A stretch of 64,000 bases of DNA from the IMG/VR virus record IMGVR_UViG_3300027976_000026. The stretch is one strand, 5' to 3'. The DNA is from an uncultured virus (IMG/VR IMGVR_UViG_3300027976_000026). Lineage: Duplodnaviria > Heunggongvirae > Uroviricota > Caudoviricetes > Straboviridae. Made by a program: the position numbers and the translations under genes. This document shows, in pieces, positions 1 through 64,000 of the stretch (position 1 is its first letter; every line of letters begins with the position of its first letter). The notes below the pieces were generated by a model. It was not told where the DNA came from. It did no database searches and saw nothing but the letters and a program-made list of their open reading frames with translations.

Positions 1-126
1 CCGATCAGTTTTGGTCCAACGCCAACATTAGGGCCGATCAGTTTTGGTCCAACGCCAACATTAGGTCCGATCAGTTTTGGTCCAACGCCAACATTAGGTC
101 CGATCAGTTTTGGTCCAACGCCAACG
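1..126 (+). repeat. 33-bp coding tandem repeat (about 4 copies in the window)
   Basis: Unit CCGATCAGTTTTGGTCCAACGCCAACATTAGG(G/T) encoding PISFGPTPTLG; no spacers. Confidence 0.95.
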
Positions 127-801
127 GTGTCTGTGAATTGGGGTACGCCGCCAACTTGTTCCTGTACCGTTACTATCAGTTGTCCTAGTGGTGGAGGTGG
201 ACCTTCTGCGTTTCGTGCTGCGTCAATGGCTCTAAATGATGGATTGTCTAGCGACTTTGATCCTATTGAAGTTCAAATGACTGACTTGGGCATTCCTTCA
301 GAAATCTTCTTGAGAGTTCCAGAGATTCCCGACATTAGGGTATTGCATGACATACCGCAGATTATTCGAGTAGAGGCCCCAAAAATTCCAGACATCAAGA
401 TCATTGGGCCTGCTACTCCTTTGCCATCAGAGATTAGGATTGTCTCAGATAGCATTCCTTCATTTATTGAACTGGTTGCGTATAGTCTGCCAAAATCAAT
501 CATTTTGGACACAGCTAGTTTGCCACGCTCAATTAAGCTGGAAGTGCCGGAATCATTCCCGTCTATCAAAATTGATGCGAGTGGTATACCTACCTCAATT
601 CAGGTTGTTGGAATTCCATCATCCATTGAATTGATTGGCGCACCATCTGAAATTAGATTGGTAATGCCTGAAAAGCCAGAAATAGAACTGGTTTACAAGG
701 GTGCGCCAATTGATGTTAAGATCAACTTAGACATCAGCCGATTAACAGGAGATGATGGCAATGCGCAGTGCGTTGCTATTGTGCCATGCACGCCAAAGTA
801 A
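1..801 (+). CDS. 5'-partial Pro/Ile-rich repetitive protein, probably virion structural
   Basis: Frame 1 is open from base 1 (PISFGPTPTLG repeats) into the 127..801 ORF; C-terminal region has repeated (I/L)PxxIx motifs. Confidence 0.6.
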   Translation, partial: PISFGPTPTLGPISFGPTPTLGPISFGPTPTLGPISFGPTPTVSVNWGTPPTCSCTVTISCPSGGGGPSAFRAASMALNDGLSSDFDPIEVQMTDLGIPSEIFLRVPEIPDIRVLHDIPQIIRVEAPKIPDIKIIGPATPLPSEIRIVSDSIPSFIELVAYSLPKSIILDTASLPRSIKLEVPESFPSIKIDASGIPTSIQVVGIPSSIELIGAPSEIRLVMPEKPEIELVYKGAPIDVKINLDISRLTGDDGNAQCVAIVPCTPK

Positions 802-1669
802 CATGAGAATAAAAAAACACTCTAACGGCAATCAATATTTGTTGACCCCCCAAAACAAGTGGGTTCGCAATTTCACTGCCAACAATGTTCAATATATTGA
901 CATCAACAATACCATTGATGTCAAAGATCATTTTGCATTCCTACAAAATGAAGTGCAAAATGGTTTTCAAAGAAACCAATGGATTGATTCAGAACAAATT
1001 CATCATCCCGATGTTGTGATTGTATCCGATGGCTATGGATTCAAAGAGAAACAAAAGATTCTCAGTAAATTGCCAAAAAATATAACCATAATAGGCGTGA
1101 ATGGCTCTTTGTCTAAATGGGAAATCACAAACAGAAACATTAACTATTATGTGGTTAACAATCCGTATGACGAGTGCATGAAATACTTGCCACGGCGAGG
1201 AAAGGTTTTGCCAAAGTGTATAGCATCACCTAGAACTAACCATGAGTTTCTGAGCAACTACAGAGGGACCAAAATGAGGTACTATCCTGTAGGCGAGCAG
1301 AGCTACACCACGCTTGGTGCGAAAGAAGTGCAATGGCAAGTAGACGATTATCGCAACCCAATTTGTGCGGCCATTGGATTGGCCTACCGATTCGGAGCAG
1401 AACGCTTAATGTTGTTTTGCTGCGACGACTCGTTTAAGGATGAACGACCAGGGGCAGTACAATTGGAAAACGGATTGTGGATGTACCCACAACACGAAGT
1501 TGCACACGGTTTAATTGATGGCAATTTATACTGGCTGGGGAGCCAGCGATACCAAGAAGTCTTAACAGGCGATTGCTCAAGCGGACCAAACTACACAAAT
1601 GCTTCATACATAGAAGAAGATAAGATATTATCCTTCTTCGGGGTTGAGAATAATGAACAAACGGAGTGA
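752..1669 (+). CDS. Rossmann-like protein, possible glycosyltransferase (MAF/DUF115-like); true start probably 803
   Basis: VVIVSDG..F, ITIIGVNGS, NPICAAIGLAYRFGAERLMLFCCD resembles the AxxLAxxLGAxxIxLxGxD pattern of MAF/MptE-like proteins. Confidence 0.5.
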   Translation: MMAMRSALLLCHARQSNMRIKKHSNGNQYLLTPQNKWVRNFTANNVQYIDINNTIDVKDHFAFLQNEVQNGFQRNQWIDSEQIHHPDVVIVSDGYGFKEKQKILSKLPKNITIIGVNGSLSKWEITNRNINYYVVNNPYDECMKYLPRRGKVLPKCIASPRTNHEFLSNYRGTKMRYYPVGEQSYTTLGAKEVQWQVDDYRNPICAAIGLAYRFGAERLMLFCCDDSFKDERPGAVQLENGLWMYPQHEVAHGLIDGNLYWLGSQRYQEVLTGDCSSGPNYTNASYIEEDKILSFFGVENNEQTE

Positions 1670-1967
1670 CGAAAAGGGTGATCCCTTCGGACCATTTAAC
1701 TTTGGTGATTTCAAAAAGTGGATGGAACATCAGCAAGATACTAAGGCTAAACCAAACATGGTTGGTCTACAGGTTGAATCTAAAGTCGCATTCAAGAAAT
1801 TGCTGTCTCGTATAGAAACGCAAGATGGTGAAATTGAAGAAGTTGCCAGAGACTTCAAAAAGAACGGTGGAACCATAACCAGTGTTGATGGACACAATGT
1901 TCTTGTTGAAGTTGATAGTGGCTCTTTCATGATTCATAGAATGTACATCAAGAGAGAAGACGACTAA
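1656..1967 (+). CDS. hypothetical protein
   Basis: ORF overlapping the previous stop; small beta-rich C-terminus. Confidence 0.6.
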   Translation, partial: NKRSDEKGDPFGPFNFGDFKKWMEHQQDTKAKPNMVGLQVESKVAFKKLLSRIETQDGEIEEVARDFKKNGGTITSVDGHNVLVEVDSGSFMIHRMYIKREDD

Positions 1968-2332
1968 ACTCCTTTTCTAAGCATTGTTGTCTTTATTGGA
2001 AGATGTGACATATTGACGGTTGGTACCTGTACTGCCGCTGGCACGAATTCAGGTTGTGCGCTAACCGGAATGTTTGAAAATCCTCTGATTTTAAGACTTG
2101 AACGAAAATATTCAAATGAATCGGACGATTCAATCCAAGGCTCCCACAACATTCGTGAGTCAAAGATGATTTGCTCTAATTGAGCTTCCCAACCAACTGG
2201 TAGCTGCAATGGGCCTAAATCATCGACTCGAACGGCCATTTGTGTTCGTCCTTGAAATTTAGCTAGGATTCTAATGCCAGTTTTATCTCTTCTTCCAAGA
2301 TAGAGATATAGATTATTCGTCTTTATTGCCAT
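1964..2332 (-). CDS. conserved hypothetical phage protein (LYLYLxRRDK...RMLWEPW)
   Basis: A diverged second copy at 2391-2582 conserves the motifs, supporting a real gene; likely start MAIKTNN at 2332. Confidence 0.75.
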   Translation of the reverse strand: MAIKTNNLYLYLGRRDKTGIRILAKFQGRTQMAVRVDDLGPLQLPVGWEAQLEQIIFDSRMLWEPWIESSDSFEYFRSSLKIRGFSNIPVSAQPEFVPAAVQVPTVNMSHLPIKTTMLRKGV

Positions 2333-2582
2333 CTTTCTTTTCCTCGGCATCTTTATCTTTGATGCCTAAAAGTGCCTTTAGAATTTCTTCAACTATGTTC
2401 GTATATCCCCTGATCTTGAGCGAGGCCCTGAGTTCTTCAAACGTGTTCGCCGACTCCACCCACGGCTCCCACAGCATTCTGGCGTCGTAGATGATCTGCG
2501 TGATCTGCCCGTCCAGGATGCGGATGCCGCTCTTATCTCGGCGGGCCAGATACAGGTACAAATCACTTACTAGCTGGGGCAT
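2313..2582 (-). pseudogene. GC-rich, internally deleted homolog of the 1964..2332 gene fused to a resident C-terminus
   Basis: MPQLVSDLYLYLARRDKSGIRIL|DGQITQIIYDARMLWEPW lacks about 25 aa present in the neighbour; 2401-2580 is about 57% GC by hand count. Confidence 0.65.
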
Positions 2583-3297
2583 CGGGCTTCTCCTGATAAA
2601 CCGCCACTGTCCTGCAAAAATCAAGGAAGTCAGAGTCAGTCATGTTTTGTTTCATCTTGTTAATCGTTTTATGTAACCATTGCACATTTCCAACAAGGTA
2701 ACCTTTGCCAGAATCTATTCGATCTAAGGAAGCCGTGGTTTCTTCAGAGTAGTAGCTGCCGAATTTCAAAGGCATTCCACTCAATGTGCATCTTCTGTTC
2801 TGGAGTAAGAATAATTCCCAAGCGTACTCCACAGTGATCTCGACAAGAAGTTGTTTGTTTGACCTTTTCGCATTCCTCAATATGCGTTTCCAATGGGTGT
2901 TGCTGATTTCGCCGTGGCCTTTCCAGTTGGCATGACGAACTCCATACTTGTATTTGCATTCATTGCAACACTTACTTTGGCCCAATCTAAGCGCTGTGCC
3001 TGTGACGGTGGAAGAATGACCACATTCACATACTACACACCAACAAGACTTACCCTTATAAGAAGCAGCTTTTTCGAGAACCGACCATTTGCCAAATTTC
3101 ACACCGACCAGATTCCTACCTGCTTCTTTAGCCCAATATCTCGAAACAGCCCGTCTTCGTGGAACGCCATACTCCTTCAACCTTCTATTTATGGTCGTTT
3201 TTGGACAACCGCTTTCTTTGGCGATTTCGTCTAGCGTCTTCTGCTTTTTCACATACTCACTTATCAGGTAGCGTTTGTCTACTTGCTGGTGTTTCAT
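2563..3297 (-). mobile_element. free-standing HNH-like homing endonuclease with N-terminal HTH and Zn ribbon
   Basis: TLDEIAKESGCPKTTINRRLKEYG (HTH); GVKFGKWSV..CVVCECGH; CTLSG..TASLDRIDSGKGYLVGNVQWLHKTINKMK (His-Me finger variant). Confidence 0.85.
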
Positions 3298-3454
3298 TTG
3301 TTTTTGCCTCACCAGTATAATATGATGGACGTAGAAGTTCTTCCAATAGAATTTCCAAGATAATTTTATTGTAAACATCGTCCGGGCCAAACTCTTTTGC
3401 AAAAGCCTGAAACGCATTCACTCCAGCAATAGCTTCATTATGGTTTTTACTCAT
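3257..3454 (-). CDS. small protein, probably interrupted by the HNH cassette
   Basis: N-terminus MSKNHNE...KIILEILLEE can be joined in frame to EILKALLGIKDKD..KDE at 2313-2390 through an imperfect direct repeat. Confidence 0.5.
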   Translation of the reverse strand: MSKNHNEAIAGVNAFQAFAKEFGPDDVYNKIILEILLEELLRPSYYTGEAKTNETPASRQTLPDK

Positions 3455-4070
3455 GCCACTACCTTTACCTCAGTACGCCAAAGTCAAAGACAACTATTGT
3501 ATAGCCTACTTCGGCAATAACAAAGAACACTTGGTTCAGTTAAAGTTGCTCCGGCCTTATATGGAGGCCGCTTTTCTCGGCGTCAAGGTTTACTTGTCGT
3601 GTCGAGAAGACTCAGCTTATTTACTCAAAGGTGAAGAGAGAATAATCACACGAGAGGAATTAAAGGAAAATAAACATCTATTTGGATACATTCGTGAATT
3701 GTTATGTGACATGCAGTCACATCCAGTAGAGGAATTCATGAATGAATCTGACATCAGATATGGACCGATTCGTGTAGAACAACCTTTGAAAAACAAAAAA
3801 TGTGTTCTTTTAACAAATGGCGTGACGCCTGTTGGTTCCCTTACAGGAAACCAAATCAAATTGGCAATTTCTCACATTCAAAACAAAGGCTACCAACCAG
3901 AAATCAATGGAACGACTGAAGATGCTGGATGGGTGGTCGGTGTAGAAAACGAACAATTCTACAACGCTGCCGCCATTGGCAGGGCCGTTACGTTAATTCC
4001 AACGGGATTTGGTGAAAATATGTTCAAGAAACTCTTCCCTAGCGGACAAATCCTCAAGCTACCTGCATAG
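3453..4070 (+). CDS. hypothetical protein, possible degenerate GT-B fold
   Basis: LxPxxxAxFxGxxVYL at the N-terminus and WVVGVENE..YNAAAIGRAVTLI near the C-terminus resemble GT9 architecture. Confidence 0.4.
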   Translation: MPLPLPQYAKVKDNYCIAYFGNNKEHLVQLKLLRPYMEAAFLGVKVYLSCREDSAYLLKGEERIITREELKENKHLFGYIRELLCDMQSHPVEEFMNESDIRYGPIRVEQPLKNKKCVLLTNGVTPVGSLTGNQIKLAISHIQNKGYQPEINGTTEDAGWVVGVENEQFYNAAAIGRAVTLIPTGFGENMFKKLFPSGQILKLPA

Positions 4071-4127
4071 CTAATGTGAAGTTAGGGGAATCACACACAA
4101 CTCTGTTACACTCTTAGGAGAAAACAC

Positions 4128-4742
4128 ATGAGCGTATTTAAGGTAGCTTTGAACAGCATTGCTCAGGGATATATGGACCTGAACCCTGCTACAGCAACAT
4201 CAATTTCGGGATTGGACCACAGCCAATTGGGCGCAGGAATGAGTCCTTCCATTCAGCGTACAATCTACGTTTCTGGACCGAATCACACATATCGTAATTT
4301 GAAGGACGGCGAGCAGTTCACCGACTGCAACTACTGGAAGCGTTTTGCTTATCCACAGGTCGCATTGGCTGACGCCTTCATTGAAGTCGTTACCGATGAC
4401 GGTTCTGTATACAGCGACGTTTCGGACGAGAATGTATTCCCGAAGGTTTACAACCTGTCTGTAGTCAATGGTACAACCTACACGGCTAACGTCGTAGACA
4501 TTCTTGGCGACACAGGCGGTTTCGCAGTGTTCGTACAGATTGCCAACCAGGGCGGCACTGCTGTCAAGGTTCGTCTGAACGGCACAGCAAACGCAATCTT
4601 CGATCTTGGTGCTGGCGAAACCCAGGTCTTCAACCACGGCGACCTCTCGGTCACTAAGTTGGAGTTCGCAAACACTGTTTCTGGTGGAGCCACCACAACA
4701 GTTCAGGTTCTTGTCTCTGTCAAGAGCGTCTGCAATAGCTAA
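4128..4742 (+). CDS. probable abundant virion structural/decoration protein
   Basis: AGGAG RBS, codon usage like the capsid gene, beta-rich G/T/V composition, followed by a strong terminator. Confidence 0.55.
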   Translation: MSVFKVALNSIAQGYMDLNPATATSISGLDHSQLGAGMSPSIQRTIYVSGPNHTYRNLKDGEQFTDCNYWKRFAYPQVALADAFIEVVTDDGSVYSDVSDENVFPKVYNLSVVNGTTYTANVVDILGDTGGFAVFVQIANQGGTAVKVRLNGTANAIFDLGAGETQVFNHGDLSVTKLEFANTVSGGATTTVQVLVSVKSVCNS

Positions 4743-4763
4743 TTGGATTCTTTGAATTTCAGG

Positions 4764-4797
4764 CCCCGGTAGGAACCTTCCTACCGGGGTTTTTTTA
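4764..4797 (+). terminator. rho-independent terminator
   Basis: CCCCGGTAGG-AACCTT-CCTACCGGGG followed by a T run. Confidence 0.85.
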
Positions 4798-4817
4798 TTG
4801 ACACACTCTATCAAAGC

Positions 4818-5804
4818 ATGGGACAACTTCGCAAACCAGCCGCCATTTCTAAACCTAAGCCATTAAGCATTAGGGACTTCTACAACAAACGAAATCGCAT
4901 CCTGGTATGGCATGACAAAGGCGGATTAGGCGATGTGTTGATGCAGCGAATGATGTTCGCCGATTTCAAATCTATATGTCCAGATGCCGATTTGATTTTT
5001 GCTTGTTTGCCAGAATACATGGACGCTGCCAAAGACCACCCTTGTATTAGTGAAGTAATTGATTCTAGGACGGTGAACGTCAACGACTATACCAATCATT
5101 ACAACACTTGCGTTTCTATTGCAGATAGGTATGAAAACCTAAATGCTCCTTTTTGTTTAGAACACAGAGCCGATATATGGGCTAAATATTGCGGCGTCAC
5201 TTTGACTAAACACGAAATGCAATTCAGATTTAATCCAGCATTCCTAGAACATTGCCGCAAGCGATTGAGAGCAATCGCTCCTGAAAGCAAGCCAACAGTA
5301 TTGTTTGCGCCAGTATCAAAAATGGCAGTCAAAACACTATTGCCATTTCAAATTCAAGCCGTAGTAGATGCCACAAAAGATTGCAATTTAATTGGACTAC
5401 ATAACAAAGAGATAGCCGAACTTACCCGCCTGGGACTGCCCGGCGTATATGGTGCTACTCTCAAAGAGTGGATGGGATACATTGCAGTAGCAGATTATGT
5501 CATATCTGTTGATACTGCAACTTTTCACATGGCTGGAGGGCTTAAAAAGCCGCTTGTGGGCATTTTTACATTTGCAGATGGAAAGGCTTATGGGAAGTAT
5601 TTCGACTTCGTGTTGGTTCAGAAACATCGGGACAACGGCAATTGGGATTGTGGACCATGTTTCAAATTTGGCGACTGTCCAAAGTGCAACAAGGCTCAAA
5701 AACCCTGTTTAACTGAATTAAGTCGAGAAGAATTGCAGACCGGAATCAAACAGATGTTTGAAAGATGTCCATTCAATCAAAAGACGCCTTTATTGCAATT
5801 TTGA
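4818..5804 (+). CDS. GT9 (ADP-heptose:LPS heptosyltransferase-like) glycosyltransferase
   Basis: GGLGDVLM; ADYVISVDTATFHMAGGLKKPLVGIF; Cys-rich C-terminus CGPCF..CPKC..PCL. Confidence 0.85.
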   Translation: MGQLRKPAAISKPKPLSIRDFYNKRNRILVWHDKGGLGDVLMQRMMFADFKSICPDADLIFACLPEYMDAAKDHPCISEVIDSRTVNVNDYTNHYNTCVSIADRYENLNAPFCLEHRADIWAKYCGVTLTKHEMQFRFNPAFLEHCRKRLRAIAPESKPTVLFAPVSKMAVKTLLPFQIQAVVDATKDCNLIGLHNKEIAELTRLGLPGVYGATLKEWMGYIAVADYVISVDTATFHMAGGLKKPLVGIFTFADGKAYGKYFDFVLVQKHRDNGNWDCGPCFKFGDCPKCNKAQKPCLTELSREELQTGIKQMFERCPFNQKTPLLQF

Positions 5805-5970
5805 CATCTAGTACCCGCACGGAAATTATTCCGACTAATAAGAGATTCTGTGCCACGATGACATAAATATGTCATCGGATGCAGATCGCCGATGTAATGC
5901 TCTGCGAGCAGAAAACAACCTTTTCTGCAAAGACTTCTTGTAGTTCTATCAATGTCTTTTTAGTAGGCAT
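5777..5970 (-). pseudogene. frameshifted remnant of a homing-endonuclease Zn-ribbon DNA-binding repeat
   Basis: MPTKKTLIELQEVFAE, then after a 1-nt shift at GAAAAGG: KGCFLLAEHYIGDLHPMTYLCHRGTESLISRNNFRAGTRCQNC. Confidence 0.55.
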
Positions 5971-6003
5971 TTTTAATCTTCAAGTGAATAACTACTTTAT
6001 TGT

Positions 6004-6261
6004 ATGGTTGATGGAGATATTTTTGTGCCACAGCTAATTAAACCAGGATCGGTCAAAATCACGACCCAAGATGGGGAAGTCCAAGTGACAATTGCCTTGG
6101 AGCTAACCATAAATCTAAACACGGATGGTGTTAAGGTTTATGCACAAGCAGTGGAACAGAAAAAAGAAGAAATTCAACAAGAAATTCAACAAGAAAAGGA
6201 TGAATGGATGATTCCTGATTTTGGAGCTTCTCCTAAACTTGATTTCGGAAAACGGGAGTAA
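6004..6261 (+). CDS. small hypothetical protein directly upstream of the actin-like gene
   Basis: Stop lies 3 nt before the next start; its 3' end carries the GGAG RBS for the next gene. Confidence 0.65.
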   Translation: MVDGDIFVPQLIKPGSVKITTQDGEVQVTIALELTINLNTDGVKVYAQAVEQKKEEIQQEIQQEKDEWMIPDFGASPKLDFGKRE

Positions 6262-6264
6262 ATT

Positions 6265-7269
6265 ATGCCAATTGGATTTGACTGCGGAACATTCAATCTC
6301 GTCTGCTGCCACAGAGACGATAAAGGGGACTTCGTATACAAGAGAGAAGTCAATGCTTTCTTGGAACTCCCATTGGATAATCGTTTCGTCTTCAACATGA
6401 TGAAGACAGCGGGCGTGCCATTGATTGAACGAGACAAGGTTGCTTATGCTTTGGGCGAGGCGGCTTGCAATATGACTTACACAATGAGCCAGCTTGAACT
6501 CAAACGTCCCATGATTCACGGATGTGTCAATCCAAAAGAAAAAGACGCATTCCAGATTATGTCGATCATGATTCACTCATTGATTGATGGAATTACAAAA
6601 GATGGGGAGACGCTTTACTATTGCGTACCAGCCAATGCCATCAATGAAGATACAGACGCCGATTATCATCAAAGAATCCTTGAAGCAATCTTCAAGGCAT
6701 ACAAGGATGAAACGGGTCGCAAAGTAGATGCACACCCAATCAACGAAGCCCTAGCCCTGGTCTATGCAGAACTTGGAAAGAAGGCGTTTACGGGCATTGG
6801 TGTGAGTTTTGGTGCTGGCATGGTTAATCTATGTTATGCGATGTATGGAAATCCTGTTTTCGCTTTTTCGATTGTCAACTCAGGCGATTGGATCGACCGT
6901 CAAGCTGCTAAAGCAACGGGCGAGTCAATCTCTTTCATCAATAAAGAAAAAACGAAAATTGATTTGACTAAAGCTCCCGCCTCGTTGGTGGAACGGGCTA
7001 TTCATACTCAATACAGGCTGATGATAGAACATACCGTACAGGGAATCAAGAAAGGTTTTGCAGACATTACCAAATCGGTTCGTGCCGACGCTCCGGTTGA
7101 CGTGGTAATTGCTGGTGGAACATCTTCTCCTTATGGTTTTGCTACTATCTTCAAGGAAACGATTCAGCAGGCCGACTTGCCAATCAAGATCGGAGAGATC
7201 ATTAAACCTAATGATCCGTTATACAGTGTTGCTCGTGGCTGTCTGCTGGCAGCGGAAGCAGCAAAGTAA
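6265..7269 (+). CDS. actin-fold ATPase (MreB/ParM/MamK superfamily)
   Basis: Phosphate-1 IGFDCGTFN, connect-1 INEALA, phosphate-2 GVSFGAGMVN, adenosine VVIAGGTS, connect-2 SVARG. Confidence 0.85.
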   Translation: MPIGFDCGTFNLVCCHRDDKGDFVYKREVNAFLELPLDNRFVFNMMKTAGVPLIERDKVAYALGEAACNMTYTMSQLELKRPMIHGCVNPKEKDAFQIMSIMIHSLIDGITKDGETLYYCVPANAINEDTDADYHQRILEAIFKAYKDETGRKVDAHPINEALALVYAELGKKAFTGIGVSFGAGMVNLCYAMYGNPVFAFSIVNSGDWIDRQAAKATGESISFINKEKTKIDLTKAPASLVERAIHTQYRLMIEHTVQGIKKGFADITKSVRADAPVDVVIAGGTSSPYGFATIFKETIQQADLPIKIGEIIKPNDPLYSVARGCLLAAEAAK

Positions 7270-7292
7270 ATTAGAAAAAGGATGAGAACCAA

Positions 7293-8342
7293 ATGAATGA
7301 AGTAACAACAGAAAATACAGATCGCTTTTATGTGCCAGAATCAATTGCTGATGAGTACAAAGAAAAAGCAACCATCGTGACAAATGCCAATCTCGATGAA
7401 AAAAAATACTATCCTATGTTGGAATATGCTCCAGAACCTCAACACATGATTGAATCTAAAACAAAACACTTGAGATTCACCGTTGGGAAAAAGTATCCAG
7501 TCATTGAAAAGAGACATGAATATACTGGTTGTAAAGCGAATTATGGATTCAAGACTTTGAACGACAAAGAAGAGAATGTTTGGGTTGATGAAAAATATTT
7601 CATTTTAGCAAATTCTCTAAGGTATGAAGAAGAAGTCGGCGGATTTACACCAAAGGGAGACAATCTGGTTTGGGATGCTGTCGCTGAAGATGGAATTGTT
7701 AATCTGTGTGATATTCGGAAAATGGCTTCTGAAAAGAACGTCAAACCACTCGAAGTAGGCAACGACGGACTGAAGTACATCGCCGAAAATATGAATCGCT
7801 TTTATGTACCAGAAATAATTGCTATGCCTGAAAAGCCAGAAATAGAACTGGTTTACAAGGGTGAGCCAATTGATGTTAAGATCAACTTAGACATCGACGG
7901 ACTGAAGGACAGCATCACCGAAAATATGACTCTTTCGGGAATCATCGGCGCTCGAAGCACAGGATTTAGTCACAATAATTTATGGACTTGCCGCAAAGAT
8001 AAAAAACCCGTAAAGCAAAGCACCTTCAACGAAGGCGTCGTAAAAGACGACGGGAACGAATTGATGAACAATGCCACAAAATGTATGGCAGCAATTGACA
8101 AGGTTTTTGGATACAACAAGATTGTAGACCCAGATGGAATTATCACAGCAATTGCTGTAAATGTTCCTCATCTATGTTTACAATGGGATAACGATGTTCT
8201 TTGTGTTAGCGGTGTGAAAACAAAGATTGCATACAAAGAAGTTCAAGCTGCGTACAGTGGATTGAAAGGTCTAGTTTCTGTCAAAATTGCAGAAAGGACC
8301 ATAGGAAAGCTGGTTGCAGGCCAGTTGAAGAAAGTATTCTAA
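7293..8342 (+). CDS. hypothetical mosaic protein
   Basis: Long ORF with internal duplications and a 72-bp copy of 664-735. Confidence 0.65.
   Translation: MNEVTTENTDRFYVPESIADEYKEKATIVTNANLDEKKYYPMLEYAPEPQHMIESKTKHLRFTVGKKYPVIEKRHEYTGCKANYGFKTLNDKEENVWVDEKYFILANSLRYEEEVGGFTPKGDNLVWDAVAEDGIVNLCDIRKMASEKNVKPLEVGNDGLKYIAENMNRFYVPEIIAMPEKPEIELVYKGEPIDVKINLDIDGLKDSITENMTLSGIIGARSTGFSHNNLWTCRKDKKPVKQSTFNEGVVKDDGNELMNNATKCMAAIDKVFGYNKIVDPDGIITAIAVNVPHLCLQWDNDVLCVSGVKTKIAYKEVQAAYSGLKGLVSVKIAERTIGKLVAGQLKKVF
7824..7895 (+). repeat. 72-bp dispersed repeat of 664..735 (1 mismatch)
   Basis: ATGCCTGAAAAGCCAGAAATAGAACTGGTTTACAAGGGTG(C/A)GCCAATTGATGTTAAGATCAACTTAGACATC at both sites. Confidence 0.95.
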
Positions 8343-8418
8343 GAATAAGAGAACACATCCCGCACTCAATTTGGGTGCGGGATTTGGGTGCGGGATTTAT
8401 AGAAAAGAAAGGCTAGAA

Positions 8419-8877
8419 ATGAAAAAGAACCAGAAGAGTGTTAGCGACCTTGGGGCCGCAGCATATTTGTTAATGCACGAAATTAAGGTCATTGGTCGTC
8501 GAGGCAAGGATATTTACTTCTTGCTTACAGAGGATCATACGTCTGAGAAGTTTGACCAGTTAACCCTTGATTATTTGTCAAGTGAATTTCACCGATTTGA
8601 TGCTTGCATCATGTCGCTGAAAAAGATCGGCGAATACAACTTTGAAACGAGGAATCATCGCTTCGTTACTGATTTGGGCGCTGCTGCTTATATTCTCATG
8701 CACAAATACAAGGTTGTAGGTAAAAAGGGCAAAGCAATCTACTTTGAATTAGACGATGAGATTTCGGACAAATTTGATGAAGTTGCTCTGGACTACATCT
8801 CCAGCGATTATCACCGATTCGATTCTTGCCTAATGTCCCTGAAAAAGATTGGGGAATACGTTAGCGATCATAACTAA
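8419..8877 (+). CDS. tandem two-domain protein (DUF5659-like)
   Basis: Two ~72-aa repeats (S/T)DLGAAAY(L/I)LMH...FD(A/S)C(I/L)MSLKKIGEY; start moved to MKKNQK. Confidence 0.6.
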   Translation: MKKNQKSVSDLGAAAYLLMHEIKVIGRRGKDIYFLLTEDHTSEKFDQLTLDYLSSEFHRFDACIMSLKKIGEYNFETRNHRFVTDLGAAAYILMHKYKVVGKKGKAIYFELDDEISDKFDEVALDYISSDYHRFDSCLMSLKKIGEYVSDHN

Positions 8878-8911
8878 TCTCAGCAGAGATATATAAGGGC
8901 AAGGAGAAATC

Positions 8912-10825
8912 ATGCTGGGATTCAAAGAATATCGTAATAGGTTTACAGAAGCCACACCTGATGAGGGAGCGGTGCAGCCTGAAGACGTGCTAAAACACGA
9001 AAAGGCAGCAAGCATCCAAAATCAAGTCAATCAAATTGTTGACACTTGGGTTGCGGACTTGAAACGAACTCTCATAAACCCAATGACGCCTCTTGCAGAT
9101 CGTCGGGGTCTATGGGACCGTTTCAAGAATACCATGTCTAATGTGTGGCACGGACGTTACAACCAAACCAATCCGTATTTCTGGAAAAATAAACTTGGCG
9201 ATGACTTGGGAGCTACCCAGGAATCTTTCAATCCCAATAACCTTTCTTTGTCCGATTACAAATCTCTTCGAGACATCTGCGAATCCCTTGAAGAACAACT
9301 CAACGAAGATGTACCAGAGGGCGCTGAAAACCTTCGTTTGGTTCGTATGATTGATACGAAGGCAATGGAACTCAAGCAGAAACTCATGTCTATTGTCGGC
9401 GATGCTGGAGACTCTTCTAATGCCTCTGTGTTAACACCAGATGAGCCTTCAACATCGCCTTCAACATCGCCTTCAGCAGCCAATCCCGAAGATGGGGAAG
9501 TAGATTCCAAAGTCCCAGGTGGATTTTTGAGTTTAGTCAAAGTTGTAGAACAATGGGCAAAGTCCAAAAAAATGGATATGAAAGAAGCTCAAGATTTGAT
9601 CGACAGACTAACCAGCAAAAGAGATTCAATCAGACAAAAAGCCGCCGACGATTTCACAAAATACAACAATCAGTTCAATGGTGAATCAGACAAATCGACT
9701 CTTGGAACATCTGCATCACCGGATGCCACTGCATCCTCAGATGCTCCTGAATCTGACAAGGGAGCTTTGTTTACGCCGCCTTCTACTGGCAAACGATGGG
9801 AAGAACTCAATCCTGATGAGAAGTCCAAATGGGACATCTATGGCGGCGGTGCATCACATGGTTCTGGAACCAAAGTTGATGGTTGTTTGAATGACCACGG
9901 AATCTTTAAGATGCCTTGGATCATGAGAATTGGTGATCCACGCCGACAAATATTGGCGGATCAAAAAGAAGGCAAATTGCCAGATAGCAAAAAGTGCGGA
10001 AACAAGAAAGTTGGATCGCATTGGTTTGACTTCCTGCATCGTTTAGGACGTTGGGAATTGGATAGCGATCCCATCAAAGACGCAATGGGACTACAATCCA
10101 GAGTAGAAAAAGCAAAAGCAACAACAGAAGAAGCTCGTAGGAAGATGCCTCGCTCGACGGCACCTTCAGACGTTGATGCTGCTCGTGATGCGGCAATGGG
10201 AAGCGATCCAGCGGCTCCAGCGGCTCCAGCGGCTCCAGAAGCGGCTCCAGCGGCTCCAGCGGCTCCAGCGGCTCCAGAATCAATACCAACACCTACTCCA
10301 TCAATGAAAGATCGTGTTGGAAGTATTGGCGACGAAGTGCCAGAAGTAAAAAACAAGTTCACTGGAACTGGTTTAAGCGAACCAATGCACACTGGCGGTA
10401 GTGATGAACCAGAAAACACTCCACCTGATCTAAAGAGTAGAGTTGCTGGCATAGATGGCGCTGACGCTATTCCTAATCCAACTCCAAAAGAAGAACCAAA
10501 AGAAAAGCCTGTCAGACAAATGAAAAAAGAAATGGCGGCTCGCATTGAAGCATTGTCAGACGAAGACACAAAAGAACAATTGCTCAGAACATTGAAGAAA
10601 ATGAAAGATCGAACAGACCTTGCCCAACTTGAAAAAGAGTTGGGAATTCATGAATTAGCAAACATGGAAATAGAATGGACGGCAACAGATATGAAGAATT
10701 TCTACAAGCAACGTCTTCACGAAAGAAAAGGTGTGCCGCAACCTTTAGTGAACAACAAGAAGATTGAAATGCTTTCTTTCTCAGAAAGAACAAAGTATTT
10801 CAAAGAACAACTTCAAAAAAGGTAA
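8912..10825 (+). CDS. large low-complexity protein, candidate internal head protein
   Basis: GGAG RBS; N-terminus MLGFKEYRNRFTE; PAA repeats and many E-rich linkers. Confidence 0.6.
   Translation: MLGFKEYRNRFTEATPDEGAVQPEDVLKHEKAASIQNQVNQIVDTWVADLKRTLINPMTPLADRRGLWDRFKNTMSNVWHGRYNQTNPYFWKNKLGDDLGATQESFNPNNLSLSDYKSLRDICESLEEQLNEDVPEGAENLRLVRMIDTKAMELKQKLMSIVGDAGDSSNASVLTPDEPSTSPSTSPSAANPEDGEVDSKVPGGFLSLVKVVEQWAKSKKMDMKEAQDLIDRLTSKRDSIRQKAADDFTKYNNQFNGESDKSTLGTSASPDATASSDAPESDKGALFTPPSTGKRWEELNPDEKSKWDIYGGGASHGSGTKVDGCLNDHGIFKMPWIMRIGDPRRQILADQKEGKLPDSKKCGNKKVGSHWFDFLHRLGRWELDSDPIKDAMGLQSRVEKAKATTEEARRKMPRSTAPSDVDAARDAAMGSDPAAPAAPAAPEAAPAAPAAPAAPESIPTPTPSMKDRVGSIGDEVPEVKNKFTGTGLSEPMHTGGSDEPENTPPDLKSRVAGIDGADAIPNPTPKEEPKEKPVRQMKKEMAARIEALSDEDTKEQLLRTLKKMKDRTDLAQLEKELGIHELANMEIEWTATDMKNFYKQRLHERKGVPQPLVNNKKIEMLSFSERTKYFKEQLQKR
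10208..10277 (+). repeat. 9-bp coding repeat CCAGCGGCT (Pro-Ala-Ala)
   Basis: Directly visible tandem copies. Confidence 0.9.
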
Positions 10826-10869
10826 TATGAAGTTATATTGGCAGCTTCAATTTGAAGACTAAAAAATAA

Positions 10870-11802
10870 TCAATTGCCGTGTCTAGTCTGAACCCAGCGA
10901 ACAGTACCACTTTCAGATCGCATAATGACGCTATGTGTTGTTGGTCCACGAGAGTTAACAGAAACTCCCTTCAATAGACTACCATCGGTAATGCCAGTGG
11001 CAGCGAAACAACAATGACTCCTCACCAAGTCATCGTGCGAGAAGGTATCGCCTTTTAGTCCCACATCTTTATCCCAAACTTGAGCCAAGAAGAAGCCTCG
11101 CAAACACTTTACGGCTGCTGCCGTTATCACAGCTTCAGGTGCGCCACCTACGCCATATTGCATATCAATATTTCCATCAGCAGCAGAAATCGCACCAGAG
11201 ATGTCGCAGTCTTGTATCAACTTAATTCTGACTCCCAATTCTCTCATCTGGGCAATGTATTCTTCGTGACGAGGGCGATTGAGAATACAAACCATCAATT
11301 TGTCCACAGGTTTATTTAAGACTTCAGCAACTTGCTTGCACAATTCAGACAATGGGGTGCTGAGATAAAGATTTGTTCTACGAGCCACATCCCCACTGAC
11401 TGCGAGCTTTAGCATGTAATGCTCATCTGTATCAAACATGGTTCCTTTGTCGGCCATAGCAATAACGCTCATGGCTTCTGGCCCTGATGTCACAGTAGGG
11501 GTTGTTCCATCAATAGGATCGAGAGCAATGTCTACTTCTTTTGTGAATAAAGTACGAAGAACAGTTCCACCAAGATGAAGCCAACCACATCCAACACGGT
11601 CGCCCTTAAACAACCCATAACTTTCATCTTTTTTGCCTTCACCAATCTGGACTGTTCCTGCAACGTCCATGCGGTCAAGTCTGTCACGCATTGCGTTGGT
11701 AGCAGCCAAATCAGCTTCGAGTTTCTTGCCACTGCCTACCCAGGCTGCGGCAGCAATTGCCGCAGCTTCAGTTACACGAATCAAGTCCATATTATTGCGC
11801 AT
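10870..11802 (-). CDS. glpX: fructose-1,6-bisphosphatase class II
   Basis: RVTEAAA, VQIGEGKKDE, LDPIDGT, LNRPRH, GVGGAPEAVITAAAVKCL, FAATGITDGSLLKGV, SVIMRSESGTVR. Confidence 0.93.
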   Translation of the reverse strand: MRNNMDLIRVTEAAAIAAAAWVGSGKKLEADLAATNAMRDRLDRMDVAGTVQIGEGKKDESYGLFKGDRVGCGWLHLGGTVLRTLFTKEVDIALDPIDGTTPTVTSGPEAMSVIAMADKGTMFDTDEHYMLKLAVSGDVARRTNLYLSTPLSELCKQVAEVLNKPVDKLMVCILNRPRHEEYIAQMRELGVRIKLIQDCDISGAISAADGNIDMQYGVGGAPEAVITAAAVKCLRGFFLAQVWDKDVGLKGDTFSHDDLVRSHCCFAATGITDGSLLKGVSVNSRGPTTHSVIMRSESGTVRWVQTRHGN

Positions 11803-12215
11803 TATTGTTTCCTTAACATTTTCCCTTGGGCTTCTTTAGCTTGTCTTGCTAGGTTCGCCATTAAGTCATGATCTACAAAAGGAGAAGCATTAGGGTCAAC
11901 AGGAAGGATTGTCTGTTGACGCTCGACAGGAGCTTTTTTGATCTCTTGCATAATTTCTTCATATTTAGGATCGTCTTGGAGAATCACTTGTTCTTCAAGA
12001 ATCCCTATGATGTGCTGCCAAGTGTAGTAGTTGCGACATCCTGTCATATGATGCTTGGCGAAAATGCCATCTTCATCTACAGATTCGATTATTGCCGTAA
12101 AAAAGTCAGAGAATTGCTGATCCTGGAAGTTGGTCTTGGCCACAGTAGAAGTAAGTATGGTGCATACTTTGCCCACGAAGGCTTCCTGGAGTTTTTTAAC
12201 TGTAAGTGCTTTCAT
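11802..12215 (-). CDS. hypothetical protein
   Basis: Coupled ORF between the primase and glpX genes. Confidence 0.65.
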   Translation of the reverse strand: MKALTVKKLQEAFVGKVCTILTSTVAKTNFQDQQFSDFFTAIIESVDEDGIFAKHHMTGCRNYYTWQHIIGILEEQVILQDDPKYEEIMQEIKKAPVERQQTILPVDPNASPFVDHDLMANLARQAKEAQGKMLRKQ

Positions 12216-12218
12216 GTT

Positions 12219-13268
12219 TTAACCGAGTAAATCCTTGACATAACTTGCATGAGTTCCGTGTGGCCAAGAATAGTCAAGTGGCCGTTGATTTTTTTGGATA
12301 TAATGATGCAAAACTGCTGGTCCTAATTTAATTAACATTTCATTCCAATCATTATATCCTGGTGGTGGGATTACGAATTTTAGTTTTTCATTTCCCTTGA
12401 CGGTTTCCACGGAAGAAATCATCGAAGTCATTTTCGTGGTGCCTTGTTTGCCAGCTTTGTCTCTATCCAGACACAAAACAATTTTGTAGTCTGTGAGCAT
12501 TAGAGCTTGTTTCTCGCTCATGTTCTTGCCGCCGCAAGCAGCAGCGTTCAAGTCGCAGAGTTTCAAGCTGATAGCGTTGAACTCTCCTTCGCACAGATAG
12601 ATGGTTTCGTCGGCACGGGGCCAATTCCCCGCCATAAATACGACATCTTCTTTGCCAACCCCAAGTTCCTTGGGTGGACCGAGATATTTGCACTTAGATT
12701 TACCGATATGCCGACCATTCCAATATACGAGTTTTTTGTTTCGGTCGTAATATGGAATGATGATTCTGGCTTTGTATCTGTCTTCAGTGCAGATATACAA
12801 ACCATCAATCGGAAGTTGGCGATTGACAAGATACTCTTCGGCCTTCTTTCGCCACCAATTATTGGTGCCAAGAGCCAAAATCAATTCACAACCTAAAGGC
12901 AATTCCAGATCAGGTTTGGGGACTATTGGTTCCTGTTCAACAGAATCACCAAACATCTCCTCAAATTGTCTTTCCAAGTCCCGAATGCTGGTGCGGCCAT
13001 CGAGCGTCGTCAGAGCGTCTTCTCGGTCGCAACTGTCAACGATTTGGACCAGCTTAACCAAGCTGCCTTTCTGGTCGGTCTTGAAGCAGTGGTATACGCC
13101 ACCCTTTCTTTTCTTTTTGCCACCCGTGGGCGAACACCAAAGGTGATAATCGTCGTCGCCTTTGTCGAATATACTGTTGATGCGTACTTCTTTACCTTTG
13201 ACGAGAATATTGTCCTCGCCAAAGCGGGCCTTTGCCCATTTCACAAATTTATTGAAGTCAACAGCCAT
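12219..13268 (-). CDS. DNA primase (T4 gp61-like, Toprim)
   Basis: YHCFK, RIIIPYYD..LVYWNGR, KYLGP, YLCEGEFNAI, LCLDRDKAG, NDWNE. Confidence 0.85.
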   Translation of the reverse strand: MAVDFNKFVKWAKARFGEDNILVKGKEVRINSIFDKGDDDYHLWCSPTGGKKKRKGGVYHCFKTDQKGSLVKLVQIVDSCDREDALTTLDGRTSIRDLERQFEEMFGDSVEQEPIVPKPDLELPLGCELILALGTNNWWRKKAEEYLVNRQLPIDGLYICTEDRYKARIIIPYYDRNKKLVYWNGRHIGKSKCKYLGPPKELGVGKEDVVFMAGNWPRADETIYLCEGEFNAISLKLCDLNAAACGGKNMSEKQALMLTDYKIVLCLDRDKAGKQGTTKMTSMISSVETVKGNEKLKFVIPPPGYNDWNEMLIKLGPAVLHHYIQKNQRPLDYSWPHGTHASYVKDLLG

Positions 13269-13336
13269 ATTTCCCTCTAGTTCGACCGATCCATATACTT
13301 TACAATATACTCATCCTTACCTTTGGTGGAATCATT

Positions 13337-14119
13337 ATGAGCCAAGAACATTTGATTTGTGAACATATTTCTGTATCGAGAAAGCAGACCTGGAATGAGT
13401 GTCAGGCAAAATACAAATTCCGGTATCATCTCAAGGTTCCGGTTGAGGGACCAGTGCAGCCGTATTTTGTTTACGGCAAGCTAGTTCATAAGATAGCCGA
13501 AGTGTACGTCCAAGAACAAGGCCAACGTGCAATCGAAGATATTGCTCACGACTGTCTTCACGGGATTATCGAAGTCGAGAAGGGGCAAGGCCCACCAGTT
13601 CTGGAAGCGAGCTACAAAAAGAAATTACCAGAACACGTTCGGAATCTCAAACAATTAAGCGACCGTATTGGATTTGACGGACATCTGGAGTGGCAGTTCC
13701 ATTATGACCTTCAGCCGCCCGATCAACATTTCATCACGGGATTTATCGACAGACTGATTATCCGTGGCGACAAATATTTCATTTTGGATTACAAAACAAC
13801 GAAGAAAGGATTCTACCGAAAGAATACCAATACGATCCGCAACGATATTCAACTTCGCTGTTACGCACGGGTCGTACAAAAAGAATTCGGAGCCAAGGCT
13901 GAGAATATTCGGGCTGCGTTATATTACGTTGATGGCAATGGCGGAGATTTAATCGCCACCAAGTTCAGCCAGGAATCACTTGACGCAGCAGAAACAGAGA
14001 TGCACGACGCATTTAATGAAATCGTCGGCACTCATCCTGATGATGTGTATGGTCGTGTAGGCGACCAGTGCCGACGATGTGATTATCGAAAGATTTGTCC
14101 GTTCTATTCACTCACTTAA
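13337..14119 (+). CDS. PD-(D/E)XK exonuclease, Cas4/AddB-like with Fe-S staple
   Basis: N-terminal C (WNECQ), GKLVH, GFIDRL..ILDYKT, QLRCY, C-terminal CRRCDYRKICP. Confidence 0.85.
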   Translation: MSQEHLICEHISVSRKQTWNECQAKYKFRYHLKVPVEGPVQPYFVYGKLVHKIAEVYVQEQGQRAIEDIAHDCLHGIIEVEKGQGPPVLEASYKKKLPEHVRNLKQLSDRIGFDGHLEWQFHYDLQPPDQHFITGFIDRLIIRGDKYFILDYKTTKKGFYRKNTNTIRNDIQLRCYARVVQKEFGAKAENIRAALYYVDGNGGDLIATKFSQESLDAAETEMHDAFNEIVGTHPDDVYGRVGDQCRRCDYRKICPFYSLT

Positions 14120-14761
14120 ATGAATGATTAAATCATTCAGATATTTGAAAAATCGAACATCAGTTTTACTACTGTAAACGACTTTCTTCAAGTATCCCGA
14201 TCCGTAAGGTGGCTCATCATTTTCTGGCATATTTTGTAAAATTATACACATGGGTGCATTTACACTCATGCTAATATGTCCTATACCACTGGCGCAACCA
14301 ACAAATAATTTACAAGTGGATAACACTTCAATGATGTGAGACAACGGCTTGTGATTCCCCAAATTAACTGGAATGAGTCCAATAGAATGAATGTACGAAA
14401 TGAATTCATTAACTTCATTCATTGAGGGATTCTTGTGCCAGAAAGATGACCGTCCATCAAATTGATATGCAACGATTTTACTATCTGTATCTCTCCATAC
14501 GCTTTTTGTAGGAAGGTACTTTGTCAAAAAAGCCTTGCGATAATCACAAGGAATGATTTTCCTTGTTTTATCAAACTCAAGGCATCCTGTTGTGTTAAAA
14601 AAAGAAACCAATTCTTGAAGATGGCGTTCATCAAAATCACAATTTACAAAAATTGGTCTATTCTTTTCTTCAGATTCTCTGAGCAAACAAGAGATAGCGG
14701 CCCATCTATCTCCTAATCCAAATTGGATATAACGAGCAGGAATTTTATCTATTTTTAGCAT
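14108..14761 (-). CDS. GT9-like (GT-B) glycosyltransferase
   Basis: GLGDR; CKLFVGCASGIGHISMSVNAP; likely start MLKIDK at 14761. Confidence 0.6.
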   Translation of the reverse strand: MLKIDKIPARYIQFGLGDRWAAISCLLRESEEKNRPIFVNCDFDERHLQELVSFFNTTGCLEFDKTRKIIPCDYRKAFLTKYLPTKSVWRDTDSKIVAYQFDGRSSFWHKNPSMNEVNEFISYIHSIGLIPVNLGNHKPLSHIIEVLSTCKLFVGCASGIGHISMSVNAPMCIILQNMPENDEPPYGSGYLKKVVYSSKTDVRFFKYLNDLIIHLSE

Positions 14762-14771
14762 CACGCCTCGT

Positions 14772-15671
14772 TTAACGACCACCCGGAAGCAGGACATATT
14801 CCGGTGTGTATGTGCCTTGAGGACCACTGCGATCTTTAACCGGAATCTGACGTGCTGCGGCACCACCCGGCTTCTGGCTTAACAAGAACTCATATCCACC
14901 TTGTTGATTCCAATATTTGTGGATAGCAGATAAAGGAGTAAAATATCCTTTACCGCTTCCGTCACGATATTGAGTTCCCCAACAAGTTGCGATATAATAA
15001 CCATCATCATCCATCAGCCCACCGCCAGAACGTCCTGGGCGTGGGCTGTTTTGGTTTGTGATTAAATCACCACCGCCAAGCCCAAGCATTTCAATGTCGT
15101 AGTGCGCAACCTCATTGGCACCATCACACCCCAAAGAGTGGGCGTGACGACCAGCTTTATACTCATAATTCACAGGAGCAATAGGGAAATAGTCAGGTTG
15201 CCAATCTGGGGTAAAAATCACAAGTGATGTATCCTGACCCTGGATGTAACTATAGAATACTACATTGGCATTGTAACTCTTGGGAGCATCCAACTTCTTG
15301 TCGTTATGATACCAAGCGATGACTTTGCAGGTCATATTTCTACGCTTGCCTTCTTCTGCGGACATGGTTCCTTGATTCCACATATGTCCACAGGATGCGA
15401 CGTAAGCAAGATTTTTAGCTGCATCGTAATAAACGATAGTTCCAGAACCAGAACCGCCACCAACACTGATCTTAACAGATACAGCGAGAAACTTACGGAA
15501 CTCTGGACCACGTTGTTCGTTGGGAGCCATGCCCGCAAAACCAGCCGGGCGACGCTCCATAATCGGCATATTGTCTAGCGCATCGTATGTGTACGCAGAA
15601 GGGGACTCAGCGGTGGCAACAGAAGCCAGAAAGCTGACCAAAAAGACAAAAACATAAGATAATTTGAACAT
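14772..15671 (-). CDS. exported trypsin-like (S1) serine protease
   Basis: Signal peptide; GSGTIV, SCGH (His), DTSL (Asp), GRSGGG (Ser). Confidence 0.8.
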   Translation of the reverse strand: MFKLSYVFVFLVSFLASVATAESPSAYTYDALDNMPIMERRPAGFAGMAPNEQRGPEFRKFLAVSVKISVGGGSGSGTIVYYDAAKNLAYVASCGHMWNQGTMSAEEGKRRNMTCKVIAWYHNDKKLDAPKSYNANVVFYSYIQGQDTSLVIFTPDWQPDYFPIAPVNYEYKAGRHAHSLGCDGANEVAHYDIEMLGLGGGDLITNQNSPRPGRSGGGLMDDDGYYIATCWGTQYRDGSGKGYFTPLSAIHKYWNQQGGYEFLLSQKPGGAAARQIPVKDRSGPQGTYTPEYVLLPGGR

Positions 15672-15679
15672 CGCTACTC

Positions 15680-15715
15680 CTTAGCATGAAGACGACTCTT
15701 AGCATGAAGACGACT
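15680..15715. repeat. 18-bp tandem duplication in a divergent promoter region
   Basis: CTTAGCATGAAGACGACT x2. Confidence 0.9.
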
Positions 15716-15747
15716 CCTACCATCTATATATTCGTGAGGACCAAAGA

Positions 15748-16197
15748 ATGGCAACGCTGACTATTTCGCATTACATCTATTTGAACCGGAAACAACGCTA
15801 TAAGTTGCATTCTGGCGAATCGCTTGAAGTTACAGGCATTAGTGTGCCAGTATGGTTCCATCGTGGAACGACTTCTGAGCCTGCCAAAGAGATGTTCTGT
15901 AAGTACAAGTTGACGAATGAAGCGATCAACAAGGCAATTATGCCTATGGAAGAAGGCTACAATATCAATCTACCTCAGAAATTGGAACTTGGTGGCGATA
16001 ACGTGCCTAAAGAAGTGCAAGATGTTGTAACCGTCCAGCTAGGAACTTCCGAAAGACTTTTGGACTTAAAAGACGGCGGTTCAGAATGGCTGGAATTCAG
16101 ACAGTACAACAAGGTTCAACAAGGCATACACAAATTTAATGTTGTGCATTTTGTTGAAATTAAGCCTGATGAATTACTGCAAGACACCATGAATTAA
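15748..16197 (+). CDS. hypothetical protein
   Basis: GAGG RBS, 149-aa ORF. Confidence 0.65.
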   Translation: MATLTISHYIYLNRKQRYKLHSGESLEVTGISVPVWFHRGTTSEPAKEMFCKYKLTNEAINKAIMPMEEGYNINLPQKLELGGDNVPKEVQDVVTVQLGTSERLLDLKDGGSEWLEFRQYNKVQQGIHKFNVVHFVEIKPDELLQDTMN

Positions 16198-16697
16198 GCA
16201 GGAACATCTCTTAAAGCGAGGGCCATTCGCATATTGATGGCATCTCCACTTGTCAAAGTGAGTGTGTTAGACAATGGATTGCTGGCCAATAAAATTCCAT
16301 TCCCTACCATGAATAAATTAGACACTGGACCCCAGCCTGATCCTGTTGCGATAAACGTGACGATCTGGCTGGTGGCTCTGTAAGCTCCACTTACAACATC
16401 AATGGTGAACTGTCCTGATGAGCTTACAGCTTGTCGTAAATATCCATTGTCAGATGGCTCGTCGGCAATATCTGTCATGAGATCATCAACAGTGATAGCT
16501 GCACGATTGTCTAGTCCAAAGTAATAGTTTGCTGGTGGATATGTGCCTGGGCTGGAATCAAAGGCACAAGTCAACATAAACATTTCTCCACCAATGTGTA
16601 AAGTGTTGAGTAGGTTTTTTTCTTCCCAAATCACCTTGCCGTCTCGGACGTGTTGGATTTCAAGAATCTTAACTAAGCCATGCCAATCTTTTTTCAT
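16194..16697 (-). CDS. probable tail/baseplate-associated structural protein
   Basis: NLLNTLHIGGE, EPSDNGYLRQAV, F.ATGSGWGPV, TLTSGD resemble phage tail beta-sandwich proteins. Confidence 0.5.
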   Translation of the reverse strand: MKKDWHGLVKILEIQHVRDGKVIWEEKNLLNTLHIGGEMFMLTCAFDSSPGTYPPANYYFGLDNRAAITVDDLMTDIADEPSDNGYLRQAVSSSGQFTIDVVSGAYRATSQIVTFIATGSGWGPVSNLFMVGNGILLASNPLSNTLTLTSGDAINMRMALALRDVPA

Positions 16698-17251
16698 TTT
16701 GAACCTAACTTTATTGGCGTTTTCTCGCCAGTTTTCGAGGAAAAGAAAATCTTATTGATCGTAAACTTTTCATTTACGAAGGCATCATTGCCAATGTATT
16801 GTCGGCCTTCACCTTTTCGCATGTAGCAAATTGTAACATGAGGCACATAAACAGGATAACTTTCTGTAGCCTCTAAACTTCTTCGCATCTTTCGGTTTAG
16901 CCTGTGTAGTTCTTCGCATTCCACACCTACAATCAGCACATCGAATTTGTCGCTTTTCGTAAACAAATCAATCTTGCCTAATTTACACTCAAACTCTTTC
17001 TCTTCGGTAAACAAGTCAGAGACTTCTTTTAAGTTGTCTGTATGAATGCCGTATATCAAAGTAATGTGAGGGTCATCCTCTCGACCGAAACCAGGGTCTT
17101 TAGGATCGAGAAATACTGATTCATTAGGTACATGATCCCACCCCCAAGAAATTGCATTGTCTGCAATTTCTTCTGGTAGTTCGACCAATAATGAAGAGTA
17201 ATCGTATTTGTTTCTACGAGTCTCATTAACCAAGAACTGCTTGAAGCTCAT
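16694..17251 (-). CDS. 2H phosphoesterase, T4 gp57B/Acb1-like
   Basis: Two HxT motifs: DPHITLIYG and YVPHVTICY; start MSFKQFLVNE. Confidence 0.75.
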   Translation of the reverse strand: MSFKQFLVNETRRNKYDYSSLLVELPEEIADNAISWGWDHVPNESVFLDPKDPGFGREDDPHITLIYGIHTDNLKEVSDLFTEEKEFECKLGKIDLFTKSDKFDVLIVGVECEELHRLNRKMRRSLEATESYPVYVPHVTICYMRKGEGRQYIGNDAFVNEKFTINKIFFSSKTGEKTPIKLGSK

Positions 17252-17567
17252 CGCCATCATCTTTCTCGTCATCTACCTTTCGGCGGCGTTGTTGGATGTC
17301 TTCAATCTTGGCTTTCTCTTTGGATATTTCCTCATCAATAGCCTGAATTGCTCGGAACGGGTCATACGCATACGCATTGCCTTGGCCCCGTGCCAATTCA
17401 CGACGTTCTGAGTTAACCTCACGACGATCCCGTTTCTTTTCAACAGTCTCTAGCTTTCCTAGAGCGGCCCGTATGTGATAACGTACTTCTGACAAAGAGT
17501 GATCCTGCGGTACTTGCGATAACGCTTTCTGCAAAGCCACCTTTGTTTCATTTGTGTTGTTTTTCAT
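17226..17567 (-). CDS. hypothetical coiled-coil protein
   Basis: Overlaps both neighbours in an operon. Confidence 0.65.
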   Translation of the reverse strand: MKNNTNETKVALQKALSQVPQDHSLSEVRYHIRAALGKLETVEKKRDRREVNSERRELARGQGNAYAYDPFRAIQAIDEEISKEKAKIEDIQQRRRKVDDEKDDGDELQAVLG

Positions 17568-18526
17568 GTACTCATCCTCTCGATCCAGCGCATTGGGGCT
17601 TCTTCCCCTATGACTTGATATTCTTTTACATCTCCCTCATGGAGACATTCTTTGAGATATTTTTCTTCAACCCGGACTTTCCATACATCGGAGTTTCCAG
17701 GCAAAGGACTGTTCGCTAGGGTTATGTGGCTCGGCAAAACCGCTTCAATCCCAAGTGACAAATCTCTTTTTGCGATTTCAAAATATCTACGTTCAGATAA
17801 TGGTCTTGTCATATACAGAGTCAATATCTTGTTGTATTTAGGGTTGGTTCTGAGCTTTGCCAGCAAATCTTGCATGTCATTTTTTAGACTTCCGGGCAAC
17901 TCTTCTTCAGTGAGCAATTTGGACTTAAATCCTGTTGACGTGTGTTCGTACAAGAAAACTGCCTGGAACGCATCGCCTACCGAGATTTTAGCCTCGGACA
18001 CCACCCAGCCCACTTCTGGGCAGATGGCCTCTACTACAATTTTATGTTCATGCCATGTCGGGATTTTAGATATTGCCAAATTTATGTTGTGAATCATTTG
18101 GTCAATAATTGATGTTGATTCAGCAATCAACGATTTAACGACATCATCTGCTTCTTCTGGTCCGAAATCCTTGCCGTATAATTTAGCTTGATATTGAAAC
18201 ATTGCTGTTTCGATCTTATCGGACAAACTCTGATCTGGTTTGTGATAATCAGCCCATCGACGAAATGTCATGTGGGCGTGATTTACTCGTTTCGGATCGG
18301 CAGTGCGTATTGCCATCTTGAACTCATCCGACAAAGGATAAGCTAATTCTGATAAAGTTCTGGCTACTTCTTTGATGTTGACGATATTTTTGCGAGCTTC
18401 GACAAGCTGTTTATCTGGTTTGAGCATAAGGCTCGCCATGTCAGCGTGCAGCTTTTCCTTGTATTCGTCCATGACGACAAGGATGCTTGTTTGAGCTTTA
18501 TTTTCAAGGTATTTCATGAACGACAT
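17564..18526 (-). CDS. hypothetical protein, candidate internal head protein
   Basis: 320-aa ORF beginning MSFMKYLE. Confidence 0.65.
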   Translation of the reverse strand: MSFMKYLENKAQTSILVVMDEYKEKLHADMASLMLKPDKQLVEARKNIVNIKEVARTLSELAYPLSDEFKMAIRTADPKRVNHAHMTFRRWADYHKPDQSLSDKIETAMFQYQAKLYGKDFGPEEADDVVKSLIAESTSIIDQMIHNINLAISKIPTWHEHKIVVEAICPEVGWVVSEAKISVGDAFQAVFLYEHTSTGFKSKLLTEEELPGSLKNDMQDLLAKLRTNPKYNKILTLYMTRPLSERRYFEIAKRDLSLGIEAVLPSHITLANSPLPGNSDVWKVRVEEKYLKECLHEGDVKEYQVIGEEAPMRWIERMST

Positions 18527-18615
18527 TTAATTTCGCCTCTTTCGATGACAGGCGATATTCCGACATTCTGTCGAACACATACGCTGTGTTTTATATATTC
18601 TGTGAAACATAGTAA

Positions 18616-20487
18616 TCACCACCCGAATTCACGCAAAAGTCGGTCATTGTTCCTCTGAACATTAAAAAGAACGCCAGGCAGGACAGTATCTTTATCAGGT
18701 GCTAAAAGGTCTATTTCATCATCCATGAGGAAATCTTCTGGTTTTCCTTCCATCAACTCACGTTTGATTTCTTCGTACACTTGAGCTTTTAGCGTTGCCG
18801 TAACTTCTTTCGGAACCTCTGCTCCAAATGGTATGTCTCGCAGCATGGAATCACGGACATAAAGAGCCATACACATAGACATAATAGCGTCGTCGTGCTT
18901 GCCTTTCTGAGCTTCTGCTTTTCGAGTGACAGGGTTGTACTCAAAAGTCTGGAGTTCCATGACGAACCGCATACTGTTAATTCGGACAGTTTGATTCAAT
19001 AGCCTATTTTGGAGAGATTCCAAATACAGAGATCGGTTCGCAACACCGATTTTGATACCGGGCTTCACATTGGCCGATTTAAGACTTTCATAAAAGAGAT
19101 TCTCATAAAACAAAGTAAATTGCAAATTGCTCAATACGGCACCACCTGGACCCATATTTTCGACAACAACAAGAGCATTGTTGTAATAAATGCCCACTTC
19201 GTTCATTACTTGAGCGAATTCGTGGGGAACGATAATGTTGGAATAGAACTCAGCAACTTGTTCTAAGGTTGCTGTGTCAATTACCTGGAAACAGCAGTTG
19301 TCATTATTGTTGCCTTGCCCTTCAGAAGCGTCAGCGCCAATGATGTATTCATGACCATCAATTGGCTCTTTCCAAACCCACATAGCCCCCTTGTTGTGAT
19401 CTTCACTCTCAAGCACGGCAATACGGCCTGATTTGTTGACCCATTTTGGGAACAGTTTACGACTAGGGTAATTATTTCTGGTTTGTTCTGTAAGTTGCGT
19501 AATGATTTTGGCAGAGAAGTAGGTGTCACCAGAGCCGAGAAACTCTCGCAATACTTCCTGTAAGAAGCCTTTCTCTCCAAGCTGGGCCTTTTGTTCTTTG
19601 ACCCATTCATCATCGTTGTAGTCTGGGTGTTCCCAATAGTCTAAGTCGATGACGTTGAATCTATTTTGTTTTTCTTGTGCCTCGTGATACGTTTGTTCGT
19701 ACCAATTGCCAAGACCATTGACCGTCGAAACAAGGGTGCAACCACCACCCGTCGATAGAATAGGCCACATAGCCTTCCAGTGCTTGTCCATATCATCAAT
19801 GAACGCTGCTTCGTCCACAATCAAGAACGTAACGGACTTACCACGAGCGGCTTCAGGAGAGTGAAACTTTAAGGCCGATCCCGTATCTGTGAACATTTTC
19901 ATGTGGTCATTCCACTTCCCATCTTTCTTAGGCTTTAGCCATTCAGGGAAGTTTTCAATGGAACGATCCACCATCATTCCAATATCGGTGGCGTCACGGT
20001 CGGTTCGCCCCAATATCATGATCTGTTGGTCGAGTTGGAACATGCACCGCCACATGCCCCACAAAAGAGTAACTGTGGTCAGGCCCCCTTGACGAAATTT
20101 ACTGATGATGTTAAATCGGTGGTCTTCGTATTCTTGAATGACTTTACGCTGATAGTTATAAAGAACGAACGGAATCAAACCGTCCATAGGGTGAAGAATC
20201 TTCACATATTTGTGGCAAAAATAAGCGAAGCTGTTATAACACTTGATGATTTCTTTTCTTTGGCGATCAGCGTCGTAGGCTTCAACACTCTCTATCGTCT
20301 CGTCTGGGTCGATTTCGAGTTCATATTTGTCCAGAGTGAAATAATCTGGGTCGTATTGGAGGCGGCTTTTCTTGCCCTCTCCTCGCTTCAGGATTTTTCC
20401 CCCATGTTTGTAGAAATCTTCAAGGGTTTTATGCCTTGAACGCCAGATAGAGTCACGTTTGCTCTTGAAAAACACAGGTTGATCCAT
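18616..20487 (-). CDS. terminase large subunit (T4 gp17-like)
   Basis: LYNYQ, KFRQGGLTT (Walker A), LIVDEAAF (Walker B), VSTVNG, GADASEG, VVENMG, HDDAIMS. Confidence 0.95.
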   Translation of the reverse strand: MDQPVFFKSKRDSIWRSRHKTLEDFYKHGGKILKRGEGKKSRLQYDPDYFTLDKYELEIDPDETIESVEAYDADRQRKEIIKCYNSFAYFCHKYVKILHPMDGLIPFVLYNYQRKVIQEYEDHRFNIISKFRQGGLTTVTLLWGMWRCMFQLDQQIMILGRTDRDATDIGMMVDRSIENFPEWLKPKKDGKWNDHMKMFTDTGSALKFHSPEAARGKSVTFLIVDEAAFIDDMDKHWKAMWPILSTGGGCTLVSTVNGLGNWYEQTYHEAQEKQNRFNVIDLDYWEHPDYNDDEWVKEQKAQLGEKGFLQEVLREFLGSGDTYFSAKIITQLTEQTRNNYPSRKLFPKWVNKSGRIAVLESEDHNKGAMWVWKEPIDGHEYIIGADASEGQGNNNDNCCFQVIDTATLEQVAEFYSNIIVPHEFAQVMNEVGIYYNNALVVVENMGPGGAVLSNLQFTLFYENLFYESLKSANVKPGIKIGVANRSLYLESLQNRLLNQTVRINSMRFVMELQTFEYNPVTRKAEAQKGKHDDAIMSMCMALYVRDSMLRDIPFGAEVPKEVTATLKAQVYEEIKRELMEGKPEDFLMDDEIDLLAPDKDTVLPGVLFNVQRNNDRLLREFGW

Positions 20488-20581
20488 TATATTCCTTTTC
20501 TAATTAAAGCGGCGTCCAGCTTCCTTGTAGGTAGTTTGGACAGAATATATAGCCAACACGCTAATAAATCAGGGTTTTGCT

Positions 20582-21712
20582 ATGCGTAAGCTGCAACTCG
20601 TTGTCATTGCTTTGAGTATTTTTTTGCTTGCCGTCTATGTTGGCAAGCGTATGGTTGTCGTACCACCAGTTGTGCAAAAGGAATTTGTACCACCCAAAAA
20701 ACCTTTGCTGCCTCCTGAAGTCAAACCGCCGCCAAAGAAGACTTATGATGAAGCCATTGCCGATATTTCCGAGGAAGAACTTCAAAAGCACTTGGAATAT
20801 TTGTGTTCTGCGGAATTAGAAGGTCGGATGTCTGGCAAAAAAGGAAATGTTATTGCTGCCGTATATCTTAAAAAGATATACGAGAGCTTTGGACTCGACA
20901 CGAATTACCAAAAATTCAATATTCAAAGAATGAATGCCGGGCCAAAAAATGAAACAGGTGATGACTTCACACAAAACATCATTGCTTGGATCGAAGGAAC
21001 CGAAATAAAAGATGAGATCGTAGTGGTTGGCGCACACATGGACCATATTGGGTGGGGGCCATCTATGAGTCGATCAGGGGGAAGAAAAATACACCCTGGG
21101 GCCGATGACAACGCATCTGGCACTGTGGCTTTACTTCAAATCGCCAAAACCTTCGCATCTTTACGAGGACAAAATAAAAGAACTGTCGTATTCATGTCTT
21201 TTAGTGCGGAAGAAATGGGATTGATTGGATCACGATATTATTGCGACAATCCACTGTTCCCGCAGGGCAGTCCAAATATACGCAATCACATATTCATGCT
21301 CAATATGGATATGGTTGGATATTTGGGCAAGGCTCGCACCGCAGTCGCATTCAACGAGGGAGAAAGTTCTCCTGATGTGTCCAGCATCATCGGAGAGTTG
21401 AGTGGCAAATACTCATTTGCTAAAAGCATAACAGGCAGAAGTAGTGGAGGCAGCGATCATGCCAGCTTCTACAATAAGAAAGTGCCAATTGCATTCTTGC
21501 ATACTGGAATGCACGACTATTATCACACGCCGAGAGACACAGCGGATAAAATCAATTTCGCTGGCATTGAAAAAGTGGCAAAGTATGGATTTGAATTGGC
21601 TTGGAAAGTCACCAATTCTACTACAAAGCCATCGTTTAATTACGGTGCATTCAGAGAGATGGAATACACTCATGACCACGGACACAAAGATACACCCTTT
21701 CACAAGGAATGA
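20582..21712 (+). CDS. membrane-anchored M28 family metallopeptidase
   Basis: N-terminal TM helix; LEGR, GAHMDH, GADDNASG, SAEEMGLIGS, NMDMVG, SDHASF, YHTPRD. Confidence 0.92.
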   Translation: MRKLQLVVIALSIFLLAVYVGKRMVVVPPVVQKEFVPPKKPLLPPEVKPPPKKTYDEAIADISEEELQKHLEYLCSAELEGRMSGKKGNVIAAVYLKKIYESFGLDTNYQKFNIQRMNAGPKNETGDDFTQNIIAWIEGTEIKDEIVVVGAHMDHIGWGPSMSRSGGRKIHPGADDNASGTVALLQIAKTFASLRGQNKRTVVFMSFSAEEMGLIGSRYYCDNPLFPQGSPNIRNHIFMLNMDMVGYLGKARTAVAFNEGESSPDVSSIIGELSGKYSFAKSITGRSSGGSDHASFYNKKVPIAFLHTGMHDYYHTPRDTADKINFAGIEKVAKYGFELAWKVTNSTTKPSFNYGAFREMEYTHDHGHKDTPFHKE

Positions 21713-22149
21713 TTGAAATGATGACGAAAGAAAAGCTAATCCAATTGTTGAATTGCGATCTTAAAAACGAATGGAAACATTTACGTTTTTACTTGTACCA
21801 TGCCAGCGCCGTAACTGGATTGCATTGCGCCGAATACAAGGAACTGTTTCTCAAAGAGGCAGCATCAGAAATGCTGCATGTCACACAATTCTCAGACGTT
21901 ATCATTGGATTAGGTGGAGTTGCCACTTTTGAGTCGAATGAATTTGGGAAATTCTCTGATCCTAAAGACATCATGGAATACGCAGTGACGATGGAAGATG
22001 ATGTCGTCAAGAATTATGTTCAAAGAATGAAAGATGCCGATGATTTGGGCGGCGTCGATGGAACTTGGCTTGAAATCTTCCTCGAAGGACAAGTTCAAGC
22101 CAGTCGTGAAGACCTGGATCACTTCAAGCAAATCGTGCGTGGACTCTAA
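21709..22149 (+). CDS. ferritin-like (bacterioferritin-type) diiron protein
   Basis: LNCDLKNE..Y, SEMLH, IIGLGG, MEDD..Y, EDLDH. Confidence 0.75.
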   Translation: MIEMMTKEKLIQLLNCDLKNEWKHLRFYLYHASAVTGLHCAEYKELFLKEAASEMLHVTQFSDVIIGLGGVATFESNEFGKFSDPKDIMEYAVTMEDDVVKNYVQRMKDADDLGGVDGTWLEIFLEGQVQASREDLDHFKQIVRGL

Positions 22150-22289
22150 AAACAAAGTATAAAAATGCCCACGGAAATATTGTTCAAAGTTCCGTTGACC
22201 GACAATCGGTTTTCAAATAAACTATTGAGTAATTCCAAATATGCGGCAGAACTGCTCAACTAAATTCTGAAGAAGTGAGAGGAAACAAG

Positions 22290-22592
22290 ATGAAGTACGA
22301 AATCGTAAAAAACATGCCTGTTGCTCGTTTCTGGTATAAGGGTACACATACTCATCCAGTGCGAAGAACCATCCTGATTATTGAACAAACCAGGGATTTA
22401 ATACGTGGATATGAACTCCGGGAAGGTCGAGTCATCAGAACTGCGGGAAAAGCACCTGTAAAGACCTACAGGCGTGACCGTATTGCCAAGGGCGTGTCTC
22501 TCCGAACGGATAGCCCTATTAGGAAGCTGAACCCTAACAAAAGCACATTGGTTAGGAAGCCACTTCTCGATATTATCGAGACGGGTGCCTAA
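22290..22592 (+). CDS. small basic protein, WYL-like SH3 fold
   Basis: RFWY..PVRR..LIRGY..KTYRRDRI resembles the WYL R(T/S)FRxDRI motif. Confidence 0.45.
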   Translation: MKYEIVKNMPVARFWYKGTHTHPVRRTILIIEQTRDLIRGYELREGRVIRTAGKAPVKTYRRDRIAKGVSLRTDSPIRKLNPNKSTLVRKPLLDIIETGA

Positions 22593-22694
22593 GCCTTGCT
22601 CTTGCCCGGTAAGTTTCTCAAAAAAATACCCGTCACGCTCTAAATACAGGAGCAAGATGGGTATTTCTTTTTGAACTTGAAATGAAGGTAAACA

Positions 22695-23735
22695 ATGTCA
22701 TTCTTCCAAAATCTATTTGACGCTGAATATGAAGGCTATTGGGCGCTAGGCGACTACAAAGGGTATTCTCTTACCTTCAAAGTCCCAGCAAACAAAAATA
22801 AAGGCGAGGCATTCATTGCCTGGAACGTAGAGCCTTATGATCTATCAGCCAGCGGGAATCTAACGATCAATTTTGCCTATGATCCAGACTTCAAAAACTT
22901 TGCCTCATTAACCGTAAACGTGGCAGGTGCGACACCTGGAGCGACACTAGCATCTGAAATCAGAGATATTCTGAATAGCACGACTGGTTTTTCGGATTGG
23001 TTTGTGGCAGGAATTGATAACGCCACAAGAGGCGGCGGGGAGCGGGCTGGTGGCCCATTTCGTTTATTTATCCGTCAAAAGAAAGGCAACACCGCTTTCC
23101 GCACTTACGTCTCAAATACAGGCGCAGAACTCAAGCTCAAGTTCAATAAGTTCGCTGGCGTTGCCGATATTCCCTCTTACTTCGAGAAGGATAGCATCGC
23201 CAATCGTTTTGCTACGCCTGAATCAAACGGAAGATTGATTCGCCTTAGTCATGCAATAAGTGGAAATACCGCTGCAAATCCATCTGTGATTACATCAACT
23301 GCTCACGGCTTGACAACGAATGACGTAGTGTATTTTGTAGACTCCAACAGCACGCCAACTCTCAGTGGCTCCATAGTAGTCGCTGTAACTGGAGCAGACA
23401 CATTCACGGTGCCAGTAAACGTAACAACGGCTGGGACAACAGGTGAATGGCTGACTGCAAGTGAATATGAAATGGTGACAGATTATGGCCTAGACTATAG
23501 TGCCATGTTAGGCGATTGGGCGCATTTGCGAGGCCGGACCAGCAGCTATATGTTCACTAAGAATACGCTTGATGGATCAAGTCGCATCACAACGCAAATT
23601 GTTTGGCAGGCTGGAGCAAAGGCCGGACAATTGGCAAAGAAGATTGCCAATACTTATTCAGGTGCCAGCACAACACCAAGTACAACAATTGAATTGCCAT
23701 ATGTGTTGACGGCTAGTGACTTGATAACGCCTTAA
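22695..23735 (+). CDS. probable virion structural protein
   Basis: T/G/A/S-rich; ANPSVITSTAHGLTTNDVVY motif common in phage tail proteins. Confidence 0.6.
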   Translation: MSFFQNLFDAEYEGYWALGDYKGYSLTFKVPANKNKGEAFIAWNVEPYDLSASGNLTINFAYDPDFKNFASLTVNVAGATPGATLASEIRDILNSTTGFSDWFVAGIDNATRGGGERAGGPFRLFIRQKKGNTAFRTYVSNTGAELKLKFNKFAGVADIPSYFEKDSIANRFATPESNGRLIRLSHAISGNTAANPSVITSTAHGLTTNDVVYFVDSNSTPTLSGSIVVAVTGADTFTVPVNVTTAGTTGEWLTASEYEMVTDYGLDYSAMLGDWAHLRGRTSSYMFTKNTLDGSSRITTQIVWQAGAKAGQLAKKIANTYSGASTTPSTTIELPYVLTASDLITP

Positions 23736-23948
23736 AGTCAGGTAAGTCCCAAGAGGCAGCAGATTTCTGAAGCTCGTACATTGATGAGCGAGAATGCGAA
23801 ACAGTTGCTATGGATGCTGGCTTGATCTTCGCAACAACAATATCGGTATAACCAAAAGGGAGATTGTGCAAAGTAATAGCACAACCTCCCCATGTTGTTG
23901 ATTCTAACAATGACCGCCAGCCTTCAATTGGCATGGTTATATCCTAGC

Positions 23949-24563
23949 TTACATAAAGAAAATTATGTATCCAAGACCTATGACCTGAGCCGCAATAACT
24001 CCCAGCAATACCTTGTCCATCATTGACATTTCGCCGGAGTCAACACGACTCGCAATCTCATCGGCCAAACCAAGACTGTTTAGGCGACCGGCAAGGCTAC
24101 CTGGGCTTGGCATGGACTGTGCGTGAATTGTTGGAGCCGCTTCCCGAACGACTTCCCGAATCGGGGCTGTCTCACGAGTTGCTTTAATAGCTGCAACAAT
24201 TGTTTCAACCATTTCATCTTTGGTGACGTGGCAATCACAGTCGTCTTGCACAGATAGTGCGGATACGCTCTTGGCAGAAGCAATGTGCTCTACCAATTGC
24301 ATTTGAACTTTGGGTTCAATAGATTCAACCCTTTGCTCTACAACATTACCTGTCATTGGATCAAGAGTTTCAACCTTACGTTCGTAAACAATAGGCTTAC
24401 TCTTTTCCACTACACGCTGCTGGAGTCTAAGCGGTCGCTCATCTTCGACGTGCAATTCGACTACTCGTTCGGACTGCCCGTTTTCAGAAGCATTTTCCGT
24501 GACCCGACGCTCGGCTCGACGGCCATCATCCAGCGTCCATTTTTCAGTTTTGAAGTCATCCAT
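23949..24563 (-). CDS. hypothetical protein with C-terminal TM helix
   Basis: AGGAG RBS; hydrophobic C-terminus VLLGVIAAQVIGLGYIIFFM. Confidence 0.7.
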   Translation of the reverse strand: MDDFKTEKWTLDDGRRAERRVTENASENGQSERVVELHVEDERPLRLQQRVVEKSKPIVYERKVETLDPMTGNVVEQRVESIEPKVQMQLVEHIASAKSVSALSVQDDCDCHVTKDEMVETIVAAIKATRETAPIREVVREAAPTIHAQSMPSPGSLAGRLNSLGLADEIASRVDSGEMSMMDKVLLGVIAAQVIGLGYIIFFM

Positions 24564-24616
24564 AATTATTCTCCTGTTTATGAAGAGACGGTCTATCAGT
24601 ATGTATCCTCGTCAGA

Positions 24617-24976
24617 TCAAATTTTGAGACGTACTTTAACTTCGGATATTACTACCGTAGAACCGACTAATAGTTCCCCTGCCGTATATTCGGCAAGAGC
24701 TTTGGCTTTTTCTTTGTTTGCTGCCCGAACATCCGGGAGATTTTTATATTCAATCCCTAAACCCCGATTATATCGGACAATTACAGTCCAATCCGCCATT
24801 TGGGGGGCATTAAGCATAACTTCAGCAGCTTCAACGGCAAACTCATAACTGTCATACTCGGTTTCTTTGATGACAATTAGGTTGGACGGGACGGCTTCTT
24901 TTTTGACGATAAATTTACCATTGTACGGGTAAATCATAAATCCATTTAACAATAGATCACGCAGGATGTCGTTCAT
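24617..24976 (-). CDS. hypothetical protein
   Basis: AGGAG RBS. Confidence 0.65.
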   Translation of the reverse strand: MNDILRDLLLNGFMIYPYNGKFIVKKEAVPSNLIVIKETEYDSYEFAVEAAEVMLNAPQMADWTVIVRYNRGLGIEYKNLPDVRAANKEKAKALAEYTAGELLVGSTVVISEVKVRLKI

Positions 24977-25022
24977 AGGATTGCTCCTTTTCCGTATGTA
25001 TTCATTTCAAATATCTCTTTCG

Positions 25023-25541
25023 TTACAGTCCCCATTTTAACTTCAAGTATTCAAGTATTTCGGTTCTTTTCTTTTGATTTGACTCGATTAACTTGGCCCG
25101 ATCAATCGGACGCTGCTGTCGCTCTGATTTTCTAGCGAGAGAAGAAAGTGTTTCTATTTTATCTTCCCAGGCAGGATCAGGCGCATAGCCTTCCAATTCG
25201 CCAGCGATTTCCTTGTAAACAATTCTGCCTTCGTACCTGCAAGTGATCTCTCGCAAATGATAAGCGACTGAAATGGTTAGATTCATTCCACGAGTCAGAC
25301 CATCGAATTGTTGTCCAACTTCATAGGAATTCTGATCTTCTTCCATCATAGGAATATCATCAGCTTCAGGAATTTCATAGGGATCATCAATAAAGCTCTG
25401 CTCAAACACACGACTTCCTTGATGGAATATTGGCTGACCAACATATTTGGCGATGCTGCAAAATTTGCCCTCTAAGCCCATGTAACCTTTTTTCATGGCT
25501 TCGATGGTACGAGCTTCTTTAATCTGATGTTCTCTACTCAT
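25023..25541 (-). CDS. hypothetical protein
   Basis: GAGG RBS. Confidence 0.65.
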   Translation of the reverse strand: MSREHQIKEARTIEAMKKGYMGLEGKFCSIAKYVGQPIFHQGSRVFEQSFIDDPYEIPEADDIPMMEEDQNSYEVGQQFDGLTRGMNLTISVAYHLREITCRYEGRIVYKEIAGELEGYAPDPAWEDKIETLSSLARKSERQQRPIDRAKLIESNQKKRTEILEYLKLKWGL

Positions 25542-25597
25542 GATTCATTCCTCTTTTGGATATATACCAATGTCTTTGAAAACAAAAGGAGATTGGT

Positions 25598-27328
25598 ATG
25601 CTTAAAGGAATAATCAACTGGATTAAAAATCTAGGAAAGACAGCGGACGCTGTGACTGCTCAAGCAATTATTGTCAACAGAAAATCACGTCCTGTGACGC
25701 CACAACGTCCTACAGACCCGAACACCAAGGTTTATCTAAACGACCCGATTTATCCCAATTTAGTCGTCAATGAATTAGAGCCAAGAGACACAATGTTAGC
25801 AATGCGATCTCTTGGAGAAATGGGAGGCGGGTATCCATTGGGCAGTCTTCAGCAACAAGCGCTTGCTTTGAAGATTATGGTTCACAACGCCCTGGTTTAC
25901 ATGGCAGGAAAATCTCCTAAACAAATCAAACAATGGGCAGCAGTACAATCATTGATTTTGATGCCTCGTGCTGGAAAAGACCTCAACGCCTACTATGACC
26001 GTGGTTCACTGCGATTTTTCTTCTTTGGCGATCCAAAAATGAATAAGAATGTTTTTGCTTGCGATGCACGCCCGGTTGTGGTGCATGAATTTGGACATGC
26101 GTTTCTGGATATTCTACGTCCAGATTGGTGGGACACACAAGCTGTTGAAGTCTGGGCTTTTCATGAAGCATTTGGCGACATGACAGCGACTTTGATTTCT
26201 TTGCAATACGACGCATTGATCGACCACGCCATTACAGAAACAAATGGCGACTTGATGAAATCCAACATCTTGACACGTCTCGCTGCTGAAATGGGAACAG
26301 GACTACATCACATCACAGAAGGCAAGAATGGCGAATTGCTAAACTGCCTACGAGATATGACCCAATACTTCAAATATACAGAACCAGAAAAATTACCAGG
26401 AAAAGGTCGAGATGACCAACTCCTAAGCGAGTCTCACAGCTTCAGCCGTGTATTTACAGGAGCGTTCTGGGAGATATTGGTTCGTATTGGCGTGGCTCAC
26501 ATTAACCAGGGATACGTTTTGCGTGATGGCATGAAATTGTCCAGAGACATTATTGCACATTACTTGTTAAAGGCTGTCGTTCAAGTTCCAACCACAGTTC
26601 GATTATTTGATGCAATGGCACAACAAATATTGGCAATCGACCATGCCGAGGGTGGAAAATATCAAACAATTATTCGTGAAGTGTTTTCTCAGAGAGGCAT
26701 TCTTCGTCAACAAGTCATGATGTTGGAAGATGTTGACATTGATGCTGTCCTGAAGGACATTCAGGAGCCACACGAGGTTCAAATGCACGGAGATTTGAAA
26801 ATCGTTCGCACACTTACAACCAAAACAATGAGGTTGTCGGATAAACTTGGTCCAGTAACGGCCTTGGATGCAAATCCATTGTTTGATCTGGAAATCAGCG
26901 TGCCAGATCAAACAGCATATTATTTCGACAACGATAAATTGGTAGGGGTATCAGAATCCAATGAAGGGGAAATCCTGGATGCTGCGTATGCCTGCCTACG
27001 GCTGTTAAATGATGACGATTTGGTTGGCGATCATGATTCGGCATTGTTTGAAAACAGACACGGAAAGCTAATGAGAAAGCAGATCGTTTGCACCTGTGCA
27101 AAACCGAATTATTGTGACGCAAACGCTCCTGAATATGGAAAGCCGTGGAAACCAGCAAATAACTCTGGGTGCGTGGCCTGCCATAATGACAATTGCAAGC
27201 CTAGATCATGCGATTGTGACCCTGTGCCAACAACACCGGCCCCGAAAGTTGGTTGTTACACCACGGTTAGGGCCGGAGGTCGAACAACATATAAATATGG
27301 CAGCAATGCGTCAAGAAAAGTCTGTTAA
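25598..27328 (+). CDS. gluzincin metalloprotease (M4/M36-like) with Cys-rich C-terminus
   Basis: NAYYD, VVVHEFGHA, AFHEAFGD, LRDM, ESHSFS. Confidence 0.8.
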   Translation: MLKGIINWIKNLGKTADAVTAQAIIVNRKSRPVTPQRPTDPNTKVYLNDPIYPNLVVNELEPRDTMLAMRSLGEMGGGYPLGSLQQQALALKIMVHNALVYMAGKSPKQIKQWAAVQSLILMPRAGKDLNAYYDRGSLRFFFFGDPKMNKNVFACDARPVVVHEFGHAFLDILRPDWWDTQAVEVWAFHEAFGDMTATLISLQYDALIDHAITETNGDLMKSNILTRLAAEMGTGLHHITEGKNGELLNCLRDMTQYFKYTEPEKLPGKGRDDQLLSESHSFSRVFTGAFWEILVRIGVAHINQGYVLRDGMKLSRDIIAHYLLKAVVQVPTTVRLFDAMAQQILAIDHAEGGKYQTIIREVFSQRGILRQQVMMLEDVDIDAVLKDIQEPHEVQMHGDLKIVRTLTTKTMRLSDKLGPVTALDANPLFDLEISVPDQTAYYFDNDKLVGVSESNEGEILDAAYACLRLLNDDDLVGDHDSALFENRHGKLMRKQIVCTCAKPNYCDANAPEYGKPWKPANNSGCVACHNDNCKPRSCDCDPVPTTPAPKVGCYTTVRAGGRTTYKYGSNASRKVC

Positions 27329-27330
27329 AC

Positions 27331-27774
27331 CTATTGACCAGATTGCCGTCTTTGTTTACGTTTTGTCGGTTTGCCTTGGTCGTCAAAGTCGATAGTGTTG
27401 GTGTTTGAGTCAATTTGACCATACACCAATTCTGTATAAGGCTTGTTGCCCATGAAGTTTATGCGAATTTTGACCTCAGTGATGTGCGGTTTTACTTGTC
27501 GGATGACGATTTTGAATTTATCACCTTCGCCAGCCACTATGTAGCGACCGCCATCTTTTGTAGGTTCATCCTTTATAATTGGGTGATCCAATTCTTTTAA
27601 GGATATTTTCGTTGCCCGATACAGAGTATGGGCTTCCTCGTTATAATATTTGTGGGCTTCACCGTCTTTCCACATGATTACGCCCGTAACAATTGGGCTG
27701 ATAATCAATGGGGCTGCGGTGCAACCTGAGAAAAATGGCAAACACAAAGACAAAAATAGCAATAGTTTTTTCAT
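27331..27774 (-). CDS. lipoprotein (DUF3568-like)
   Basis: Lipobox FSGC after a hydrophobic signal; LY.AT..SL.EL and TEVKIRI. Confidence 0.6.
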   Translation of the reverse strand: MKKLLLFLSLCLPFFSGCTAAPLIISPIVTGVIMWKDGEAHKYYNEEAHTLYRATKISLKELDHPIIKDEPTKDGGRYIVAGEGDKFKIVIRQVKPHITEVKIRINFMGNKPYTELVYGQIDSNTNTIDFDDQGKPTKRKQRRQSGQ

Positions 27775-27828
27775 AGGCTCCTCCTATGATATGTATTGCC
27801 GTCACCATCAAAAAAAGGAGAATCAACC

Positions 27829-28155
27829 ATGAGCGGCCTGTACTACAGCAATTGTGAACTCGATTTCGACACTGAAGAGGATCGCATTATCTTTGCCCAA
27901 GACGAAGATTGGGATGAAGACGAAGAAGACGAAGAAGACAATGACGACGATGATGACGATGATAACGATCTTCTTGATGACGATGATGACGATGATGACG
28001 ATGATGACGATGATGACGACGATCTTCTCGACGATGATGACGATGATGACGATCTCGACGACGATTGGGATGATGACGAAGATGACGATGACGATTGGGA
28101 CGATGACGATGACGAAGACGAAGACGACGAAGACGAAGACGAAGACGATGAGTAA
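27829..28155 (+). CDS. extremely acidic Asp/Glu-rich protein
   Basis: AGGAG RBS; GAY/GAA codon array punctuated by W and L. Confidence 0.7.
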   Translation: MSGLYYSNCELDFDTEEDRIIFAQDEDWDEDEEDEEDNDDDDDDDNDLLDDDDDDDDDDDDDDDDLLDDDDDDDDLDDDWDDDEDDDDDWDDDDDEDEDDEDEDEDDE

Positions 28156-28784
28156 TGACTCCTGCAATTGAATACTTAATTCGCACCGATCTCATCAAAG
28201 AGTGGCTTGTCGTTCCGTGTTCAATATTCCTCTGCAATAGAAGCGATTATCAAAAAGTAGTCGTGACTATTGCAGAGGAATTCAAGCCTAGCGACCACTA
28301 TTCGGTGAAGCATTGGCATCTCAATAGATGTTCAGAGGAACAAGCTCTGCCATTTATGGACGAATGCCGTGTATCCAAAGATTTGGTATTCAATCACTCG
28401 GCAACGATACTGCCAAATCATCTTTTGCTTACTTATCATCAAGAATCAATAGCATCACATCACAACAGCTTTCGACAGCCCATGTCTCCTGAGTTGTATG
28501 ATTATTACTTTGAAAACACGACAGAAAGCACACTTCACACCAAAAAGCGGTTAAACTGGCTTTGGAGAGAGTTTGTTCGCACCTACGCTCCTCAATTATC
28601 TTCCTGCCAAGGCTATATATCTAATGTATATCGTTCGGATGCGAGCCTTGCAGATGAGCAACGGAATCTTGTTTGCAAGTATATGAAAAGACAATGGAAG
28701 TTCTGGCTAATGTGGCAAAAGCATTTGCTATTAGCGCCTGGAGAACTTGTCTTTTATAAGGAGTATCTGAACGTAATCGACTAA
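28155..28784 (+). CDS. hypothetical protein
   Basis: TAATG overlap with the upstream gene. Confidence 0.6.
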   Translation: MTPAIEYLIRTDLIKEWLVVPCSIFLCNRSDYQKVVVTIAEEFKPSDHYSVKHWHLNRCSEEQALPFMDECRVSKDLVFNHSATILPNHLLLTYHQESIASHHNSFRQPMSPELYDYYFENTTESTLHTKKRLNWLWREFVRTYAPQLSSCQGYISNVYRSDASLADEQRNLVCKYMKRQWKFWLMWQKHLLLAPGELVFYKEYLNVID

Positions 28785-28802
28785 TGCACGAGCAGGAGGC
28801 TC

Positions 28803-29525
28803 ATGAAGAAGTTGCTTACGGTTTTGGCCTGCCTAACAGTGGTGTTCATCGGCATTGCCATCACATTGCCAAAAAATCAGTTGCGTGGACAGGCAACTCA
28901 TCAATATCCAAATCCTGACATTCCAGCACAGATAAATCCTGTAGCTGAGTATGAAGGCGAGGCAGACGAAGACCTCACCGATGTCATGGTGCCGATCCCA
29001 ATGAAGGATCGAGTTTTCAACAAAACAGGCATTCAGTGTGTATGGTGTTCGCTGGAAACATGCGGACGATATGCTGAAGAACCAAAACTAATCAATATGA
29101 CAGACTTGGCTGATTGTAAAAGTTACGCCAGTCCAGGTAGTGCGGCTCAAAAATTGAAGCAACTGAGAGTAAGATATGAACAGACAACAAGTACGTCTGA
29201 TCGTAGCTTAATCATCAAATCGGTTGTTGTAGAAAGACGTGGTTGTTTATTTGCAGTCCCAGGTCACGCAATGACCTTGGTGCATTACGACGAAAAAAAG
29301 GGAATTGTCAAGTACATCAACAACAGTGATAGTTCACTCAAAATTCGTACTTGGACTATGGAAGAATTCAATCGTCGTTGGGACGGATGGATTTGCGTGG
29401 TGTATGCAGACAATGACATTGTGCCACATAAATACCGTCCAATAGTACCAGAGATTCCAATCGTGGACAGAAATGGACCACAAGGAATCTATCCAAAAGA
29501 TTACATACTTCAACCAAGTAAGTAA
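28803..29525 (+). CDS. exported papain-fold (C39-like) cysteine peptidase
   Basis: GGAGG RBS, N-terminal signal/TM helix; QCVWCS, GHAMTLV, INNS, EEFNRRW. Confidence 0.7.
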   Translation: MKKLLTVLACLTVVFIGIAITLPKNQLRGQATHQYPNPDIPAQINPVAEYEGEADEDLTDVMVPIPMKDRVFNKTGIQCVWCSLETCGRYAEEPKLINMTDLADCKSYASPGSAAQKLKQLRVRYEQTTSTSDRSLIIKSVVVERRGCLFAVPGHAMTLVHYDEKKGIVKYINNSDSSLKIRTWTMEEFNRRWDGWICVVYADNDIVPHKYRPIVPEIPIVDRNGPQGIYPKDYILQPSK

Positions 29526-29527
29526 CG

Positions 29528-29557
29528 AAAAAGCCCGGCAAATCGCCGGGCTTTTTT
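29528..29557. terminator. bidirectional rho-independent terminator
   Basis: AAAAAGCCCGGC-AAATC-GCCGGGCTTTTTT between convergent genes. Confidence 0.85.
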
Positions 29558-29792
29558 ATTTGCAGTTACACTTCTTCTTGCTGAAGATCACGCCGCCTGC
29601 ACGCCCGACAATTTTCTTGCTGCGATTCTTTGCAGTAATGGGACGATCACTTCCATCCAGGGCGGAATTGGGTTCGACCGTGATCTCTCGTTCTCCATTT
29701 TCAGGCTGATTCAGACCGGCATTTGATGGATCACCTGCCGATCCGCCAAAATTTTCATCTCGCCGTTGAAGCCAATTTATAAATCCCGACAT
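29556..29792 (-). CDS. small protein, candidate internal head protein
   Basis: MSGFINWLQRRDE N-terminus. Confidence 0.55.
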   Translation of the reverse strand: MSGFINWLQRRDENFGGSAGDPSNAGLNQPENGEREITVEPNSALDGSDRPITAKNRSKKIVGRAGGVIFSKKKCNCK

Positions 29793-29869
29793 TGAGTCAC
29801 GCCCTTCGCAAATAAATACCCTGTGCCATATATAGAGTATACGGAAGTATTTGAAGCCAAGGGAGGCAC

Positions 29870-30184
29870 ATGAAAGGAGTCAATCTATCCTGGACCGTAG
29901 GAGTTCTTACAGTAATCCTATTTGTGGCATTCGGCGTCAAGACACACCATGCCAACCAAGAACCAACTCAACCAATAGCTCAAGTTCAACCACCTGAAGT
30001 CATTCCTGAGCCGCCAAAAACGCCACGCTTGCCGAACATCACAGTTCAGGTGCCGCCACATCTAAGTTATTCAGAAGTAGTCACCCAAGTAAAAAAATGG
30101 GAACAAGAAGCACCAGATTTGGTTGAAGTGGGCTTCTATGGAAAGACAAAAAGAGGCTTAAAAGAAAAGGAGCATCAATTTTAA
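29870..30184 (+). pseudogene. truncated M14 zinc carboxypeptidase
   Basis: TM helix + Pro linker + HLSYSEVVTQVKKWEQEAPDLVEVGFYGKTKRG (typical M14 start), then a stop before any HxxE. Confidence 0.6.
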
Positions 30185-30254
30185 TGATGTTATGAATACT
30201 CTCGAACATGGACTGGTGTTTTGTGGTTTCTCAAAGAGGCTCCAGTAGTACCAA

Positions 30255-30866
30255 TTAAGACCAATGTTGAAGATTTTGACTTTTCAGGTAATACAGGTAT
30301 CGTTGGTAGGTATCTTCCACTTTGGAACGCACTTGCAGCCCAACAAGATCGGTAGAGTACGTTCTTTTGAATGGAGCAAGAGACGCAGGGTCGTAAACAA
30401 TAGGTTGTCTGAGATTAAGATAATCTTCAATTAAAGAAATGCCTCGGTTTTCGATTAAATCATCCCATGTCAATAATACAGCGCCCGGTGTCCGTTTGGC
30501 CATTTCGCACAACCGTCTGAGTCGATAGGTGTAATGCCTAACGGCAAAAGACGGTTTCATTTTTTCGTTACCTATCAATAAATTCAAAACAGCAGCAGGT
30601 TCTCTTACAATATAGATGAATTTACACTCTTTATAAGCTGCCTTAGTTGACAAGTGATGATTGTGAAGCAATTCATCCATGTAAATTGCAGAACGATTGT
30701 CTAATTTATGATGCTGCTCTGTAAGAGTCAATAAATTGGGTGGTCCCACATACGGACTGCGAACCGCTAAGTTGTAACCCTGAATCCGAGGATGGTGATT
30801 TAATGCGTCACATAACGCAGAAGAACCCGAATGTAGATGGCTGCAAACGAAAAGAACTTTCTTCAT
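30255..30866 (-). CDS. sulfotransferase-like (P-loop) protein
   Basis: HSGSSAL..ALNHHPRI (5'-PSB-like), KFIYIVREP, LLTWDDL. Confidence 0.65.
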   Translation of the reverse strand: MKKVLFVCSHLHSGSSALCDALNHHPRIQGYNLAVRSPYVGPPNLLTLTEQHHKLDNRSAIYMDELLHNHHLSTKAAYKECKFIYIVREPAAVLNLLIGNEKMKPSFAVRHYTYRLRRLCEMAKRTPGAVLLTWDDLIENRGISLIEDYLNLRQPIVYDPASLAPFKRTYSTDLVGLQVRSKVEDTYQRYLYYLKSQNLQHWS

Positions 30867-30954
30867 TATGGTCCTTTGGGAGAAAAAACACATTCACCTT
30901 AATAACTAACATCGTACCTGCCGGTACTTTACTTAATTAGAGAGGGATAAAAAC

Positions 30955-33900
30955 ATGCCACTTTGGTCAGACTTTTTCAAATTGTTCACATATGCCACAG
31001 AGAAAGACCCTCTGTCGGCTCGTAAAGACCCTAAGAACTTCGGGACTGCTGGCATTTCCCAGCCAGAAGCATTAGGGACAGATTTTCAAAGCGGTGGTGG
31101 ACCGGGTGGCCAAACAAGCTACCGTCAAACCAACGACATGATTGACACGACGACACTCTCCAATCGCTCTATGCGATATAAAGAGTATGAGCGTCTGCGT
31201 AATGTCCCGGAAATCGAAATGGCAATGACAGTCTTCGCTGATGAAGCGTGCGTTGCAGGTGATACTCCAATCACAACTCCATTCGGCGTTACAACCATAA
31301 AAGAGTTGGCAGAAAAAAGAGCCGATGAGAGATTTTTGGTTTATTGCTATGACTTCATTAAAAGAGATTACACTCTCGGTTGGGCTTTCGCTCCACGATT
31401 GGTCAAAAAAGCCAAAACTCTAACTATCATCCTGGACAATGGCACAAAGTACACTGCCACCCTGGATCACCTCGTTCTAAAGAAAAACGGGGAATGGATT
31501 GAAACAGGAGAACTTCAGTTCGGCGACGAACTAATGCCGTTTTACCGTCTGTCGGCTGCGTCCGATCTTAAACACAAACAATTTCCTCGTCTATTCAGTT
31601 TTGCAAAAGGCTGGATCAGTGAGCGTCAATTCATCGACGATTGGAAAACAGGCAAAAGTAATCCTGACTATGAAAAAGTAAATCGAGTAATTCGTATGGT
31701 TGGTGGCGGATTAACCACCCGACAAATTGCTAACAAACTAAATTTCGATTGGGCGACAATAGACGCCTGGGTAAAAAAAGAAGGATTCACCCCAAAGGAA
31801 ATCAGAACTCTTTACAAGCACGAAGATCGTCGTAGAGTTGTAGGGATTGAAGAAGGTCCAGAACAAGATGTTTATGACATTTCAGTTGAAGGACACAAAT
31901 GCTTCGCTACGGATTCTGTGATTCTACACAATTGCCAAAAAGATGAAGATGGCAACATATTCAAAGTGATTACAGCAAACGACGAAATTCGTGAAGAAGT
32001 TGAATTTCTGCTGTTGCACCGCAAGATGTTGAATATGAATCGCCAAGGTTGGACATGGTTCAAGAACCTGTGTATTTCTGGCGACTGGTTCGTAGAAATG
32101 GTCATCAATCCAGATAACCCTAAAGAGGGCATTTATCGAGCCATGCCATTGCCTCCCGAAACGATGTATCGCATCGAAACGGTAAAGGGCAAGATGATTG
32201 AGTACCAACAAAGCAAAGAAGGCCCTGATTATCAGGCCATCATACGAGGACCAGTCACCGGACAAAACGAAATGGAATTGAATCAAACGACGGCCATTAG
32301 GTTTGCTCCAAGCCAAGTCGTTCACTTCCGAATTGGCGATGATCGAAAGACATTCTTTCCATACGGTCAGAGCTTAATCGAGCCAGCCCGTGGACCGGCT
32401 CACAGCTTGAGATTGATGGAAGACGCAATGGTCGTATATAGGCTGTGTCTGGTGGGGGATTCCCGTGTTCGCACTGAAGACAGTTATAAACTGATTCGTA
32501 ATCTCAAAGTCGGAGATTGCGTTTGGTCACTTACTCCTAAAGGAATAATCCCAGCAAAGGTTTCCTGGTTCGTCAATAATGGCATTCAGGATATATTGAA
32601 AGTTCGCACTAAGCACGTTGAACTACGGGGAACAAAAACGCACCCAGTTTTGGTCAACAGAACAGGCGTCGTTCAGTATGTAGATATGCAAGATTTGCAA
32701 ATCGGTAAAGATCGCCTATTATTGGTTGACAATGATGCCAATCAACAGGTGGAAATTCCGTTTTTCGAGTCAGAACCGTGGGCTAAGTTATCCAAAGAAC
32801 AATTATTTACTTTCCGCAAAAAACAATACAAAAACAAATCAAACTTGTTGCGAGAATGCCATAATTTTGGTCGAGCCAAGCAATTCCTGTACTGTAAAAA
32901 CAAAGCTCTGCCATTATCCAAAGCAGAAAAGATCTGCGAGGTTTTTGGATTAGACAGTTCAAAATTGATCCAAGTCAATAAAAATCAAAGAAACGAAGAA
33001 CGTATTTCTTTACCATATATTGTTGACGAGGAATTTGCAAGATTGTTTGGTTTTCTATGCGGAGATGGGAACATCCACAATGGTTCTCAATTGTCTTTTT
33101 CAGCCGGAACAGACAAAACAATCAACGAAGTATATCGAGCAAAATTAGAGAACTATTTTGGGAAAGTGCGATTTGAGACAGACAAAAGAAGTTTGACGGG
33201 ATGCGGCAAGCATGTGGTAGATTCTACCTTTGCCTGTTCTTTAATGACGAGAATGGGTTACATCAACAATCATGATTGTAATCGTATTCCAAAATGGGTT
33301 TTCACAGCGCCGAAGAATATTCGCCGTGCATTCATAGAAGGTCTGTCAGACGCCGATGGATGCGAACGTCACACAAATAAAGGCACATGGTTCTCAACTA
33401 TTGAATTATGCAATGAAGAACTCGTCAGAGACATTAAAGAACTATGGTCATCCATTGGATTGAGTTCAGGACATCTAAAAACAAGACATCGTAAAGGTGG
33501 TCATGAAATTGAAATTGGCAGAGTAATGCCGCCAACAACTTCATACTCTGTAACCATTAGTGATGTTTTGCTGCCAGAAGAAGAAAACATTATTTCTATT
33601 GAAGAAGACGGAAAAGAAGAAGTATTTGATATTACAGTGGATAATGAATATCACAATTTCATTGTGAATGGCTGTTGTACACACAACACCCGTGCGCCAG
33701 AACGACGTGTGTTTTATATTGATGTTGGACAACTCCCTCCATTCAAGGCTGAAGCATTTATTGATCGACTGAAAGATCAATTCCGCAAGCGTAAAATCAC
33801 GAGTGGCCGGGGCGCACCAGGAGCAAACTCAGTAGAAGAACGCTGGCAACCACCGGCTCAAGACGAAGACTATTGGCTACCAATTCGTCCAAACAGCCTC

Positions 33901-34737
33901 ACTCGTATTGATACATTGCCGGGTGCTGAAAACTTAGGCGAAATTGACGATGCTGTTTACTTCAGAAACAAGTTGTTGACCAGTTTGAATTTCCCGAAGA
34001 ACTACTTCAACAATGAAGACCCAGGTGCAACCAGAATTACTCTGTCTACTCAAGATGTTAAGTTCGCTCGCATGATTGAGCGGCTACAGAGTCACTTCGA
34101 GGATGGAATCCTGGATATGGCAGAGAGACACTTACATTTGCGAGGTTATCCTGAAGAAAGTTATCAAGACCTAAAGATCAAGATGACGGCTCCTTCGGAT
34201 TGGCGAGAGCTTTCTCGTGCAGAAGTGGTAACGGCCCGCTATACTAATGCTGGTACATTAAAGAGTGGTCAGCTTATGGCTGACTATGATATTGTCACCA
34301 AGATATTAAAGTTTTCCGATGACGAAGCTGATGAAATGCTGGCTCGTTTGAAGTTGCAAAAATTGGAAGACCTCAAACTACAAGTATTGGCGCAGAATCC
34401 ACAACTATTGGGTGTGGGCATTCCTGGGGCTGATGCGGGTGGCGGTCAAGGAGAACTTGGAACCGAACCAGGTGGACCGGGCATGTCGCCTGACCCGATG
34501 GCGGGTGGTGATCCTATGGCAGCAGCAGGCGGTGGAGCAGGCGCTCCTCCACCAACGGCAACGGCTTCTGGGGCAGATGAAACACCCGATGCTGATCCCG
34601 GCTCAAAAGCACCTGAAGGTGCGAACATTCCAGAGCCAGATGGAGAAGACATCAAGAAGTATGATCTTGAGATTCAAGACTACGAGGCCGAGCAGGACCG
34701 AGAAGATATTGACTACAGCGTAGGTGACGAGGGTTAA
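30955..34737 (+). CDS. portal protein (T4 gp20-like) with two inteins; about 618 aa after splicing
   Basis: PEIEMAM..ADEA, LRLMEDAMVVYRL|TRAPERRVFYIDVG, EDYWLP, IDTLPGAENLGEIDD, DVKFARMI. Confidence 0.95.
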   Translation: MPLWSDFFKLFTYATEKDPLSARKDPKNFGTAGISQPEALGTDFQSGGGPGGQTSYRQTNDMIDTTTLSNRSMRYKEYERLRNVPEIEMAMTVFADEACVAGDTPITTPFGVTTIKELAEKRADERFLVYCYDFIKRDYTLGWAFAPRLVKKAKTLTIILDNGTKYTATLDHLVLKKNGEWIETGELQFGDELMPFYRLSAASDLKHKQFPRLFSFAKGWISERQFIDDWKTGKSNPDYEKVNRVIRMVGGGLTTRQIANKLNFDWATIDAWVKKEGFTPKEIRTLYKHEDRRRVVGIEEGPEQDVYDISVEGHKCFATDSVILHNCQKDEDGNIFKVITANDEIREEVEFLLLHRKMLNMNRQGWTWFKNLCISGDWFVEMVINPDNPKEGIYRAMPLPPETMYRIETVKGKMIEYQQSKEGPDYQAIIRGPVTGQNEMELNQTTAIRFAPSQVVHFRIGDDRKTFFPYGQSLIEPARGPAHSLRLMEDAMVVYRLCLVGDSRVRTEDSYKLIRNLKVGDCVWSLTPKGIIPAKVSWFVNNGIQDILKVRTKHVELRGTKTHPVLVNRTGVVQYVDMQDLQIGKDRLLLVDNDANQQVEIPFFESEPWAKLSKEQLFTFRKKQYKNKSNLLRECHNFGRAKQFLYCKNKALPLSKAEKICEVFGLDSSKLIQVNKNQRNEERISLPYIVDEEFARLFGFLCGDGNIHNGSQLSFSAGTDKTINEVYRAKLENYFGKVRFETDKRSLTGCGKHVVDSTFACSLMTRMGYINNHDCNRIPKWVFTAPKNIRRAFIEGLSDADGCERHTNKGTWFSTIELCNEELVRDIKELWSSIGLSSGHLKTRHRKGGHEIEIGRVMPPTTSYSVTISDVLLPEEENIISIEEDGKEEVFDITVDNEYHNFIVNGCCTHNTRAPERRVFYIDVGQLPPFKAEAFIDRLKDQFRKRKITSGRGAPGANSVEERWQPPAQDEDYWLPIRPNSLTRIDTLPGAENLGEIDDAVYFRNKLLTSLNFPKNYFNNEDPGATRITLSTQDVKFARMIERLQSHFEDGILDMAERHLHLRGYPEESYQDLKIKMTAPSDWRELSRAEVVTARYTNAGTLKSGQLMADYDIVTKILKFSDDEADEMLARLKLQKLEDLKLQVLAQNPQLLGVGIPGADAGGGQGELGTEPGGPGMSPDPMAGGDPMAAAGGGAGAPPPTATASGADETPDADPGSKAPEGANIPEPDGEDIKKYDLEIQDYEAEQDREDIDYSVGDEG
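31249..31932 (+). mobile_element. intein 1 (228 aa) with an HTH-like insert and no recognisable endonuclease
   Basis: CVAGDT...ATLDH...VYDISV...ILHN followed by Cys+1. Confidence 0.9.
32446..33687 (+). mobile_element. intein 2 (414 aa) with LAGLIDADG homing endonuclease
   Basis: CLVGDS...GTKTHP...LFGFLCGDG...FIEGLSDADG...VFDITV...THN followed by Thr+1. Confidence 0.93.
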
Positions 34738-34988
34738 TGACAGGAATTACACAATTTCCCACGTTGGCAATAAAAAACCGGCAATTGGTGGAGCAATCCA
34801 CCAACGCCGGATGTTTTCATTGTTTGAAGATTTTCAATGTAACGGAAATCAAAAATTACACCGACAATGACAAAACTGTGATCTGTCCCCTTTGCGGGGT
34901 GGACTCAGTTGTTGGCGATATGTGCGGCTTTGAGCTTTCTGAGGAAATCCTCAAGACCGCTCATCAATTCTGGTACACCAAGCGTTAG
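34737..34988 (+). CDS. small Zn-binding protein
   Basis: GCFHC and ICPLCGVDSV. Confidence 0.7.
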   Translation: MTGITQFPTLAIKNRQLVEQSTNAGCFHCLKIFNVTEIKNYTDNDKTVICPLCGVDSVVGDMCGFELSEEILKTAHQFWYTKR

Positions 34989-35902
34989 TCTTGGTCTTCT
35001 TGTCTATCAAAGAAGTATTGTCGGATGTCGTCGTGCATCCCAAACTTATCTGAAGACCATTCGTAGACATCGTTGACTAGCTTGATGTCGGCATTTGGGT
35101 TGTAGTCGTAGTTGAGAATAATGTCATGACGATCCATATACTTGCGATTCTTCAGGGAGCCGTGCCACAAATGAGAAATGTCCACGGGGATATAATCCAG
35201 GGTTGGTTTTTTGGCTCGCAATCCTTCGCACCATTTCATTAAGTCTACTTTCATATGATCGTTGAATTTACTAGCAAATCCGTGGATGTCCCACGAATCC
35301 AAGTAACAATCAACGAAAAATGTATCGCCACTTCCAACGATATTACGGTCGTACAGACCGCCTAATTCTTTGAATGTGTCACGACGAGCGGCCCAGGCGA
35401 ATCCTGGAACTGAAAAATTCAGTTCTCGATTACGGCGGCGTTGCAACCAATTGCGGTGAATCTTCCATTGCCATGCAACACTTTGCAAGTTTGGAATTTT
35501 GCTACCGTCATAGTTCAACATGCCTTTGGGCATGTAATACACTTTCTTGAATAGCTGAATCACATCAGCCGTTTTAAGTTTGTCGCAGGCTTGCTGCGCC
35601 CAATCTTCTGAATGGAAAAGCACATCGCAATCAATCCAAGCATAGTATTTGCAATCATCAGGCAATTTGGTAACACCATAGTTTATTAGGCGTTCCTTTT
35701 GCCACATGATACTATCGCTACGCAACCGATGGACATCCTGGCCATCTGGAATGTAGAAAGGACCGCCGTTGAAAGCACACTCAACGGTGATAAGTCTCAC
35801 TCCTTGCCGCTTTAATTGCTCGGCAAAAATGAAGTAGTTACTTAATAAAGATGTGAACCCGGCAGGGTTAAAAAACACAGTGATGACGCATAGTTCGTCC
35901 AT
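34985..35902 (-). CDS. GT-A fold glycosyltransferase
   Basis: WQKERLIN, AWIDCDV (DxD), GFAWAARR, GSGD, HLWHG. Confidence 0.7.
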   Translation of the reverse strand: MDELCVITVFFNPAGFTSLLSNYFIFAEQLKRQGVRLITVECAFNGGPFYIPDGQDVHRLRSDSIMWQKERLINYGVTKLPDDCKYYAWIDCDVLFHSEDWAQQACDKLKTADVIQLFKKVYYMPKGMLNYDGSKIPNLQSVAWQWKIHRNWLQRRRNRELNFSVPGFAWAARRDTFKELGGLYDRNIVGSGDTFFVDCYLDSWDIHGFASKFNDHMKVDLMKWCEGLRAKKPTLDYIPVDISHLWHGSLKNRKYMDRHDIILNYDYNPNADIKLVNDVYEWSSDKFGMHDDIRQYFFDRQEDQD

Positions 35903-35980
35903 TGAAGCTCCTTCTTGTTACAACGGGACTGATGACATCCTTATGTATTCAAAAAGATCAACAATTATTTGTTATGTGTT

Positions 35981-36382
35981 TTAACCAATTGGATTGTGGA
36001 AAGAATCTGCTGAATTTGTAGCCAATACATCGGTCCCGTGATTCTTAACATCATCGGGAGACACGTCGGCCAAGCCTTTGGAAATTACCCTGCGACCTTT
36101 TGTGGCCGCTTTTCGCATATCTCTTTTGAAATTTCCATCTTTGAAACTATCTAATCCATGTTGTTGAAGTATTGACTTGAGTTCAGGCATTACTTCAGAC
36201 ATACGGTTAAGAAATTGAGCAGCGGCCTGACTGTTCTTGGACATCACAATCTCGAACGCTTGTATGGCAGCAGTTAGAGCCTTCTCAGAGTCAGCATCTA
36301 AGCTGGATTTACCAAGCATATTGGTTCCAACATCGTAGGCTGCTAACTCTTTTAGACTCACATAGTCGTTAAATGTTTTCAT
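35981..36382 (-). CDS. candidate internal head protein
   Basis: Likely start MKTFNDYVSLKE, similar to T4 internal-protein leaders. Confidence 0.6.
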   Translation of the reverse strand: MKTFNDYVSLKELAAYDVGTNMLGKSSLDADSEKALTAAIQAFEIVMSKNSQAAAQFLNRMSEVMPELKSILQQHGLDSFKDGNFKRDMRKAATKGRRVISKGLADVSPDDVKNHGTDVLATNSADSFHNPIG

Positions 36383-36550
36383 TTTGATCCCCATTTTTAT
36401 TGTTCCCTGCATACCTATCTACTAGGTGACGAGGGATTTTACGAATTACGGTGTAAAATTTGAATCAGAGTTAATACATAACCTCATCACTAGCAGCAGA
36501 AGCAGTTGCCGATGACTGAATCCAACAACAGCACAGGGAGTCAATTGATT

Positions 36551-38455
36551 ATGAAAAGAAAACTAATCAGCTTCGATGCGTTTAAGAAAATCGAAGAAGC
36601 ATCACTTACAAACGCCCAGGAAGAGTTAATCGGGGCAGAAGAAGTGTTGGCAAAAACCTTGGGTGTAGATGACTTGAAGTTATTCACCTTCGGGGAATCC
36701 GACGTTACATACCAAGCACCGGACGGAAGTTTCGTACATGCCAGCTACAAGTTAGAAAAGGACCAATTGGTCCTTGAGAATCTTGAACAATTGGTTATTG
36801 AAGAGGAAAGCGAGAAGAAAAATGCCCGCCAAACCCTAGTCAATATGGTAGATTCGCTACTTGAGAACAACGAAGCAAAGGCAGGCCAGCAATTTGAGGC
36901 TTATCTTTCCATGCCGTTTGTTCGTAGAGAATTGCTAGTCAGCGAAGGGTTTAAGGTCACTGTTTCCAAGCCTACTGGCAGTAACTCACCGCTCAAAAAC
37001 AAAAAGCAGAGTCGTTCTTTGGTCGCAAAGCGTACTCGCTCCCGCAATAAGACCCTCTCCCGTATTTCCAAGAGCCAGAAAGAACAACTCGGTCGCAAGC
37101 GTACTTCCGCTTCTAAGCAACTAGGTGGTTCTAACAATCCACGTTGGCGTACATACGCTCGCAAAGTCAAGCCGAACACCATCAAAGAATGGTCGATGAT
37201 GTGCGAGAACGTCATGAGCTATTTGGACTACAAAGAATTTGGCCCTGTTATGTCTGAATCCATGATTCAGACAGACGACAGAGGTAACGTAACTGGTGTT
37301 GCAATGCAAACCATCCAGAAGCGTAATGAAGGCAAGATTTTGACCTTCAATTGGAAGACTATGGATCATGAGATCAAAGTTCTCCGTGGAAATGTCAAGA
37401 AGCTGTCAGAAGACCAGACCTTCATTAAGGCCATGACCGATCTGAAGCGATACAACAACATTTCTGACAACTCTTCACTCGAAGAAACACTAGAAGCTAT
37501 TGTCAGCCGTTGGCCAGATGTTCTTTACATCACCGAAGGCGAATTGGCAGAGCAAATTTCAACAGCGTTGGAGACAGCCAATGTCACCAACTATGACGAC
37601 AATATGTGTTCTTTCATGGCTGAAGCAATTCTTCGCACAGCACACAATGCTTTCACGGATCGTGTACGCAAAATCGGCTCCCTGGCTGGCAGCACAAACG
37701 ACCTGACTGCTGAGTGCAAGACCTGTGAGGATTCCTACAAAGAATTCAAGACTGTTGCTGACAAGTTCTACACCCAGCTAGACGAGTCTGACTCGGCTGA
37801 CCTGAGAGTATTTGCTGACTTGTTCAAGGCTCTCCACGAAGTCCACCGTGTTGCCGCCGAAACTGGTGATGAAGCAACCAAGGCTGAAGTTGAGAACTAC
37901 ATGCAGGAATGTGCTGCTGTTCTGAACCGTGAAACTCAAGTTGATCTAAGTCTTGCAGAGGCTATTGCCAATTATCTGCACGATCTAGTTGAAGCTAATG
38001 TTTCTGGTGCGGAAGCAACATGGAACGTTTCCAACAGTGATGTACATAGCACAATCAATGGCGATCACCCAAGAACATCTTGGAACGCCAAGCAAACTGA
38101 CGCAGTTCCTTCCAAGTATACCGGCGACTACGGCGACGAAGCCCCGGTATCTGACGGCAAGAGCTACAAGAATGGATTAGCAGATGAAATGCGAAATCGT
38201 TCGTGGAGCAACATTGGCGGTGCAGACACTTGGCCAGACATGAAGAACCCATATGTACCGAAGCCTTTCGGCGATTACAAGATGAAAGAAAAGTCGGCAG
38301 TTGATGATGGCGAAAGTGATTGGAGCCGTTGGCAGTCTGGCGACACATGGCCGAACTTGAAGAACCCGTATGTGCCTGACTCCCCTTGGGACAAGAGCAA
38401 ATACAAGATGAAGTCCGACAACCTAGTTGTCGATAAAGGCGAAACCAAGGTCTAA
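36551..38455 (+). CDS. large head-module protein (prohead core/internal)
   Basis: Immediately upstream of the prohead protease; basic central patch; duplicated DTWPx(M/L)KNPYVP motif. Confidence 0.65.
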   Translation: MKRKLISFDAFKKIEEASLTNAQEELIGAEEVLAKTLGVDDLKLFTFGESDVTYQAPDGSFVHASYKLEKDQLVLENLEQLVIEEESEKKNARQTLVNMVDSLLENNEAKAGQQFEAYLSMPFVRRELLVSEGFKVTVSKPTGSNSPLKNKKQSRSLVAKRTRSRNKTLSRISKSQKEQLGRKRTSASKQLGGSNNPRWRTYARKVKPNTIKEWSMMCENVMSYLDYKEFGPVMSESMIQTDDRGNVTGVAMQTIQKRNEGKILTFNWKTMDHEIKVLRGNVKKLSEDQTFIKAMTDLKRYNNISDNSSLEETLEAIVSRWPDVLYITEGELAEQISTALETANVTNYDDNMCSFMAEAILRTAHNAFTDRVRKIGSLAGSTNDLTAECKTCEDSYKEFKTVADKFYTQLDESDSADLRVFADLFKALHEVHRVAAETGDEATKAEVENYMQECAAVLNRETQVDLSLAEAIANYLHDLVEANVSGAEATWNVSNSDVHSTINGDHPRTSWNAKQTDAVPSKYTGDYGDEAPVSDGKSYKNGLADEMRNRSWSNIGGADTWPDMKNPYVPKPFGDYKMKEKSAVDDGESDWSRWQSGDTWPNLKNPYVPDSPWDKSKYKMKSDNLVVDKGETKV

Positions 38456-38476
38456 CACACAAAAAGGAGTGCGTCA

Positions 38477-39157
38477 ATGGATGAAAGATTAAGTCTATTC
38501 GTTGACTGCTGTGACAATGGCGGGTTTGTCTTGAATTTGAATGAGTCAGCTACCGACAAGGGGCTGACTAAGTTCAAAGGCAAGTTTCAAGAGGCCGAGG
38601 CAGTTAACAAAAACAAAAGAATTTACCCCTTTGGTGTTCTCGATGAGAACGTCAAGAAATTGGTTCCCATCGTAGAAGCCCGTGGGCTGGTGGGAGAATT
38701 AGATCACCCGACAGATTCGATCATTCACTTTGAGAAATGTTCTCACGTCATCACTAAGTTGTGGTGGGAGGGAAACAATCTTATGGGTGAAGGAGAAATT
38801 CTGAATACACCGCACGGCAGAATACTGCGAAGTCTTTTGTCAGACGGGGTGAGAGTTGGTATTAGCAGCCGGGGCGTTGGCAACGGTCGCAGTGATGAGA
38901 ATGGCATTCTAGTTATTGGCGAAAGCTACAAACTGATTACCTTCGATGCTGTTGCTGATCCAAGCACCTACAACGCCTTTCAGGAGAAAGTCGTTGGAAA
39001 GAAAGAGAGTTATACACCAATCCCAAGTGATATTCACAAAAATGTGGCGAAAAATGAAGACAGCCGCATACATAAAGTAAATAAAGAAGCACTTATTGCT
39101 TGCTTGGGCGGTATCATTGAACAACAAACTAGCAATATCAAAGCGAGGTTAGGCTAA
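38477..39157 (+). CDS. prohead core protease (T4 gp21-like)
   Basis: FQEAEAVNKNKRIYP, GELDHP, ILNTPHG, GISSRGVG, FDAVADPS. Confidence 0.93.
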   Translation: MDERLSLFVDCCDNGGFVLNLNESATDKGLTKFKGKFQEAEAVNKNKRIYPFGVLDENVKKLVPIVEARGLVGELDHPTDSIIHFEKCSHVITKLWWEGNNLMGEGEILNTPHGRILRSLLSDGVRVGISSRGVGNGRSDENGILVIGESYKLITFDAVADPSTYNAFQEKVVGKKESYTPIPSDIHKNVAKNEDSRIHKVNKEALIACLGGIIEQQTSNIKARLG

Positions 39158-40053
39158 TGGATAAGATTACAGAAGCACTAAAAAAGCTCTTACCCGAATC
39201 TGAGATTAACGAAGTCGCAGCCGCCGTCAAGGACATGCTAGAGCAGGCTAAGGTAAATCTCGAAACTGAGTACAATCAGAAACTTGAAGAAGCCTATGCC
39301 GAGCTTACTAGCGAGTTGGCGAATGCTGAAAAGACAGCAGAGAAAGGCTACGAAGAAGCATATGCCATTATTGGCGATCTTCGTAACCGTCTTGAACTTC
39401 AAGGCGAAGAGTACAAGTCAGCACTTGAGGAAGGATATGAAGAAGCATATCAGATGCTCAAGGGCGAACGAGACAAGAATCAGCAGCTAGAAGTCGAGAT
39501 GTACGAAGAGTACGACAAGAAACTGTCTGAGATGAAGGAATACATTGTCGATAAGGTTGACCAGTTCTTGCAATTCAAGGGCCAGGAAATCTACGAACAA
39601 GCCAAGCGGGACGTATTGAACGATCCTCGTATGGCCGAACACAAGGTTACTCTGGACAAGATCATTGATCTGACCAGCAACTACTTGTCAGATGATGATT
39701 TCGCATCAGTATCTTCCACAAAGTTGGAAGAAGTCAACAAGAGTGTTGAAGAGATGAAGGGACAGCTTCGCATTATGGAAGCTAGAAACATTCGTCTATC
39801 TACAGACAACACCAAATTGAACGAAGCCGTGCGTCAGTCTCAGGAACTCATTACAGAAAGCCGTAAGGCCATCAAGTCTGTAAAGAAGTCCGAGGTTGTT
39901 AACGAGCAGAAAGAAAGAACACAGAAAGTAACGAATGTAACGGGGAGAGGTAAGACATCCGATGATGGTGTAGTGATTTCGGAATACGCTGCACCCACAA
40001 ACAATGACGTGGATCAACTGTTGATCCTGTCGGGTTTGAAACAAGCTCAATAA
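39157..40053 (+). CDS. prohead scaffolding protein (T4 gp22-like)
   Basis: Acidic coiled coil between the protease and capsid genes. Confidence 0.8.
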   Translation: MDKITEALKKLLPESEINEVAAAVKDMLEQAKVNLETEYNQKLEEAYAELTSELANAEKTAEKGYEEAYAIIGDLRNRLELQGEEYKSALEEGYEEAYQMLKGERDKNQQLEVEMYEEYDKKLSEMKEYIVDKVDQFLQFKGQEIYEQAKRDVLNDPRMAEHKVTLDKIIDLTSNYLSDDDFASVSSTKLEEVNKSVEEMKGQLRIMEARNIRLSTDNTKLNEAVRQSQELITESRKAIKSVKKSEVVNEQKERTQKVTNVTGRGKTSDDGVVISEYAAPTNNDVDQLLILSGLKQAQ

Positions 40054-40094
40054 GGCTAACTCCAGCAATAACATAACCAGAGGACAACTCTAAT

Positions 40095-41531
40095 ATGAAC
40101 GCAAATTCTCGATTTTTGAACGAAGCTAAGGAGCTAGAATCTCGTTGGGGCAAGACCGGACTCCTCGAAGGTATTCAGGACCGTTACGTTCGCTCTGCCA
40201 CAGCAGTTCTACTCGAAAACCAGAGACTCATGAATGAAGTCTCGACCGACACTGGCGACATCGCACAGTTCAAGCGCATCAGCATTCCGCTGGTACGTCG
40301 TATTTACCCACAGTTGATCGCCAACAAGATTGTTAGCGTTCAACCATTGCTAGGCCCAACAGGTCTGGTGTATTACCTACGCTTCCGTTACAGCAGCAAC
40401 AAGGGTGGAACCCGTGGTGCTTCTAACAACGGTGGTTTCCCAGGTGATGACGCCAACTCGTTGATGCAGACCGCTGACGGTACTGCCAACCTGGACATTT
40501 TCTACACCCACCAGTTCATTCAGAACGAAGTAACTTCGACTGATTCTGGTACTGACGCTTCTGCTGTATTCACTCCTTTGGAGCATACACCAGTTTTGGC
40601 CGGTACTGTAACTGGTACGATTTTTGATGGCAGCACTGCTGTTCAGACATTCATCGTATCGTCCGGTGGTAGCTTCACCTTCACTGACATTGGCGCTCCT
40701 AGCGTTAAGGTCACAGCAGGTAGCTTGAACAATAACACTGGCGAACTCGCCATGACCTGGAACTCGGCTCCTGGCGCTAACCACGCTGTCATCAGCTATG
40801 AGTACAACATGGAGTGCCAGCAAGACCTCCCAGAAATCAACCTCGTGATCGAGTCGGAAGAAATTGCCGCCAAGACCCGTAAGTTGAAGGCTGTTTGGTC
40901 ATACGAAGCACAGCAAGACCTCCGCAGCCAGCACAATCTGGATGCAGAAGCCGAACTGACCGCTGTATTGGCTCAGGAAATTAACCTGGAAATAGATCGT
41001 GAAGTTTTGACCGACCTGCGTAACAACGCTGGTACTGTCACAGCTTGGGACTTCAATACTGCTCTTGGTGAAACCATCAAGGAAAAGTATGAATCTCTGT
41101 ATGTTAAGGTTGTTGAAGTTTCTAACGTCATCCACCGTAAGACCCTCCGTGGTGGTGCTAACTGGCTCGTAACTAGCCCTGAAGTTGCCTCGATCTTCGA
41201 GACAGCAACAGCAGGCTTCGCACCAGCACCTAGCGAAACATTTACTAGCAGCCTGGGCATCCAGTATGTTGGTACAGTGAACAATAGGTGGCGTCTGTAC
41301 AAAGACCCTCTGTTCCCATCCAACCAGATTTTGATGGGTTACAAGGGCGATAGCTACATGGATAGCGGTTACTTCTACTGCCCATACGTTCCGCTGACAC
41401 AGACACCTGTGGTCCTCGACCCAGAATCGTTCTGTCCTCGTAAGGGAATTTTGACGAGATATGGAAAAAAATTATTGCGTGAGGGTGCTAAATTCTACGC
41501 ACGCATGTCGATTGCGAATTTCGTGATCTAG
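40095..41531 (+). CDS. major capsid protein (T4 gp23-like)
   Basis: LLENQ, LVRRIYPQLIA..VSVQPLLGPTG, AKTRKLKA.WS.EAQQDL, EINLEIDRE, YCPYVPL, P.KGILTRYG. Confidence 0.97.
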   Translation: MNANSRFLNEAKELESRWGKTGLLEGIQDRYVRSATAVLLENQRLMNEVSTDTGDIAQFKRISIPLVRRIYPQLIANKIVSVQPLLGPTGLVYYLRFRYSSNKGGTRGASNNGGFPGDDANSLMQTADGTANLDIFYTHQFIQNEVTSTDSGTDASAVFTPLEHTPVLAGTVTGTIFDGSTAVQTFIVSSGGSFTFTDIGAPSVKVTAGSLNNNTGELAMTWNSAPGANHAVISYEYNMECQQDLPEINLVIESEEIAAKTRKLKAVWSYEAQQDLRSQHNLDAEAELTAVLAQEINLEIDREVLTDLRNNAGTVTAWDFNTALGETIKEKYESLYVKVVEVSNVIHRKTLRGGANWLVTSPEVASIFETATAGFAPAPSETFTSSLGIQYVGTVNNRWRLYKDPLFPSNQILMGYKGDSYMDSGYFYCPYVPLTQTPVVLDPESFCPRKGILTRYGKKLLREGAKFYARMSIANFVI

Positions 41532-41563
41532 TTTTTACGCTGCTATAAAAAGAAATCGTAAAA

Positions 41564-41598
41564 AAGAAACCTACCGACACTATGTCGGTAGGTTTCTT
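41564..41598. terminator. bidirectional terminator after the capsid gene
   Basis: AAGAAACCTACCGACA-CTA-TGTCGGTAGGTTTCTT. Confidence 0.9.
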
Positions 41599-42775
41599 AT
41601 TGGTTTTTACAAACGTAGCTGCGAAGAAGTGCTTCTTTCGTGTCCACGTTTAGCGACTTGAGGTAAACTTCGTCCCACACCAGGAACACCCCGCCCTCAT
41701 CCCTCGCAAGTTCCTTGCCTCGATTTTCCTTCGCTATATTGATCTCGTCTGTCCTCTTAAAACCCGGCTTCACTTCGACAAAGTAAAGTTTTTCGTCACC
41801 AATGTATTTGACTAGAAAATCTAGCACATATCTATGGGTTTTTCCCAGGTAGACATAATCAATCCCGAACGGCTCGAAATCATACCACTCGACTGATTGA
41901 TTTTCGCTTAGGTGGATGTGAGCGATCAATTCCAGATGCGATCTGAAATAAGGGTTCGTTTTCCTGCATTTGCCTGCCGGATGAGAAATCCATCCTGTTA
42001 TGTGTCCTTGATTCCATCGTCCTCCAGCCCACTTTCCCGACGTAATTAAGTCGATCATCGTTTTGCTTTGCTTCTGATTCCACTCTTCTGGCCTTGTAAT
42101 GCCTTTTGCCCAAGGATTTGCGTAGCTTTCAGCGAGCCATGTTGTGCAGTTCTGGCGTAGATAATCTTTCATTTCTGGTAGTTGGTTGTAGTGTTCAACT
42201 CCATATTTCTCCAGAGTGGTGATTGCTCCTTTAACTCGGACTTCAGGCAAGCTCAAAGGATTATCTACTCCATACCGTTCTTGACAAGTTTGTCGCATTT
42301 TCTCCTGGATTTTTTCAGATTGAAGAGGAAAGTCTACGCCATATTTTTCTTGCATAGCTTCATTAAGTCGCCGTATGCCTTCATCGGTTTTCATGATATG
42401 GTCGGCCCCATATCGCTTCACAGAAGTTTCCCGTCGTTTGTTGACAATTTTCTGCGTAGATTCCTCAGTACCGAACATCTTTTCAACCCGTTCAGCGATC
42501 TTTTCCGGTGTATTGATCGGCATGGCAGTGCCATATTTTGCGATATTGGTTTTCTCAATTTTATCTCGAACCTCTTTGCGATTAGCGGGGTTATTCGCTG
42601 CCATTTGACATGAACGGCAAATATGCTTGCCGCCATGTGCATCAGCATTCTTTTGAGCAACGCTGTATATTGGCGTAGACTCCGTTCCGCACAATTTGAA
42701 CCCGCCGTTACAATCGTACTTGATCCGCACCCGTTGTCCAGGTAGTAGATTCGCAGGAATCTTTTCGATGTACAT
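41597..42775 (-). mobile_element. free-standing homing endonuclease with KYG repeats and a TnsA-like PD-(D/E)XK domain
   Basis: Repeated (K/R)YG(V/A/T) units; YFRSHLE, FEPFGIDY, RYVLDFLV, FVEVKP. Confidence 0.75.
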
Positions 42776-42818
42776 ATTTGCTCCTTGTACGGGTCAAAAA
42801 AGTTTTCAAAAATAAAAT

Positions 42819-42852
42819 AAAAACCCGTAGTCGTTTCCAACTACGGGTTTTT
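42819..42852 (-). terminator. terminator closing the repeat-protein operon
   Basis: AAAAACCCGTAG-TCGTTTCCAA-CTACGGGTTTTT. Confidence 0.8.
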
Positions 42853-42874
42853 CGTTGCATCGACCTAGTCGAGA

Positions 42875-43039
42875 TCAGTTGGTTTTCTTAAACCAATCAG
42901 GACGCATTTTGCGAATCTCCGCATCAAACTCAGGATCATATCCTTGACTGTTGAATACAGCTTTTGAGAGCGGTCGTGGCTCGCCATTACGAGCCATTTC
43001 CATAAGTTGTTGCTTCTTCGCCTTTGCTTCGTCACTCAT
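42875..43039 (-). CDS. 54-aa single-repeat mini-protein (not in the ORF track)
   Basis: Manual translation: MSDEAKAKKQQLMEMARNGEPRPLSKAVFNSQGYDPEFDAEIRKMRPDWFKKTN*. Confidence 0.75.
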   Translation of the reverse strand: MSDEAKAKKQQLMEMARNGEPRPLSKAVFNSQGYDPEFDAEIRKMRPDWFKKTN

Positions 43040-43104
43040 CGCTACATTATCCAAATCAGATAATTAAGTAACCACTACGCATCATACCAAAAGATTATTG
43101 AGTG

Positions 43105-44436
43105 TCAACTCCTGAACCAATCAGACCGCAGTTTTCGAATTTCTTTGTCGAAGTCTGGGTCGTAAGAACCACCTTGATTAGTATAATGAGTTAAAACCTT
43201 TCCTAATTCTCCCGTCTTTTGACTGGGTCTTAGTTCACCATTCTTTGCCATGTCCAGAAGTTGTTGTTTCTTCTGGTCAGCAATATCAGATGTTAATACA
43301 AACCAATCAGGTCTTAAATTTCTGATTTCCTTATCAAATTCTGGATTATAACAGCCATTTTTTAGACTTGTATAAGAAGACAACATGCCTCCTAATTCAT
43401 GTTTTTTATTATTTGGTCTTGGTTCACCATTTTTAGCCATTTCCAATAGTTGTTGTTTAGCAATATTAGATGTTGAGATAAACCAATCAGGTCTGAGATT
43501 GCGAATCTCTGCGGCAAATTTAGGATCGTAACATTTTGATACAGTACAAATGTAATTATTAAACACCGATCCCAATTTAGTTTTTCTCTTTGGTTTTGGC
43601 TCACAGTTTCTCGCCATTTCCAGAAGTTGTTGTTTCTTCTCGCTTGCAACATCGAACTGAGATATAAACCAATCAGGTCTAAGTTCACGGACTTCCTTGT
43701 CAAATTCTGGATTATAACAGCCATTTTTTGGATTAGTATAAGAAGACAACGTGCTTCCTAATTCATGTTTTTTATCATTTGGTCTTGGTTCACCGTTTCT
43801 CGCCATTTCCAGAAGTTGTTGTTTAGCAATATTAGATGTTGAGATAAACCAATCAGGTCTAAGCCTACGAATTTCTGCATTAAATTCAGGATCAGATCTC
43901 ATGTAATGATTAAACGCAATTCCTAATTCATGTTTTTTATCATTTGGTCTTGGTTCACCATTCTTTGCCATTTCCAGAAGTTGTTGTTTTTTATCGCTTG
44001 CAACATCGAACTGAGATATAAACCAATCAGGTCTGAGATTGCGAATCTCTGTGGAAAAATTAGAATCGTAACATGGGTTTTTTGGATTAGTATAAATTCT
44101 CAAAAAAATTCCCAAGTTATGCGTCCGTACTTTTGGTATTGGATGTTCTTTACGAGCCATTTCCAAAAGTCGCTGTTTCTTCTGTACGGAATTATCAAAC
44201 CAATCAGGTCTAAGTTCACGGATTTCTGCGTCAAACACATCATCATAACAGCCACCTTTAAGGCGTATATAGTTGCGAAAAACCGATCCCAATTTAGTTT
44301 TTTTCTTTGGTTTTGGCTCTCCGTTTCTCGCCATTTCCAGAAGTTGTTGTTTATTCTGGTCAGATTGAGTTAAGCAGAACTTCTCCCAGCCGTCAATTGA
44401 TTCTAAGAGTTGTAATTGCCATGTTTTGAGTGTCAT
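43105..44436 (-). CDS. 7-repeat protein B (about 60-aa KKQQLLEMA...RPDWF repeats)
   Basis: Seven repeats counted; ATGA overlap with the upstream paralog gives start MTLKTWQ at 44436. Confidence 0.85.
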   Translation of the reverse strand: MTLKTWQLQLLESIDGWEKFCLTQSDQNKQQLLEMARNGEPKPKKKTKLGSVFRNYIRLKGGCYDDVFDAEIRELRPDWFDNSVQKKQRLLEMARKEHPIPKVRTHNLGIFLRIYTNPKNPCYDSNFSTEIRNLRPDWFISQFDVASDKKQQLLEMAKNGEPRPNDKKHELGIAFNHYMRSDPEFNAEIRRLRPDWFISTSNIAKQQLLEMARNGEPRPNDKKHELGSTLSSYTNPKNGCYNPEFDKEVRELRPDWFISQFDVASEKKQQLLEMARNCEPKPKRKTKLGSVFNNYICTVSKCYDPKFAAEIRNLRPDWFISTSNIAKQQLLEMAKNGEPRPNNKKHELGGMLSSYTSLKNGCYNPEFDKEIRNLRPDWFVLTSDIADQKKQQLLDMAKNGELRPSQKTGELGKVLTHYTNQGGSYDPDFDKEIRKLRSDWFRS

Positions 44437-45794
44437 TTTATTTTTCTGAACCAATCAGACCGCAGTTTTCGAATTTTTTTGTCGAAGTCTGGGTCGTAAG
44501 ATTTATGTTTTAGTCTTGTGTAACAACCCAAAACCGATCCCAGTTTATGTGTTTTTTGATTTGGTCTAGGCTCGCCGTTCCTTGCTATCTCCAGAAGTTG
44601 TTGTTTCTTCTGGTCAACAATATCAGATTGAGTTTTTTTATTTCTGAACCAATCAGGCATAAGTTCACGAATTTTTTTGTCGAAATCTGGATCGTAAGAA
44701 CTGTCTTTTGGTTTTGTGTAATAAACCAAAGCCGATGCCAATTTATGTGATTTCCTATTTGGTCTTGGTTTGCCACGACGTGCCATATCGATAAGTTGTT
44801 TTTTTTTATGATTTACGGCATAACGAAACCAGTCGGGTCTAAGGCTGCGAATTTCCTTATCAAAATTTTTGTCAAAGGTATTGCCTACGGTTGTATATTT
44901 GCTTAAACAACTACCAATGTGTTCTGAAATTTTTGGTCTTAGTTTTCCTCGTCGTGCCATCTCTAAGAGTTGTTTCTTCTTTTGGTTGGCACGCTCAGAT
45001 AGAGACACAAACCAATCAGACCGCAGTTTTCGAATTTCTTTGTCGAAGTCTAGGTCGTAACAATTAGATTTTGTAGTGTATAAAGTCAATGAATGGCCCA
45101 ACTCATGTACTTTTTGAATAGGTCTTGGTTCACCACGACGTGCCATCTCCAAAAGTTGTTGTTTCTTCTGATCGGCAATATCAGATAAAGATGAAAACCA
45201 GTCAGGTACGATTTTGCGGATTACCTTGTCAAACTCTGGATCGTAGCAATCTCGCTTGTGTTCTGTGTAAATACGCAAGACATTTCCTAGACCATCTCGT
45301 TTAGGTTTTTTCTCTCCATTCCTTGCCATCTCCAAAAGTTGTTGTTTCTTCTGATCGGAAATATTAGATCGAGACACGAACCAATCAGGTCTGATCTTAC
45401 GAATTTTTTTATCAAAGTCTTGGTCGTAGCTGCCGCTTTTTTGACTCGTATAGCAAGTCAAACCAGATCCCAATTTATGTGATTTCTTATTTGGTCTTGG
45501 TTTGCCACTATATGCCATCTCTAAGAGTTGTTGTTTCCTTTTCTTGGCACACATGAACCAGCGGGGTATGCGTTCTCTGATTTGCTTGTTGAATTCTGAA
45601 TCATAAGAACTGCTGTTGTGTCTCGTGTATTCATTCAAAACATACCCCAGAGGATGCTTTCCCGGAATGGGTTTTGTCTCGCCATTCTTTGCCATCTCCA
45701 TAAGTTTCTGTTTCTTCTGACTTGATTTAGATAAACAGAACTCCTTCCAGCCACTTTTGGAATCCAAAAGTTGTATTTGCCAAATACTAAGCAT
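44433..45794 (-). CDS. 7-repeat protein A
   Basis: Seven repeats; likely start MLSIWQ at 45794, overlapping the helicase stop by 8 nt. Confidence 0.85.
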   Translation of the reverse strand: MLSIWQIQLLDSKSGWKEFCLSKSSQKKQKLMEMAKNGETKPIPGKHPLGYVLNEYTRHNSSSYDSEFNKQIRERIPRWFMCAKKRKQQLLEMAYSGKPRPNKKSHKLGSGLTCYTSQKSGSYDQDFDKKIRKIRPDWFVSRSNISDQKKQQLLEMARNGEKKPKRDGLGNVLRIYTEHKRDCYDPEFDKVIRKIVPDWFSSLSDIADQKKQQLLEMARRGEPRPIQKVHELGHSLTLYTTKSNCYDLDFDKEIRKLRSDWFVSLSERANQKKKQLLEMARRGKLRPKISEHIGSCLSKYTTVGNTFDKNFDKEIRSLRPDWFRYAVNHKKKQLIDMARRGKPRPNRKSHKLASALVYYTKPKDSSYDPDFDKKIRELMPDWFRNKKTQSDIVDQKKQQLLEIARNGEPRPNQKTHKLGSVLGCYTRLKHKSYDPDFDKKIRKLRSDWFRKIK

Positions 45795-47679
45795 TCTCTG
45801 TCTGCCTTTTATAATGTGCTCGTTGAACTGCCATAAATCGGTACAGCGAGCTATCTTTGTCAAGATTTTCAAAGCCAATTCGACTTGCTTCTTCAACTTT
45901 TTCTTTCCAATCTGTTCCTAAGAACTGTTGGAGTCTTTGAAGGTCATTTGTATTGGCTCGACCTTCAAATGGAGAATGCGGAGCTATATGAGTTCTGACG
46001 ACTACGTCCCAACCATGTTCACGCACAAAATCAACAATCATTCCATCAAGTCGTAGATCAGGGTTATTTGGATTTTGTCGTCTTAGGAGTTCTTTACGGA
46101 GTCGTTCTTTGAGGACTTCATAAGAGACATTTTCCAAGATATAATCATCAAATGATTCGATGATATCTTCGATTACTTCGTTGATGGCATCTGGAGTGCG
46201 AAGGTCTTCTGGGATTGCAAGTACAGCTTGGAGCATTTCTTCGATTACATCGTTACGTTTAGAGCCGTAAACATCTTCAAGGCTGACGTATTTAACTGGT
46301 TCAGTGTCTTCTTCGTCGTCATCAAATGGCAATGTGGGCATGAGGATGGGATAGAACATATCATCGAGCATTGACGAGACGATAACTGCGTTAAACATAT
46401 CCGAGATGTTTTGGCGGATTTTATCTGATGGTGAGTCCCATTGTGCGAAGTATTCGATGTAATTGACCATTTTGACATCTTGTTTGTCTTTATGGTCTCG
46501 AAGACTGCGGCCCAATTTTTGGATGGCCAAGTGTACCGAACGATCAAAACTAGCGTTGTGGATTCGTGAGCATGGAGGCCAATCTGTCCCTTCTCGACCT
46601 ATCATGCAGGTGACAGCAACTTGAAAGTCATGGTCATCTGACATGAGTCGATCTTTATCTCGTTTTTGTCGATCTGGTCGTACTAGATCGAGAACCAATT
46701 TTGGTCCATAGATTTGTTCTAGTTTTTCTACTAATGTCTTAACCCATTCGGTTTTATTGGTGGTCTTAAAAAAGCTATTGCCATCTGAGGGAACAATAAT
46801 GAGGGCAGGTTCGTTTGATTCTTCTTTGACAGAATCAATGATCTGATTCATGAGTTGAGTGCTATTTTCATAGCAAACATAATTTTGTCGTAATTCACGC
46901 AGTCCAAGGACATTCCAGTGTTCCATGAATGGCACTCTGAAAATCTCGAAATCACTAAGATAATCGGTGTCAATAATGGCTTGTTTATTGCCACGATAGA
47001 AGAGTGCGGTCATTACATGAAGAAATCCCTCTTGATCCAAGAGGTATTTGCAAAATTCACCCAATCTATTCATTTCATAATCATCTTCACTTACGCCTGA
47101 AACATGTTGTATTTCATCGATGCGAAACGATGTATTTTTGATCGCACGTTTCTTTTCAGAATTGCTCATATTCTGAAAGGCTTTTATGAAGGCGGCGTAT
47201 GTAGCAACGCAAGTGACTCCTCCGAGGACATCTTGTTTTCTGAAGGAATCTAGGCTTTTTTTAGTTCGTTTTTCCAGAAGAAATTTACGAACACTTTCGA
47301 CTGAGCCATCATTTTCTTCACAGCAATTGGTGGTTATTTCCCAATGATAAATTTTGCCATCTATATTCAACATGGGGTGTTTTTTCTCAGTGAACCCATA
47401 TCCGATATTGAGTTGTGGCACAATAAAGATTTGTTTTCGTTCATAGTCAGTTTGGATAATTTCACGAGCTGCGTCGAAGATTTGCATTAAACTTTTACCA
47501 CTCCCTGTTGGTGCAACGGTGAGGGTGCGAGTTTTGCCGTCAAAGCTCTTAAATCTACGTATTTGATAATCTCGTCCAGCATACCCAAGCTCTCTTGGTT
47601 GAGATTGTTTTATCGCAGGCAGTTTGGCTTGATGTGGTTTCCAATTTGGATCTCTAAAACTGAAATCGGCAGGCTTCAT
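45787..47679 (-). CDS. SF2 DExH helicase/ATPase (restriction Res-like)
   Basis: RDYQ, APTGSGKS, FIVPQ, ATYAAF, IDEIQH, REGTDWP, IQKLGRSLR. Confidence 0.85.
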   Translation of the reverse strand: MKPADFSFRDPNWKPHQAKLPAIKQSQPRELGYAGRDYQIRRFKSFDGKTRTLTVAPTGSGKSLMQIFDAAREIIQTDYERKQIFIVPQLNIGYGFTEKKHPMLNIDGKIYHWEITTNCCEENDGSVESVRKFLLEKRTKKSLDSFRKQDVLGGVTCVATYAAFIKAFQNMSNSEKKRAIKNTSFRIDEIQHVSGVSEDDYEMNRLGEFCKYLLDQEGFLHVMTALFYRGNKQAIIDTDYLSDFEIFRVPFMEHWNVLGLRELRQNYVCYENSTQLMNQIIDSVKEESNEPALIIVPSDGNSFFKTTNKTEWVKTLVEKLEQIYGPKLVLDLVRPDRQKRDKDRLMSDDHDFQVAVTCMIGREGTDWPPCSRIHNASFDRSVHLAIQKLGRSLRDHKDKQDVKMVNYIEYFAQWDSPSDKIRQNISDMFNAVIVSSMLDDMFYPILMPTLPFDDDEEDTEPVKYVSLEDVYGSKRNDVIEEMLQAVLAIPEDLRTPDAINEVIEDIIESFDDYILENVSYEVLKERLRKELLRRQNPNNPDLRLDGMIVDFVREHGWDVVVRTHIAPHSPFEGRANTNDLQRLQQFLGTDWKEKVEEASRIGFENLDKDSSLYRFMAVQRAHYKRQTENA

Positions 47680-47680
47680 A

Positions 47681-48316
47681 TCATGACCTTATAAAGAGGA
47701 AGGTTCCCATGTCGGTTCTGGACGCTTTGTAGCAATAAAGCTGTTCTGAAACAGTCCAATCTGTTGGATTTCTCAGATGTTTTACTACTGATTCGACCAA
47801 AATTTTTGGATCAAATCTTTTACTGGAATGCCCATCTGACAACATCAGATTTGCCGCCACAACAGTTTTTGGTGGGCAGAGATTCATGGTTTTAGCGAGA
47901 TATTTGTGGCAACTCGTTTTGAGCACAGTTTTTGTGTAATCGAAATACACAAGTGCTGGATTGAAAATCTCGAAATTATCTTCGATTGTTTCGAGCCAAT
48001 CTCCGCACAGCCAGTTGGCTTCGGGATGGTTTTTTTTATTGAATTCAATTACACCTTCACCTTTGAGGTCGTTGTCGATTCCAAAAAATTGATTTTTGGT
48101 GATAAATCCAGCTTGGACCAACTGAACGATTTCTGATCCTTCTGTATCGGGTTGTTTATTGCAGAAGGTCCAGTAAGATTTTTCCATTGGAATTGAATGG
48201 ATGCCGGTAATTTTTCTATAAGCATTGATCAATTCTTGTCTTGCCTTTATCTTGGCAGAGTTCTTATAATATTCTGGCTGTTCGGCGAAATGATGTTTGT
48301 CGAATGGATTTTGCAT
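47681..48316 (-). CDS. putative class I SAM-methyltransferase-fold protein
   Basis: Strand pattern YWTFC / FFGIDND / WLCGDW / LVYFDY / VVAANL / MGTFLF; no canonical GxGxG. Confidence 0.45.
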   Translation of the reverse strand: MQNPFDKHHFAEQPEYYKNSAKIKARQELINAYRKITGIHSIPMEKSYWTFCNKQPDTEGSEIVQLVQAGFITKNQFFGIDNDLKGEGVIEFNKKNHPEANWLCGDWLETIEDNFEIFNPALVYFDYTKTVLKTSCHKYLAKTMNLCPPKTVVAANLMLSDGHSSKRFDPKILVESVVKHLRNPTDWTVSEQLYCYKASRTDMGTFLFIRS

Positions 48317-48376
48317 GTGTGATTTATAGCACAAATCACACAATTGTTCAAGGACAAAATAACTGATGAAGATTGA

Positions 48377-48565
48377 CACTGTCACAAGCCTTTAGATGGC
48401 AAAGCATCCGAGGATGTAATGAGCAATCAGATCAATGAAAATTTGTTTCCACCAAAGTTCTTAAACTGGCCTGTTCATTTGCATCACGATCATAAGACTG
48501 GCATGACAGTAGGTGCAGTTCATTCCCACTGCAACGCTGTATTATGGCAATATCATAATGAGTAA
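48377..48565 (+). pseudogene. 5'-truncated endonuclease VII-like (His-Me finger) gene
   Basis: In-frame TGA followed by HCHKPL...PVHLHHDHKTGMTVGAVHSHCNAVL*. Confidence 0.6.
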
Positions 48566-48567
48566 AT

Positions 48568-48948
48568 ATGAATTACATCATCGTTCAAGTAGATCAAGAT
48601 TATGGTCAAGTAGTAGGCGTCAGGTACATTGAAAGTTTTGAAGACAAAGAATCTGCGAATGCGTTTATTTTAGGAAAGAATGAACAGCGGATCGCAGAAT
48701 GGAAAAATAGATTAGAATACATTGAACAATGGGTCGATGCTATTGAACTTCCTGAGACAGATTATCATGGCTGGATTAAATATCTCGAACAATACCATCC
48801 ATTTGGTGTCATGTATGTGACTCCCGATGACTTCAAAGAAAATTTGAAGAGTTATTTAACAACACACTCGGTGAAATTGAATGAATATGAGCCGCCTCCA
48901 GTAGATTTAGAATGCAACGGTTTTCATATAGTGAAGATGAGTCGGTAG
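48568..48948 (+). CDS. hypothetical protein
   Basis: 126-aa ORF. Confidence 0.6.
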   Translation: MNYIIVQVDQDYGQVVGVRYIESFEDKESANAFILGKNEQRIAEWKNRLEYIEQWVDAIELPETDYHGWIKYLEQYHPFGVMYVTPDDFKENLKSYLTTHSVKLNEYEPPPVDLECNGFHIVKMSR

Positions 48949-49178
48949 GATTTCAAAGGCTTTTGCAGCCTTTGAAACTCGCTTGGCGTGCAACTTCTGA
49001 AACATTTCAATCCACAAAGGCTTTTGTCCCCGTATCCCGCAGCCTTTGAAACCGGCTGGCGTCGATAGACAAATGCCCGGATCTTGTATGAGTGATTCTC
49101 GTTATGTAATGATATTTGATAGTTAAATCGTAAATATCTAAAGGAAAGATATTCGATAAAACAAACATAGAGGCGAAG

Positions 49179-50027
49179 ATGAAATTCAGAAAATGGTTTG
49201 AAGTTGTGGAGTTAATGAAGCCGAAAGGTGCAAGAAAGAGCAACATTGTAAGGGATGCTGGCACGAATACAGCCAGAGGTGCGATTCAGTACAAATGGAA
49301 AACACAACTGGGAAGCGAAGTAAAGTTATTGTTTACTCCTGAAGGCAATGACGAATACACGGTTGTTTTTTATGTAAACAATACATTGTATGACGATGCT
49401 GCATCTAACACAGAAAATGGTAGAGACCCAGAGATTTTGTCTGGTATTTTTTACTTATTAAAGTCCAAGTCGGAAGTAATTGGAGCAAAGACTTTATCGT
49501 TTAGGGCACATCAATCTCCTGGCGACACTAAAATTGTGCGAAGTCTAAACATAGATTTGTATAAGCAACAAGCATTGACAGACATTTTCAATTTCTCAAA
49601 AGAATCGTCTACAGTTGTTCCTAATGTTGTACCTCCGAGCGAGAGATCGCTGTCGCTTATGAAAAAAATCAACAGGCCGATTCTAACAGTATACGATTTT
49701 GAAAAGGATCGTTGGTTGAATTTTGCAAAACAAGTAAAATCAGCAATTGAACAAAACGAATCGATTTACAATTATGTGAATCAGTTAAAAACTGGAGTAG
49801 GGGTTGGCGACTTCCGTACTTTGAATTTTGATATCAACAAATTGATTTATTCTTTAAGCAATTATCAAAACGCATTTATGTCAAATACAGAGCAGGGCTG
49901 GAGCAAAACCAAAAACAGACGTGCTGTGATATATGAAAAGCTGTTGAATCGTCATATGTCTAATGAATGGTCTATTAGTGTTCGTGGCGACAATTTTTTG
50001 TTGACTAAAAAACATGATGTGGTTTAA
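49179..50027 (+). CDS. candidate internal head protein
   Basis: GAGG RBS; MKFRKWFE leader. Confidence 0.65.
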   Translation: MKFRKWFEVVELMKPKGARKSNIVRDAGTNTARGAIQYKWKTQLGSEVKLLFTPEGNDEYTVVFYVNNTLYDDAASNTENGRDPEILSGIFYLLKSKSEVIGAKTLSFRAHQSPGDTKIVRSLNIDLYKQQALTDIFNFSKESSTVVPNVVPPSERSLSLMKKINRPILTVYDFEKDRWLNFAKQVKSAIEQNESIYNYVNQLKTGVGVGDFRTLNFDINKLIYSLSNYQNAFMSNTEQGWSKTKNRRAVIYEKLLNRHMSNEWSISVRGDNFLLTKKHDVV

Positions 50028-50079
50028 TTTCTATGAAAAGGAAAAATGATTAAATCAATTTATTTTTCCTATATAAAGC

Positions 50080-50607
50080 ATGAATTTCAAGTCTTTTTAT
50101 GAAAATTTATTTGATGACAATTTTGATGTAGAGTCTTTTCGAAAAGAAAGAGAAGCTAGAGGGTCTATTATCAATAAGCAACGTCATAAAGAAAATGATC
50201 AACTTATTTTGTATCATGGGTTTGATAAAGATCCACAGTCTTTTAACTATGAATTTGACCCATCTCATTCAGAGCAAGGGCTTTTGTGGTTTACCCATAA
50301 GATGATTTCATATTATGATCCATATGAGTATGCTTCAGGAAAAGGTAAATATGTTTTGACATATCCATTGCCAATACAAAAGATTTATGACACAATTACT
50401 TATCAAAATGGAAGTACAAAAAAAGAAGTTCCTGAAGAATTGCGAAGACAATATGACCCGACATCTAATAGCAGGATCAGAGAGTGGGGTAGCAGCATTA
50501 TTTCTTTGCCAGAGAATTGGTTTTTTACCTACAAAACAGAAAAATTTATAGGAACTAACAAAAAAATTACAGCACGTCCAGAAATGGTATCAGTGGTTGG
50601 TCACTGA
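50080..50607 (+). CDS. candidate internal head protein, possible ADP-ribosyltransferase fold
   Basis: MNFKSFYE leader; LYHG...GLLWFT...YA pattern. Confidence 0.45.
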   Translation: MNFKSFYENLFDDNFDVESFRKEREARGSIINKQRHKENDQLILYHGFDKDPQSFNYEFDPSHSEQGLLWFTHKMISYYDPYEYASGKGKYVLTYPLPIQKIYDTITYQNGSTKKEVPEELRRQYDPTSNSRIREWGSSIISLPENWFFTYKTEKFIGTNKKITARPEMVSVVGH

Positions 50608-51767
50608 GTAGTTACGTGAGTCGGTGAATTACTGACGCCAAACTGACTAATTGGAGTATATTGTATTCCAAATTGTTTCAGGTCATCTTGGTTATAATTA
50701 TTGAATATCATTCTCACTACACTTCTTTGTTTATTTCTAAGTATCAATTGTCCAGATTTAAGTGCTTGTTGAACTTTATCGGCATCTTGTTTTGAAACTG
50801 CGACGTATGAATTCGAGTAATATGGTTGTTGTCCATACATGAATGTGAAGTAATCATTATACAGATCTTTTCCGGGCAATTTTCTGAATCCAGAAACCTT
50901 TCCTTGAAGTTGATATTTTGTTCCCAGTGATCTTGATTTTGATTTTTGGAAATCGAATGTGGCTCCTAAAAATTTTGATAAATCTAAAATGTAACGATGA
51001 TATTTTGATTTAACTTCTGTGCCAGCGATTCCTTCATCGCCACTAATTCTTTTCTCATTAGGCGAATAGGTTACTACAACATGAGGTTTATTTTCAGAAT
51101 CAAAAAGAGCAATCATAGTTCTGTCTTGATCAAAGCTCATGACTCCTGCACTTCCGCAATTTTTCATTAATCCACCCAAGAGCGTACATCTTTTTCCAGC
51201 ATCAATCCAACGAAATCCATTATTATATGTTTTCAATGGTTTTTGATCTTGAAATATAGTTTTTTTATCATACTTTTGTTGTGCTTCAAAGAAGCTAAGA
51301 TCTTTATAAGGAGCTATATTTGTAATTTTATTTGACAAAAAATCATTTATGAGTGAGTAGTAGCTGAAGAATCCATCTGAAAACATTTTATCTTCGATTT
51401 GTTCTTCGAGTGCTTTTCTTTGTTCTTGAAGGTACGTATCATCATAAACATTTTCATTATCATCAATAGACAAATCTAGTTTTTCAAGAGTTTTCATGTA
51501 GTTTTCAGGAGAGTCTGTTGCTTGATGCAGTTCTATTAAATCGGGCAACGATGTGGTTCTAAAATTTTGATGCACCCAATTAAACCAATTATCTGTCGGA
51601 TCGTTTGTTCTATAATCTCTGTACCATCTTGCGAATAGATGGGCATATTTACCGAATTTTTTATAGAAGAGTTTGGCAACAATCATTGGATATCCAAGAT
51701 TTGCAATATCTTGTTTAGATTCAAGTATTGTATGTTCTGAATTTTCTATCCATTGTTTGAATCGCAT
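50601..51767 (-). CDS. candidate internal head protein
   Basis: MRFKQWIE leader; GFRWID..C..LGGLMKNCG. Confidence 0.65.
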   Translation of the reverse strand: MRFKQWIENSEHTILESKQDIANLGYPMIVAKLFYKKFGKYAHLFARWYRDYRTNDPTDNWFNWVHQNFRTTSLPDLIELHQATDSPENYMKTLEKLDLSIDDNENVYDDTYLQEQRKALEEQIEDKMFSDGFFSYYSLINDFLSNKITNIAPYKDLSFFEAQQKYDKKTIFQDQKPLKTYNNGFRWIDAGKRCTLLGGLMKNCGSAGVMSFDQDRTMIALFDSENKPHVVVTYSPNEKRISGDEGIAGTEVKSKYHRYILDLSKFLGATFDFQKSKSRSLGTKYQLQGKVSGFRKLPGKDLYNDYFTFMYGQQPYYSNSYVAVSKQDADKVQQALKSGQLILRNKQRSVVRMIFNNYNQDDLKQFGIQYTPISQFGVSNSPTHVTTQ

Positions 51768-51834
51768 AGATTATATACAAACAATGGATAGAAAATTCAG
51801 AATCACCAAGAGTACATTTGATACATGCGGTGAT

Positions 51835-52263
51835 TTAGTCAGCCTTGTTGATATTTTTGTTTTTTCTCAATCGTTCCAAGAATGAACTTTTACTTTTTCT
51901 TGTATAGATTTTGATTTCGTAAGTAGAATCGTTGTTTTGTTTAACATCAACTACTTCGCCTCCGATATCGGATATAATTTTTGGGATGGATTGAAATGGA
52001 TTTGTTTCTTTATCCATATCAACAACGAATATAAGTTGTTGTTTTGACATGAAACTATATGTTGCGACAGTTAAAACGCTCATGATAACACAAATCAACA
52101 TTACGAGCCATTTGTGCGACTTTTTTTCTATGACAATTTGTCCTATGTCAACAACGCATGACTCTCCTGTATCTCCATTTTCTTGGAGATTTTTTACATA
52201 TTGAGGCAGATTTTCAAGAGACATTGGTTTTTGTTGCATTTTTAACCTTTCAATTAGTGACAT
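51835..52263 (-). CDS. hypothetical membrane protein
   Basis: One central TM segment; start uncertain. Confidence 0.55.
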   Translation of the reverse strand: MSLIERLKMQQKPMSLENLPQYVKNLQENGDTGESCVVDIGQIVIEKKSHKWLVMLICVIMSVLTVATYSFMSKQQLIFVVDMDKETNPFQSIPKIISDIGGEVVDVKQNNDSTYEIKIYTRKSKSSFLERLRKNKNINKAD

Positions 52264-52311
52264 TCTATTTATGCGGCTTGAACATTTATAATTTTTGAGT
52301 AAAATCAAGTT

Positions 52312-52740
52312 ATGAAAAACTTAAAAATATCATTAGTATGTGTTGCCATTGTGGCTTCTTTCTTTGCTGGCATTTCAATTCGTTCGAATTTTTTGGAAGA
52401 TCCTTCAATTCAAATATCTCATGTTCATGACGGCGATACAATTATTGTGAACATTACAAACTGGCACCCAATCGTTGGAAAAAAGATGTCAATCAGGATC
52501 AGAGGGATCGATACTCCAGAATTAAATGACGCTTCTAAGAAAATTTTAGCAAAAGAAGCCAAGGAATTTACTACAAAAATGATTTCTTATTCACATGTTG
52601 AATTCAAAAATTTCACAAGAGACAAATATTTCAGACTAGATGCAGATGTTTATGTAAACGGCAAAAATTTAGGAGATTTATTAGTTGAACATAATCTTGC
52701 AAAACGATATGATGGCGGCAAAAAGCCCACATGGAAGTAG
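52312..52740 (+). CDS. thermonuclease (SNase) family nuclease with signal/TM helix
   Basis: HDGDTI, IRIRGIDTPE, DKYFRLDA. Confidence 0.9.
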   Translation: MKNLKISLVCVAIVASFFAGISIRSNFLEDPSIQISHVHDGDTIIVNITNWHPIVGKKMSIRIRGIDTPELNDASKKILAKEAKEFTTKMISYSHVEFKNFTRDKYFRLDADVYVNGKNLGDLLVEHNLAKRYDGGKKPTWK

Positions 52741-52746
52741 GAATTT

Positions 52747-53382
52747 ATGAATATTTATGCTTTATCTGACATGCACGGAAGATTACCGGATGTCCATGAG
52801 TGCGACATTTGCATTATTGCTGGGGATGTTTGCCCGATTGAGAACCATAAGCTTTCTTATCAAGCTAATTGGCTCGACACAACATTTCGTAATTGGTTGG
52901 AAAGAATTCCAGCCAAGCACATTATTGGCATAGCTGGCAATCACGATATCATTTTTGAAGAAGCTCCGGAGCGTATTCCTAAAAATCTCCCTTGGACATA
53001 TTTACATGATAAAATGATAGAAATTGAAGGGATAAAGATTTACGGAACTCCTTACCAGAAGTTCTTTGGTGGATGGCCTTTCATGAAACATGAACACGAG
53101 TTGGAGATTTTGTGGAAAGACATGCCAGTTTGTGACATTGTAGTCTGTCATGGCCCTCCTTATGGTGCTGGAGACGTAGTTAGTTTTGAGGGACCACAAG
53201 GATCAAAGATTTTGGCACGAAAGCTATTAGAGCTTAACATTCCATGGTGTATAACTGGACACATTCATGAAAACTATGGAATTCATGAACTTGGCAATAC
53301 AAAAGTAGCTAACGTAGCAGTTTGCGATGAAAGATATATTTTGTGTCAAGCTCCTCTTAAAATTGAAATAAACTCTATATAA
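52747..53382 (+). CDS. calcineurin-like metallophosphoesterase
   Basis: SDMHG, AGD, AGNHD, CHGPP, GHIHE. Confidence 0.92.
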   Translation: MNIYALSDMHGRLPDVHECDICIIAGDVCPIENHKLSYQANWLDTTFRNWLERIPAKHIIGIAGNHDIIFEEAPERIPKNLPWTYLHDKMIEIEGIKIYGTPYQKFFGGWPFMKHEHELEILWKDMPVCDIVVCHGPPYGAGDVVSFEGPQGSKILARKLLELNIPWCITGHIHENYGIHELGNTKVANVAVCDERYILCQAPLKIEINSI

Positions 53383-53385
53383 TGT

Positions 53386-53820
53386 ATGAAAACATTTAAT
53401 GAATGGCTGCAAGATCAAGACCCAGAACTTTATGAAGGATTGTTTGACAATATCAAACAATATGGCAAACATGCTGCAATAGCTGGATCTTTATTAGGTG
53501 CTGGAATGATTGGAAATCAATTATCTGCCGCTCCACAAGCTTCTGTTTCAAGAGGAGTTCAGGCTGATAAAATAAGTGCCCCATCTGTACGTGGACAATT
53601 GCCTAAAGGCAAATACACGAGAGAGATGGGAGGTAATTATGTAAATAATAGAACTGGAGTGGAATTTGATAAGCATCAAAACCCAGCAGGCGGCACTTAT
53701 TCTAATGATGGAAATTCTTGGACTTCCCCAAATGCCAATACTTTCTTTAAGGCAGGCGGCACTTATTCTAAGGATGGAAATTCTTGGACTTCCCCAAATG
53801 CCAATACTTTCTTTAAGTAA
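53386..53820 (+). CDS. candidate internal head protein with a hydrophobic segment
   Basis: MKTFNEWLQ..ELYE leader; AAIAGSLLGAG segment. Confidence 0.65.
   Translation: MKTFNEWLQDQDPELYEGLFDNIKQYGKHAAIAGSLLGAGMIGNQLSAAPQASVSRGVQADKISAPSVRGQLPKGKYTREMGGNYVNNRTGVEFDKHQNPAGGTYSNDGNSWTSPNANTFFKAGGTYSKDGNSWTSPNANTFFK
53686..53817 (+). repeat. 66-bp tandem duplication (1 mismatch)
   Basis: Encodes AGGTYS(N/K)DGNSWTSPNANTFFK twice. Confidence 0.95.
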
Positions 53821-53825
53821 TCATC

Positions 53826-54026
53826 TCAAAATCCCTCTTTTTTCCAATCAGTCTTAGTTGATTGATCGTTTTTAGAATTACGCACATTTTCCAAATATTT
53901 TTCCAAAAAGGCACTCAATCTTGGTTGGTCCCATGTTATGGATTGAGAATTAGAGAGCATTAGTTTTGGATAAATGTGTTTGATAAGCGAAATTGAAATT
54001 CGTTTAAATTGAGCTGTTGTAGACAT
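53826..54026 (-). CDS. mini-protein whose N-terminus resembles the major capsid protein
   Basis: GGAG RBS; AQFKRISISLIKHIYPKL versus capsid AQFKRISIPLVRRIYPQL. Confidence 0.7.
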   Translation of the reverse strand: MSTTAQFKRISISLIKHIYPKLMLSNSQSITWDQPRLSAFLEKYLENVRNSKNDQSTKTDWKKEGF

Positions 54027-54038
54027 AGTTCTCCAATA

Positions 54039-54065
54039 AAAAACTGCCTCCTAAGAGGCAGTTTT
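54039..54065. terminator. hairpin terminator
   Basis: AAAACTGCCTC-CTAA-GAGGCAGTTTT. Confidence 0.75.
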
Positions 54066-54069
54066 GTGT

Positions 54070-54237
54070 TTATCTAACTTTTTGCTTAAGTTCTGTAAGT
54101 TCATTCTTAAGTCTTTGATTTTCGCTTTCCAAGGCACCAATACCTTTGATGACTCGATTCATGAAAATCTTATCGCCATCATATGTGTTTGTTGCGATTC
54201 TTCTTAGTTCTTGTAGATCAGCGGTTGATACAGCCAT
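54070..54237 (-). CDS. 55-aa coiled-coil mini-protein (not in the ORF track)
   Basis: GGAGG RBS; MAVSTADLQELRRIATNTYDGDKIFMNRVIKGIGALESENQRLKNELTELKQKVR*. Confidence 0.65.
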   Translation of the reverse strand: MAVSTADLQELRRIATNTYDGDKIFMNRVIKGIGALESENQRLKNELTELKQKVR

Positions 54238-54279
54238 TTTGGGCCTCCCTTAATTGTTACCTATAATATAGTAGTGTGG

Positions 54280-54945
54280 TTAATACAAACTTTTGACATA
54301 TCTTTTCCAAGCTTCGTACTGCCAAAAGACATAATCTTCATGATTACCTCCATACCATCCACAGGCAAAAGGAGCGTGAGACTCAACTAAAGCGATTCTG
54401 CCATCTTGTAATCGTCCAAAATCGGCAGCGGCATTGAAATTTTCAGGCCAGTGGATGTTTAATTCTGGAGCAGGTTCTTCCTCGTCGCAACCATCGTACC
54501 AGCCTGTAGTAACTAATACGCCGCCAGCAATGTAATATCGCCATTCTTGAACGAATTCAACAGGTTTAGAATAGTAGTAAAAGTCATAAGGAATTGGTTC
54601 ATTCCATTCAACGACTCTTGATTGAAAATCAGATTTCCATTCATTTGCTTTTTTTAGGAACAACCGATGTCTTTTGATCGGAGAATCTGGTTGATATCCT
54701 TCTACTGCGCCGAATGTTGAATATCCGATTTCTCTGTGTCTGAAGTCTTTAAGAAATTCTGGATAGAAATCGATTGGACCTTCTATTTCGGGTAATACCG
54801 TTTCACAAAATTCAACAGTGCCAATTGGTATACAATCTTGATCACAGGTTTTTCCTGTTGTAAACTCATAGCCTAATTTGTGTGCGGCTGAAAATACAGC
54901 TATTTTTTCTCTTGTTGAATCTCCTGATTGCAAACAGAATCGCAT
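54280..54945 (-). CDS. ATP-grasp protein (DUF4343/R2K-like)
   Basis: PIGTVEF, FYPEFL..FRHR, LFLK, EWRYYI, ADFG, LVE. Confidence 0.7.
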   Translation of the reverse strand: MRFCLQSGDSTREKIAVFSAAHKLGYEFTTGKTCDQDCIPIGTVEFCETVLPEIEGPIDFYPEFLKDFRHREIGYSTFGAVEGYQPDSPIKRHRLFLKKANEWKSDFQSRVVEWNEPIPYDFYYYSKPVEFVQEWRYYIAGGVLVTTGWYDGCDEEEPAPELNIHWPENFNAAADFGRLQDGRIALVESHAPFACGWYGGNHEDYVFWQYEAWKRYVKSLY

Positions 54946-55079
54946 ATGTTCTCTTTTTTATAAGGGCAGTGTCGGCAATTATTTTTGCAACAATATTTAC
55001 GACGTAATAAAAACTGAGATGTAAAGACCCACCGACCGTCTTCAATATAGTAATCTCCCGATTCCATTTTAGAAGCCAT
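54900..55079 (-). CDS. small Cys-rich protein (DUF5522-like)
   Basis: DYYIEDGRWVFT..FLLRRKYCCKNNCRHCPY. Confidence 0.7.
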   Translation of the reverse strand: MASKMESGDYYIEDGRWVFTSQFLLRRKYCCKNNCRHCPYKKENICDSVCNQEIQQEKK

Positions 55080-55335
55080 CTTCACTCCAGTTAAGATCCA
55101 AATTGTTGGCTTTTTTCTCTTTGGTTGTTCTCTCTTTGTAAAGATCTTTGTAATTATCTTGTGGATACTCATACATTCTTTGTAATGGCGGAGGAACTTG
55201 CACGAGCTTTGGTTCTTCAGGATAAGTCAAATACGGTTGTCCAAAAGACACTGATACATGACATGGAACATTTTCTGCAATTCCAATTGGAACATGTAAA
55301 TTCAGATTGAAACTAAATGTAGCATAATCGCTCAT
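55069..55335 (-). CDS. hypothetical protein
   Basis: 88-aa ORF in a minus-strand run. Confidence 0.5.
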   Translation of the reverse strand: MSDYATFSFNLNLHVPIGIAENVPCHVSVSFGQPYLTYPEEPKLVQVPPPLQRMYEYPQDNYKDLYKERTTKEKKANNLDLNWSEDGF

Positions 55336-55582
55336 TGCAATGACTTCCTTCTTGCTGCGTCTAAAACTTTTTCCATAAATTCCAATAGATCAGTTTTAGA
55401 ACTCGTGTAAATAAGTATTACTCAGGCTTTTAATTTTCCAACACAATCTTTCCCAAATAAATCTTTGTTAATAAGTTTGGCACATTCTTGTTTTAATCGA
55501 TGAATTTCTGTCATTTATGTGCATGGTGATCAAGAATACAAAAAAATCGTTTTTAGGTCAATGCAAGAATACATACAGTATT

Positions 55583-56236
55583 ATGGAACAGCAAAAGGAA
55601 ATTTTCAAACCCGGTCCACTTTACGAAAAACGATTTGAAATTGTGAACACAATTAAGCAAGACATGAGATCTGGTGATATTCTATATCGTTACAGTGATG
55701 CAAAAGGTCCTCTAGGATTGCCTTTCACTAGAATTGTTTCCAACATTACCAAGAGCGAATATTCACATGCAGCAACTTTGTTTGTGGAAAATGGCGAACC
55801 ACACGTACTTGAAATCAATGATCAGGGCACGCTTAGATATAGATTGTTAGATTGGATCGACACTTGTTATGGAAAGAATTTTTCTGTTTATCGTCTTCAG
55901 GACTTAGATGAACAAAAAGAAGCAATGTTGTTGGAGAAGATATATAAGATTCTCAACGAAGACCCGGATTACGATTTTACTTTTTCTGATGACAACAAAT
56001 ACTATTGCACAGAATCTGTAGCTGTAATTTACAAAGAGGCACTCGGAGTGGATCTTCCATCATATTTCATCAAAGAAGTAGTATCAACTAGGCTTTACTA
56101 TGTGTTGCGAATTGGCATATTTATGTTCAGCTTTTTTGGAACATCTTTACCGTTTAACAAGAAGATGTATTTTGTTGGAAACGAACAACAAGGAATGATA
56201 TCCTCTCAACTCACAAGACAGGTAATCAAGATATGA
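55583..56236 (+). CDS. permuted papain-like NlpC/P60 (YiiX/YebB-like) amidase
   Basis: SGDIL, YSHAA (His first), YDFTF..YYCTE (Cys second). Confidence 0.8.
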   Translation: MEQQKEIFKPGPLYEKRFEIVNTIKQDMRSGDILYRYSDAKGPLGLPFTRIVSNITKSEYSHAATLFVENGEPHVLEINDQGTLRYRLLDWIDTCYGKNFSVYRLQDLDEQKEAMLLEKIYKILNEDPDYDFTFSDDNKYYCTESVAVIYKEALGVDLPSYFIKEVVSTRLYYVLRIGIFMFSFFGTSLPFNKKMYFVGNEQQGMISSQLTRQVIKI

Positions 56237-56829
56237 ATTTTAAACAATGGTTTGAATCTGAAGATTGGAATGCCAAGTATCAGAATATAGAGCCAAAACT
56301 ACTTAACAGTCCAATAATTCAAAAAGAGTTAAATGATCTAGGCATGGTTCGTTTTAGCACAGTCCATAGTGTTTTAGGGCTGCCAGAGGGTGATGCTAAT
56401 TTCTTTGTTCGTGAATTCAACAAACGACATCAAAACCAACAACAACAATTAGCACACAATCAACAACAAGACGCTGCATGGATGAAAGAAAGACAAGATG
56501 AATTTTATTATCATGTTCTTCCTTCCAACAGATTAAAATCTGTCATAAAAAATGGATTGCTACCGAACCAACAAGCTGTTTTCACAAATTACACCAATCA
56601 CAGCAAAGGAAGAATTTTTCTTTGCGAAAAAGAAGGCATTAACTTTTGGAAAGGTCAAATCGAACAACATCTTTTCCACAATGGGCAAAAGGAAAAATTG
56701 GCAGTTATAAGAATCAGAAAAGATCTTGTTAAAGTTGAACCAGATCCAGTTGGAACACAAGATTCTAAAACGCCATCATACTATGCAGCAACTCCAGTCC
56801 CTCCACAAAACATTGAAGTCGTAAAGTGA
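56233..56829 (+). CDS. candidate internal head protein with ADP-ribosyltransferase-like domain
   Basis: MNFKQWFE leader; YYHV....LKSVIKNGLLP...RIFL...VIRI...VPPQNI resembles Tpt1/KptA-type NAD-binding domains. Confidence 0.55.
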   Translation: MNFKQWFESEDWNAKYQNIEPKLLNSPIIQKELNDLGMVRFSTVHSVLGLPEGDANFFVREFNKRHQNQQQQLAHNQQQDAAWMKERQDEFYYHVLPSNRLKSVIKNGLLPNQQAVFTNYTNHSKGRIFLCEKEGINFWKGQIEQHLFHNGQKEKLAVIRIRKDLVKVEPDPVGTQDSKTPSYYAATPVPPQNIEVVK

Positions 56830-56850
56830 ACTACCCACGACCCTAAAGGG
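56825..56850 (+). mobile_element. possible IS200/IS605-family end remnant
   Basis: AGTGAACTACCCACGACCCTAAAGGG resembles TnpB/IscB element end hairpins, but the right arm is incomplete. Confidence 0.35.
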
Positions 56851-56957
56851 TTTCTAACATTTGCCTTAAAATATATGTAAATCTAGGCAAATGTCAAGTA
56901 AAACGGTGTGGTCCGGATTGTATCGAAAAACAGTACAGTCAACACACTATATAAGTT

Positions 56958-57227
56958 ATGGCAGCAATAACAAACTTATCAGATTTAATCAATCGCACAA
57001 CTGGTGGCAATAACGGTGCAACAGCAGGTGAGTTTGGGATTACTGTTGGACGACCGTTAATTGTAATTCCTTTGTCTCTTTCTGGCTGTGGTAGCGTTAG
57101 AGATTTAATTGCTGGATTGCCGGGAATTATAGAGATAGTAGACAATTCTTGTATTAGCTTTATCTGGTTGAGCAACGCAGGCACTGCCCCACAAATATAT
57201 GGCTCTTTTCACACGGTGGAGAAATAA
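56958..57227 (+). CDS. short structural-type protein, possibly internally deleted
   Basis: TAATG-coupled to the propeller gene; G/T/A-rich. Confidence 0.5.
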   Translation: MAAITNLSDLINRTTGGNNGATAGEFGITVGRPLIVIPLSLSGCGSVRDLIAGLPGIIEIVDNSCISFIWLSNAGTAPQIYGSFHTVEK

Positions 57228-59488
57228 TGACGGCTACTGGTGGTATTGTTTGTGGTTCTTCTGCAATTGTTGAAATCAGAAGCAACAGAACTGCTACTGG
57301 CGGAAGCATTGTTGGCACAACAAAATTCGATGCACTAAGCCAGACTACTAGAAATTGGTATGGCATGACTACCGCTCGAAACGGCAATGTTTATGCTGGT
57401 GTCAATGGCGGTGACATCTATATGCAGACTGGCGGAGTAGGCAACTTCGTTGCACTAAGCCAGACTTCGAGAGATTGGTATGGCATGACTACCTCTCGAA
57501 ACGGCAATGTTTACGCTTGTGTCCATGGCGGCAATATCTTTATGCAGACTGGTGGAGTAGGGAACTTCGTTACGCTTAGTCAGACTGTTAGAGCTTATCG
57601 TGGCATGACTACCGCTCCAAACGGCAATGTTTATGCTAGTGTCAAAAACAGCGGCATCTTAATGCAGACTGGTGGAGTAGGGAACTTCGTAACGCTTGCC
57701 CAGACTGCGAGAGATTGGTCTGGCATGGCTGCCGCTCCAAACGGTAATGTTTACGCTTGTGTCCATTTCGGTGATATCTATATGCAGACGAATGGAACAG
57801 GGAACTTCGTTGGGCTTGGCCAGACTTCGAGAATTTGGGTTGGAATCACTGCCGCTCCAAACGGCAATGTTTATGCTTGTGTCAGTAACGGCGATATTTA
57901 TATGCAGACTGGCGGAACAGGAAACTTCGTTGCACTAAGCCAGACTGCTAGAGATTGGATTCACATTACTATCGCTCAAAACGGCAATATTTATGCTTGT
58001 GTCTATGGCGGTGATATTTTTATGCAGACGAATTCCGATTCTGCAATCAATAGAATCAGAAGCAGCAACACTGGTACTGGCGGAGTTAGATGCGGATCTT
58101 CAGCAACTGTTAGAATTAGAAGTAACAGAGTTGCTACTGGTGGAGTTTTTGTTATTCCCATAAAATTCGATGCACTAAGCCAGACTTCAAGAGATTGGCG
58201 TGGCATGACTACCGCTCCAAACGGTAATGTTTACGCTTGTGTCTTTGACGGCAGTATCTTTATGCAGACGAATGGAACAGGGAACTTCGTTACGCTTAGT
58301 CAGACTGCTAGGGAGTGGCGTTTCATGACTACCGCCGCCAACGGTAATGTTTATGCTAGTGTCAGTAACGGCAGTATTTTTATGCAGACTGGTGGAGTAG
58401 GGAACTTCGTTACGCTTAGCCAGACTACTAGAAATTGGGCTGGCATGACTGCCACTGTAAACGGCAATGTTTATGCTGCGGTCGCTAACAACAGTATCTT
58501 TATGCAGACTGGTGGAGTAGGGAACTTCGTTACGCTTAGCCAAACTTCGAGGCAGTGGAATGGCATGACTACCGCTCCAAACGGCAATGTTTACGCTAGT
58601 GTTATTGACGGCGACATCTATATGCAGACTGGCGGAGTAGGGAACTTCGTTGCACTAAGCCAGACTACTAGAGCTTGGCGTAGCATGACTACCACTCCAA
58701 ACGGCAATGTTTATGCTTGTGTTTGGAACGGCGACATCTATATGCAGACTGGCGGAGTAGGGAACTTCGTTGCACTAAGCCAGACTACTAGAGGTTGGAT
58801 TGGCATGACTGCCACTGCAAACGGCAATGTTTACGGCGGTGTCCAAAATGCCGATATTTTCATGCAGGCAAATTCCGATTCTGCAATCAATAGAATCGTA
58901 AGTAGCAACACTGGTACTGGCGGAATTGTTTGTGGCGGCATAGCTCTTAATTCAGAAAGAGAATTAGTCCTTGCTGGTGGTGGAATTGTTTGTGGCTCTT
59001 CAGCAATTGTTGGAATTAGAAGTAACAACACGGCTAGTGGCGGAGTTGTTGTTGGCTCTTCAGCAATTGTTGCAATCAGAAGTAACAGAACTGCTAGTGG
59101 TGGAGTTGTTCTTGGCTCTTCTGTCAACACTGCTAATGGTGGAGTTGTTGTTGGTTCTTCTGCAATAATTTCAGGAAGCGGCGCAATTGTTGGAAGCGGT
59201 GGCGTTGTCTGTGGTTCTAACGTTTCAGAAATTAAGATGAACAACAAAGTCTATATTCGAGATCTAATTGCTGGCGACAATGTTTTCTTTTTGCAACACA
59301 CAAAATTGACTGCCGCAGTTGTGCAAGAAGTAATTATTAGTTCTTTAGACATCTTCTATGTCATTAAAAAAGCAAAGACATCAAAATGGACTGTTGGTCA
59401 ATCGATGTCTTTGCTTGTTCACGAATCAAAAGTTATCCCTGCTGACAATCAAGAAAGCTATGTTTTAGCTCAAAAGATTTTCTACTAG
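57227..59488 (+). CDS. putative receptor-binding/adhesin protein with two 6-bladed beta-propellers
   Basis: 12 exact 120-nt (40-aa) repeats WxGMTxAxNGNVYAxVxxGxIxMQTGGxGNFVxLSQTxR in two blocks of six, plus GGxVxGSSA linker repeats. Confidence 0.75.
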   Translation: MTATGGIVCGSSAIVEIRSNRTATGGSIVGTTKFDALSQTTRNWYGMTTARNGNVYAGVNGGDIYMQTGGVGNFVALSQTSRDWYGMTTSRNGNVYACVHGGNIFMQTGGVGNFVTLSQTVRAYRGMTTAPNGNVYASVKNSGILMQTGGVGNFVTLAQTARDWSGMAAAPNGNVYACVHFGDIYMQTNGTGNFVGLGQTSRIWVGITAAPNGNVYACVSNGDIYMQTGGTGNFVALSQTARDWIHITIAQNGNIYACVYGGDIFMQTNSDSAINRIRSSNTGTGGVRCGSSATVRIRSNRVATGGVFVIPIKFDALSQTSRDWRGMTTAPNGNVYACVFDGSIFMQTNGTGNFVTLSQTAREWRFMTTAANGNVYASVSNGSIFMQTGGVGNFVTLSQTTRNWAGMTATVNGNVYAAVANNSIFMQTGGVGNFVTLSQTSRQWNGMTTAPNGNVYASVIDGDIYMQTGGVGNFVALSQTTRAWRSMTTTPNGNVYACVWNGDIYMQTGGVGNFVALSQTTRGWIGMTATANGNVYGGVQNADIFMQANSDSAINRIVSSNTGTGGIVCGGIALNSERELVLAGGGIVCGSSAIVGIRSNNTASGGVVVGSSAIVAIRSNRTASGGVVLGSSVNTANGGVVVGSSAIISGSGAIVGSGGVVCGSNVSEIKMNNKVYIRDLIAGDNVFFLQHTKLTAAVVQEVIISSLDIFYVIKKAKTSKWTVGQSMSLLVHESKVIPADNQESYVLAQKIFY

Positions 59489-59530
59489 GACTATAGAGTT
59501 TCTGATGCTTTTTCCTATATAAGCCGATAA

Positions 59531-59953
59531 TCAGCAATCTTCTGTGGTTTGATATGGACTCAAACTTCTGTCAATCAAATCTTGAGTGCCAGCCAACAGT
59601 GGAGAAGGCAAGTTGTCCCAAGAGAACCATTCCCAACACTGACACTTGTTGGGTTCCATTACTTTTGCTTCTCCAGAGATCCAATTAGCTTTCATAAAAA
59701 CCACAACATAGTGTTTTTTATCTCCATAAACTGTATTGGATATAGTCCATAATTCTGGAATAGTTGTGATTATAGATCCTGCTTCTTCTGCAAGTTCACG
59801 CAGAGCAGCTTCTTCAAATGTTTCTCCAAATTCCAAATGACCACCGGGGAAAGCCCAAGAATCATGAAAGCTTCCGCCTTTACGTTTGTGAAAAAGAATT
59901 TTTCCATCTCTTATTATGCACAAACATACTCCAACTTTTGGTTTTTTAGTCAT
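59531..59953 (-). CDS. Nudix hydrolase (NUDT15-like)
   Basis: PGGHLEFGETFEEAALRELAEEAG; EPNKC..WEWF.W. Confidence 0.93.
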   Translation of the reverse strand: MTKKPKVGVCLCIIRDGKILFHKRKGGSFHDSWAFPGGHLEFGETFEEAALRELAEEAGSIITTIPELWTISNTVYGDKKHYVVVFMKANWISGEAKVMEPNKCQCWEWFSWDNLPSPLLAGTQDLIDRSLSPYQTTEDC

Positions 59954-60387
59954 TTATTTTCTTCTTGAATTTTTAGATTGCCGATTGTGCAATGAAAATA
60001 CTTTTTGAATCCCTTTGGAGGCAAAGTGTACTTACTGTGAAATGGCAAGCCTAGTTCTTGACGAATGTCTTCCAGTCTTTTGCAGAAAACATCGATCCAG
60101 TAGTAAACTTCGCCATGATCAATATAGGGGCTGTAAATAAAATTTACAGCTTCGCCATCGTATTTCCACCAATGTTCCTTGTGAACAGGGGTTTCTTTTT
60201 CTTGTCGAACAACCGTGACATGTGCAGACCAGCGAGGACGTTGACACGGCATCCACTTTGGAATCAAGCTGCGGTAGTAATCCGCTAAATCTTGTTCCAC
60301 TCGTAGAACCAATCTCCAGTCCTTACTGTATTGCAAAGTTCCAGTTGATTGAAAGAAATCAGTCATTTGAGTTAAATGACTCCTCAT
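59950..60387 (-). CDS. 2H phosphoesterase family protein
   Basis: AHVTVV and FHCTIG. Confidence 0.7.
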   Translation of the reverse strand: MRSHLTQMTDFFQSTGTLQYSKDWRLVLRVEQDLADYYRSLIPKWMPCQRPRWSAHVTVVRQEKETPVHKEHWWKYDGEAVNFIYSPYIDHGEVYYWIDVFCKRLEDIRQELGLPFHSKYTLPPKGFKKYFHCTIGNLKIQEENK

Positions 60388-60826
60388 CTTCTATTCTAAA
60401 TTCTTCGCAAACACGTTCAGCCTCTTTTGCAATCTTTGAATCCATTAGAGCACAGATGGCGTAATTTGCTAAATTACGTTTAATATCATTTGTTTCTTCA
60501 ATGGTCCATGCCCAAGTATGGGACAAAATTGATTCAATCATCGTGTCTCTCCGTTCATAATCATAAATACAATATCTAACATGTAGTATTGCTACAAGGA
60601 TATTGTATGAATAAAGATTGGTTTGTCAATAAGGTGTTGAACTTCAAAACTTGGTTATTTGGACTTGGAGTCGGCGGATTTGGCATAGCACTGTGGTGGA
60701 TCATAAAGATTTTGATCTGTGCTTTCAGTGGAATTTGCTTGCTTCCTTAGACTTAAATCGTACTTTTAATCATTATCTATGTCAATCTGAATTTCAGTTC
60801 TAAACTGAGGATGATAACTACAGATT

Positions 60827-61093
60827 ATGATGAACTTTTATCAATTCTGGGACAAGCTCAATGGAAAACCTTACGAAGACGGTGTTCCAGCACCAGTTTC
60901 TTACGATATTCCACAAATTGGATCTGAAAGCAGCTATGAATTGAAGCCTTTGACTCCAGACGACATGAGTCAGGCTTCTGCTGAAGAAGTTGCTGCAAAT
61001 TACGTAAAATTACACAAAGGAAAGAACCCTTGTGCATTAGGAAAACAAATGACTGATGATGATCTCAAGAAGTTTTATGGTCAAACTTGGTAA
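60827..61093 (+). CDS. small protein, candidate internal head protein
   Basis: MNFYQFWD leader. Confidence 0.55.
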   Translation: MMNFYQFWDKLNGKPYEDGVPAPVSYDIPQIGSESSYELKPLTPDDMSQASAEEVAANYVKLHKGKNPCALGKQMTDDDLKKFYGQTW

Positions 61094-61998
61094 AGTGACC
61101 TATAGAGCTTTTTGTATGATTTAGAATCTTCGTAACTTCCTCTAGTTCGATGATACAAAATATCTTCACATCCTAGGTTTTCTGTCAATCCAAAATTTGT
61201 TTTGTATTTAGAAGTGTTGTAATTCAATGGGTATACTAGGTCTGTAAACCCTCTGTTGTTCATAAAGAAATCTTTTGAATCATATGATTTGCTTTTTTCC
61301 AAGTCTTTTGGATCAATGTAAAATGAGATCCAATTTCCTTTTCTTTGTTCATTCCAAAGCCATACGTTGCAGCCAGCGTCAAATATTCCAGAGGGATTTG
61401 GAAATGATTTTCGATGCTCTGGCAGATGTCCGGGAATTAACCAGCAATCTCCAACTGAAAAAACAAACTCACTGGGATCGGATTCCAACATAGAAGTCTG
61501 AGCTTGAAATCCTCCAAGCCAATTCGGTTCTGGAAGATTAATTCTTTTCGTCATGCAATTTATGATACAAGGGCAATATTTGTATGATTGCCCTTCTGCA
61601 TTAAAATGACTGATGCCGATTAAGTTCAAATCATATCTGTTGATCAAATCAAGATATGTTTGATCAACAGACGACAACAAGAATATGTCTGGGTCACTCA
61701 TCCAGACATATTCTTGTTGTGCATATCCTATCGCTTGATAGAGTCCCATCGCATGATCGCAAATCATCTTCTGCCAATTGATTTCTCGTGGGCAAGGCGG
61801 ATCAAATTGCTTCATTCCATAAAGGCGAAAATCAATTCCGAATTTAGACCATGATCTTACGACTCTATTTCTTTTGAGGTCTGTTTTAACAAGAATGACT
61901 TCTTTGACATGCTTTGTGTGTCTGCACAAAGTGTCGGTCAATATTTCTAAATAATCTTCGAGATTTTTACTGATGACAGCAGAGCAGAAACTGATCAT
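61081..61998 (-). CDS. GT-A fold glycosyltransferase-like protein
   Basis: HAMGLYQAI, YVWMSDPDIF (DxD), FDAG, YHRTRGS. Confidence 0.6.
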   Translation of the reverse strand: MISFCSAVISKNLEDYLEILTDTLCRHTKHVKEVILVKTDLKRNRVVRSWSKFGIDFRLYGMKQFDPPCPREINWQKMICDHAMGLYQAIGYAQQEYVWMSDPDIFLLSSVDQTYLDLINRYDLNLIGISHFNAEGQSYKYCPCIINCMTKRINLPEPNWLGGFQAQTSMLESDPSEFVFSVGDCWLIPGHLPEHRKSFPNPSGIFDAGCNVWLWNEQRKGNWISFYIDPKDLEKSKSYDSKDFFMNNRGFTDLVYPLNYNTSKYKTNFGLTENLGCEDILYHRTRGSYEDSKSYKKLYRSLYQV

Positions 61999-62020
61999 CT
62001 GATAAAAGAGTCAGATGAAA

Positions 62021-62506
62021 CTATTCTGACAATACCATATCGTAATTTTCAAAATCAGATAAAAACACTTCTGAAGCGTTAAAGATTGAAATTTCTCCAA
62101 ATCGATCAAAATCTGAAATTGCTTCTACTATTTGCAAATAGGGATATTTGCGATCTATGACTTTGTAAACAAGAGGCAAATCATCATCGTCAGGTTCAAT
62201 AATCTCAATGTCAAGATCATTTCCTAAATGAAATTCATCAATTCCAATCAGATTGTTTTTAATTATCGAATTTGACTTTCCATATTCTTCGTCGCATCTT
62301 TTCCAAAATTCAAAAGATGCTTGCTCTTCTTCATTCATTTTCATGAACGGATTTTTTTCAGGTCCATTGTTGTAATTGAAAAACGGCTCTAACAATGGAA
62401 GATCTTCTTCTTTCCAAATAGACTTGTTTTTATCAAGAAATTCTTTTAGATAGAGAAAGAATTTCAACTGATCTTCAGAAGATCTGATTAATTTTTTAAT
62501 TTTCAT
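62021..62506 (-). CDS. hypothetical protein
   Basis: ORF in a minus-strand run; start uncertain. Confidence 0.55.
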   Translation of the reverse strand: MKIKKLIRSSEDQLKFFLYLKEFLDKNKSIWKEEDLPLLEPFFNYNNGPEKNPFMKMNEEEQASFEFWKRCDEEYGKSNSIIKNNLIGIDEFHLGNDLDIEIIEPDDDDLPLVYKVIDRKYPYLQIVEAISDFDRFGEISIFNASEVFLSDFENYDMVLSE

Positions 62507-62528
62507 GAGTTTTGGATTGAGAAAGGAT

Positions 62529-62921
62529 TCAAGGAGCAAGACGATTCATTGTAGCTGGATCTAATCCAGAACGCAACCAATGCTCTTTGCATCTGCGAAT
62601 ATCAGCGTCAATATCGTAGTCAGTTCCATTGATCTTTGCATTTACTGCGTTAGCGATTAACATTCCTGTGTCATCGGCATGACACAATCCAAATCTGTTT
62701 ACCATGTGTTGGTGAAGAGGCGTTTCTTTTTTCCATAAACCAAGTCCATTTCTGATTGACATTCCAGCGTTAAAATGGAACTTCGGATCATTAATTGAAT
62801 TTGGATTAATTGTTGCTGCAACAAAATCTACTGCTTCTTCAAAAGTTGTTGGAGTTTGAAATTTTGGCTTCCGTCTCCAACTGAAAAGTTTTTTTATGAA
62901 AGAAAGGTTGAATATGATCAC
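62529..62921 (-). CDS. DUF6794-like protein
   Basis: PTTFEEAV, HFNAGMSIRNGLGLW, HADD. Confidence 0.6.
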   Translation of the reverse strand: MIIFNLSFIKKLFSWRRKPKFQTPTTFEEAVDFVAATINPNSINDPKFHFNAGMSIRNGLGLWKKETPLHQHMVNRFGLCHADDTGMLIANAVNAKINGTDYDIDADIRRCKEHWLRSGLDPATMNRLAP

Positions 62922-63205
62922 TGTGTTTTCTCCTGTTCGTAAACATAGAGTGTAAATTTGATCAATCCATCAAGTTCTTCAAATGAAACTTCTGTTCCAG
63001 CTTCCGCCAATTGTTGTCTAAGAAACTGCTTTTCTGATTTGTTGAGATTGCTGAGTTTTTCAAATTGTTCTGGATTGTCACGAGATTGTTGGTTTATTTG
63101 GAATCGAAAGTTTTCAATGTATTTCAAGAGGATGGAAGCACGTTTTGGAGTGATTTCATAACCTTCTTCAGCCATCATTTTTCTAAAATCTAACACATAA
63201 TCCAT
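62918..63205 (-). CDS. hypothetical protein
   Basis: AGGAG RBS. Confidence 0.65.
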   Translation of the reverse strand: MDYVLDFRKMMAEEGYEITPKRASILLKYIENFRFQINQQSRDNPEQFEKLSNLNKSEKQFLRQQLAEAGTEVSFEELDGLIKFTLYVYEQEKTQ

Positions 63206-63287
63206 GATATTTCTCCTTAACCAGCAGAATACTTTAAGAAAATCAAATTGTCAACATGAATTTTTAGAATCAAAAGAGGCATGAGCT

Positions 63288-63692
63288 TCAATCTTCTGTA
63301 AATACTCGTAGCTTAGTAGGATAAATGCGTCCTTGTTCACTGTCATAAGCTTCAATCCTGCCGCATTCAATGCCAATTTTTTTTAAAGTTTCTGGCAGTT
63401 CTTTGATTTCTCCCATAATCGTCAAAGCTGGCCAATCATCTTTTCTTTGGGACTCAAGACGTTTTATGATATTTTCCAAAGCTTTTTGAGCAGATTCATC
63501 ACATTTTTGCGAAGCCCAATTGCTGGCCCAAATCGTTAAAACTCTTAAACAATGCCAATTTACTTCAACTTTCGTGTCTTGTGAAATTGCCATGGGCAAT
63601 CCTGTTGTTTTACAAGATGGACAACATTCTGCATTCTCAATTTCTTCGTCCGAGAATTCAGCCGAACATGTTACACAGCGGGTTGTTTTCAT
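63288..63692 (-). CDS. Zn-ribbon protein
   Basis: CVTC...CPSC. Confidence 0.65.
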   Translation of the reverse strand: MKTTRCVTCSAEFSDEEIENAECCPSCKTTGLPMAISQDTKVEVNWHCLRVLTIWASNWASQKCDESAQKALENIIKRLESQRKDDWPALTIMGEIKELPETLKKIGIECGRIEAYDSEQGRIYPTKLRVFTED

Positions 63693-63779
63693 ATCACAAT
63701 AGAGTAAGAAATAATTAAAGCTGTTTGGTTTTTTTGACGAAGATCTTAGTAGTCCATTTACTTACAGAAGGAAATAAAC

Positions 63780-64000
63780 ATGGCTACTACAACAAAAAAG
63801 ACAAAAAAGCAATCAGAAAAGGTTCTTGATATGGTTTCCATATTAAAGCCACAAACTGTCATTGAAGAAATCGGTGCTCTTCAAAACACTTTGCAAGGAA
63901 CATTAGCCGGGCTAAGTGCTCAGATCAGCATCAAATTGGAACAAATGAAGAATGTGGAAGATGCAATCGTTATTAAGCAAAATGAACTTAACGAATTATA
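63780..64000 (+). CDS. 3'-partial coiled-coil protein
   Basis: MATTTKKTKK...IKQNELNEL, open to the window end. Confidence 0.65.
   Translation, partial: MATTTKKTKKQSEKVLDMVSILKPQTVIEEIGALQNTLQGTLAGLSAQISIKLEQMKNVEDAIVIKQNELNEL

Follow-up and report, generated by a model that had tools for sequence, protein, structure and literature searches.

Which kind of machine is encoded by five co-oriented genes at 42875-48316 on the minus strand of a huge-phage genome fragment, and is it the restriction-modification-like system that a preliminary description of the locus had suggested? The whole stretch of DNA analyzed here, called the window in what follows, has a length of 64,000 nucleotides and represents part of the genome of a T4-like huge freshwater phage.

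Gene set and its recurrence in other loci

All five ORFs are confirmed on the minus strand. These correspond to p1 (47681-48316, 211 aa), for whose ATG start 31 homologs of similar length (~211 aa) provide support, an SF2 helicase of the DExH, ResIII type (45787-47679, 630 aa), array protein A (44433-45794, 453 aa), array protein B (43105-44436, 443 aa), and a mini gene starting either at an ATG (42875-43039, 54 aa) or at a TTG (42875-43054, 59 aa). A common leader of ~20 aa, which is not a repeat unit, opens arrays A and B and is followed in each by seven repeat units, the mini gene having one degenerate unit and no leader. The tight junctions described earlier are also borne out: 1 nt separates p1 from the helicase, the helicase overlaps array A by 8 nt, and arrays A and B share an ATGA overlap. 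The terminator that closes the gene set (42819-42852, minus strand) is real and of the intrinsic type, with a T-run and a 15-bp stem (6 GC pairs). On the same strand, a sigma-70-like promoter match (43081-43108) immediately precedes the mini gene; it agrees at 11 of 12 positions and has a TG extension, being a consensus match only, and the region presents no excess of promoter-like sites (15 vs 17.1 in shuffles).

The same DNA is recovered in other records, since G001 (106,870 bases) and the window are 99.95% identical across 40-50 kb, and L018 matches the window without a difference (100% identity) over 4,483 nt. Moreover, the helicase/array-A junction is spanned without an indel by contigs of three freshwater runs, from three studies, and by a divergent soil strain. 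The gene set is placed among structural genes of a lytic-type huge phage. In a 595-kb relative whose capsid protein is 80% identical, neither the array nor the window's helicase finds a match, so the region is an accessory island.

Outside the window, the repeat profile retrieves 1,189 protein clusters (50% identity). The four loci found via the helicase all contain p1, the helicase, and three to five array genes, in three gene orders. For viral loci found via the repeat profile, all three parts are present in 10 of 26, with the helicase unfused and one to five array genes in eight of these (L016, L017, L019, L021, L022, L026, L027, and L033) and with the helicase fused to repeats in the other two (L020 and L030); two more full modules are located on MAG contigs (L041 and L047). 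Also, ResIII/DEAD/Helicase_C domains are detected in 18 of the 23 long repeat proteins (≥775 aa), and 19 of 63 matches to the orthologous-helicase profile are fused to 4-10 repeats. No helicase is found in the fetched DNA at 10 of the 26 repeat loci, two of them being at contig ends and three outside the Pfam scan. The tie between repeats and helicases is then supported both by a conserved neighborhood and by fusion, and the independent occurrence of the repeat genes, which the preliminary description had considered as the contrary outcome, is mostly not what is found.

The helicase, p1, and the comparison with restriction-modification

The assignment of the second gene as an SF2 helicase holds, its motifs being intact. 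The Pfam ResIII score is 27.1 bits (curated cut-off, 22.5), and phrog_16 ('DNA helicase') is matched with an E of 1.7e-13. Among 30 orthologs, residues P57, T58, G59, G61, K62, D188, E189, and H192 (Walker A, DExH) are invariant, as are Q387, K388, G390, R391, and R394, which include the motif VI arginines. The closest solved sequences are RIG-I/Dicer-related proteins, XPB, and Hef, matched in the motifs only, with E 1.7e-7 and weaker. In agreement with the absence of a nuclease noted earlier, Pfam detects only ResIII, DEAD, and Helicase_C in this protein, and assigns no family beyond residue 410.

The methyltransferase fold proposed for p1 is recovered with confidence, corresponding to the class I SAM-methyltransferase fold (Rossmann-like, seven-strand), and its best structural neighbors, which are statistically tied with one another, are methyltransferases acting on RNA or small molecules. 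Nevertheless, p1 has no Pfam family, and none of 34 members matches any methyltransferase or DNA-methylase family, even at E ≤ 1. The D/N-P-P-Y/F motif is not found in the p1 alignment, where motif IV is F-D-x-T. The invariant Asp D81 is located at the end of strand 2 and G105-D106 come after strand 3; these would be SAM-binding residues according to our own motif assignment, in which a longer C-N-K-Q-P...G-x-E loop takes the place of the glycine-rich motif I. Because the canonical glycine-rich SAM motif I is missing, p1 may not be a methyltransferase at all. The p1 family is new and undescribed.

The layout resembles type I (HsdM-HsdS-HsdR) and type III (Mod-Res) systems, as a methyltransferase fold adjoins an SF2 ATPase of the ResIII type and a third component that varies. 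A restriction-modification-like or nucleic-acid-targeting conflict system, where p1 would modify DNA, the helicase would translocate, and the arrays would set the target, is consistent with this arrangement, with the multi-paralog character of the variable component, with the differences in array number and sequence among related phages, and with the location in an accessory island. However, we consider such a system improbable, given the lack of any DNA-methylase match in the p1 family, the RNA and small-molecule methyltransferases tied as its best structural neighbors, a helicase without a nuclease domain, the diffuse variation of the repeats (see below), and the fact that no PADLOC or NCBIfam system model fits. 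In the strict sense, type I/III restriction-modification is rejected, with the DNA methyltransferase subunit, the endonuclease domain, and the specificity subunit all absent. The analogy drawn in the preliminary description therefore fails: the window presents neither an N6/N4 DNA-methylase family or catalytic motif, nor a nuclease, nor HsdS, the arrays have no Pfam specificity family, and in contrast to those systems the genes of the module lie amid structural genes in a huge phage of lytic type. Among the PADLOC defense models, a weak Cas3-helicase match is obtained for the helicase (E 9e-5) and none for the other proteins; also, searches with PADLOC, NCBIfam models, and the literature match no described system, as had been anticipated.

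Repeat units and their likeness to HA domains

Cutting the proteins at the terminal W-F gives 7 + 7 + 1 units of 55-66 aa, which agrees with the seven repeats previously counted in each array, and these units are ~45-60% identical among themselves. When the single-unit protein is compared with G001, 15 matches are obtained (E 1e-37 to 6.4e-6), all inside the three repeat ORFs, with none elsewhere in that record. The AF2 model of array A (pLDDT 91.4, pTM 0.48) shows three helices per unit. Array A has a pI of 10.0 and a net charge of +49, the values for array B, which has at least 274 homologs, being 9.25 and +15; these basic proteins are probably nucleic-acid-binding. Array B carries a recent internal duplication of two units, the DNA at 43248-43681 being 83% identical to that at 43614-44035. 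For the mini gene, the description as a single-repeat protein stands as to the number of units, but the unit is degenerate, with the middle helix (the L-G..L..Y-T stretch) missing. This gene may be the remnant of a third array gene; in L012, a third array of two units occupies its position.

Tandem helical units with a fixed scaffold and variable surface positions, in basic proteins, are reminiscent of TALE, PUF, and PPR proteins. Column entropy is high at ~20 of 62 positions of the unit, distributed over the linker, the loop after R-P, helix 2, and the next loop, and TALE-like near-identical units with few code positions are rejected because the variation is diffuse over these positions. Comparison of the whole model with PUF/HEAT/ARM structures gives a TM of ~0.1 with E ≥ 0.02.

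A closer likeness is found with the helicase-associated (HA) domain (Pfam PF03457), whose tandem copies follow bacterial SF2 helicases, such as TtrA from Streptomyces. HA domains have figured in catalogues for some two decades and, to our knowledge, no function has been assigned to them; an NMR paper on one of them reportedly states DNA binding in its title. A preprint also considers HA as a candidate module for DNA recognition in TtrA and telomeric TniQ (bioRxiv 10.1101/2024.11.13.623437). The unit of the window appears to share with HA a three-helix module of ~60-65 aa, and like HA it occurs in tandem and C-terminal to ResIII/DEAD helicases. However, in the window the arrays are separate multi-copy genes instead of a helicase tail, a canonical HA domain is used once only, split across a gene boundary, and a methyltransferase-fold partner is conserved.

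Weak independent leads suggest that the repeat unit corresponds to a divergent HA-like, uncurated branch. The best structural match of the unit is 2kta (BVU_0683 of Bacteroides vulgatus), an HA domain, and PF03457 is present in each of the best ten named ESM-Atlas clusters. In addition, a protein of L035 has two window-type units followed by three canonical Pfam HA domains (E 4.7e-29). At the level of sequence, PF03457 gives no match at E ≤ 10 to single units, to whole arrays, or in the 106.9-kb record G001, and the hhalign comparison of a 65-unit profile with canonical HA, full-length and in the expected register, is not significant (Prob 0.1%, E 0.53).

A canonical HA domain cut at the helicase/array boundary

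The profile of the helicase C-terminus aligns in hhalign with columns 1-52 of canonical HA (Prob 62%, E 7.5e-5), which locates HA helices 1-2 in the tail of the helicase (45793-45921, minus strand), ending at the stop codon. The profile of the leader, the first 19 residues of the arrays (45738-45794 in array A, minus strand), aligns with columns 53-71, that is, HA helix 3 (Prob 91%, E 1.1e-6), so that both pieces are exactly complementary. As controls, reversed profiles give E 0.09 for the helicase C-terminus and 0.14 for the leader, and 30 column shuffles reach a minimum E of 0.032 for the first and E ≥ 0.038 for the second. The leader has no significant match to the repeat unit (E 0.078).

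One way to read this complementarity is that the genes are separate only in appearance, and that a fused protein would be made where the helicase and array A overlap, by a programmed +1 frameshift, by slippage, or by coupled re-initiation. The overlap of 8 nt, which is identical in L012, has an A-run directly before the stop, and the +1 frame is open, with the HA domain continuous across the junction. Also, the BLASTP alignment of the +1 read-through product crosses the junction, reaching the Pfam-HA N-terminus of P0057; the Pfam HA HMM gives no match to this product. Nonetheless, a fused product seems very improbable, since L014/L019, L026, and L041 have arrays upstream of the helicase, a terminator comes after the helicase in L014/L019, every array has its own start codon, and the DNA frame offset is fixed across four assemblies. 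Moreover, the leader is also present on array B and on the later arrays of L012, where the preceding gene ends in a repeat unit instead of an HA half.

Both HA halves are found together in the window, L016/L017, L019, and L021, whereas the window-type half profiles find neither of them in L022, L026, L033, and L041, and either half is present in none of the 19 array-fused orthologous helicases. Of the 31 helicases matched by the helicase-half profile, 30 had served to build it, so that only the absence from the fused forms is informative here. The position of the break is not constant: the helicase of L027 terminates at HA column 46 (E 5.9e-6), the arrays of L041 begin at HA columns 24-29 (E 1.2e-9 and 2.4e-9), and the helicase of L035 stops within a repeat unit, the remainder of a unit opening the next genes.

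These data could also be explained if a helicase-HA-array ancestor broke, leaving HA remnants that do not dock and arrays that act alone as abundant basic proteins coating or organizing DNA. The existence of fused orthologs, the breakpoints that vary between lineages, as expected of random fission, the 161 of 198 array-only proteins without a window-type leader, some array loci without a nearby helicase, and the pTM of the array model, which suggests loosely connected units, all point in this direction. However, both HA pieces remain recognizable in helicases whose mutual identity is only 51-67%, and in all the paralogous arrays, and they persist after a change in gene order, as in L019 and L014, where the arrays precede the helicase. 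In addition, the fused helicases lack any HA, which indicates that the split forms did not arise merely by breakage of the fused ones. For these reasons, we regard a mere relic of fission as unlikely.

The explanation that we favor, and to which we would give about an even chance, is that of a conserved accessory module of a T4-like huge-phage clade, in which a helicase is served in trans by alternative arrays through split-domain docking, together with p1. The array proteins would be detachable nucleic-acid-binding arms of the helicase. In some relatives, the orthologous helicase has them fused at its C-terminal end; here they are separate genes, with the one canonical HA domain split between them and the helicase. 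Helices 1-2, provided by the last ~40 residues of the helicase, and helix 3, provided by the first ~20 residues of arrays A and B, would reassemble in trans, so that one motor could carry alternative arrays (A or B, and up to three leader-bearing ones in relatives). Then, the arrays would bring or hold the helicase, and p1 with it, on DNA or RNA. Split enzymes of jumbo phages are described for RNA polymerase beta/beta' and Pol III alpha (PMC7824862), and there too one domain or enzyme is divided between genes and its reassembly is presumed. However, what is split in the window is a small adaptor domain and not a catalytic core, and as several array paralogs open with a copy of one HA half, the partners would be exchangeable.

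In a stronger version, which appears doubtful to us, the HA domain or a repeat unit would be deliberately split as a plug and socket, the motor would be re-armed by duplicating and diversifying array genes, the arrays would be modular readers of DNA or RNA, and the bound substrate would be modified by p1. Because the break position differs between lineages, this solution would have arisen more than once.

Finally, the repeats constitute a large family, uncurated and sister to the HA unit, present almost exclusively in huge-phage metagenome contigs and bound to one helicase lineage through fusion and neighborhood. The canonical HA domain cut exactly at a gene boundary offers a compact, testable case, and the substrate of p1 would tell what the machine does. 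Should the halves dock, nature would be using split-domain complementation here to swap accessory arms on a motor protein, and an HA domain would gain a first role, as an adaptor or connector.

The phage and the gene set

The window is a fragment of a T4-like huge phage, its genes including those for the Gp23 capsid protein, the T4-type portal, the prohead protease and the large terminase. With its counterpart in an uncultured phage of 595,163 bp, the capsid protein shares 80% identity, and with those of the 2,595 further phage records matched it shares less than 60%. The nearest record is G001, an IMG/VR contig of 106,870 bp rated 22% complete, which shows 99.95% identity with the window over 40-50 kb. 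In agreement with the preliminary description, five co-oriented minus-strand genes run from 48316 to 42875 with the intergenic spacing reported there: p1 (47681-48316), the helicase (45787-47679), array A (44433-45794), array B (43105-44436) and a mini gene (42875-43054). Also as described, a terminator closes the set (15-bp stem at 42852-42819), and the two long repeat genes carry 7 + 7 basic units, here delimited at 58-66 aa and located behind a common leader of ~20 aa. The last gene, described as encoding a single-repeat mini-protein, indeed holds one unit, but this unit is degenerate. A search of G001 with the single-unit protein gives 15 copies (E 1e-37 to 6.4e-6), all within the three repeat genes. 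Among 50,697 phage records, neither megablast of the locus nor tblastn of array B gives a match, and the helicase has 2 matches, at 30% and 23.5% identity.

A 392-aa protein encoded between capsid gene and module (41597-42775, minus strand) combines DUF7487 repeats with an endonuclease domain of TnsA type (PHROG 'homing endonuclease'). Its counterpart in a related locus, L012 (14302-15462), is 46.6% identical and keeps the same neighbourhood; in that locus a short capsid-like paralog of 323 aa (5062-6033, minus strand) adjoins the module. Moreover, the portal protein contains an intein: its T4-type gene (30955-34737, plus strand; 1,260 aa) matches Intein_splicing in two stretches (E 2.2e-20) and also has a LAGLIDADG_3 homing-endonuclease domain. 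Other genes of the window include a full-length Pfam Volactin match, an actin-like protein family (6265-7269, plus strand; E 1.7e-69), the auxiliary metabolic gene FBPase_glpX (10870-11802, minus strand; E 2.4e-94) and a 2'-5' RNA ligase / Acb1-like protein (16694-17272, minus strand; E 3e-9 and 2.1e-8), which is a possible anti-CBASS candidate.

The helicase and the HA domain at its boundary with the arrays

The helicase (630 aa, pI 5.5) exceeds the Pfam cut-off for ResIII, and across 30 orthologs there is no variation in its motifs I, II (D-E-x-x-H) and VI. No nuclease domain was found in it, in line with the lack of a nuclease motif noticed at first. A total of 47 homologs are obtained at E <= 1e-5, mostly of ~630 aa, and a search of the helicase alone against solved-structure sequences gives nothing significant (best E 0.57), a close solved relative being absent. 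Three orthologs, P0179, P0181 and P0184, 47-50% identical, are fused to 4-8 of the ~60-aa units.

Helicases with tails of the helicase-associated (HA) domain, PF03457, are already known. Here, a partial canonical HA domain is observed at the N-terminus of 11 among the 120 array homologs listed, the four of these termini that were scanned scoring 26.4-31.6 bits with the Pfam HA model. A canonical HA profile was built from these eleven N-termini together with three full HA domains of locus L035. The C-terminal 56 residues of 30 helicases, taken as a profile, match HA columns 1-52 (Prob 62%, E 7.5e-5), and for 27 array proteins the profile of the N-terminal ~23 residues matches HA columns 53-71 (Prob 91%, E 1.1e-6). 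As controls, profile reversal gives E values of 0.09 and 0.14, and thirty column shuffles give minimum values of E 0.032 and 0.038. These complementary matches and their controls show that a single HA domain is divided exactly at the helicase stop codon, its last helix opening every array protein. The leader was also considered as the final helix of a unit, a reading ruled out by its E of 0.078 compared with 1.1e-6 for HA.

An assembly error as the source of the frame offset between helicase and array A is ruled out, the same offset being present in G001. At contig level, the junction is also crossed without indel in three freshwater runs, belonging to three studies, and in a divergent soil strain. 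The +1 read-through product has no match to Pfam HA. In loci L014/L019 the arrays lie upstream, a terminator follows the helicase and both HA halves are kept, an arrangement that argues against a read-through fusion.

The distribution of the halves was then compared among 63 helicase-profile matches. The HA part is found at the extreme C-terminus of 31 unfused proteins (30 of these 31 built that model), either part is found in 0 of the 19 proteins fused to repeats, and the remaining 13 have neither repeats nor HA part. By locus, both halves are present in the window, L016/L017, L019 and L021, and neither is found in window-type form in L022, L026, L033 and L041. The position of the break also varies, the L027 helicase terminating at HA column 46 (E 5.9e-6) and the arrays of L041 starting at HA columns 24-29 (E 1.2e-9 and 2.4e-9). 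For L041, single-sequence hhalign of the helicase C-terminus with HA helix 1 is not significant (E 0.14), so this second breakpoint is shown on the array side only. In L035, the tail of the 516-aa helicase has no significant match to HA (E 0.5) and, by eye only, seemingly ends in the first helix of a unit; the two genes that follow it begin with unit HMM positions 28-62 and 30-62. Complex prediction of helicase 540-630 with array A 1-80, both as alignments and in runs without controls, gives scores of 0.30 and 0.28 against a mark of 0.32, which count neither for nor against an association. The pattern of the HA halves fits a reassembly in trans, in which the split would act as a connector, without proving it.

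Array homologs P0003, P0007, P0010 and others, as well as loci L022 and L033, show a second and a third class of leader with no similarity to HA by eye, and these leaders pair with longer helicases (729-765 aa) bearing different tails; they are possibly other connector pairs. Also, in the orthologous helicases P0185, P0186 and P0187 (745-863 aa), unrelated-looking C-terminal tandem helical repeats replace HA or arrays. The C-terminus of this helicase lineage appears to serve generally for the docking of repeat modules.

Array proteins and their repeat unit

The arrays are strongly basic, with a pI of 10.0 and a net charge of +49 for array A, and a pI of 9.25 and a net charge of +15 for array B. 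No meaningful family match is obtained for them in Pfam, PHROG, NCBIfam or PADLOC. Against solved-structure sequences, neither the repeat profile (best E 0.43) nor the protein P0097 (best E 0.11) gives anything significant, and Foldseek with the array model in full length (453 aa) finds no PDB match at E <= 0.001.

The unit is not HA by the Pfam family model, and profile-profile comparison with canonical HA is not significant (E 0.53). Weaker, partly independent leads concur in an HA-like unit. In L035, a 321-aa protein (8718-9680) directly after an SF2 helicase holds 2 of the new units and then 3 canonical HA domains (Pfam E 4.7e-29). In ESM-Atlas, the ten best named clusters all carry PF03457 (top score 0.85), which is a lead only. 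The unit is accordingly filed as a divergent relative of HA, and not as a member.

For array B, a set of 7,999 scored candidates yields at least 274 homologs, and contigs of 200-600 kb carry many of them. A 65-unit profile retrieves 1,189 cluster representatives among 1.84 billion proteins at E <= 0.001; 855 of them reach E <= 1e-10, and 502 reach E <= 1e-30. Among the best 150 unit-profile matches, 18 of the 23 proteins of at least 775 aa have ResIII/DEAD/Helicase_C domains (E <= 1e-5). Only 8 loci of GTDB species genomes matched the single search pattern used: L041 and L047, full modules on MAG contigs, and six loci of small bacterial half-unit proteins. As far as this GTDB scan, of limited sensitivity, can tell, the unit family is therefore viral and metagenomic for the most part. 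The six (L042-L046 and L048, on MAG chromosomes of Planctomycetota, Armatimonadota and Acidobacteriota) encode single-copy proteins of 55-127 aa, comprising mainly unit helices 2 + 3, strongly conserved across phyla and reminiscent of the mini protein of the window.

Within array B, a DNA duplication of about two units is observed (43248-43681 and 43614-44035, 83% identical), and short-read assemblies break inside arrays. Because of both observations, the arrays are regarded as recombination-prone and hard to assemble.

Conservation of the module, p1 and candidate roles

In 4 of 4 loci found with the helicase, p1 and the helicase are accompanied by 3-5 array genes in varying order, although the tables of two of them, L011 and L012, are identical. 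The repeat-profile census covers 26 viral loci on 25 contigs. The orthologous helicase is present in 14 of these 26 loci and p1 in 11, and other SF2 helicases occur in 2 further repeat loci, fused in L032 and adjacent in L035. Repeats, helicase and methyltransferase-fold gene are all present in 10 of the 26 loci, and no helicase is seen in the fetched DNA of 10; of these last ten, L015 and L018 start at the edge of their contigs, and L038-L040 lie outside the Pfam scan. What is shown is a tie, covalent or genetic, between this lineage of helicases on one side and, on the other, arrays of basic three-helix units and an enzyme with a methyltransferase fold. In L025, an IS605 OrfB/TnpB-type gene (9468-10691) with a Cas12f1-like TNB domain lies next to p1.

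The p1 protein (211 aa) has 31 homologs, each at least 52% identical, and none of them has a Pfam domain; methyltransferase family matches at E <= 1 are found in 0 of 34 aligned members. Its AlphaFold2 model is confident (pLDDT 91.2, pTM 0.88). On our reading of the motifs, invariant residues would occupy the usual SAM-binding/catalytic positions, with the glycine-rich motif I apparently replaced by a longer loop. We consider p1 a new methyltransferase-fold partner of the helicase and the arrays.

The locus is not a restriction-modification system, the layout to which it was first likened, by any of the defining features that were examined here. From their charge and the literature on HA, the arrays would bind nucleic acid; the title of an NMR paper reportedly states that the HA domain binds DNA. 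Also, in a preprint it is suggested that tandem HA domains are what recognises the telomere in Streptomyces TtrA and some TniQ proteins (bioRxiv 10.1101/2024.11.13.623437). Alternative arrays would load onto one helicase motor, and p1 would act on the substrate that is bound.

Neither the module nor a split HA is described in the literature covered on HA domains, phage split domains and jumbo phages, most subscription journals lying outside it, so that absence is unproven; a term search of a jumbo-phage comparative review finds 'helicase-associated' and 'HA domain' nowhere in its text. New here are the detached multi-paralog arrays of an HA sister repeat family and the splitting of HA at a gene boundary. 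Finally, the candidate roles of the module would be replication or recombination, genome-end handling, modification or counter-defence.

What the first reader, a model, noticed from the sequence alone, without database searches (positions are those of the whole stretch)
44370..45915. Helicase-associated-like domain split between the helicase and both repeat proteins
Seen: the helicase ends WKEKVEE...SSLYRFMAVQRAHYKRQTENA*, and both repeat proteins begin with the same non-repeat leader (MLSIWQIQLLDSKSGW; MTLKTWQLQLLESIDGW). Known: an HA domain runs W...LxxWxxxQRxxY...LxxxxIxLLxxxGxxW, so these look like its first and second halves. Inference: either each array docks on the helicase by completing the domain in trans (swappable subunits), or a +1 shift near 45787-45815 produces a helicase-array fusion. 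The leader is retained in the second paralog, which is not adjacent to the helicase; this favours docking over a simple sequence error.
Basis: inference. Interest (0 to 1): 0.72.

Follow-up and report, generated by a model that had tools for sequence, protein, structure and literature searches.

The report
Split docking domain on phage helicase
In this uncultured large phage, a small three-helix domain is cut in two by a gene boundary: two helices end a helicase and the third opens each neighbouring repeat protein, which probably lets the helicase plug in different repeat-protein partners.

Summary
The SF2 helicase (47679..45787, minus strand) ends in a 40-residue two-helix tail. Both repeat-array genes begin with a ~20-residue leader helix.

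Profile comparison places the leader on helix 3 of a helicase-associated (HA, PF03457) domain (E 2.6e-7; 0 of 150 shuffles reach it). The tail falls on the preceding helix more weakly (E 0.017; 2 of 150).

Relatives carry the two pieces contiguously: P0261, P0175 and nine array proteins whose N-termini hit Pfam HA.

The split is not an error. It recurs, with the same 8-base stop/start overlap, in relatives whose helicases are 51-67% identical, and contigs of four runs bridge it without indels.

A +1 frameshift fusion is not supported. No slippery site is conserved, the starts have Shine-Dalgarno-like motifs, and in one relative the arrays lie upstream of the helicase yet keep the leader.

In the closest relative the same leader heads a different repeat type. 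Covalently fused helicase-array forms mostly lack both tail and leader.

Docking in trans is the best reading, but it is inferred. The complex prediction gave only weak support (0.35; best control 0.00).

Verdict: a new variant of a known kind.

The parts
45910..47679 (-). SF2 helicase core (residues 1-590)
   Evidence: Pfam ResIII 27.1 bits (cut-off 22.5). Weak DEAD and Helicase_C hits. phrog_16 'DNA helicase', E 1.7e-13. 46 homologs at E<=1e-10. 1537 representatives at E<=1e-3.
45790..45909 (-). Helicase tail, residues W591-A630: two helices read as helices 1-2 of an HA-type three-helix domain
   Evidence: Conserved in 29 aligned helicases. By a rough regex, 33 of 185 family members end this way. 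hhalign against contiguous HA N-termini gives E 0.017, with 2 of 150 shuffles reaching it. A tail HMM matches P0261 350-386 (E 8e-15), P0192 and P0175, in a database of 10 proteins.
45787..45794 (-). 8-base stop/start overlap ATGCTTAG: helicase ...N-A-stop, array-1 M-L-S...
   Evidence: The same overlap ([AG]TGCTTAA) occurs at the helicase/array junction in L001, L003 and L006, and at array/array junctions in L001 and L004. An AAAGG motif lies 10 nt upstream of the ATG.
45735..45794 (-). Array-1 leader (residues 1-20), read as helix 3 of the split HA-type domain
   Evidence: hhalign Prob 93, E 2.6e-7; 0 of 150 shuffles reach it. W16 and F19 are conserved in at least 90% of 30 aligned array proteins. 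In the AF2 model it forms helices 4-12 and 16-20, with block pLDDT 76 and 68 against 85-96 for the units.
44433..45734 (-). Array-1 body: 7 tandem units of about 55-65 aa, each three helices (consensus KKQQLLEMARNGEPRP..LG..L..YT....YDPEFDK.IR.LRPDWF), plus stop
   Evidence: AF2 on residues 1-140 gives mean pLDDT 87.6 and three helices per unit. 204 homologs at E<=1e-5.
44433..44436 (-). ATGA overlap of the array-1 stop and the array-2 start
44374..44436 (-). Array-2 leader (residues 1-21), an intact paralog of the array-1 leader
43105..44373 (-). Array-2 body: 7 units, plus stop
   Evidence: The whole protein is 52% identical to array 1.
42875..43107 (-). Decayed third copy: the junction sequence is recognisable (…TGACACTCAA…), but ATG has become TTG and the leader frame is broken. 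A 59-aa single-unit ORF follows (43054..42875).
   Evidence: DNA alignment with the array-1/array-2 junction; translations; ORF list.

Best explanation
The locus encodes a helicase and two detachable repeat-array subunits that share one small connector domain, and a gene boundary cuts that domain in two.

Ancestrally, helicases of this family carried C-terminal HA-type three-helix domains and repeat arrays in a single polypeptide. In this phage lineage a stop codon, overlapped by a start codon, lies between helix 2 and helix 3 of the first HA-type domain. The helicase therefore ends in an incomplete two-helix stub. Every array protein begins with the missing third helix.

Proposed mechanism (inferred):
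- The leader helix of an array protein packs into the helicase stub and completes the three-helix bundle.
- This tethers a basic, probably nucleic-acid-binding, array to the helicase without a covalent link.
- All array paralogs carry the same plug, so they compete for one socket and the helicase can exchange partners.
- The stop/start overlap would couple translation of the first array to that of the helicase.

Shown here: the two-part anatomy, its conservation, the homology of the leader to HA helix 3, the existence of unsplit and fused relatives, and the modularity of the leader.

Inferred: physical docking, exchange of partners, nucleic-acid binding by the arrays, and translational coupling.
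For: 1. The split is conserved.
- The helicase tail plus leader-bearing arrays are found in L001/L002 (3 arrays), L003 (5 or more), L004 (3-4) and L006 (2). Their helicases are 51-67% identical to the window's.
- Contigs of 4 runs bridge 45787-45794 with no indel. Two of these runs come from other studies and carry SNPs.

2. The two pieces are one domain.
- Leader versus contiguous HA-type N-termini: E 2.6e-7, 0 of 150 shuffles. Tail: E 0.017, 2 of 150 shuffles, in the adjacent register.
- 9 of 11 contiguous-type array homologs hit Pfam HA at their N-terminus; 2 of them score above the cut-off.
- P0261 carries tail, leader-like helix and units in one ORF. P0175 and P0180 carry a leader-like helix (…LESLTGWKGRDF / …LNSLPGWKTKKF) just after where the family profile ends; a tail HMM confirms the tail in P0175 but not in P0180.
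- An AF2 model of that part of P0261 (pLDDT 88.1) aligns over 69 of the 74 residues of the HA NMR structure 2KTA. This is rank 5 of 48,161 chains, Z 4.9, rmsd 5.0.
- Family members P0270, P0275 and P0294 carry bona fide Pfam HA repeats, E 1.5e-12 to 4.1e-19.

3. The leader is a separate module.
- In L006, the closest relative (67% identity, same ATGCTTAA overlap), the same leader heads a different ~55-aa repeat type.
- P0090 has a near-identical leader on window-type units.
- In L004 the arrays lie upstream of the helicase and still keep the leader, and the helicase keeps its tail.

4. Complementary presence and absence.
- Of 9 covalent helicase-array fusions among the 185 family proteins examined, 7 lack both tail and leader (P0027, P0029, P0032, P0171, P0176, P0179, P0182).
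- P0192 keeps the tail only, and P0261 keeps both.

5. Complex prediction, helicase 556-630 with array-1 1-80: weak support.
- Median ipSAE 0.35 (runs 0.38, 0.35, 0.01); best of 3 controls 0.00. The runs agree in at least 47% of contacts, and partner pLDDT is at least 63.
- Tool calibration: 116 of 157 solved complexes and 2 of 215 mismatched pairs reached the mark. At 0.60 or under, only 18 of those solved complexes did, and so did both mismatches.
Against: - There is no experimental evidence of binding.
- The complex score is in the weak band, and one of three runs gave 0.01.
- The tail-to-HA link is marginal (E 0.017). No window protein reaches Pfam HA on its own, and the fused reading reaches only 14.4 bits against a 28.4-bit cut-off.
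- The structural matches to 2KTA (Z 4.9 and 3.2) are tied with many unrelated helical hits.
- P0192 shows that a tail can be followed directly by units with no helix 3. The stub may therefore be stable or functional alone.
- In the AF2 monomer the leader is helical at moderate confidence, so it could simply cap the first unit.
- Whether genomes with fused helicases lack leader-bearing arrays could not be checked (searches found no loci).
Confidence: 0.55

Rival explanations
1. Fission relic without docking. The gene was split inside the domain, but the pieces no longer meet. The tail is a degenerate end of the helicase. The leader serves as an N-terminal cap of the array or binds some other partner, so helicase and arrays act separately.
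For: - The complex prediction is only weak.
- The leader folds as helices in the monomer model.
- P0192 has a tail with no helix 3.
- Other array proteins carry quite different N-terminal leaders (MLHK…, MLTEV… types), so arrays can work with other heads.
Against: - Tail and leader are both conserved across helicases 51-67% identical.
- The leader is kept on an unrelated repeat type and when gene order changes.
- Both pieces are absent in 7 of 9 covalent fusions, which fits a connector role.
- Controls in the complex test scored 0.00.
Confidence: 0.3
2. A programmed +1 frameshift (or another recoding event) near 45787-45815 makes a helicase-array fusion protein alongside the free helicase.
For: - The array-1 frame is the helicase frame +1 and stays open for 34 codons upstream of the ATG in the window.
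- A +1 reading gives a continuous HA-like stretch.
- Natural single-ORF forms exist, such as P0261.
Against: - No slippery motif is conserved among the window, L001, L003 and L006.
- The leader frame has a stop 10 codons upstream of the start in L003 and 15 in L001.
- The starts are ATG or GTG, preceded by AAAGG, AAGAGG or GGAGGG at 8-10 nt.
- In L004 the arrays are upstream of the helicase, so no fusion is possible, yet tail and leader persist.
- The later array genes carry the same leader behind complete units, where a fusion would complete nothing.
Confidence: 0.05
3. A sequencing or assembly indel split a single helicase-array ORF.
For: Fused homologs exist.
Against: - The same split, with the same 8-base overlap, occurs in independent contigs with helicases 51-67% identical.
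- Contigs from 4 runs bridge the junction with no letters left out or put in. Two of these runs are from other studies.
Confidence: 0.01

Closest known systems
SF2 helicases with C-terminal tandem HA (helicase-associated, Pfam PF03457) domains; the HA NMR structure 2KTA from Bacteroides vulgatus
   Same: - The same helicase family: P0270, P0275 and P0294 are hit by the A1 profile at E 1.8e-55 to 1.2e-48 and carry 2-3 Pfam HA copies.
- The same position, at the C-terminal end of the helicase.
- The same small three-helix unit. The leader is homologous to helix 3.
- From its title only, as listed in the references of PMC12191111, the 2KTA paper (Mills et al. 2013) says the domain binds DNA. The paper itself is not held.
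   Different: - Here the first HA-type domain is cut between helices 2 and 3 by a gene boundary.
- The rest of the array sits on 2-5 separate paralogous proteins.
- The array units are not recognised by the Pfam HA model, and they were not significantly like the HA N-termini in my test (E 0.09; 25 of 150 shuffles).
T4 UvsW helicase and its small downstream partner UvsW.1
   Same: An SF2 phage helicase whose former C-terminal 76 residues are a separate, conserved downstream ORF (passage read in PMC1524935). A passage in PMC7824862 describes it as a trihelical potential DNA-binding partner.
   Different: - No sequence similarity: hhalign of the T4 C-terminal stretch against units, HA N-termini and tails gave E 0.13-0.28.
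- UvsW.1 is a whole small protein, not one helix of a cut domain.
- It is a single partner, not a family of paralogs with a shared plug.
Naturally split proteins that reassemble from fragments, such as split inteins and split polymerase subunits (recalled, not checked here)
   Same: A gene boundary inside a folding unit, with the pieces expected to refold together.
   Different: Here one piece (the socket) would serve several alternative partners, and the partners differ in their cargo arrays. No splicing is involved.
Translationally coupled overlapping genes (ATGA-type and longer stop/start overlaps)
   Same: An 8-base overlap and a 4-base overlap, with Shine-Dalgarno-like motifs upstream.
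   Different: The overlap lies inside one protein domain, and it has been copied together with the array genes.

Membership tests
Pfam HA (PF03457) domain | Match to the Pfam HMM at or above the gathering score (28.4 bits) | tested here: not met
   There is no HA hit at E<=1 for the helicase, array 1, array 2 or the 59-aa ORF. The +1 reading across the junction scores 14.4 bits, E 0.047, its only Pfam hit.
Pfam HA (PF03457) domain | Homology of the leader to helix 3 of HA-bearing relatives | tested here: met
   hhalign of the leader alignment against N-termini of array homologs, 9 of 11 of which hit Pfam HA: Prob 93, E 2.6e-7; 0 of 150 column shuffles reach it.
Pfam HA (PF03457) domain | Homology of the helicase tail to helices 1-2 | tested here: inconclusive
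   hhalign gives E 0.017, with 2 of 150 shuffles reaching it. The tail HMM gives weak repeated matches inside the HA repeats of P0291, P0275, P0270 and P0294, and clear matches to P0261, P0192 and P0175.
Pfam HA (PF03457) domain | Three-helix fold like the solved HA domain (2KTA) | tested here: inconclusive
   The unsplit relative P0261 (tail plus leader region) matches 2KTA at Z 4.9, rmsd 5.0, 69 of 74 residues, rank 5 of 48,161. The second unit of window array 1 (model residues 75-140) matches at Z 3.2, rmsd 4.0, 64 residues, rank 43. Both are tied with unrelated helical hits. Foldseek found nothing at E<=0.001.
Pfam HA (PF03457) domain | Located C-terminal to a helicase, often in tandem | tested here: met
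   The tail is the helicase C-terminus. Family members P0270, P0275 and P0294 have 2-3 HA copies there.
Pfam HA (PF03457) domain | Binds DNA | not testable with these tools
   Only the title of Mills et al. 2013 was seen, in the reference list of PMC12191111.
SF2 helicase (ResIII / Helicase_C) | ResIII or DEAD N-terminal lobe and Helicase_C lobe | tested here: met
   ResIII scores 27.1 bits against a 22.5-bit cut-off. DEAD (17.1) and Helicase_C (17.4) fall below their cut-offs. phrog_16 E 1.7e-13. Remote PDB matches are Dicer-related helicase, Rad25/XPB and RIG-I.
Programmed ribosomal frameshift site | Conserved slippery sequence, with the downstream frame open across the site | tested here: not met
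   No shared slippery motif was found. The leader frame is closed 10-15 codons upstream in L003 and L001. In L004 the arrays are upstream of the helicase.
T4 UvsW / UvsW.1 pair | Sequence relationship of the small partner | tested here: not met
   hhalign E 0.13-0.28 against units, HA N-termini and tails. tblastn of the helicase against 50,697 phage records found 2 records, neither of them T4-like.
Translationally coupled gene pair | Stop/start overlap with an upstream ribosome-binding motif | tested here: met
   ATGCTTAG (8 bases) and ATGA (4 bases); an AAAGG motif lies 10 nt upstream of the array-1 ATG. Coupling itself cannot be tested here.

The most novel reading that the evidence does not exclude
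The split HA-type domain is a general plug-and-socket. The two-helix stub on the helicase is a socket. A one-helix plug heads a fast-evolving set of interchangeable repeat-array cassettes, of at least two unrelated repeat types. The phage thereby re-targets one helicase motor to different nucleic-acid sites or partners. Arrays are gained, duplicated, swapped and lost between closely related phages.
Probability: 0.35. Interest if true: 0.8.

Novelty: new variant of a known kind. Interest (0 to 1): 0.62.

Why it matters
Helicases with HA domains are common, but the role of the domain is barely studied. Here, natural variation places the covalent link, the split inside the domain, and the exchange of cargo arrays side by side in related phages.

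If the two-helix stub and the one-helix leader do reassemble, this would be three things:
- a natural case of fragment complementation used as a subunit-exchange device;
- a compact (~60-residue) heterodimerisation module that could be borrowed for protein engineering;
- a lead to what long HA-like arrays do in very large phages, for instance targeting or loading a helicase on DNA.

It also warns annotators that a helicase tail and a 'hypothetical repeat protein' may be parts of one machine.

Tried and rejected
- Own-genome search: the window's assembly is not held. The nearest record, G001, has no Pfam HA match in six frames at E<=10.
- tblastn of the helicase against named phages: only two distant records.
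- Sequence search of P0119 and of the +1 reading against PDB chains: no HA structure was found, only chance-level rows.
- Foldseek of the array model against PDB: nothing at E<=0.001.
- hhalign of window-type units against HA N-termini (E 0.09; 25 of 150 shuffles), of tails and leaders against units, and of the second repeat type against all three: not significant.
- A short leader HMM against the 185 helicase-family proteins gave only weak hits (best whole-protein E 0.036). Most fell on helix 3 of HA repeats, so I used it as a pointer only.
- T4 UvsW C-terminal stretch against my alignments: not significant.
- Looking for loci of the contiguous-type arrays (P0141, P0119) and of fused helicases (P0029, P0032) in viral contigs: none found. 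The prediction 'no tail, no leader in the same genome' therefore stays untested.
Only 4 of its 34 loci are close relatives (55-67% identity: L006-L009).
- Two mixed alignments (A5, A6) misplaced either the arrays or the helicase ends, so I did not use them for folding.
- Sequencing runs: no RNA holder is listed, so nothing can be said on expression.
- The paper on the HA NMR structure is not held.
- Literature searches found nothing on a split HA domain or on such arrays in phages. The searches were 'helicase associated domain'/'PF03457', 'BVU_0683…', 'HA domain'+helicase+phage+'tandem repeat' and 'gene fission'+'fragment complementation'+…. Most 'helicase associated domain' hits concern the unrelated HA2 domain of DEAH helicases.
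- Earlier-findings look-up: nothing on record.
- TAG read-through of the helicase stop was considered. It would add about 20 residues in the wrong frame, and relatives use TAA.
Full report
**What is there**

All features lie on the minus strand.
- A 630-aa helicase occupies 47679..45787.
- A 453-aa repeat protein, array 1, starts at ATG 45794 and ends at 44433.
- A 443-aa paralog, array 2, starts at ATG 44436 and ends at 43105.
- A decayed third copy follows. Its junction is still recognisable, but ATG has become TTG and the leader frame is broken. A 59-aa single-unit ORF (43054..42875) comes after it.
- The helicase stop and the array-1 start overlap by 8 bases (ATGCTTAG). The array-1 stop and the array-2 start overlap as ATGA.

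The helicase is an SF2 enzyme.
- Pfam ResIII scores 27.1 bits against a 22.5-bit cut-off, and phrog_16 gives E 1.7e-13.
- Its only PDB relatives by sequence are remote ones such as Rad25/XPB, RIG-I and Dicer-related helicase.

Each array has 7 units of about 55-65 residues. AlphaFold2 models each unit as three helices (mean pLDDT 87.6 for residues 1-140). The window is phage-like, with a head module next door, and homologs sit on contigs of up to 618 kb.

**Is the split real?**

Yes.
- Helicases 51-67% identical in L001/L002, L003, L004 and L006 end in the same kind of tail. Their repeat genes, 2 to 5 or more per locus, each start with a leader.
- At the helicase/array junction the overlap [AG]TGCTTAA recurs in L001, L003 and L006. 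It has also been copied to array/array junctions in L001 and L004.
- Contigs of four runs bridge 45787-45794 with no letters left out or put in. Two of these runs may be the source of the window. The other two come from other studies and differ by SNPs.

**Are tail and leader two parts of one HA-type domain?**

Direct Pfam evidence is absent or weak.
- No window protein hits Pfam HA at E<=1.
- Reading the junction with a +1 step gives a single Pfam hit, HA, at E 0.047. That is 14.4 bits, below the cut-off, and it spans the junction. The halves alone hit nothing.

The comparative evidence is better.
- Among the 120 listed array homologs, 11 begin with a contiguous …W…QR..Y…L…LE…GW.W segment instead of a bare leader.
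- Nine of these 11 hit Pfam HA there, on model positions about 25-64. Two score above the cut-off.
- The leader alignment matches the last helix of these segments: hhalign Prob 93, E 2.6e-7, and 0 of 150 column shuffles reach it.
- The tail alignment matches the preceding helix in the adjacent register, but weakly: E 0.017, with 2 of 150 shuffles reaching it.

A profile of 28 helicases, searched against 1.84 billion representatives, found 1537 relatives at E<=1e-3. Among the best 150:
- P0270, P0275 and P0294 carry 2-3 genuine Pfam HA copies at the C-terminus (E 1.5e-12 to 4.1e-19).
- P0175 and P0180 carry a leader-like helix just after the point where the family profile ends. A tail HMM matches P0175 there, but not P0180.
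- P0261 has tail, leader-like helix and window-type units in a single ORF.

An AF2 model of that part of P0261 (pLDDT 88.1) aligns with 69 of the 74 residues of the solved HA domain 2KTA. This is Z 4.9, rmsd 5.0, rank 5 of 48,161. It is suggestive but tied with unrelated helical hits.

The array units themselves are only HA-like.
- A language-model look-up puts array 1 nearest to HA clusters, at score 0.84, which is a lead only.
- A unit aligns to 2KTA at Z 3.2.
- My profile test was not significant.

**Fusion by frameshift?**

This is not supported.
- The array frame is the helicase frame +1, but no slippery motif is shared.
- The leader frame is closed 10 codons upstream of the start in L003 and 15 in L001.
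- L001 starts with GTG.
- Shine-Dalgarno-like motifs sit 8-10 nt upstream of the starts.
- In L004 the arrays lie between the upstream neighbour gene and the helicase. A fusion is impossible there, yet the helicase keeps its tail and the arrays keep their leaders.

**Evidence that the two pieces act as a connector**

1. The leader is modular.
- In L006, the closest relative, the same leader and the same overlap head a different ~55-aa repeat (…EEWV..AEQLA.DNGGKLP…PELFKHI…). This repeat has no Pfam family and no significant similarity to the window's units.
- P0090 has a near-identical leader on window-type units.
- Both repeat types also occur fused to helicases of this family. Window-type examples are P0029 and P0182. 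Second-type examples are P0173, P0281 and P0288.

2. Presence and absence are complementary.
- Among the 185 family proteins examined, 9 are covalent fusions to window-type arrays.
- Seven of these go straight from the helicase into units, with neither tail nor leader.
- One keeps only the tail, and one keeps both.
- By a rough regex, 33 of the 185 end in a tail followed by a stop.

3. The third, decayed copy in the window has lost its leader and most of its array together, while array 2 keeps an intact leader.

4. The complex prediction gave weak support.
- The chains were helicase 556-630 and array-1 1-80, each with its alignment.
- The three runs scored 0.38, 0.35 and 0.01 (median 0.35). 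The best of three controls scored 0.00.
- The runs agree in at least 47% of contacts, and partner pLDDT is at least 63.
- By the tool's calibration, 116 of 157 solved complexes and 2 of 215 mismatched pairs reach the mark. In the band at or below 0.60, a pass is more often wrong than right unless the guess was already likely.

**Reading**

The most likely account is a gene fission inside the first HA-type domain of an ancestral helicase-HA-array protein. It left a two-helix socket on the helicase and a one-helix plug on every array gene. Tandem duplication then copied the plug, and part of the junction, along with the arrays. Docking in trans, competition between paralogs, nucleic-acid binding by the arrays and translational coupling are all inferences. 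The main rival is that the pieces are relics that no longer meet.

**Comparison with what is known**

- Helicases with C-terminal HA domains are the defining context of PF03457.
- The T4 UvsW/UvsW.1 pair is an architectural precedent (passages read in PMC1524935 and PMC7824862), but it shows no sequence similarity.
- Four text searches found no description of a split HA domain or of these arrays.

I rate this a new variant of a known kind, of moderate to good interest. It is readily testable by pull-downs with leader and tail deletions.

Noticed in passing
L006:9874-11503: The closest relative (helicase 67% identical) has two array genes with the window-type leader and the same 8-base overlap. 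Their bodies are a different ~55-aa repeat (EEWV..AEQLA.DNGGKLP…PELFKHIEQ) with no Pfam family. The same repeat is fused to other helicases of the family (P0173, P0281, P0288).
   Followed up: partly
window 42875-43107 (-): A third copy of the array junction has decayed: ATG has become TTG and the leader frame is broken. A 59-aa single-unit ORF follows. This suggests birth-and-death turnover of the array genes.
   Followed up: partly
window 41597-42775 (-): A homing-endonuclease-like gene (DUF7487 repeats, E 2.5e-23, plus a TnsA-like endonuclease N-terminal domain; PHROG homing endonuclease families) lies directly after the array remnant. A homolog lies near the arrays in L001 (13302..).
   Followed up: no
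window 47681-48385 (-): The upstream neighbour is conserved next to the helicase or arrays in L001, L003, L004 and L006. It has no Pfam or PHROG family. A language-model look-up gives viral hypothetical clusters (0.96) and a methyltransferase-like cluster (0.92), which is a lead only.
   Followed up: partly
proteins P0052, P0056, P0060, P0069 and others: Many array homologs carry other conserved N-terminal leaders (MLHK..S.Y.EIAK.FPEL…, MLTEVKNNYKS…). These also start with ML, so they may be plugs for other sockets. The contiguous HA-type N-termini begin at about Pfam position 25, as if helix 1 were missing or encoded elsewhere.
   Followed up: no
L001:11824-13287 (-): A 487-aa protein made of about 6 tandem zinc-ribbon-like units (…YICECGNESKI.F..F..G.RC..C…) lies near the arrays in L001/L002.
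   Followed up: no
window 53386-53820 (+) and 36506-38455 (+): Two other ORFs have short internal repeats: GGTYS.DGNSWTSPNANTFFK twice, and W.[DN][LM]KNPYVP twice.
   Followed up: no
window 44300-45400: In the laid contigs the array region is broken into many short contigs, with joints that skip or go back between units (tables 5 and 8). This is expected for near-identical repeats, so unit counts in assemblies of these arrays may be unreliable.
   Followed up: no
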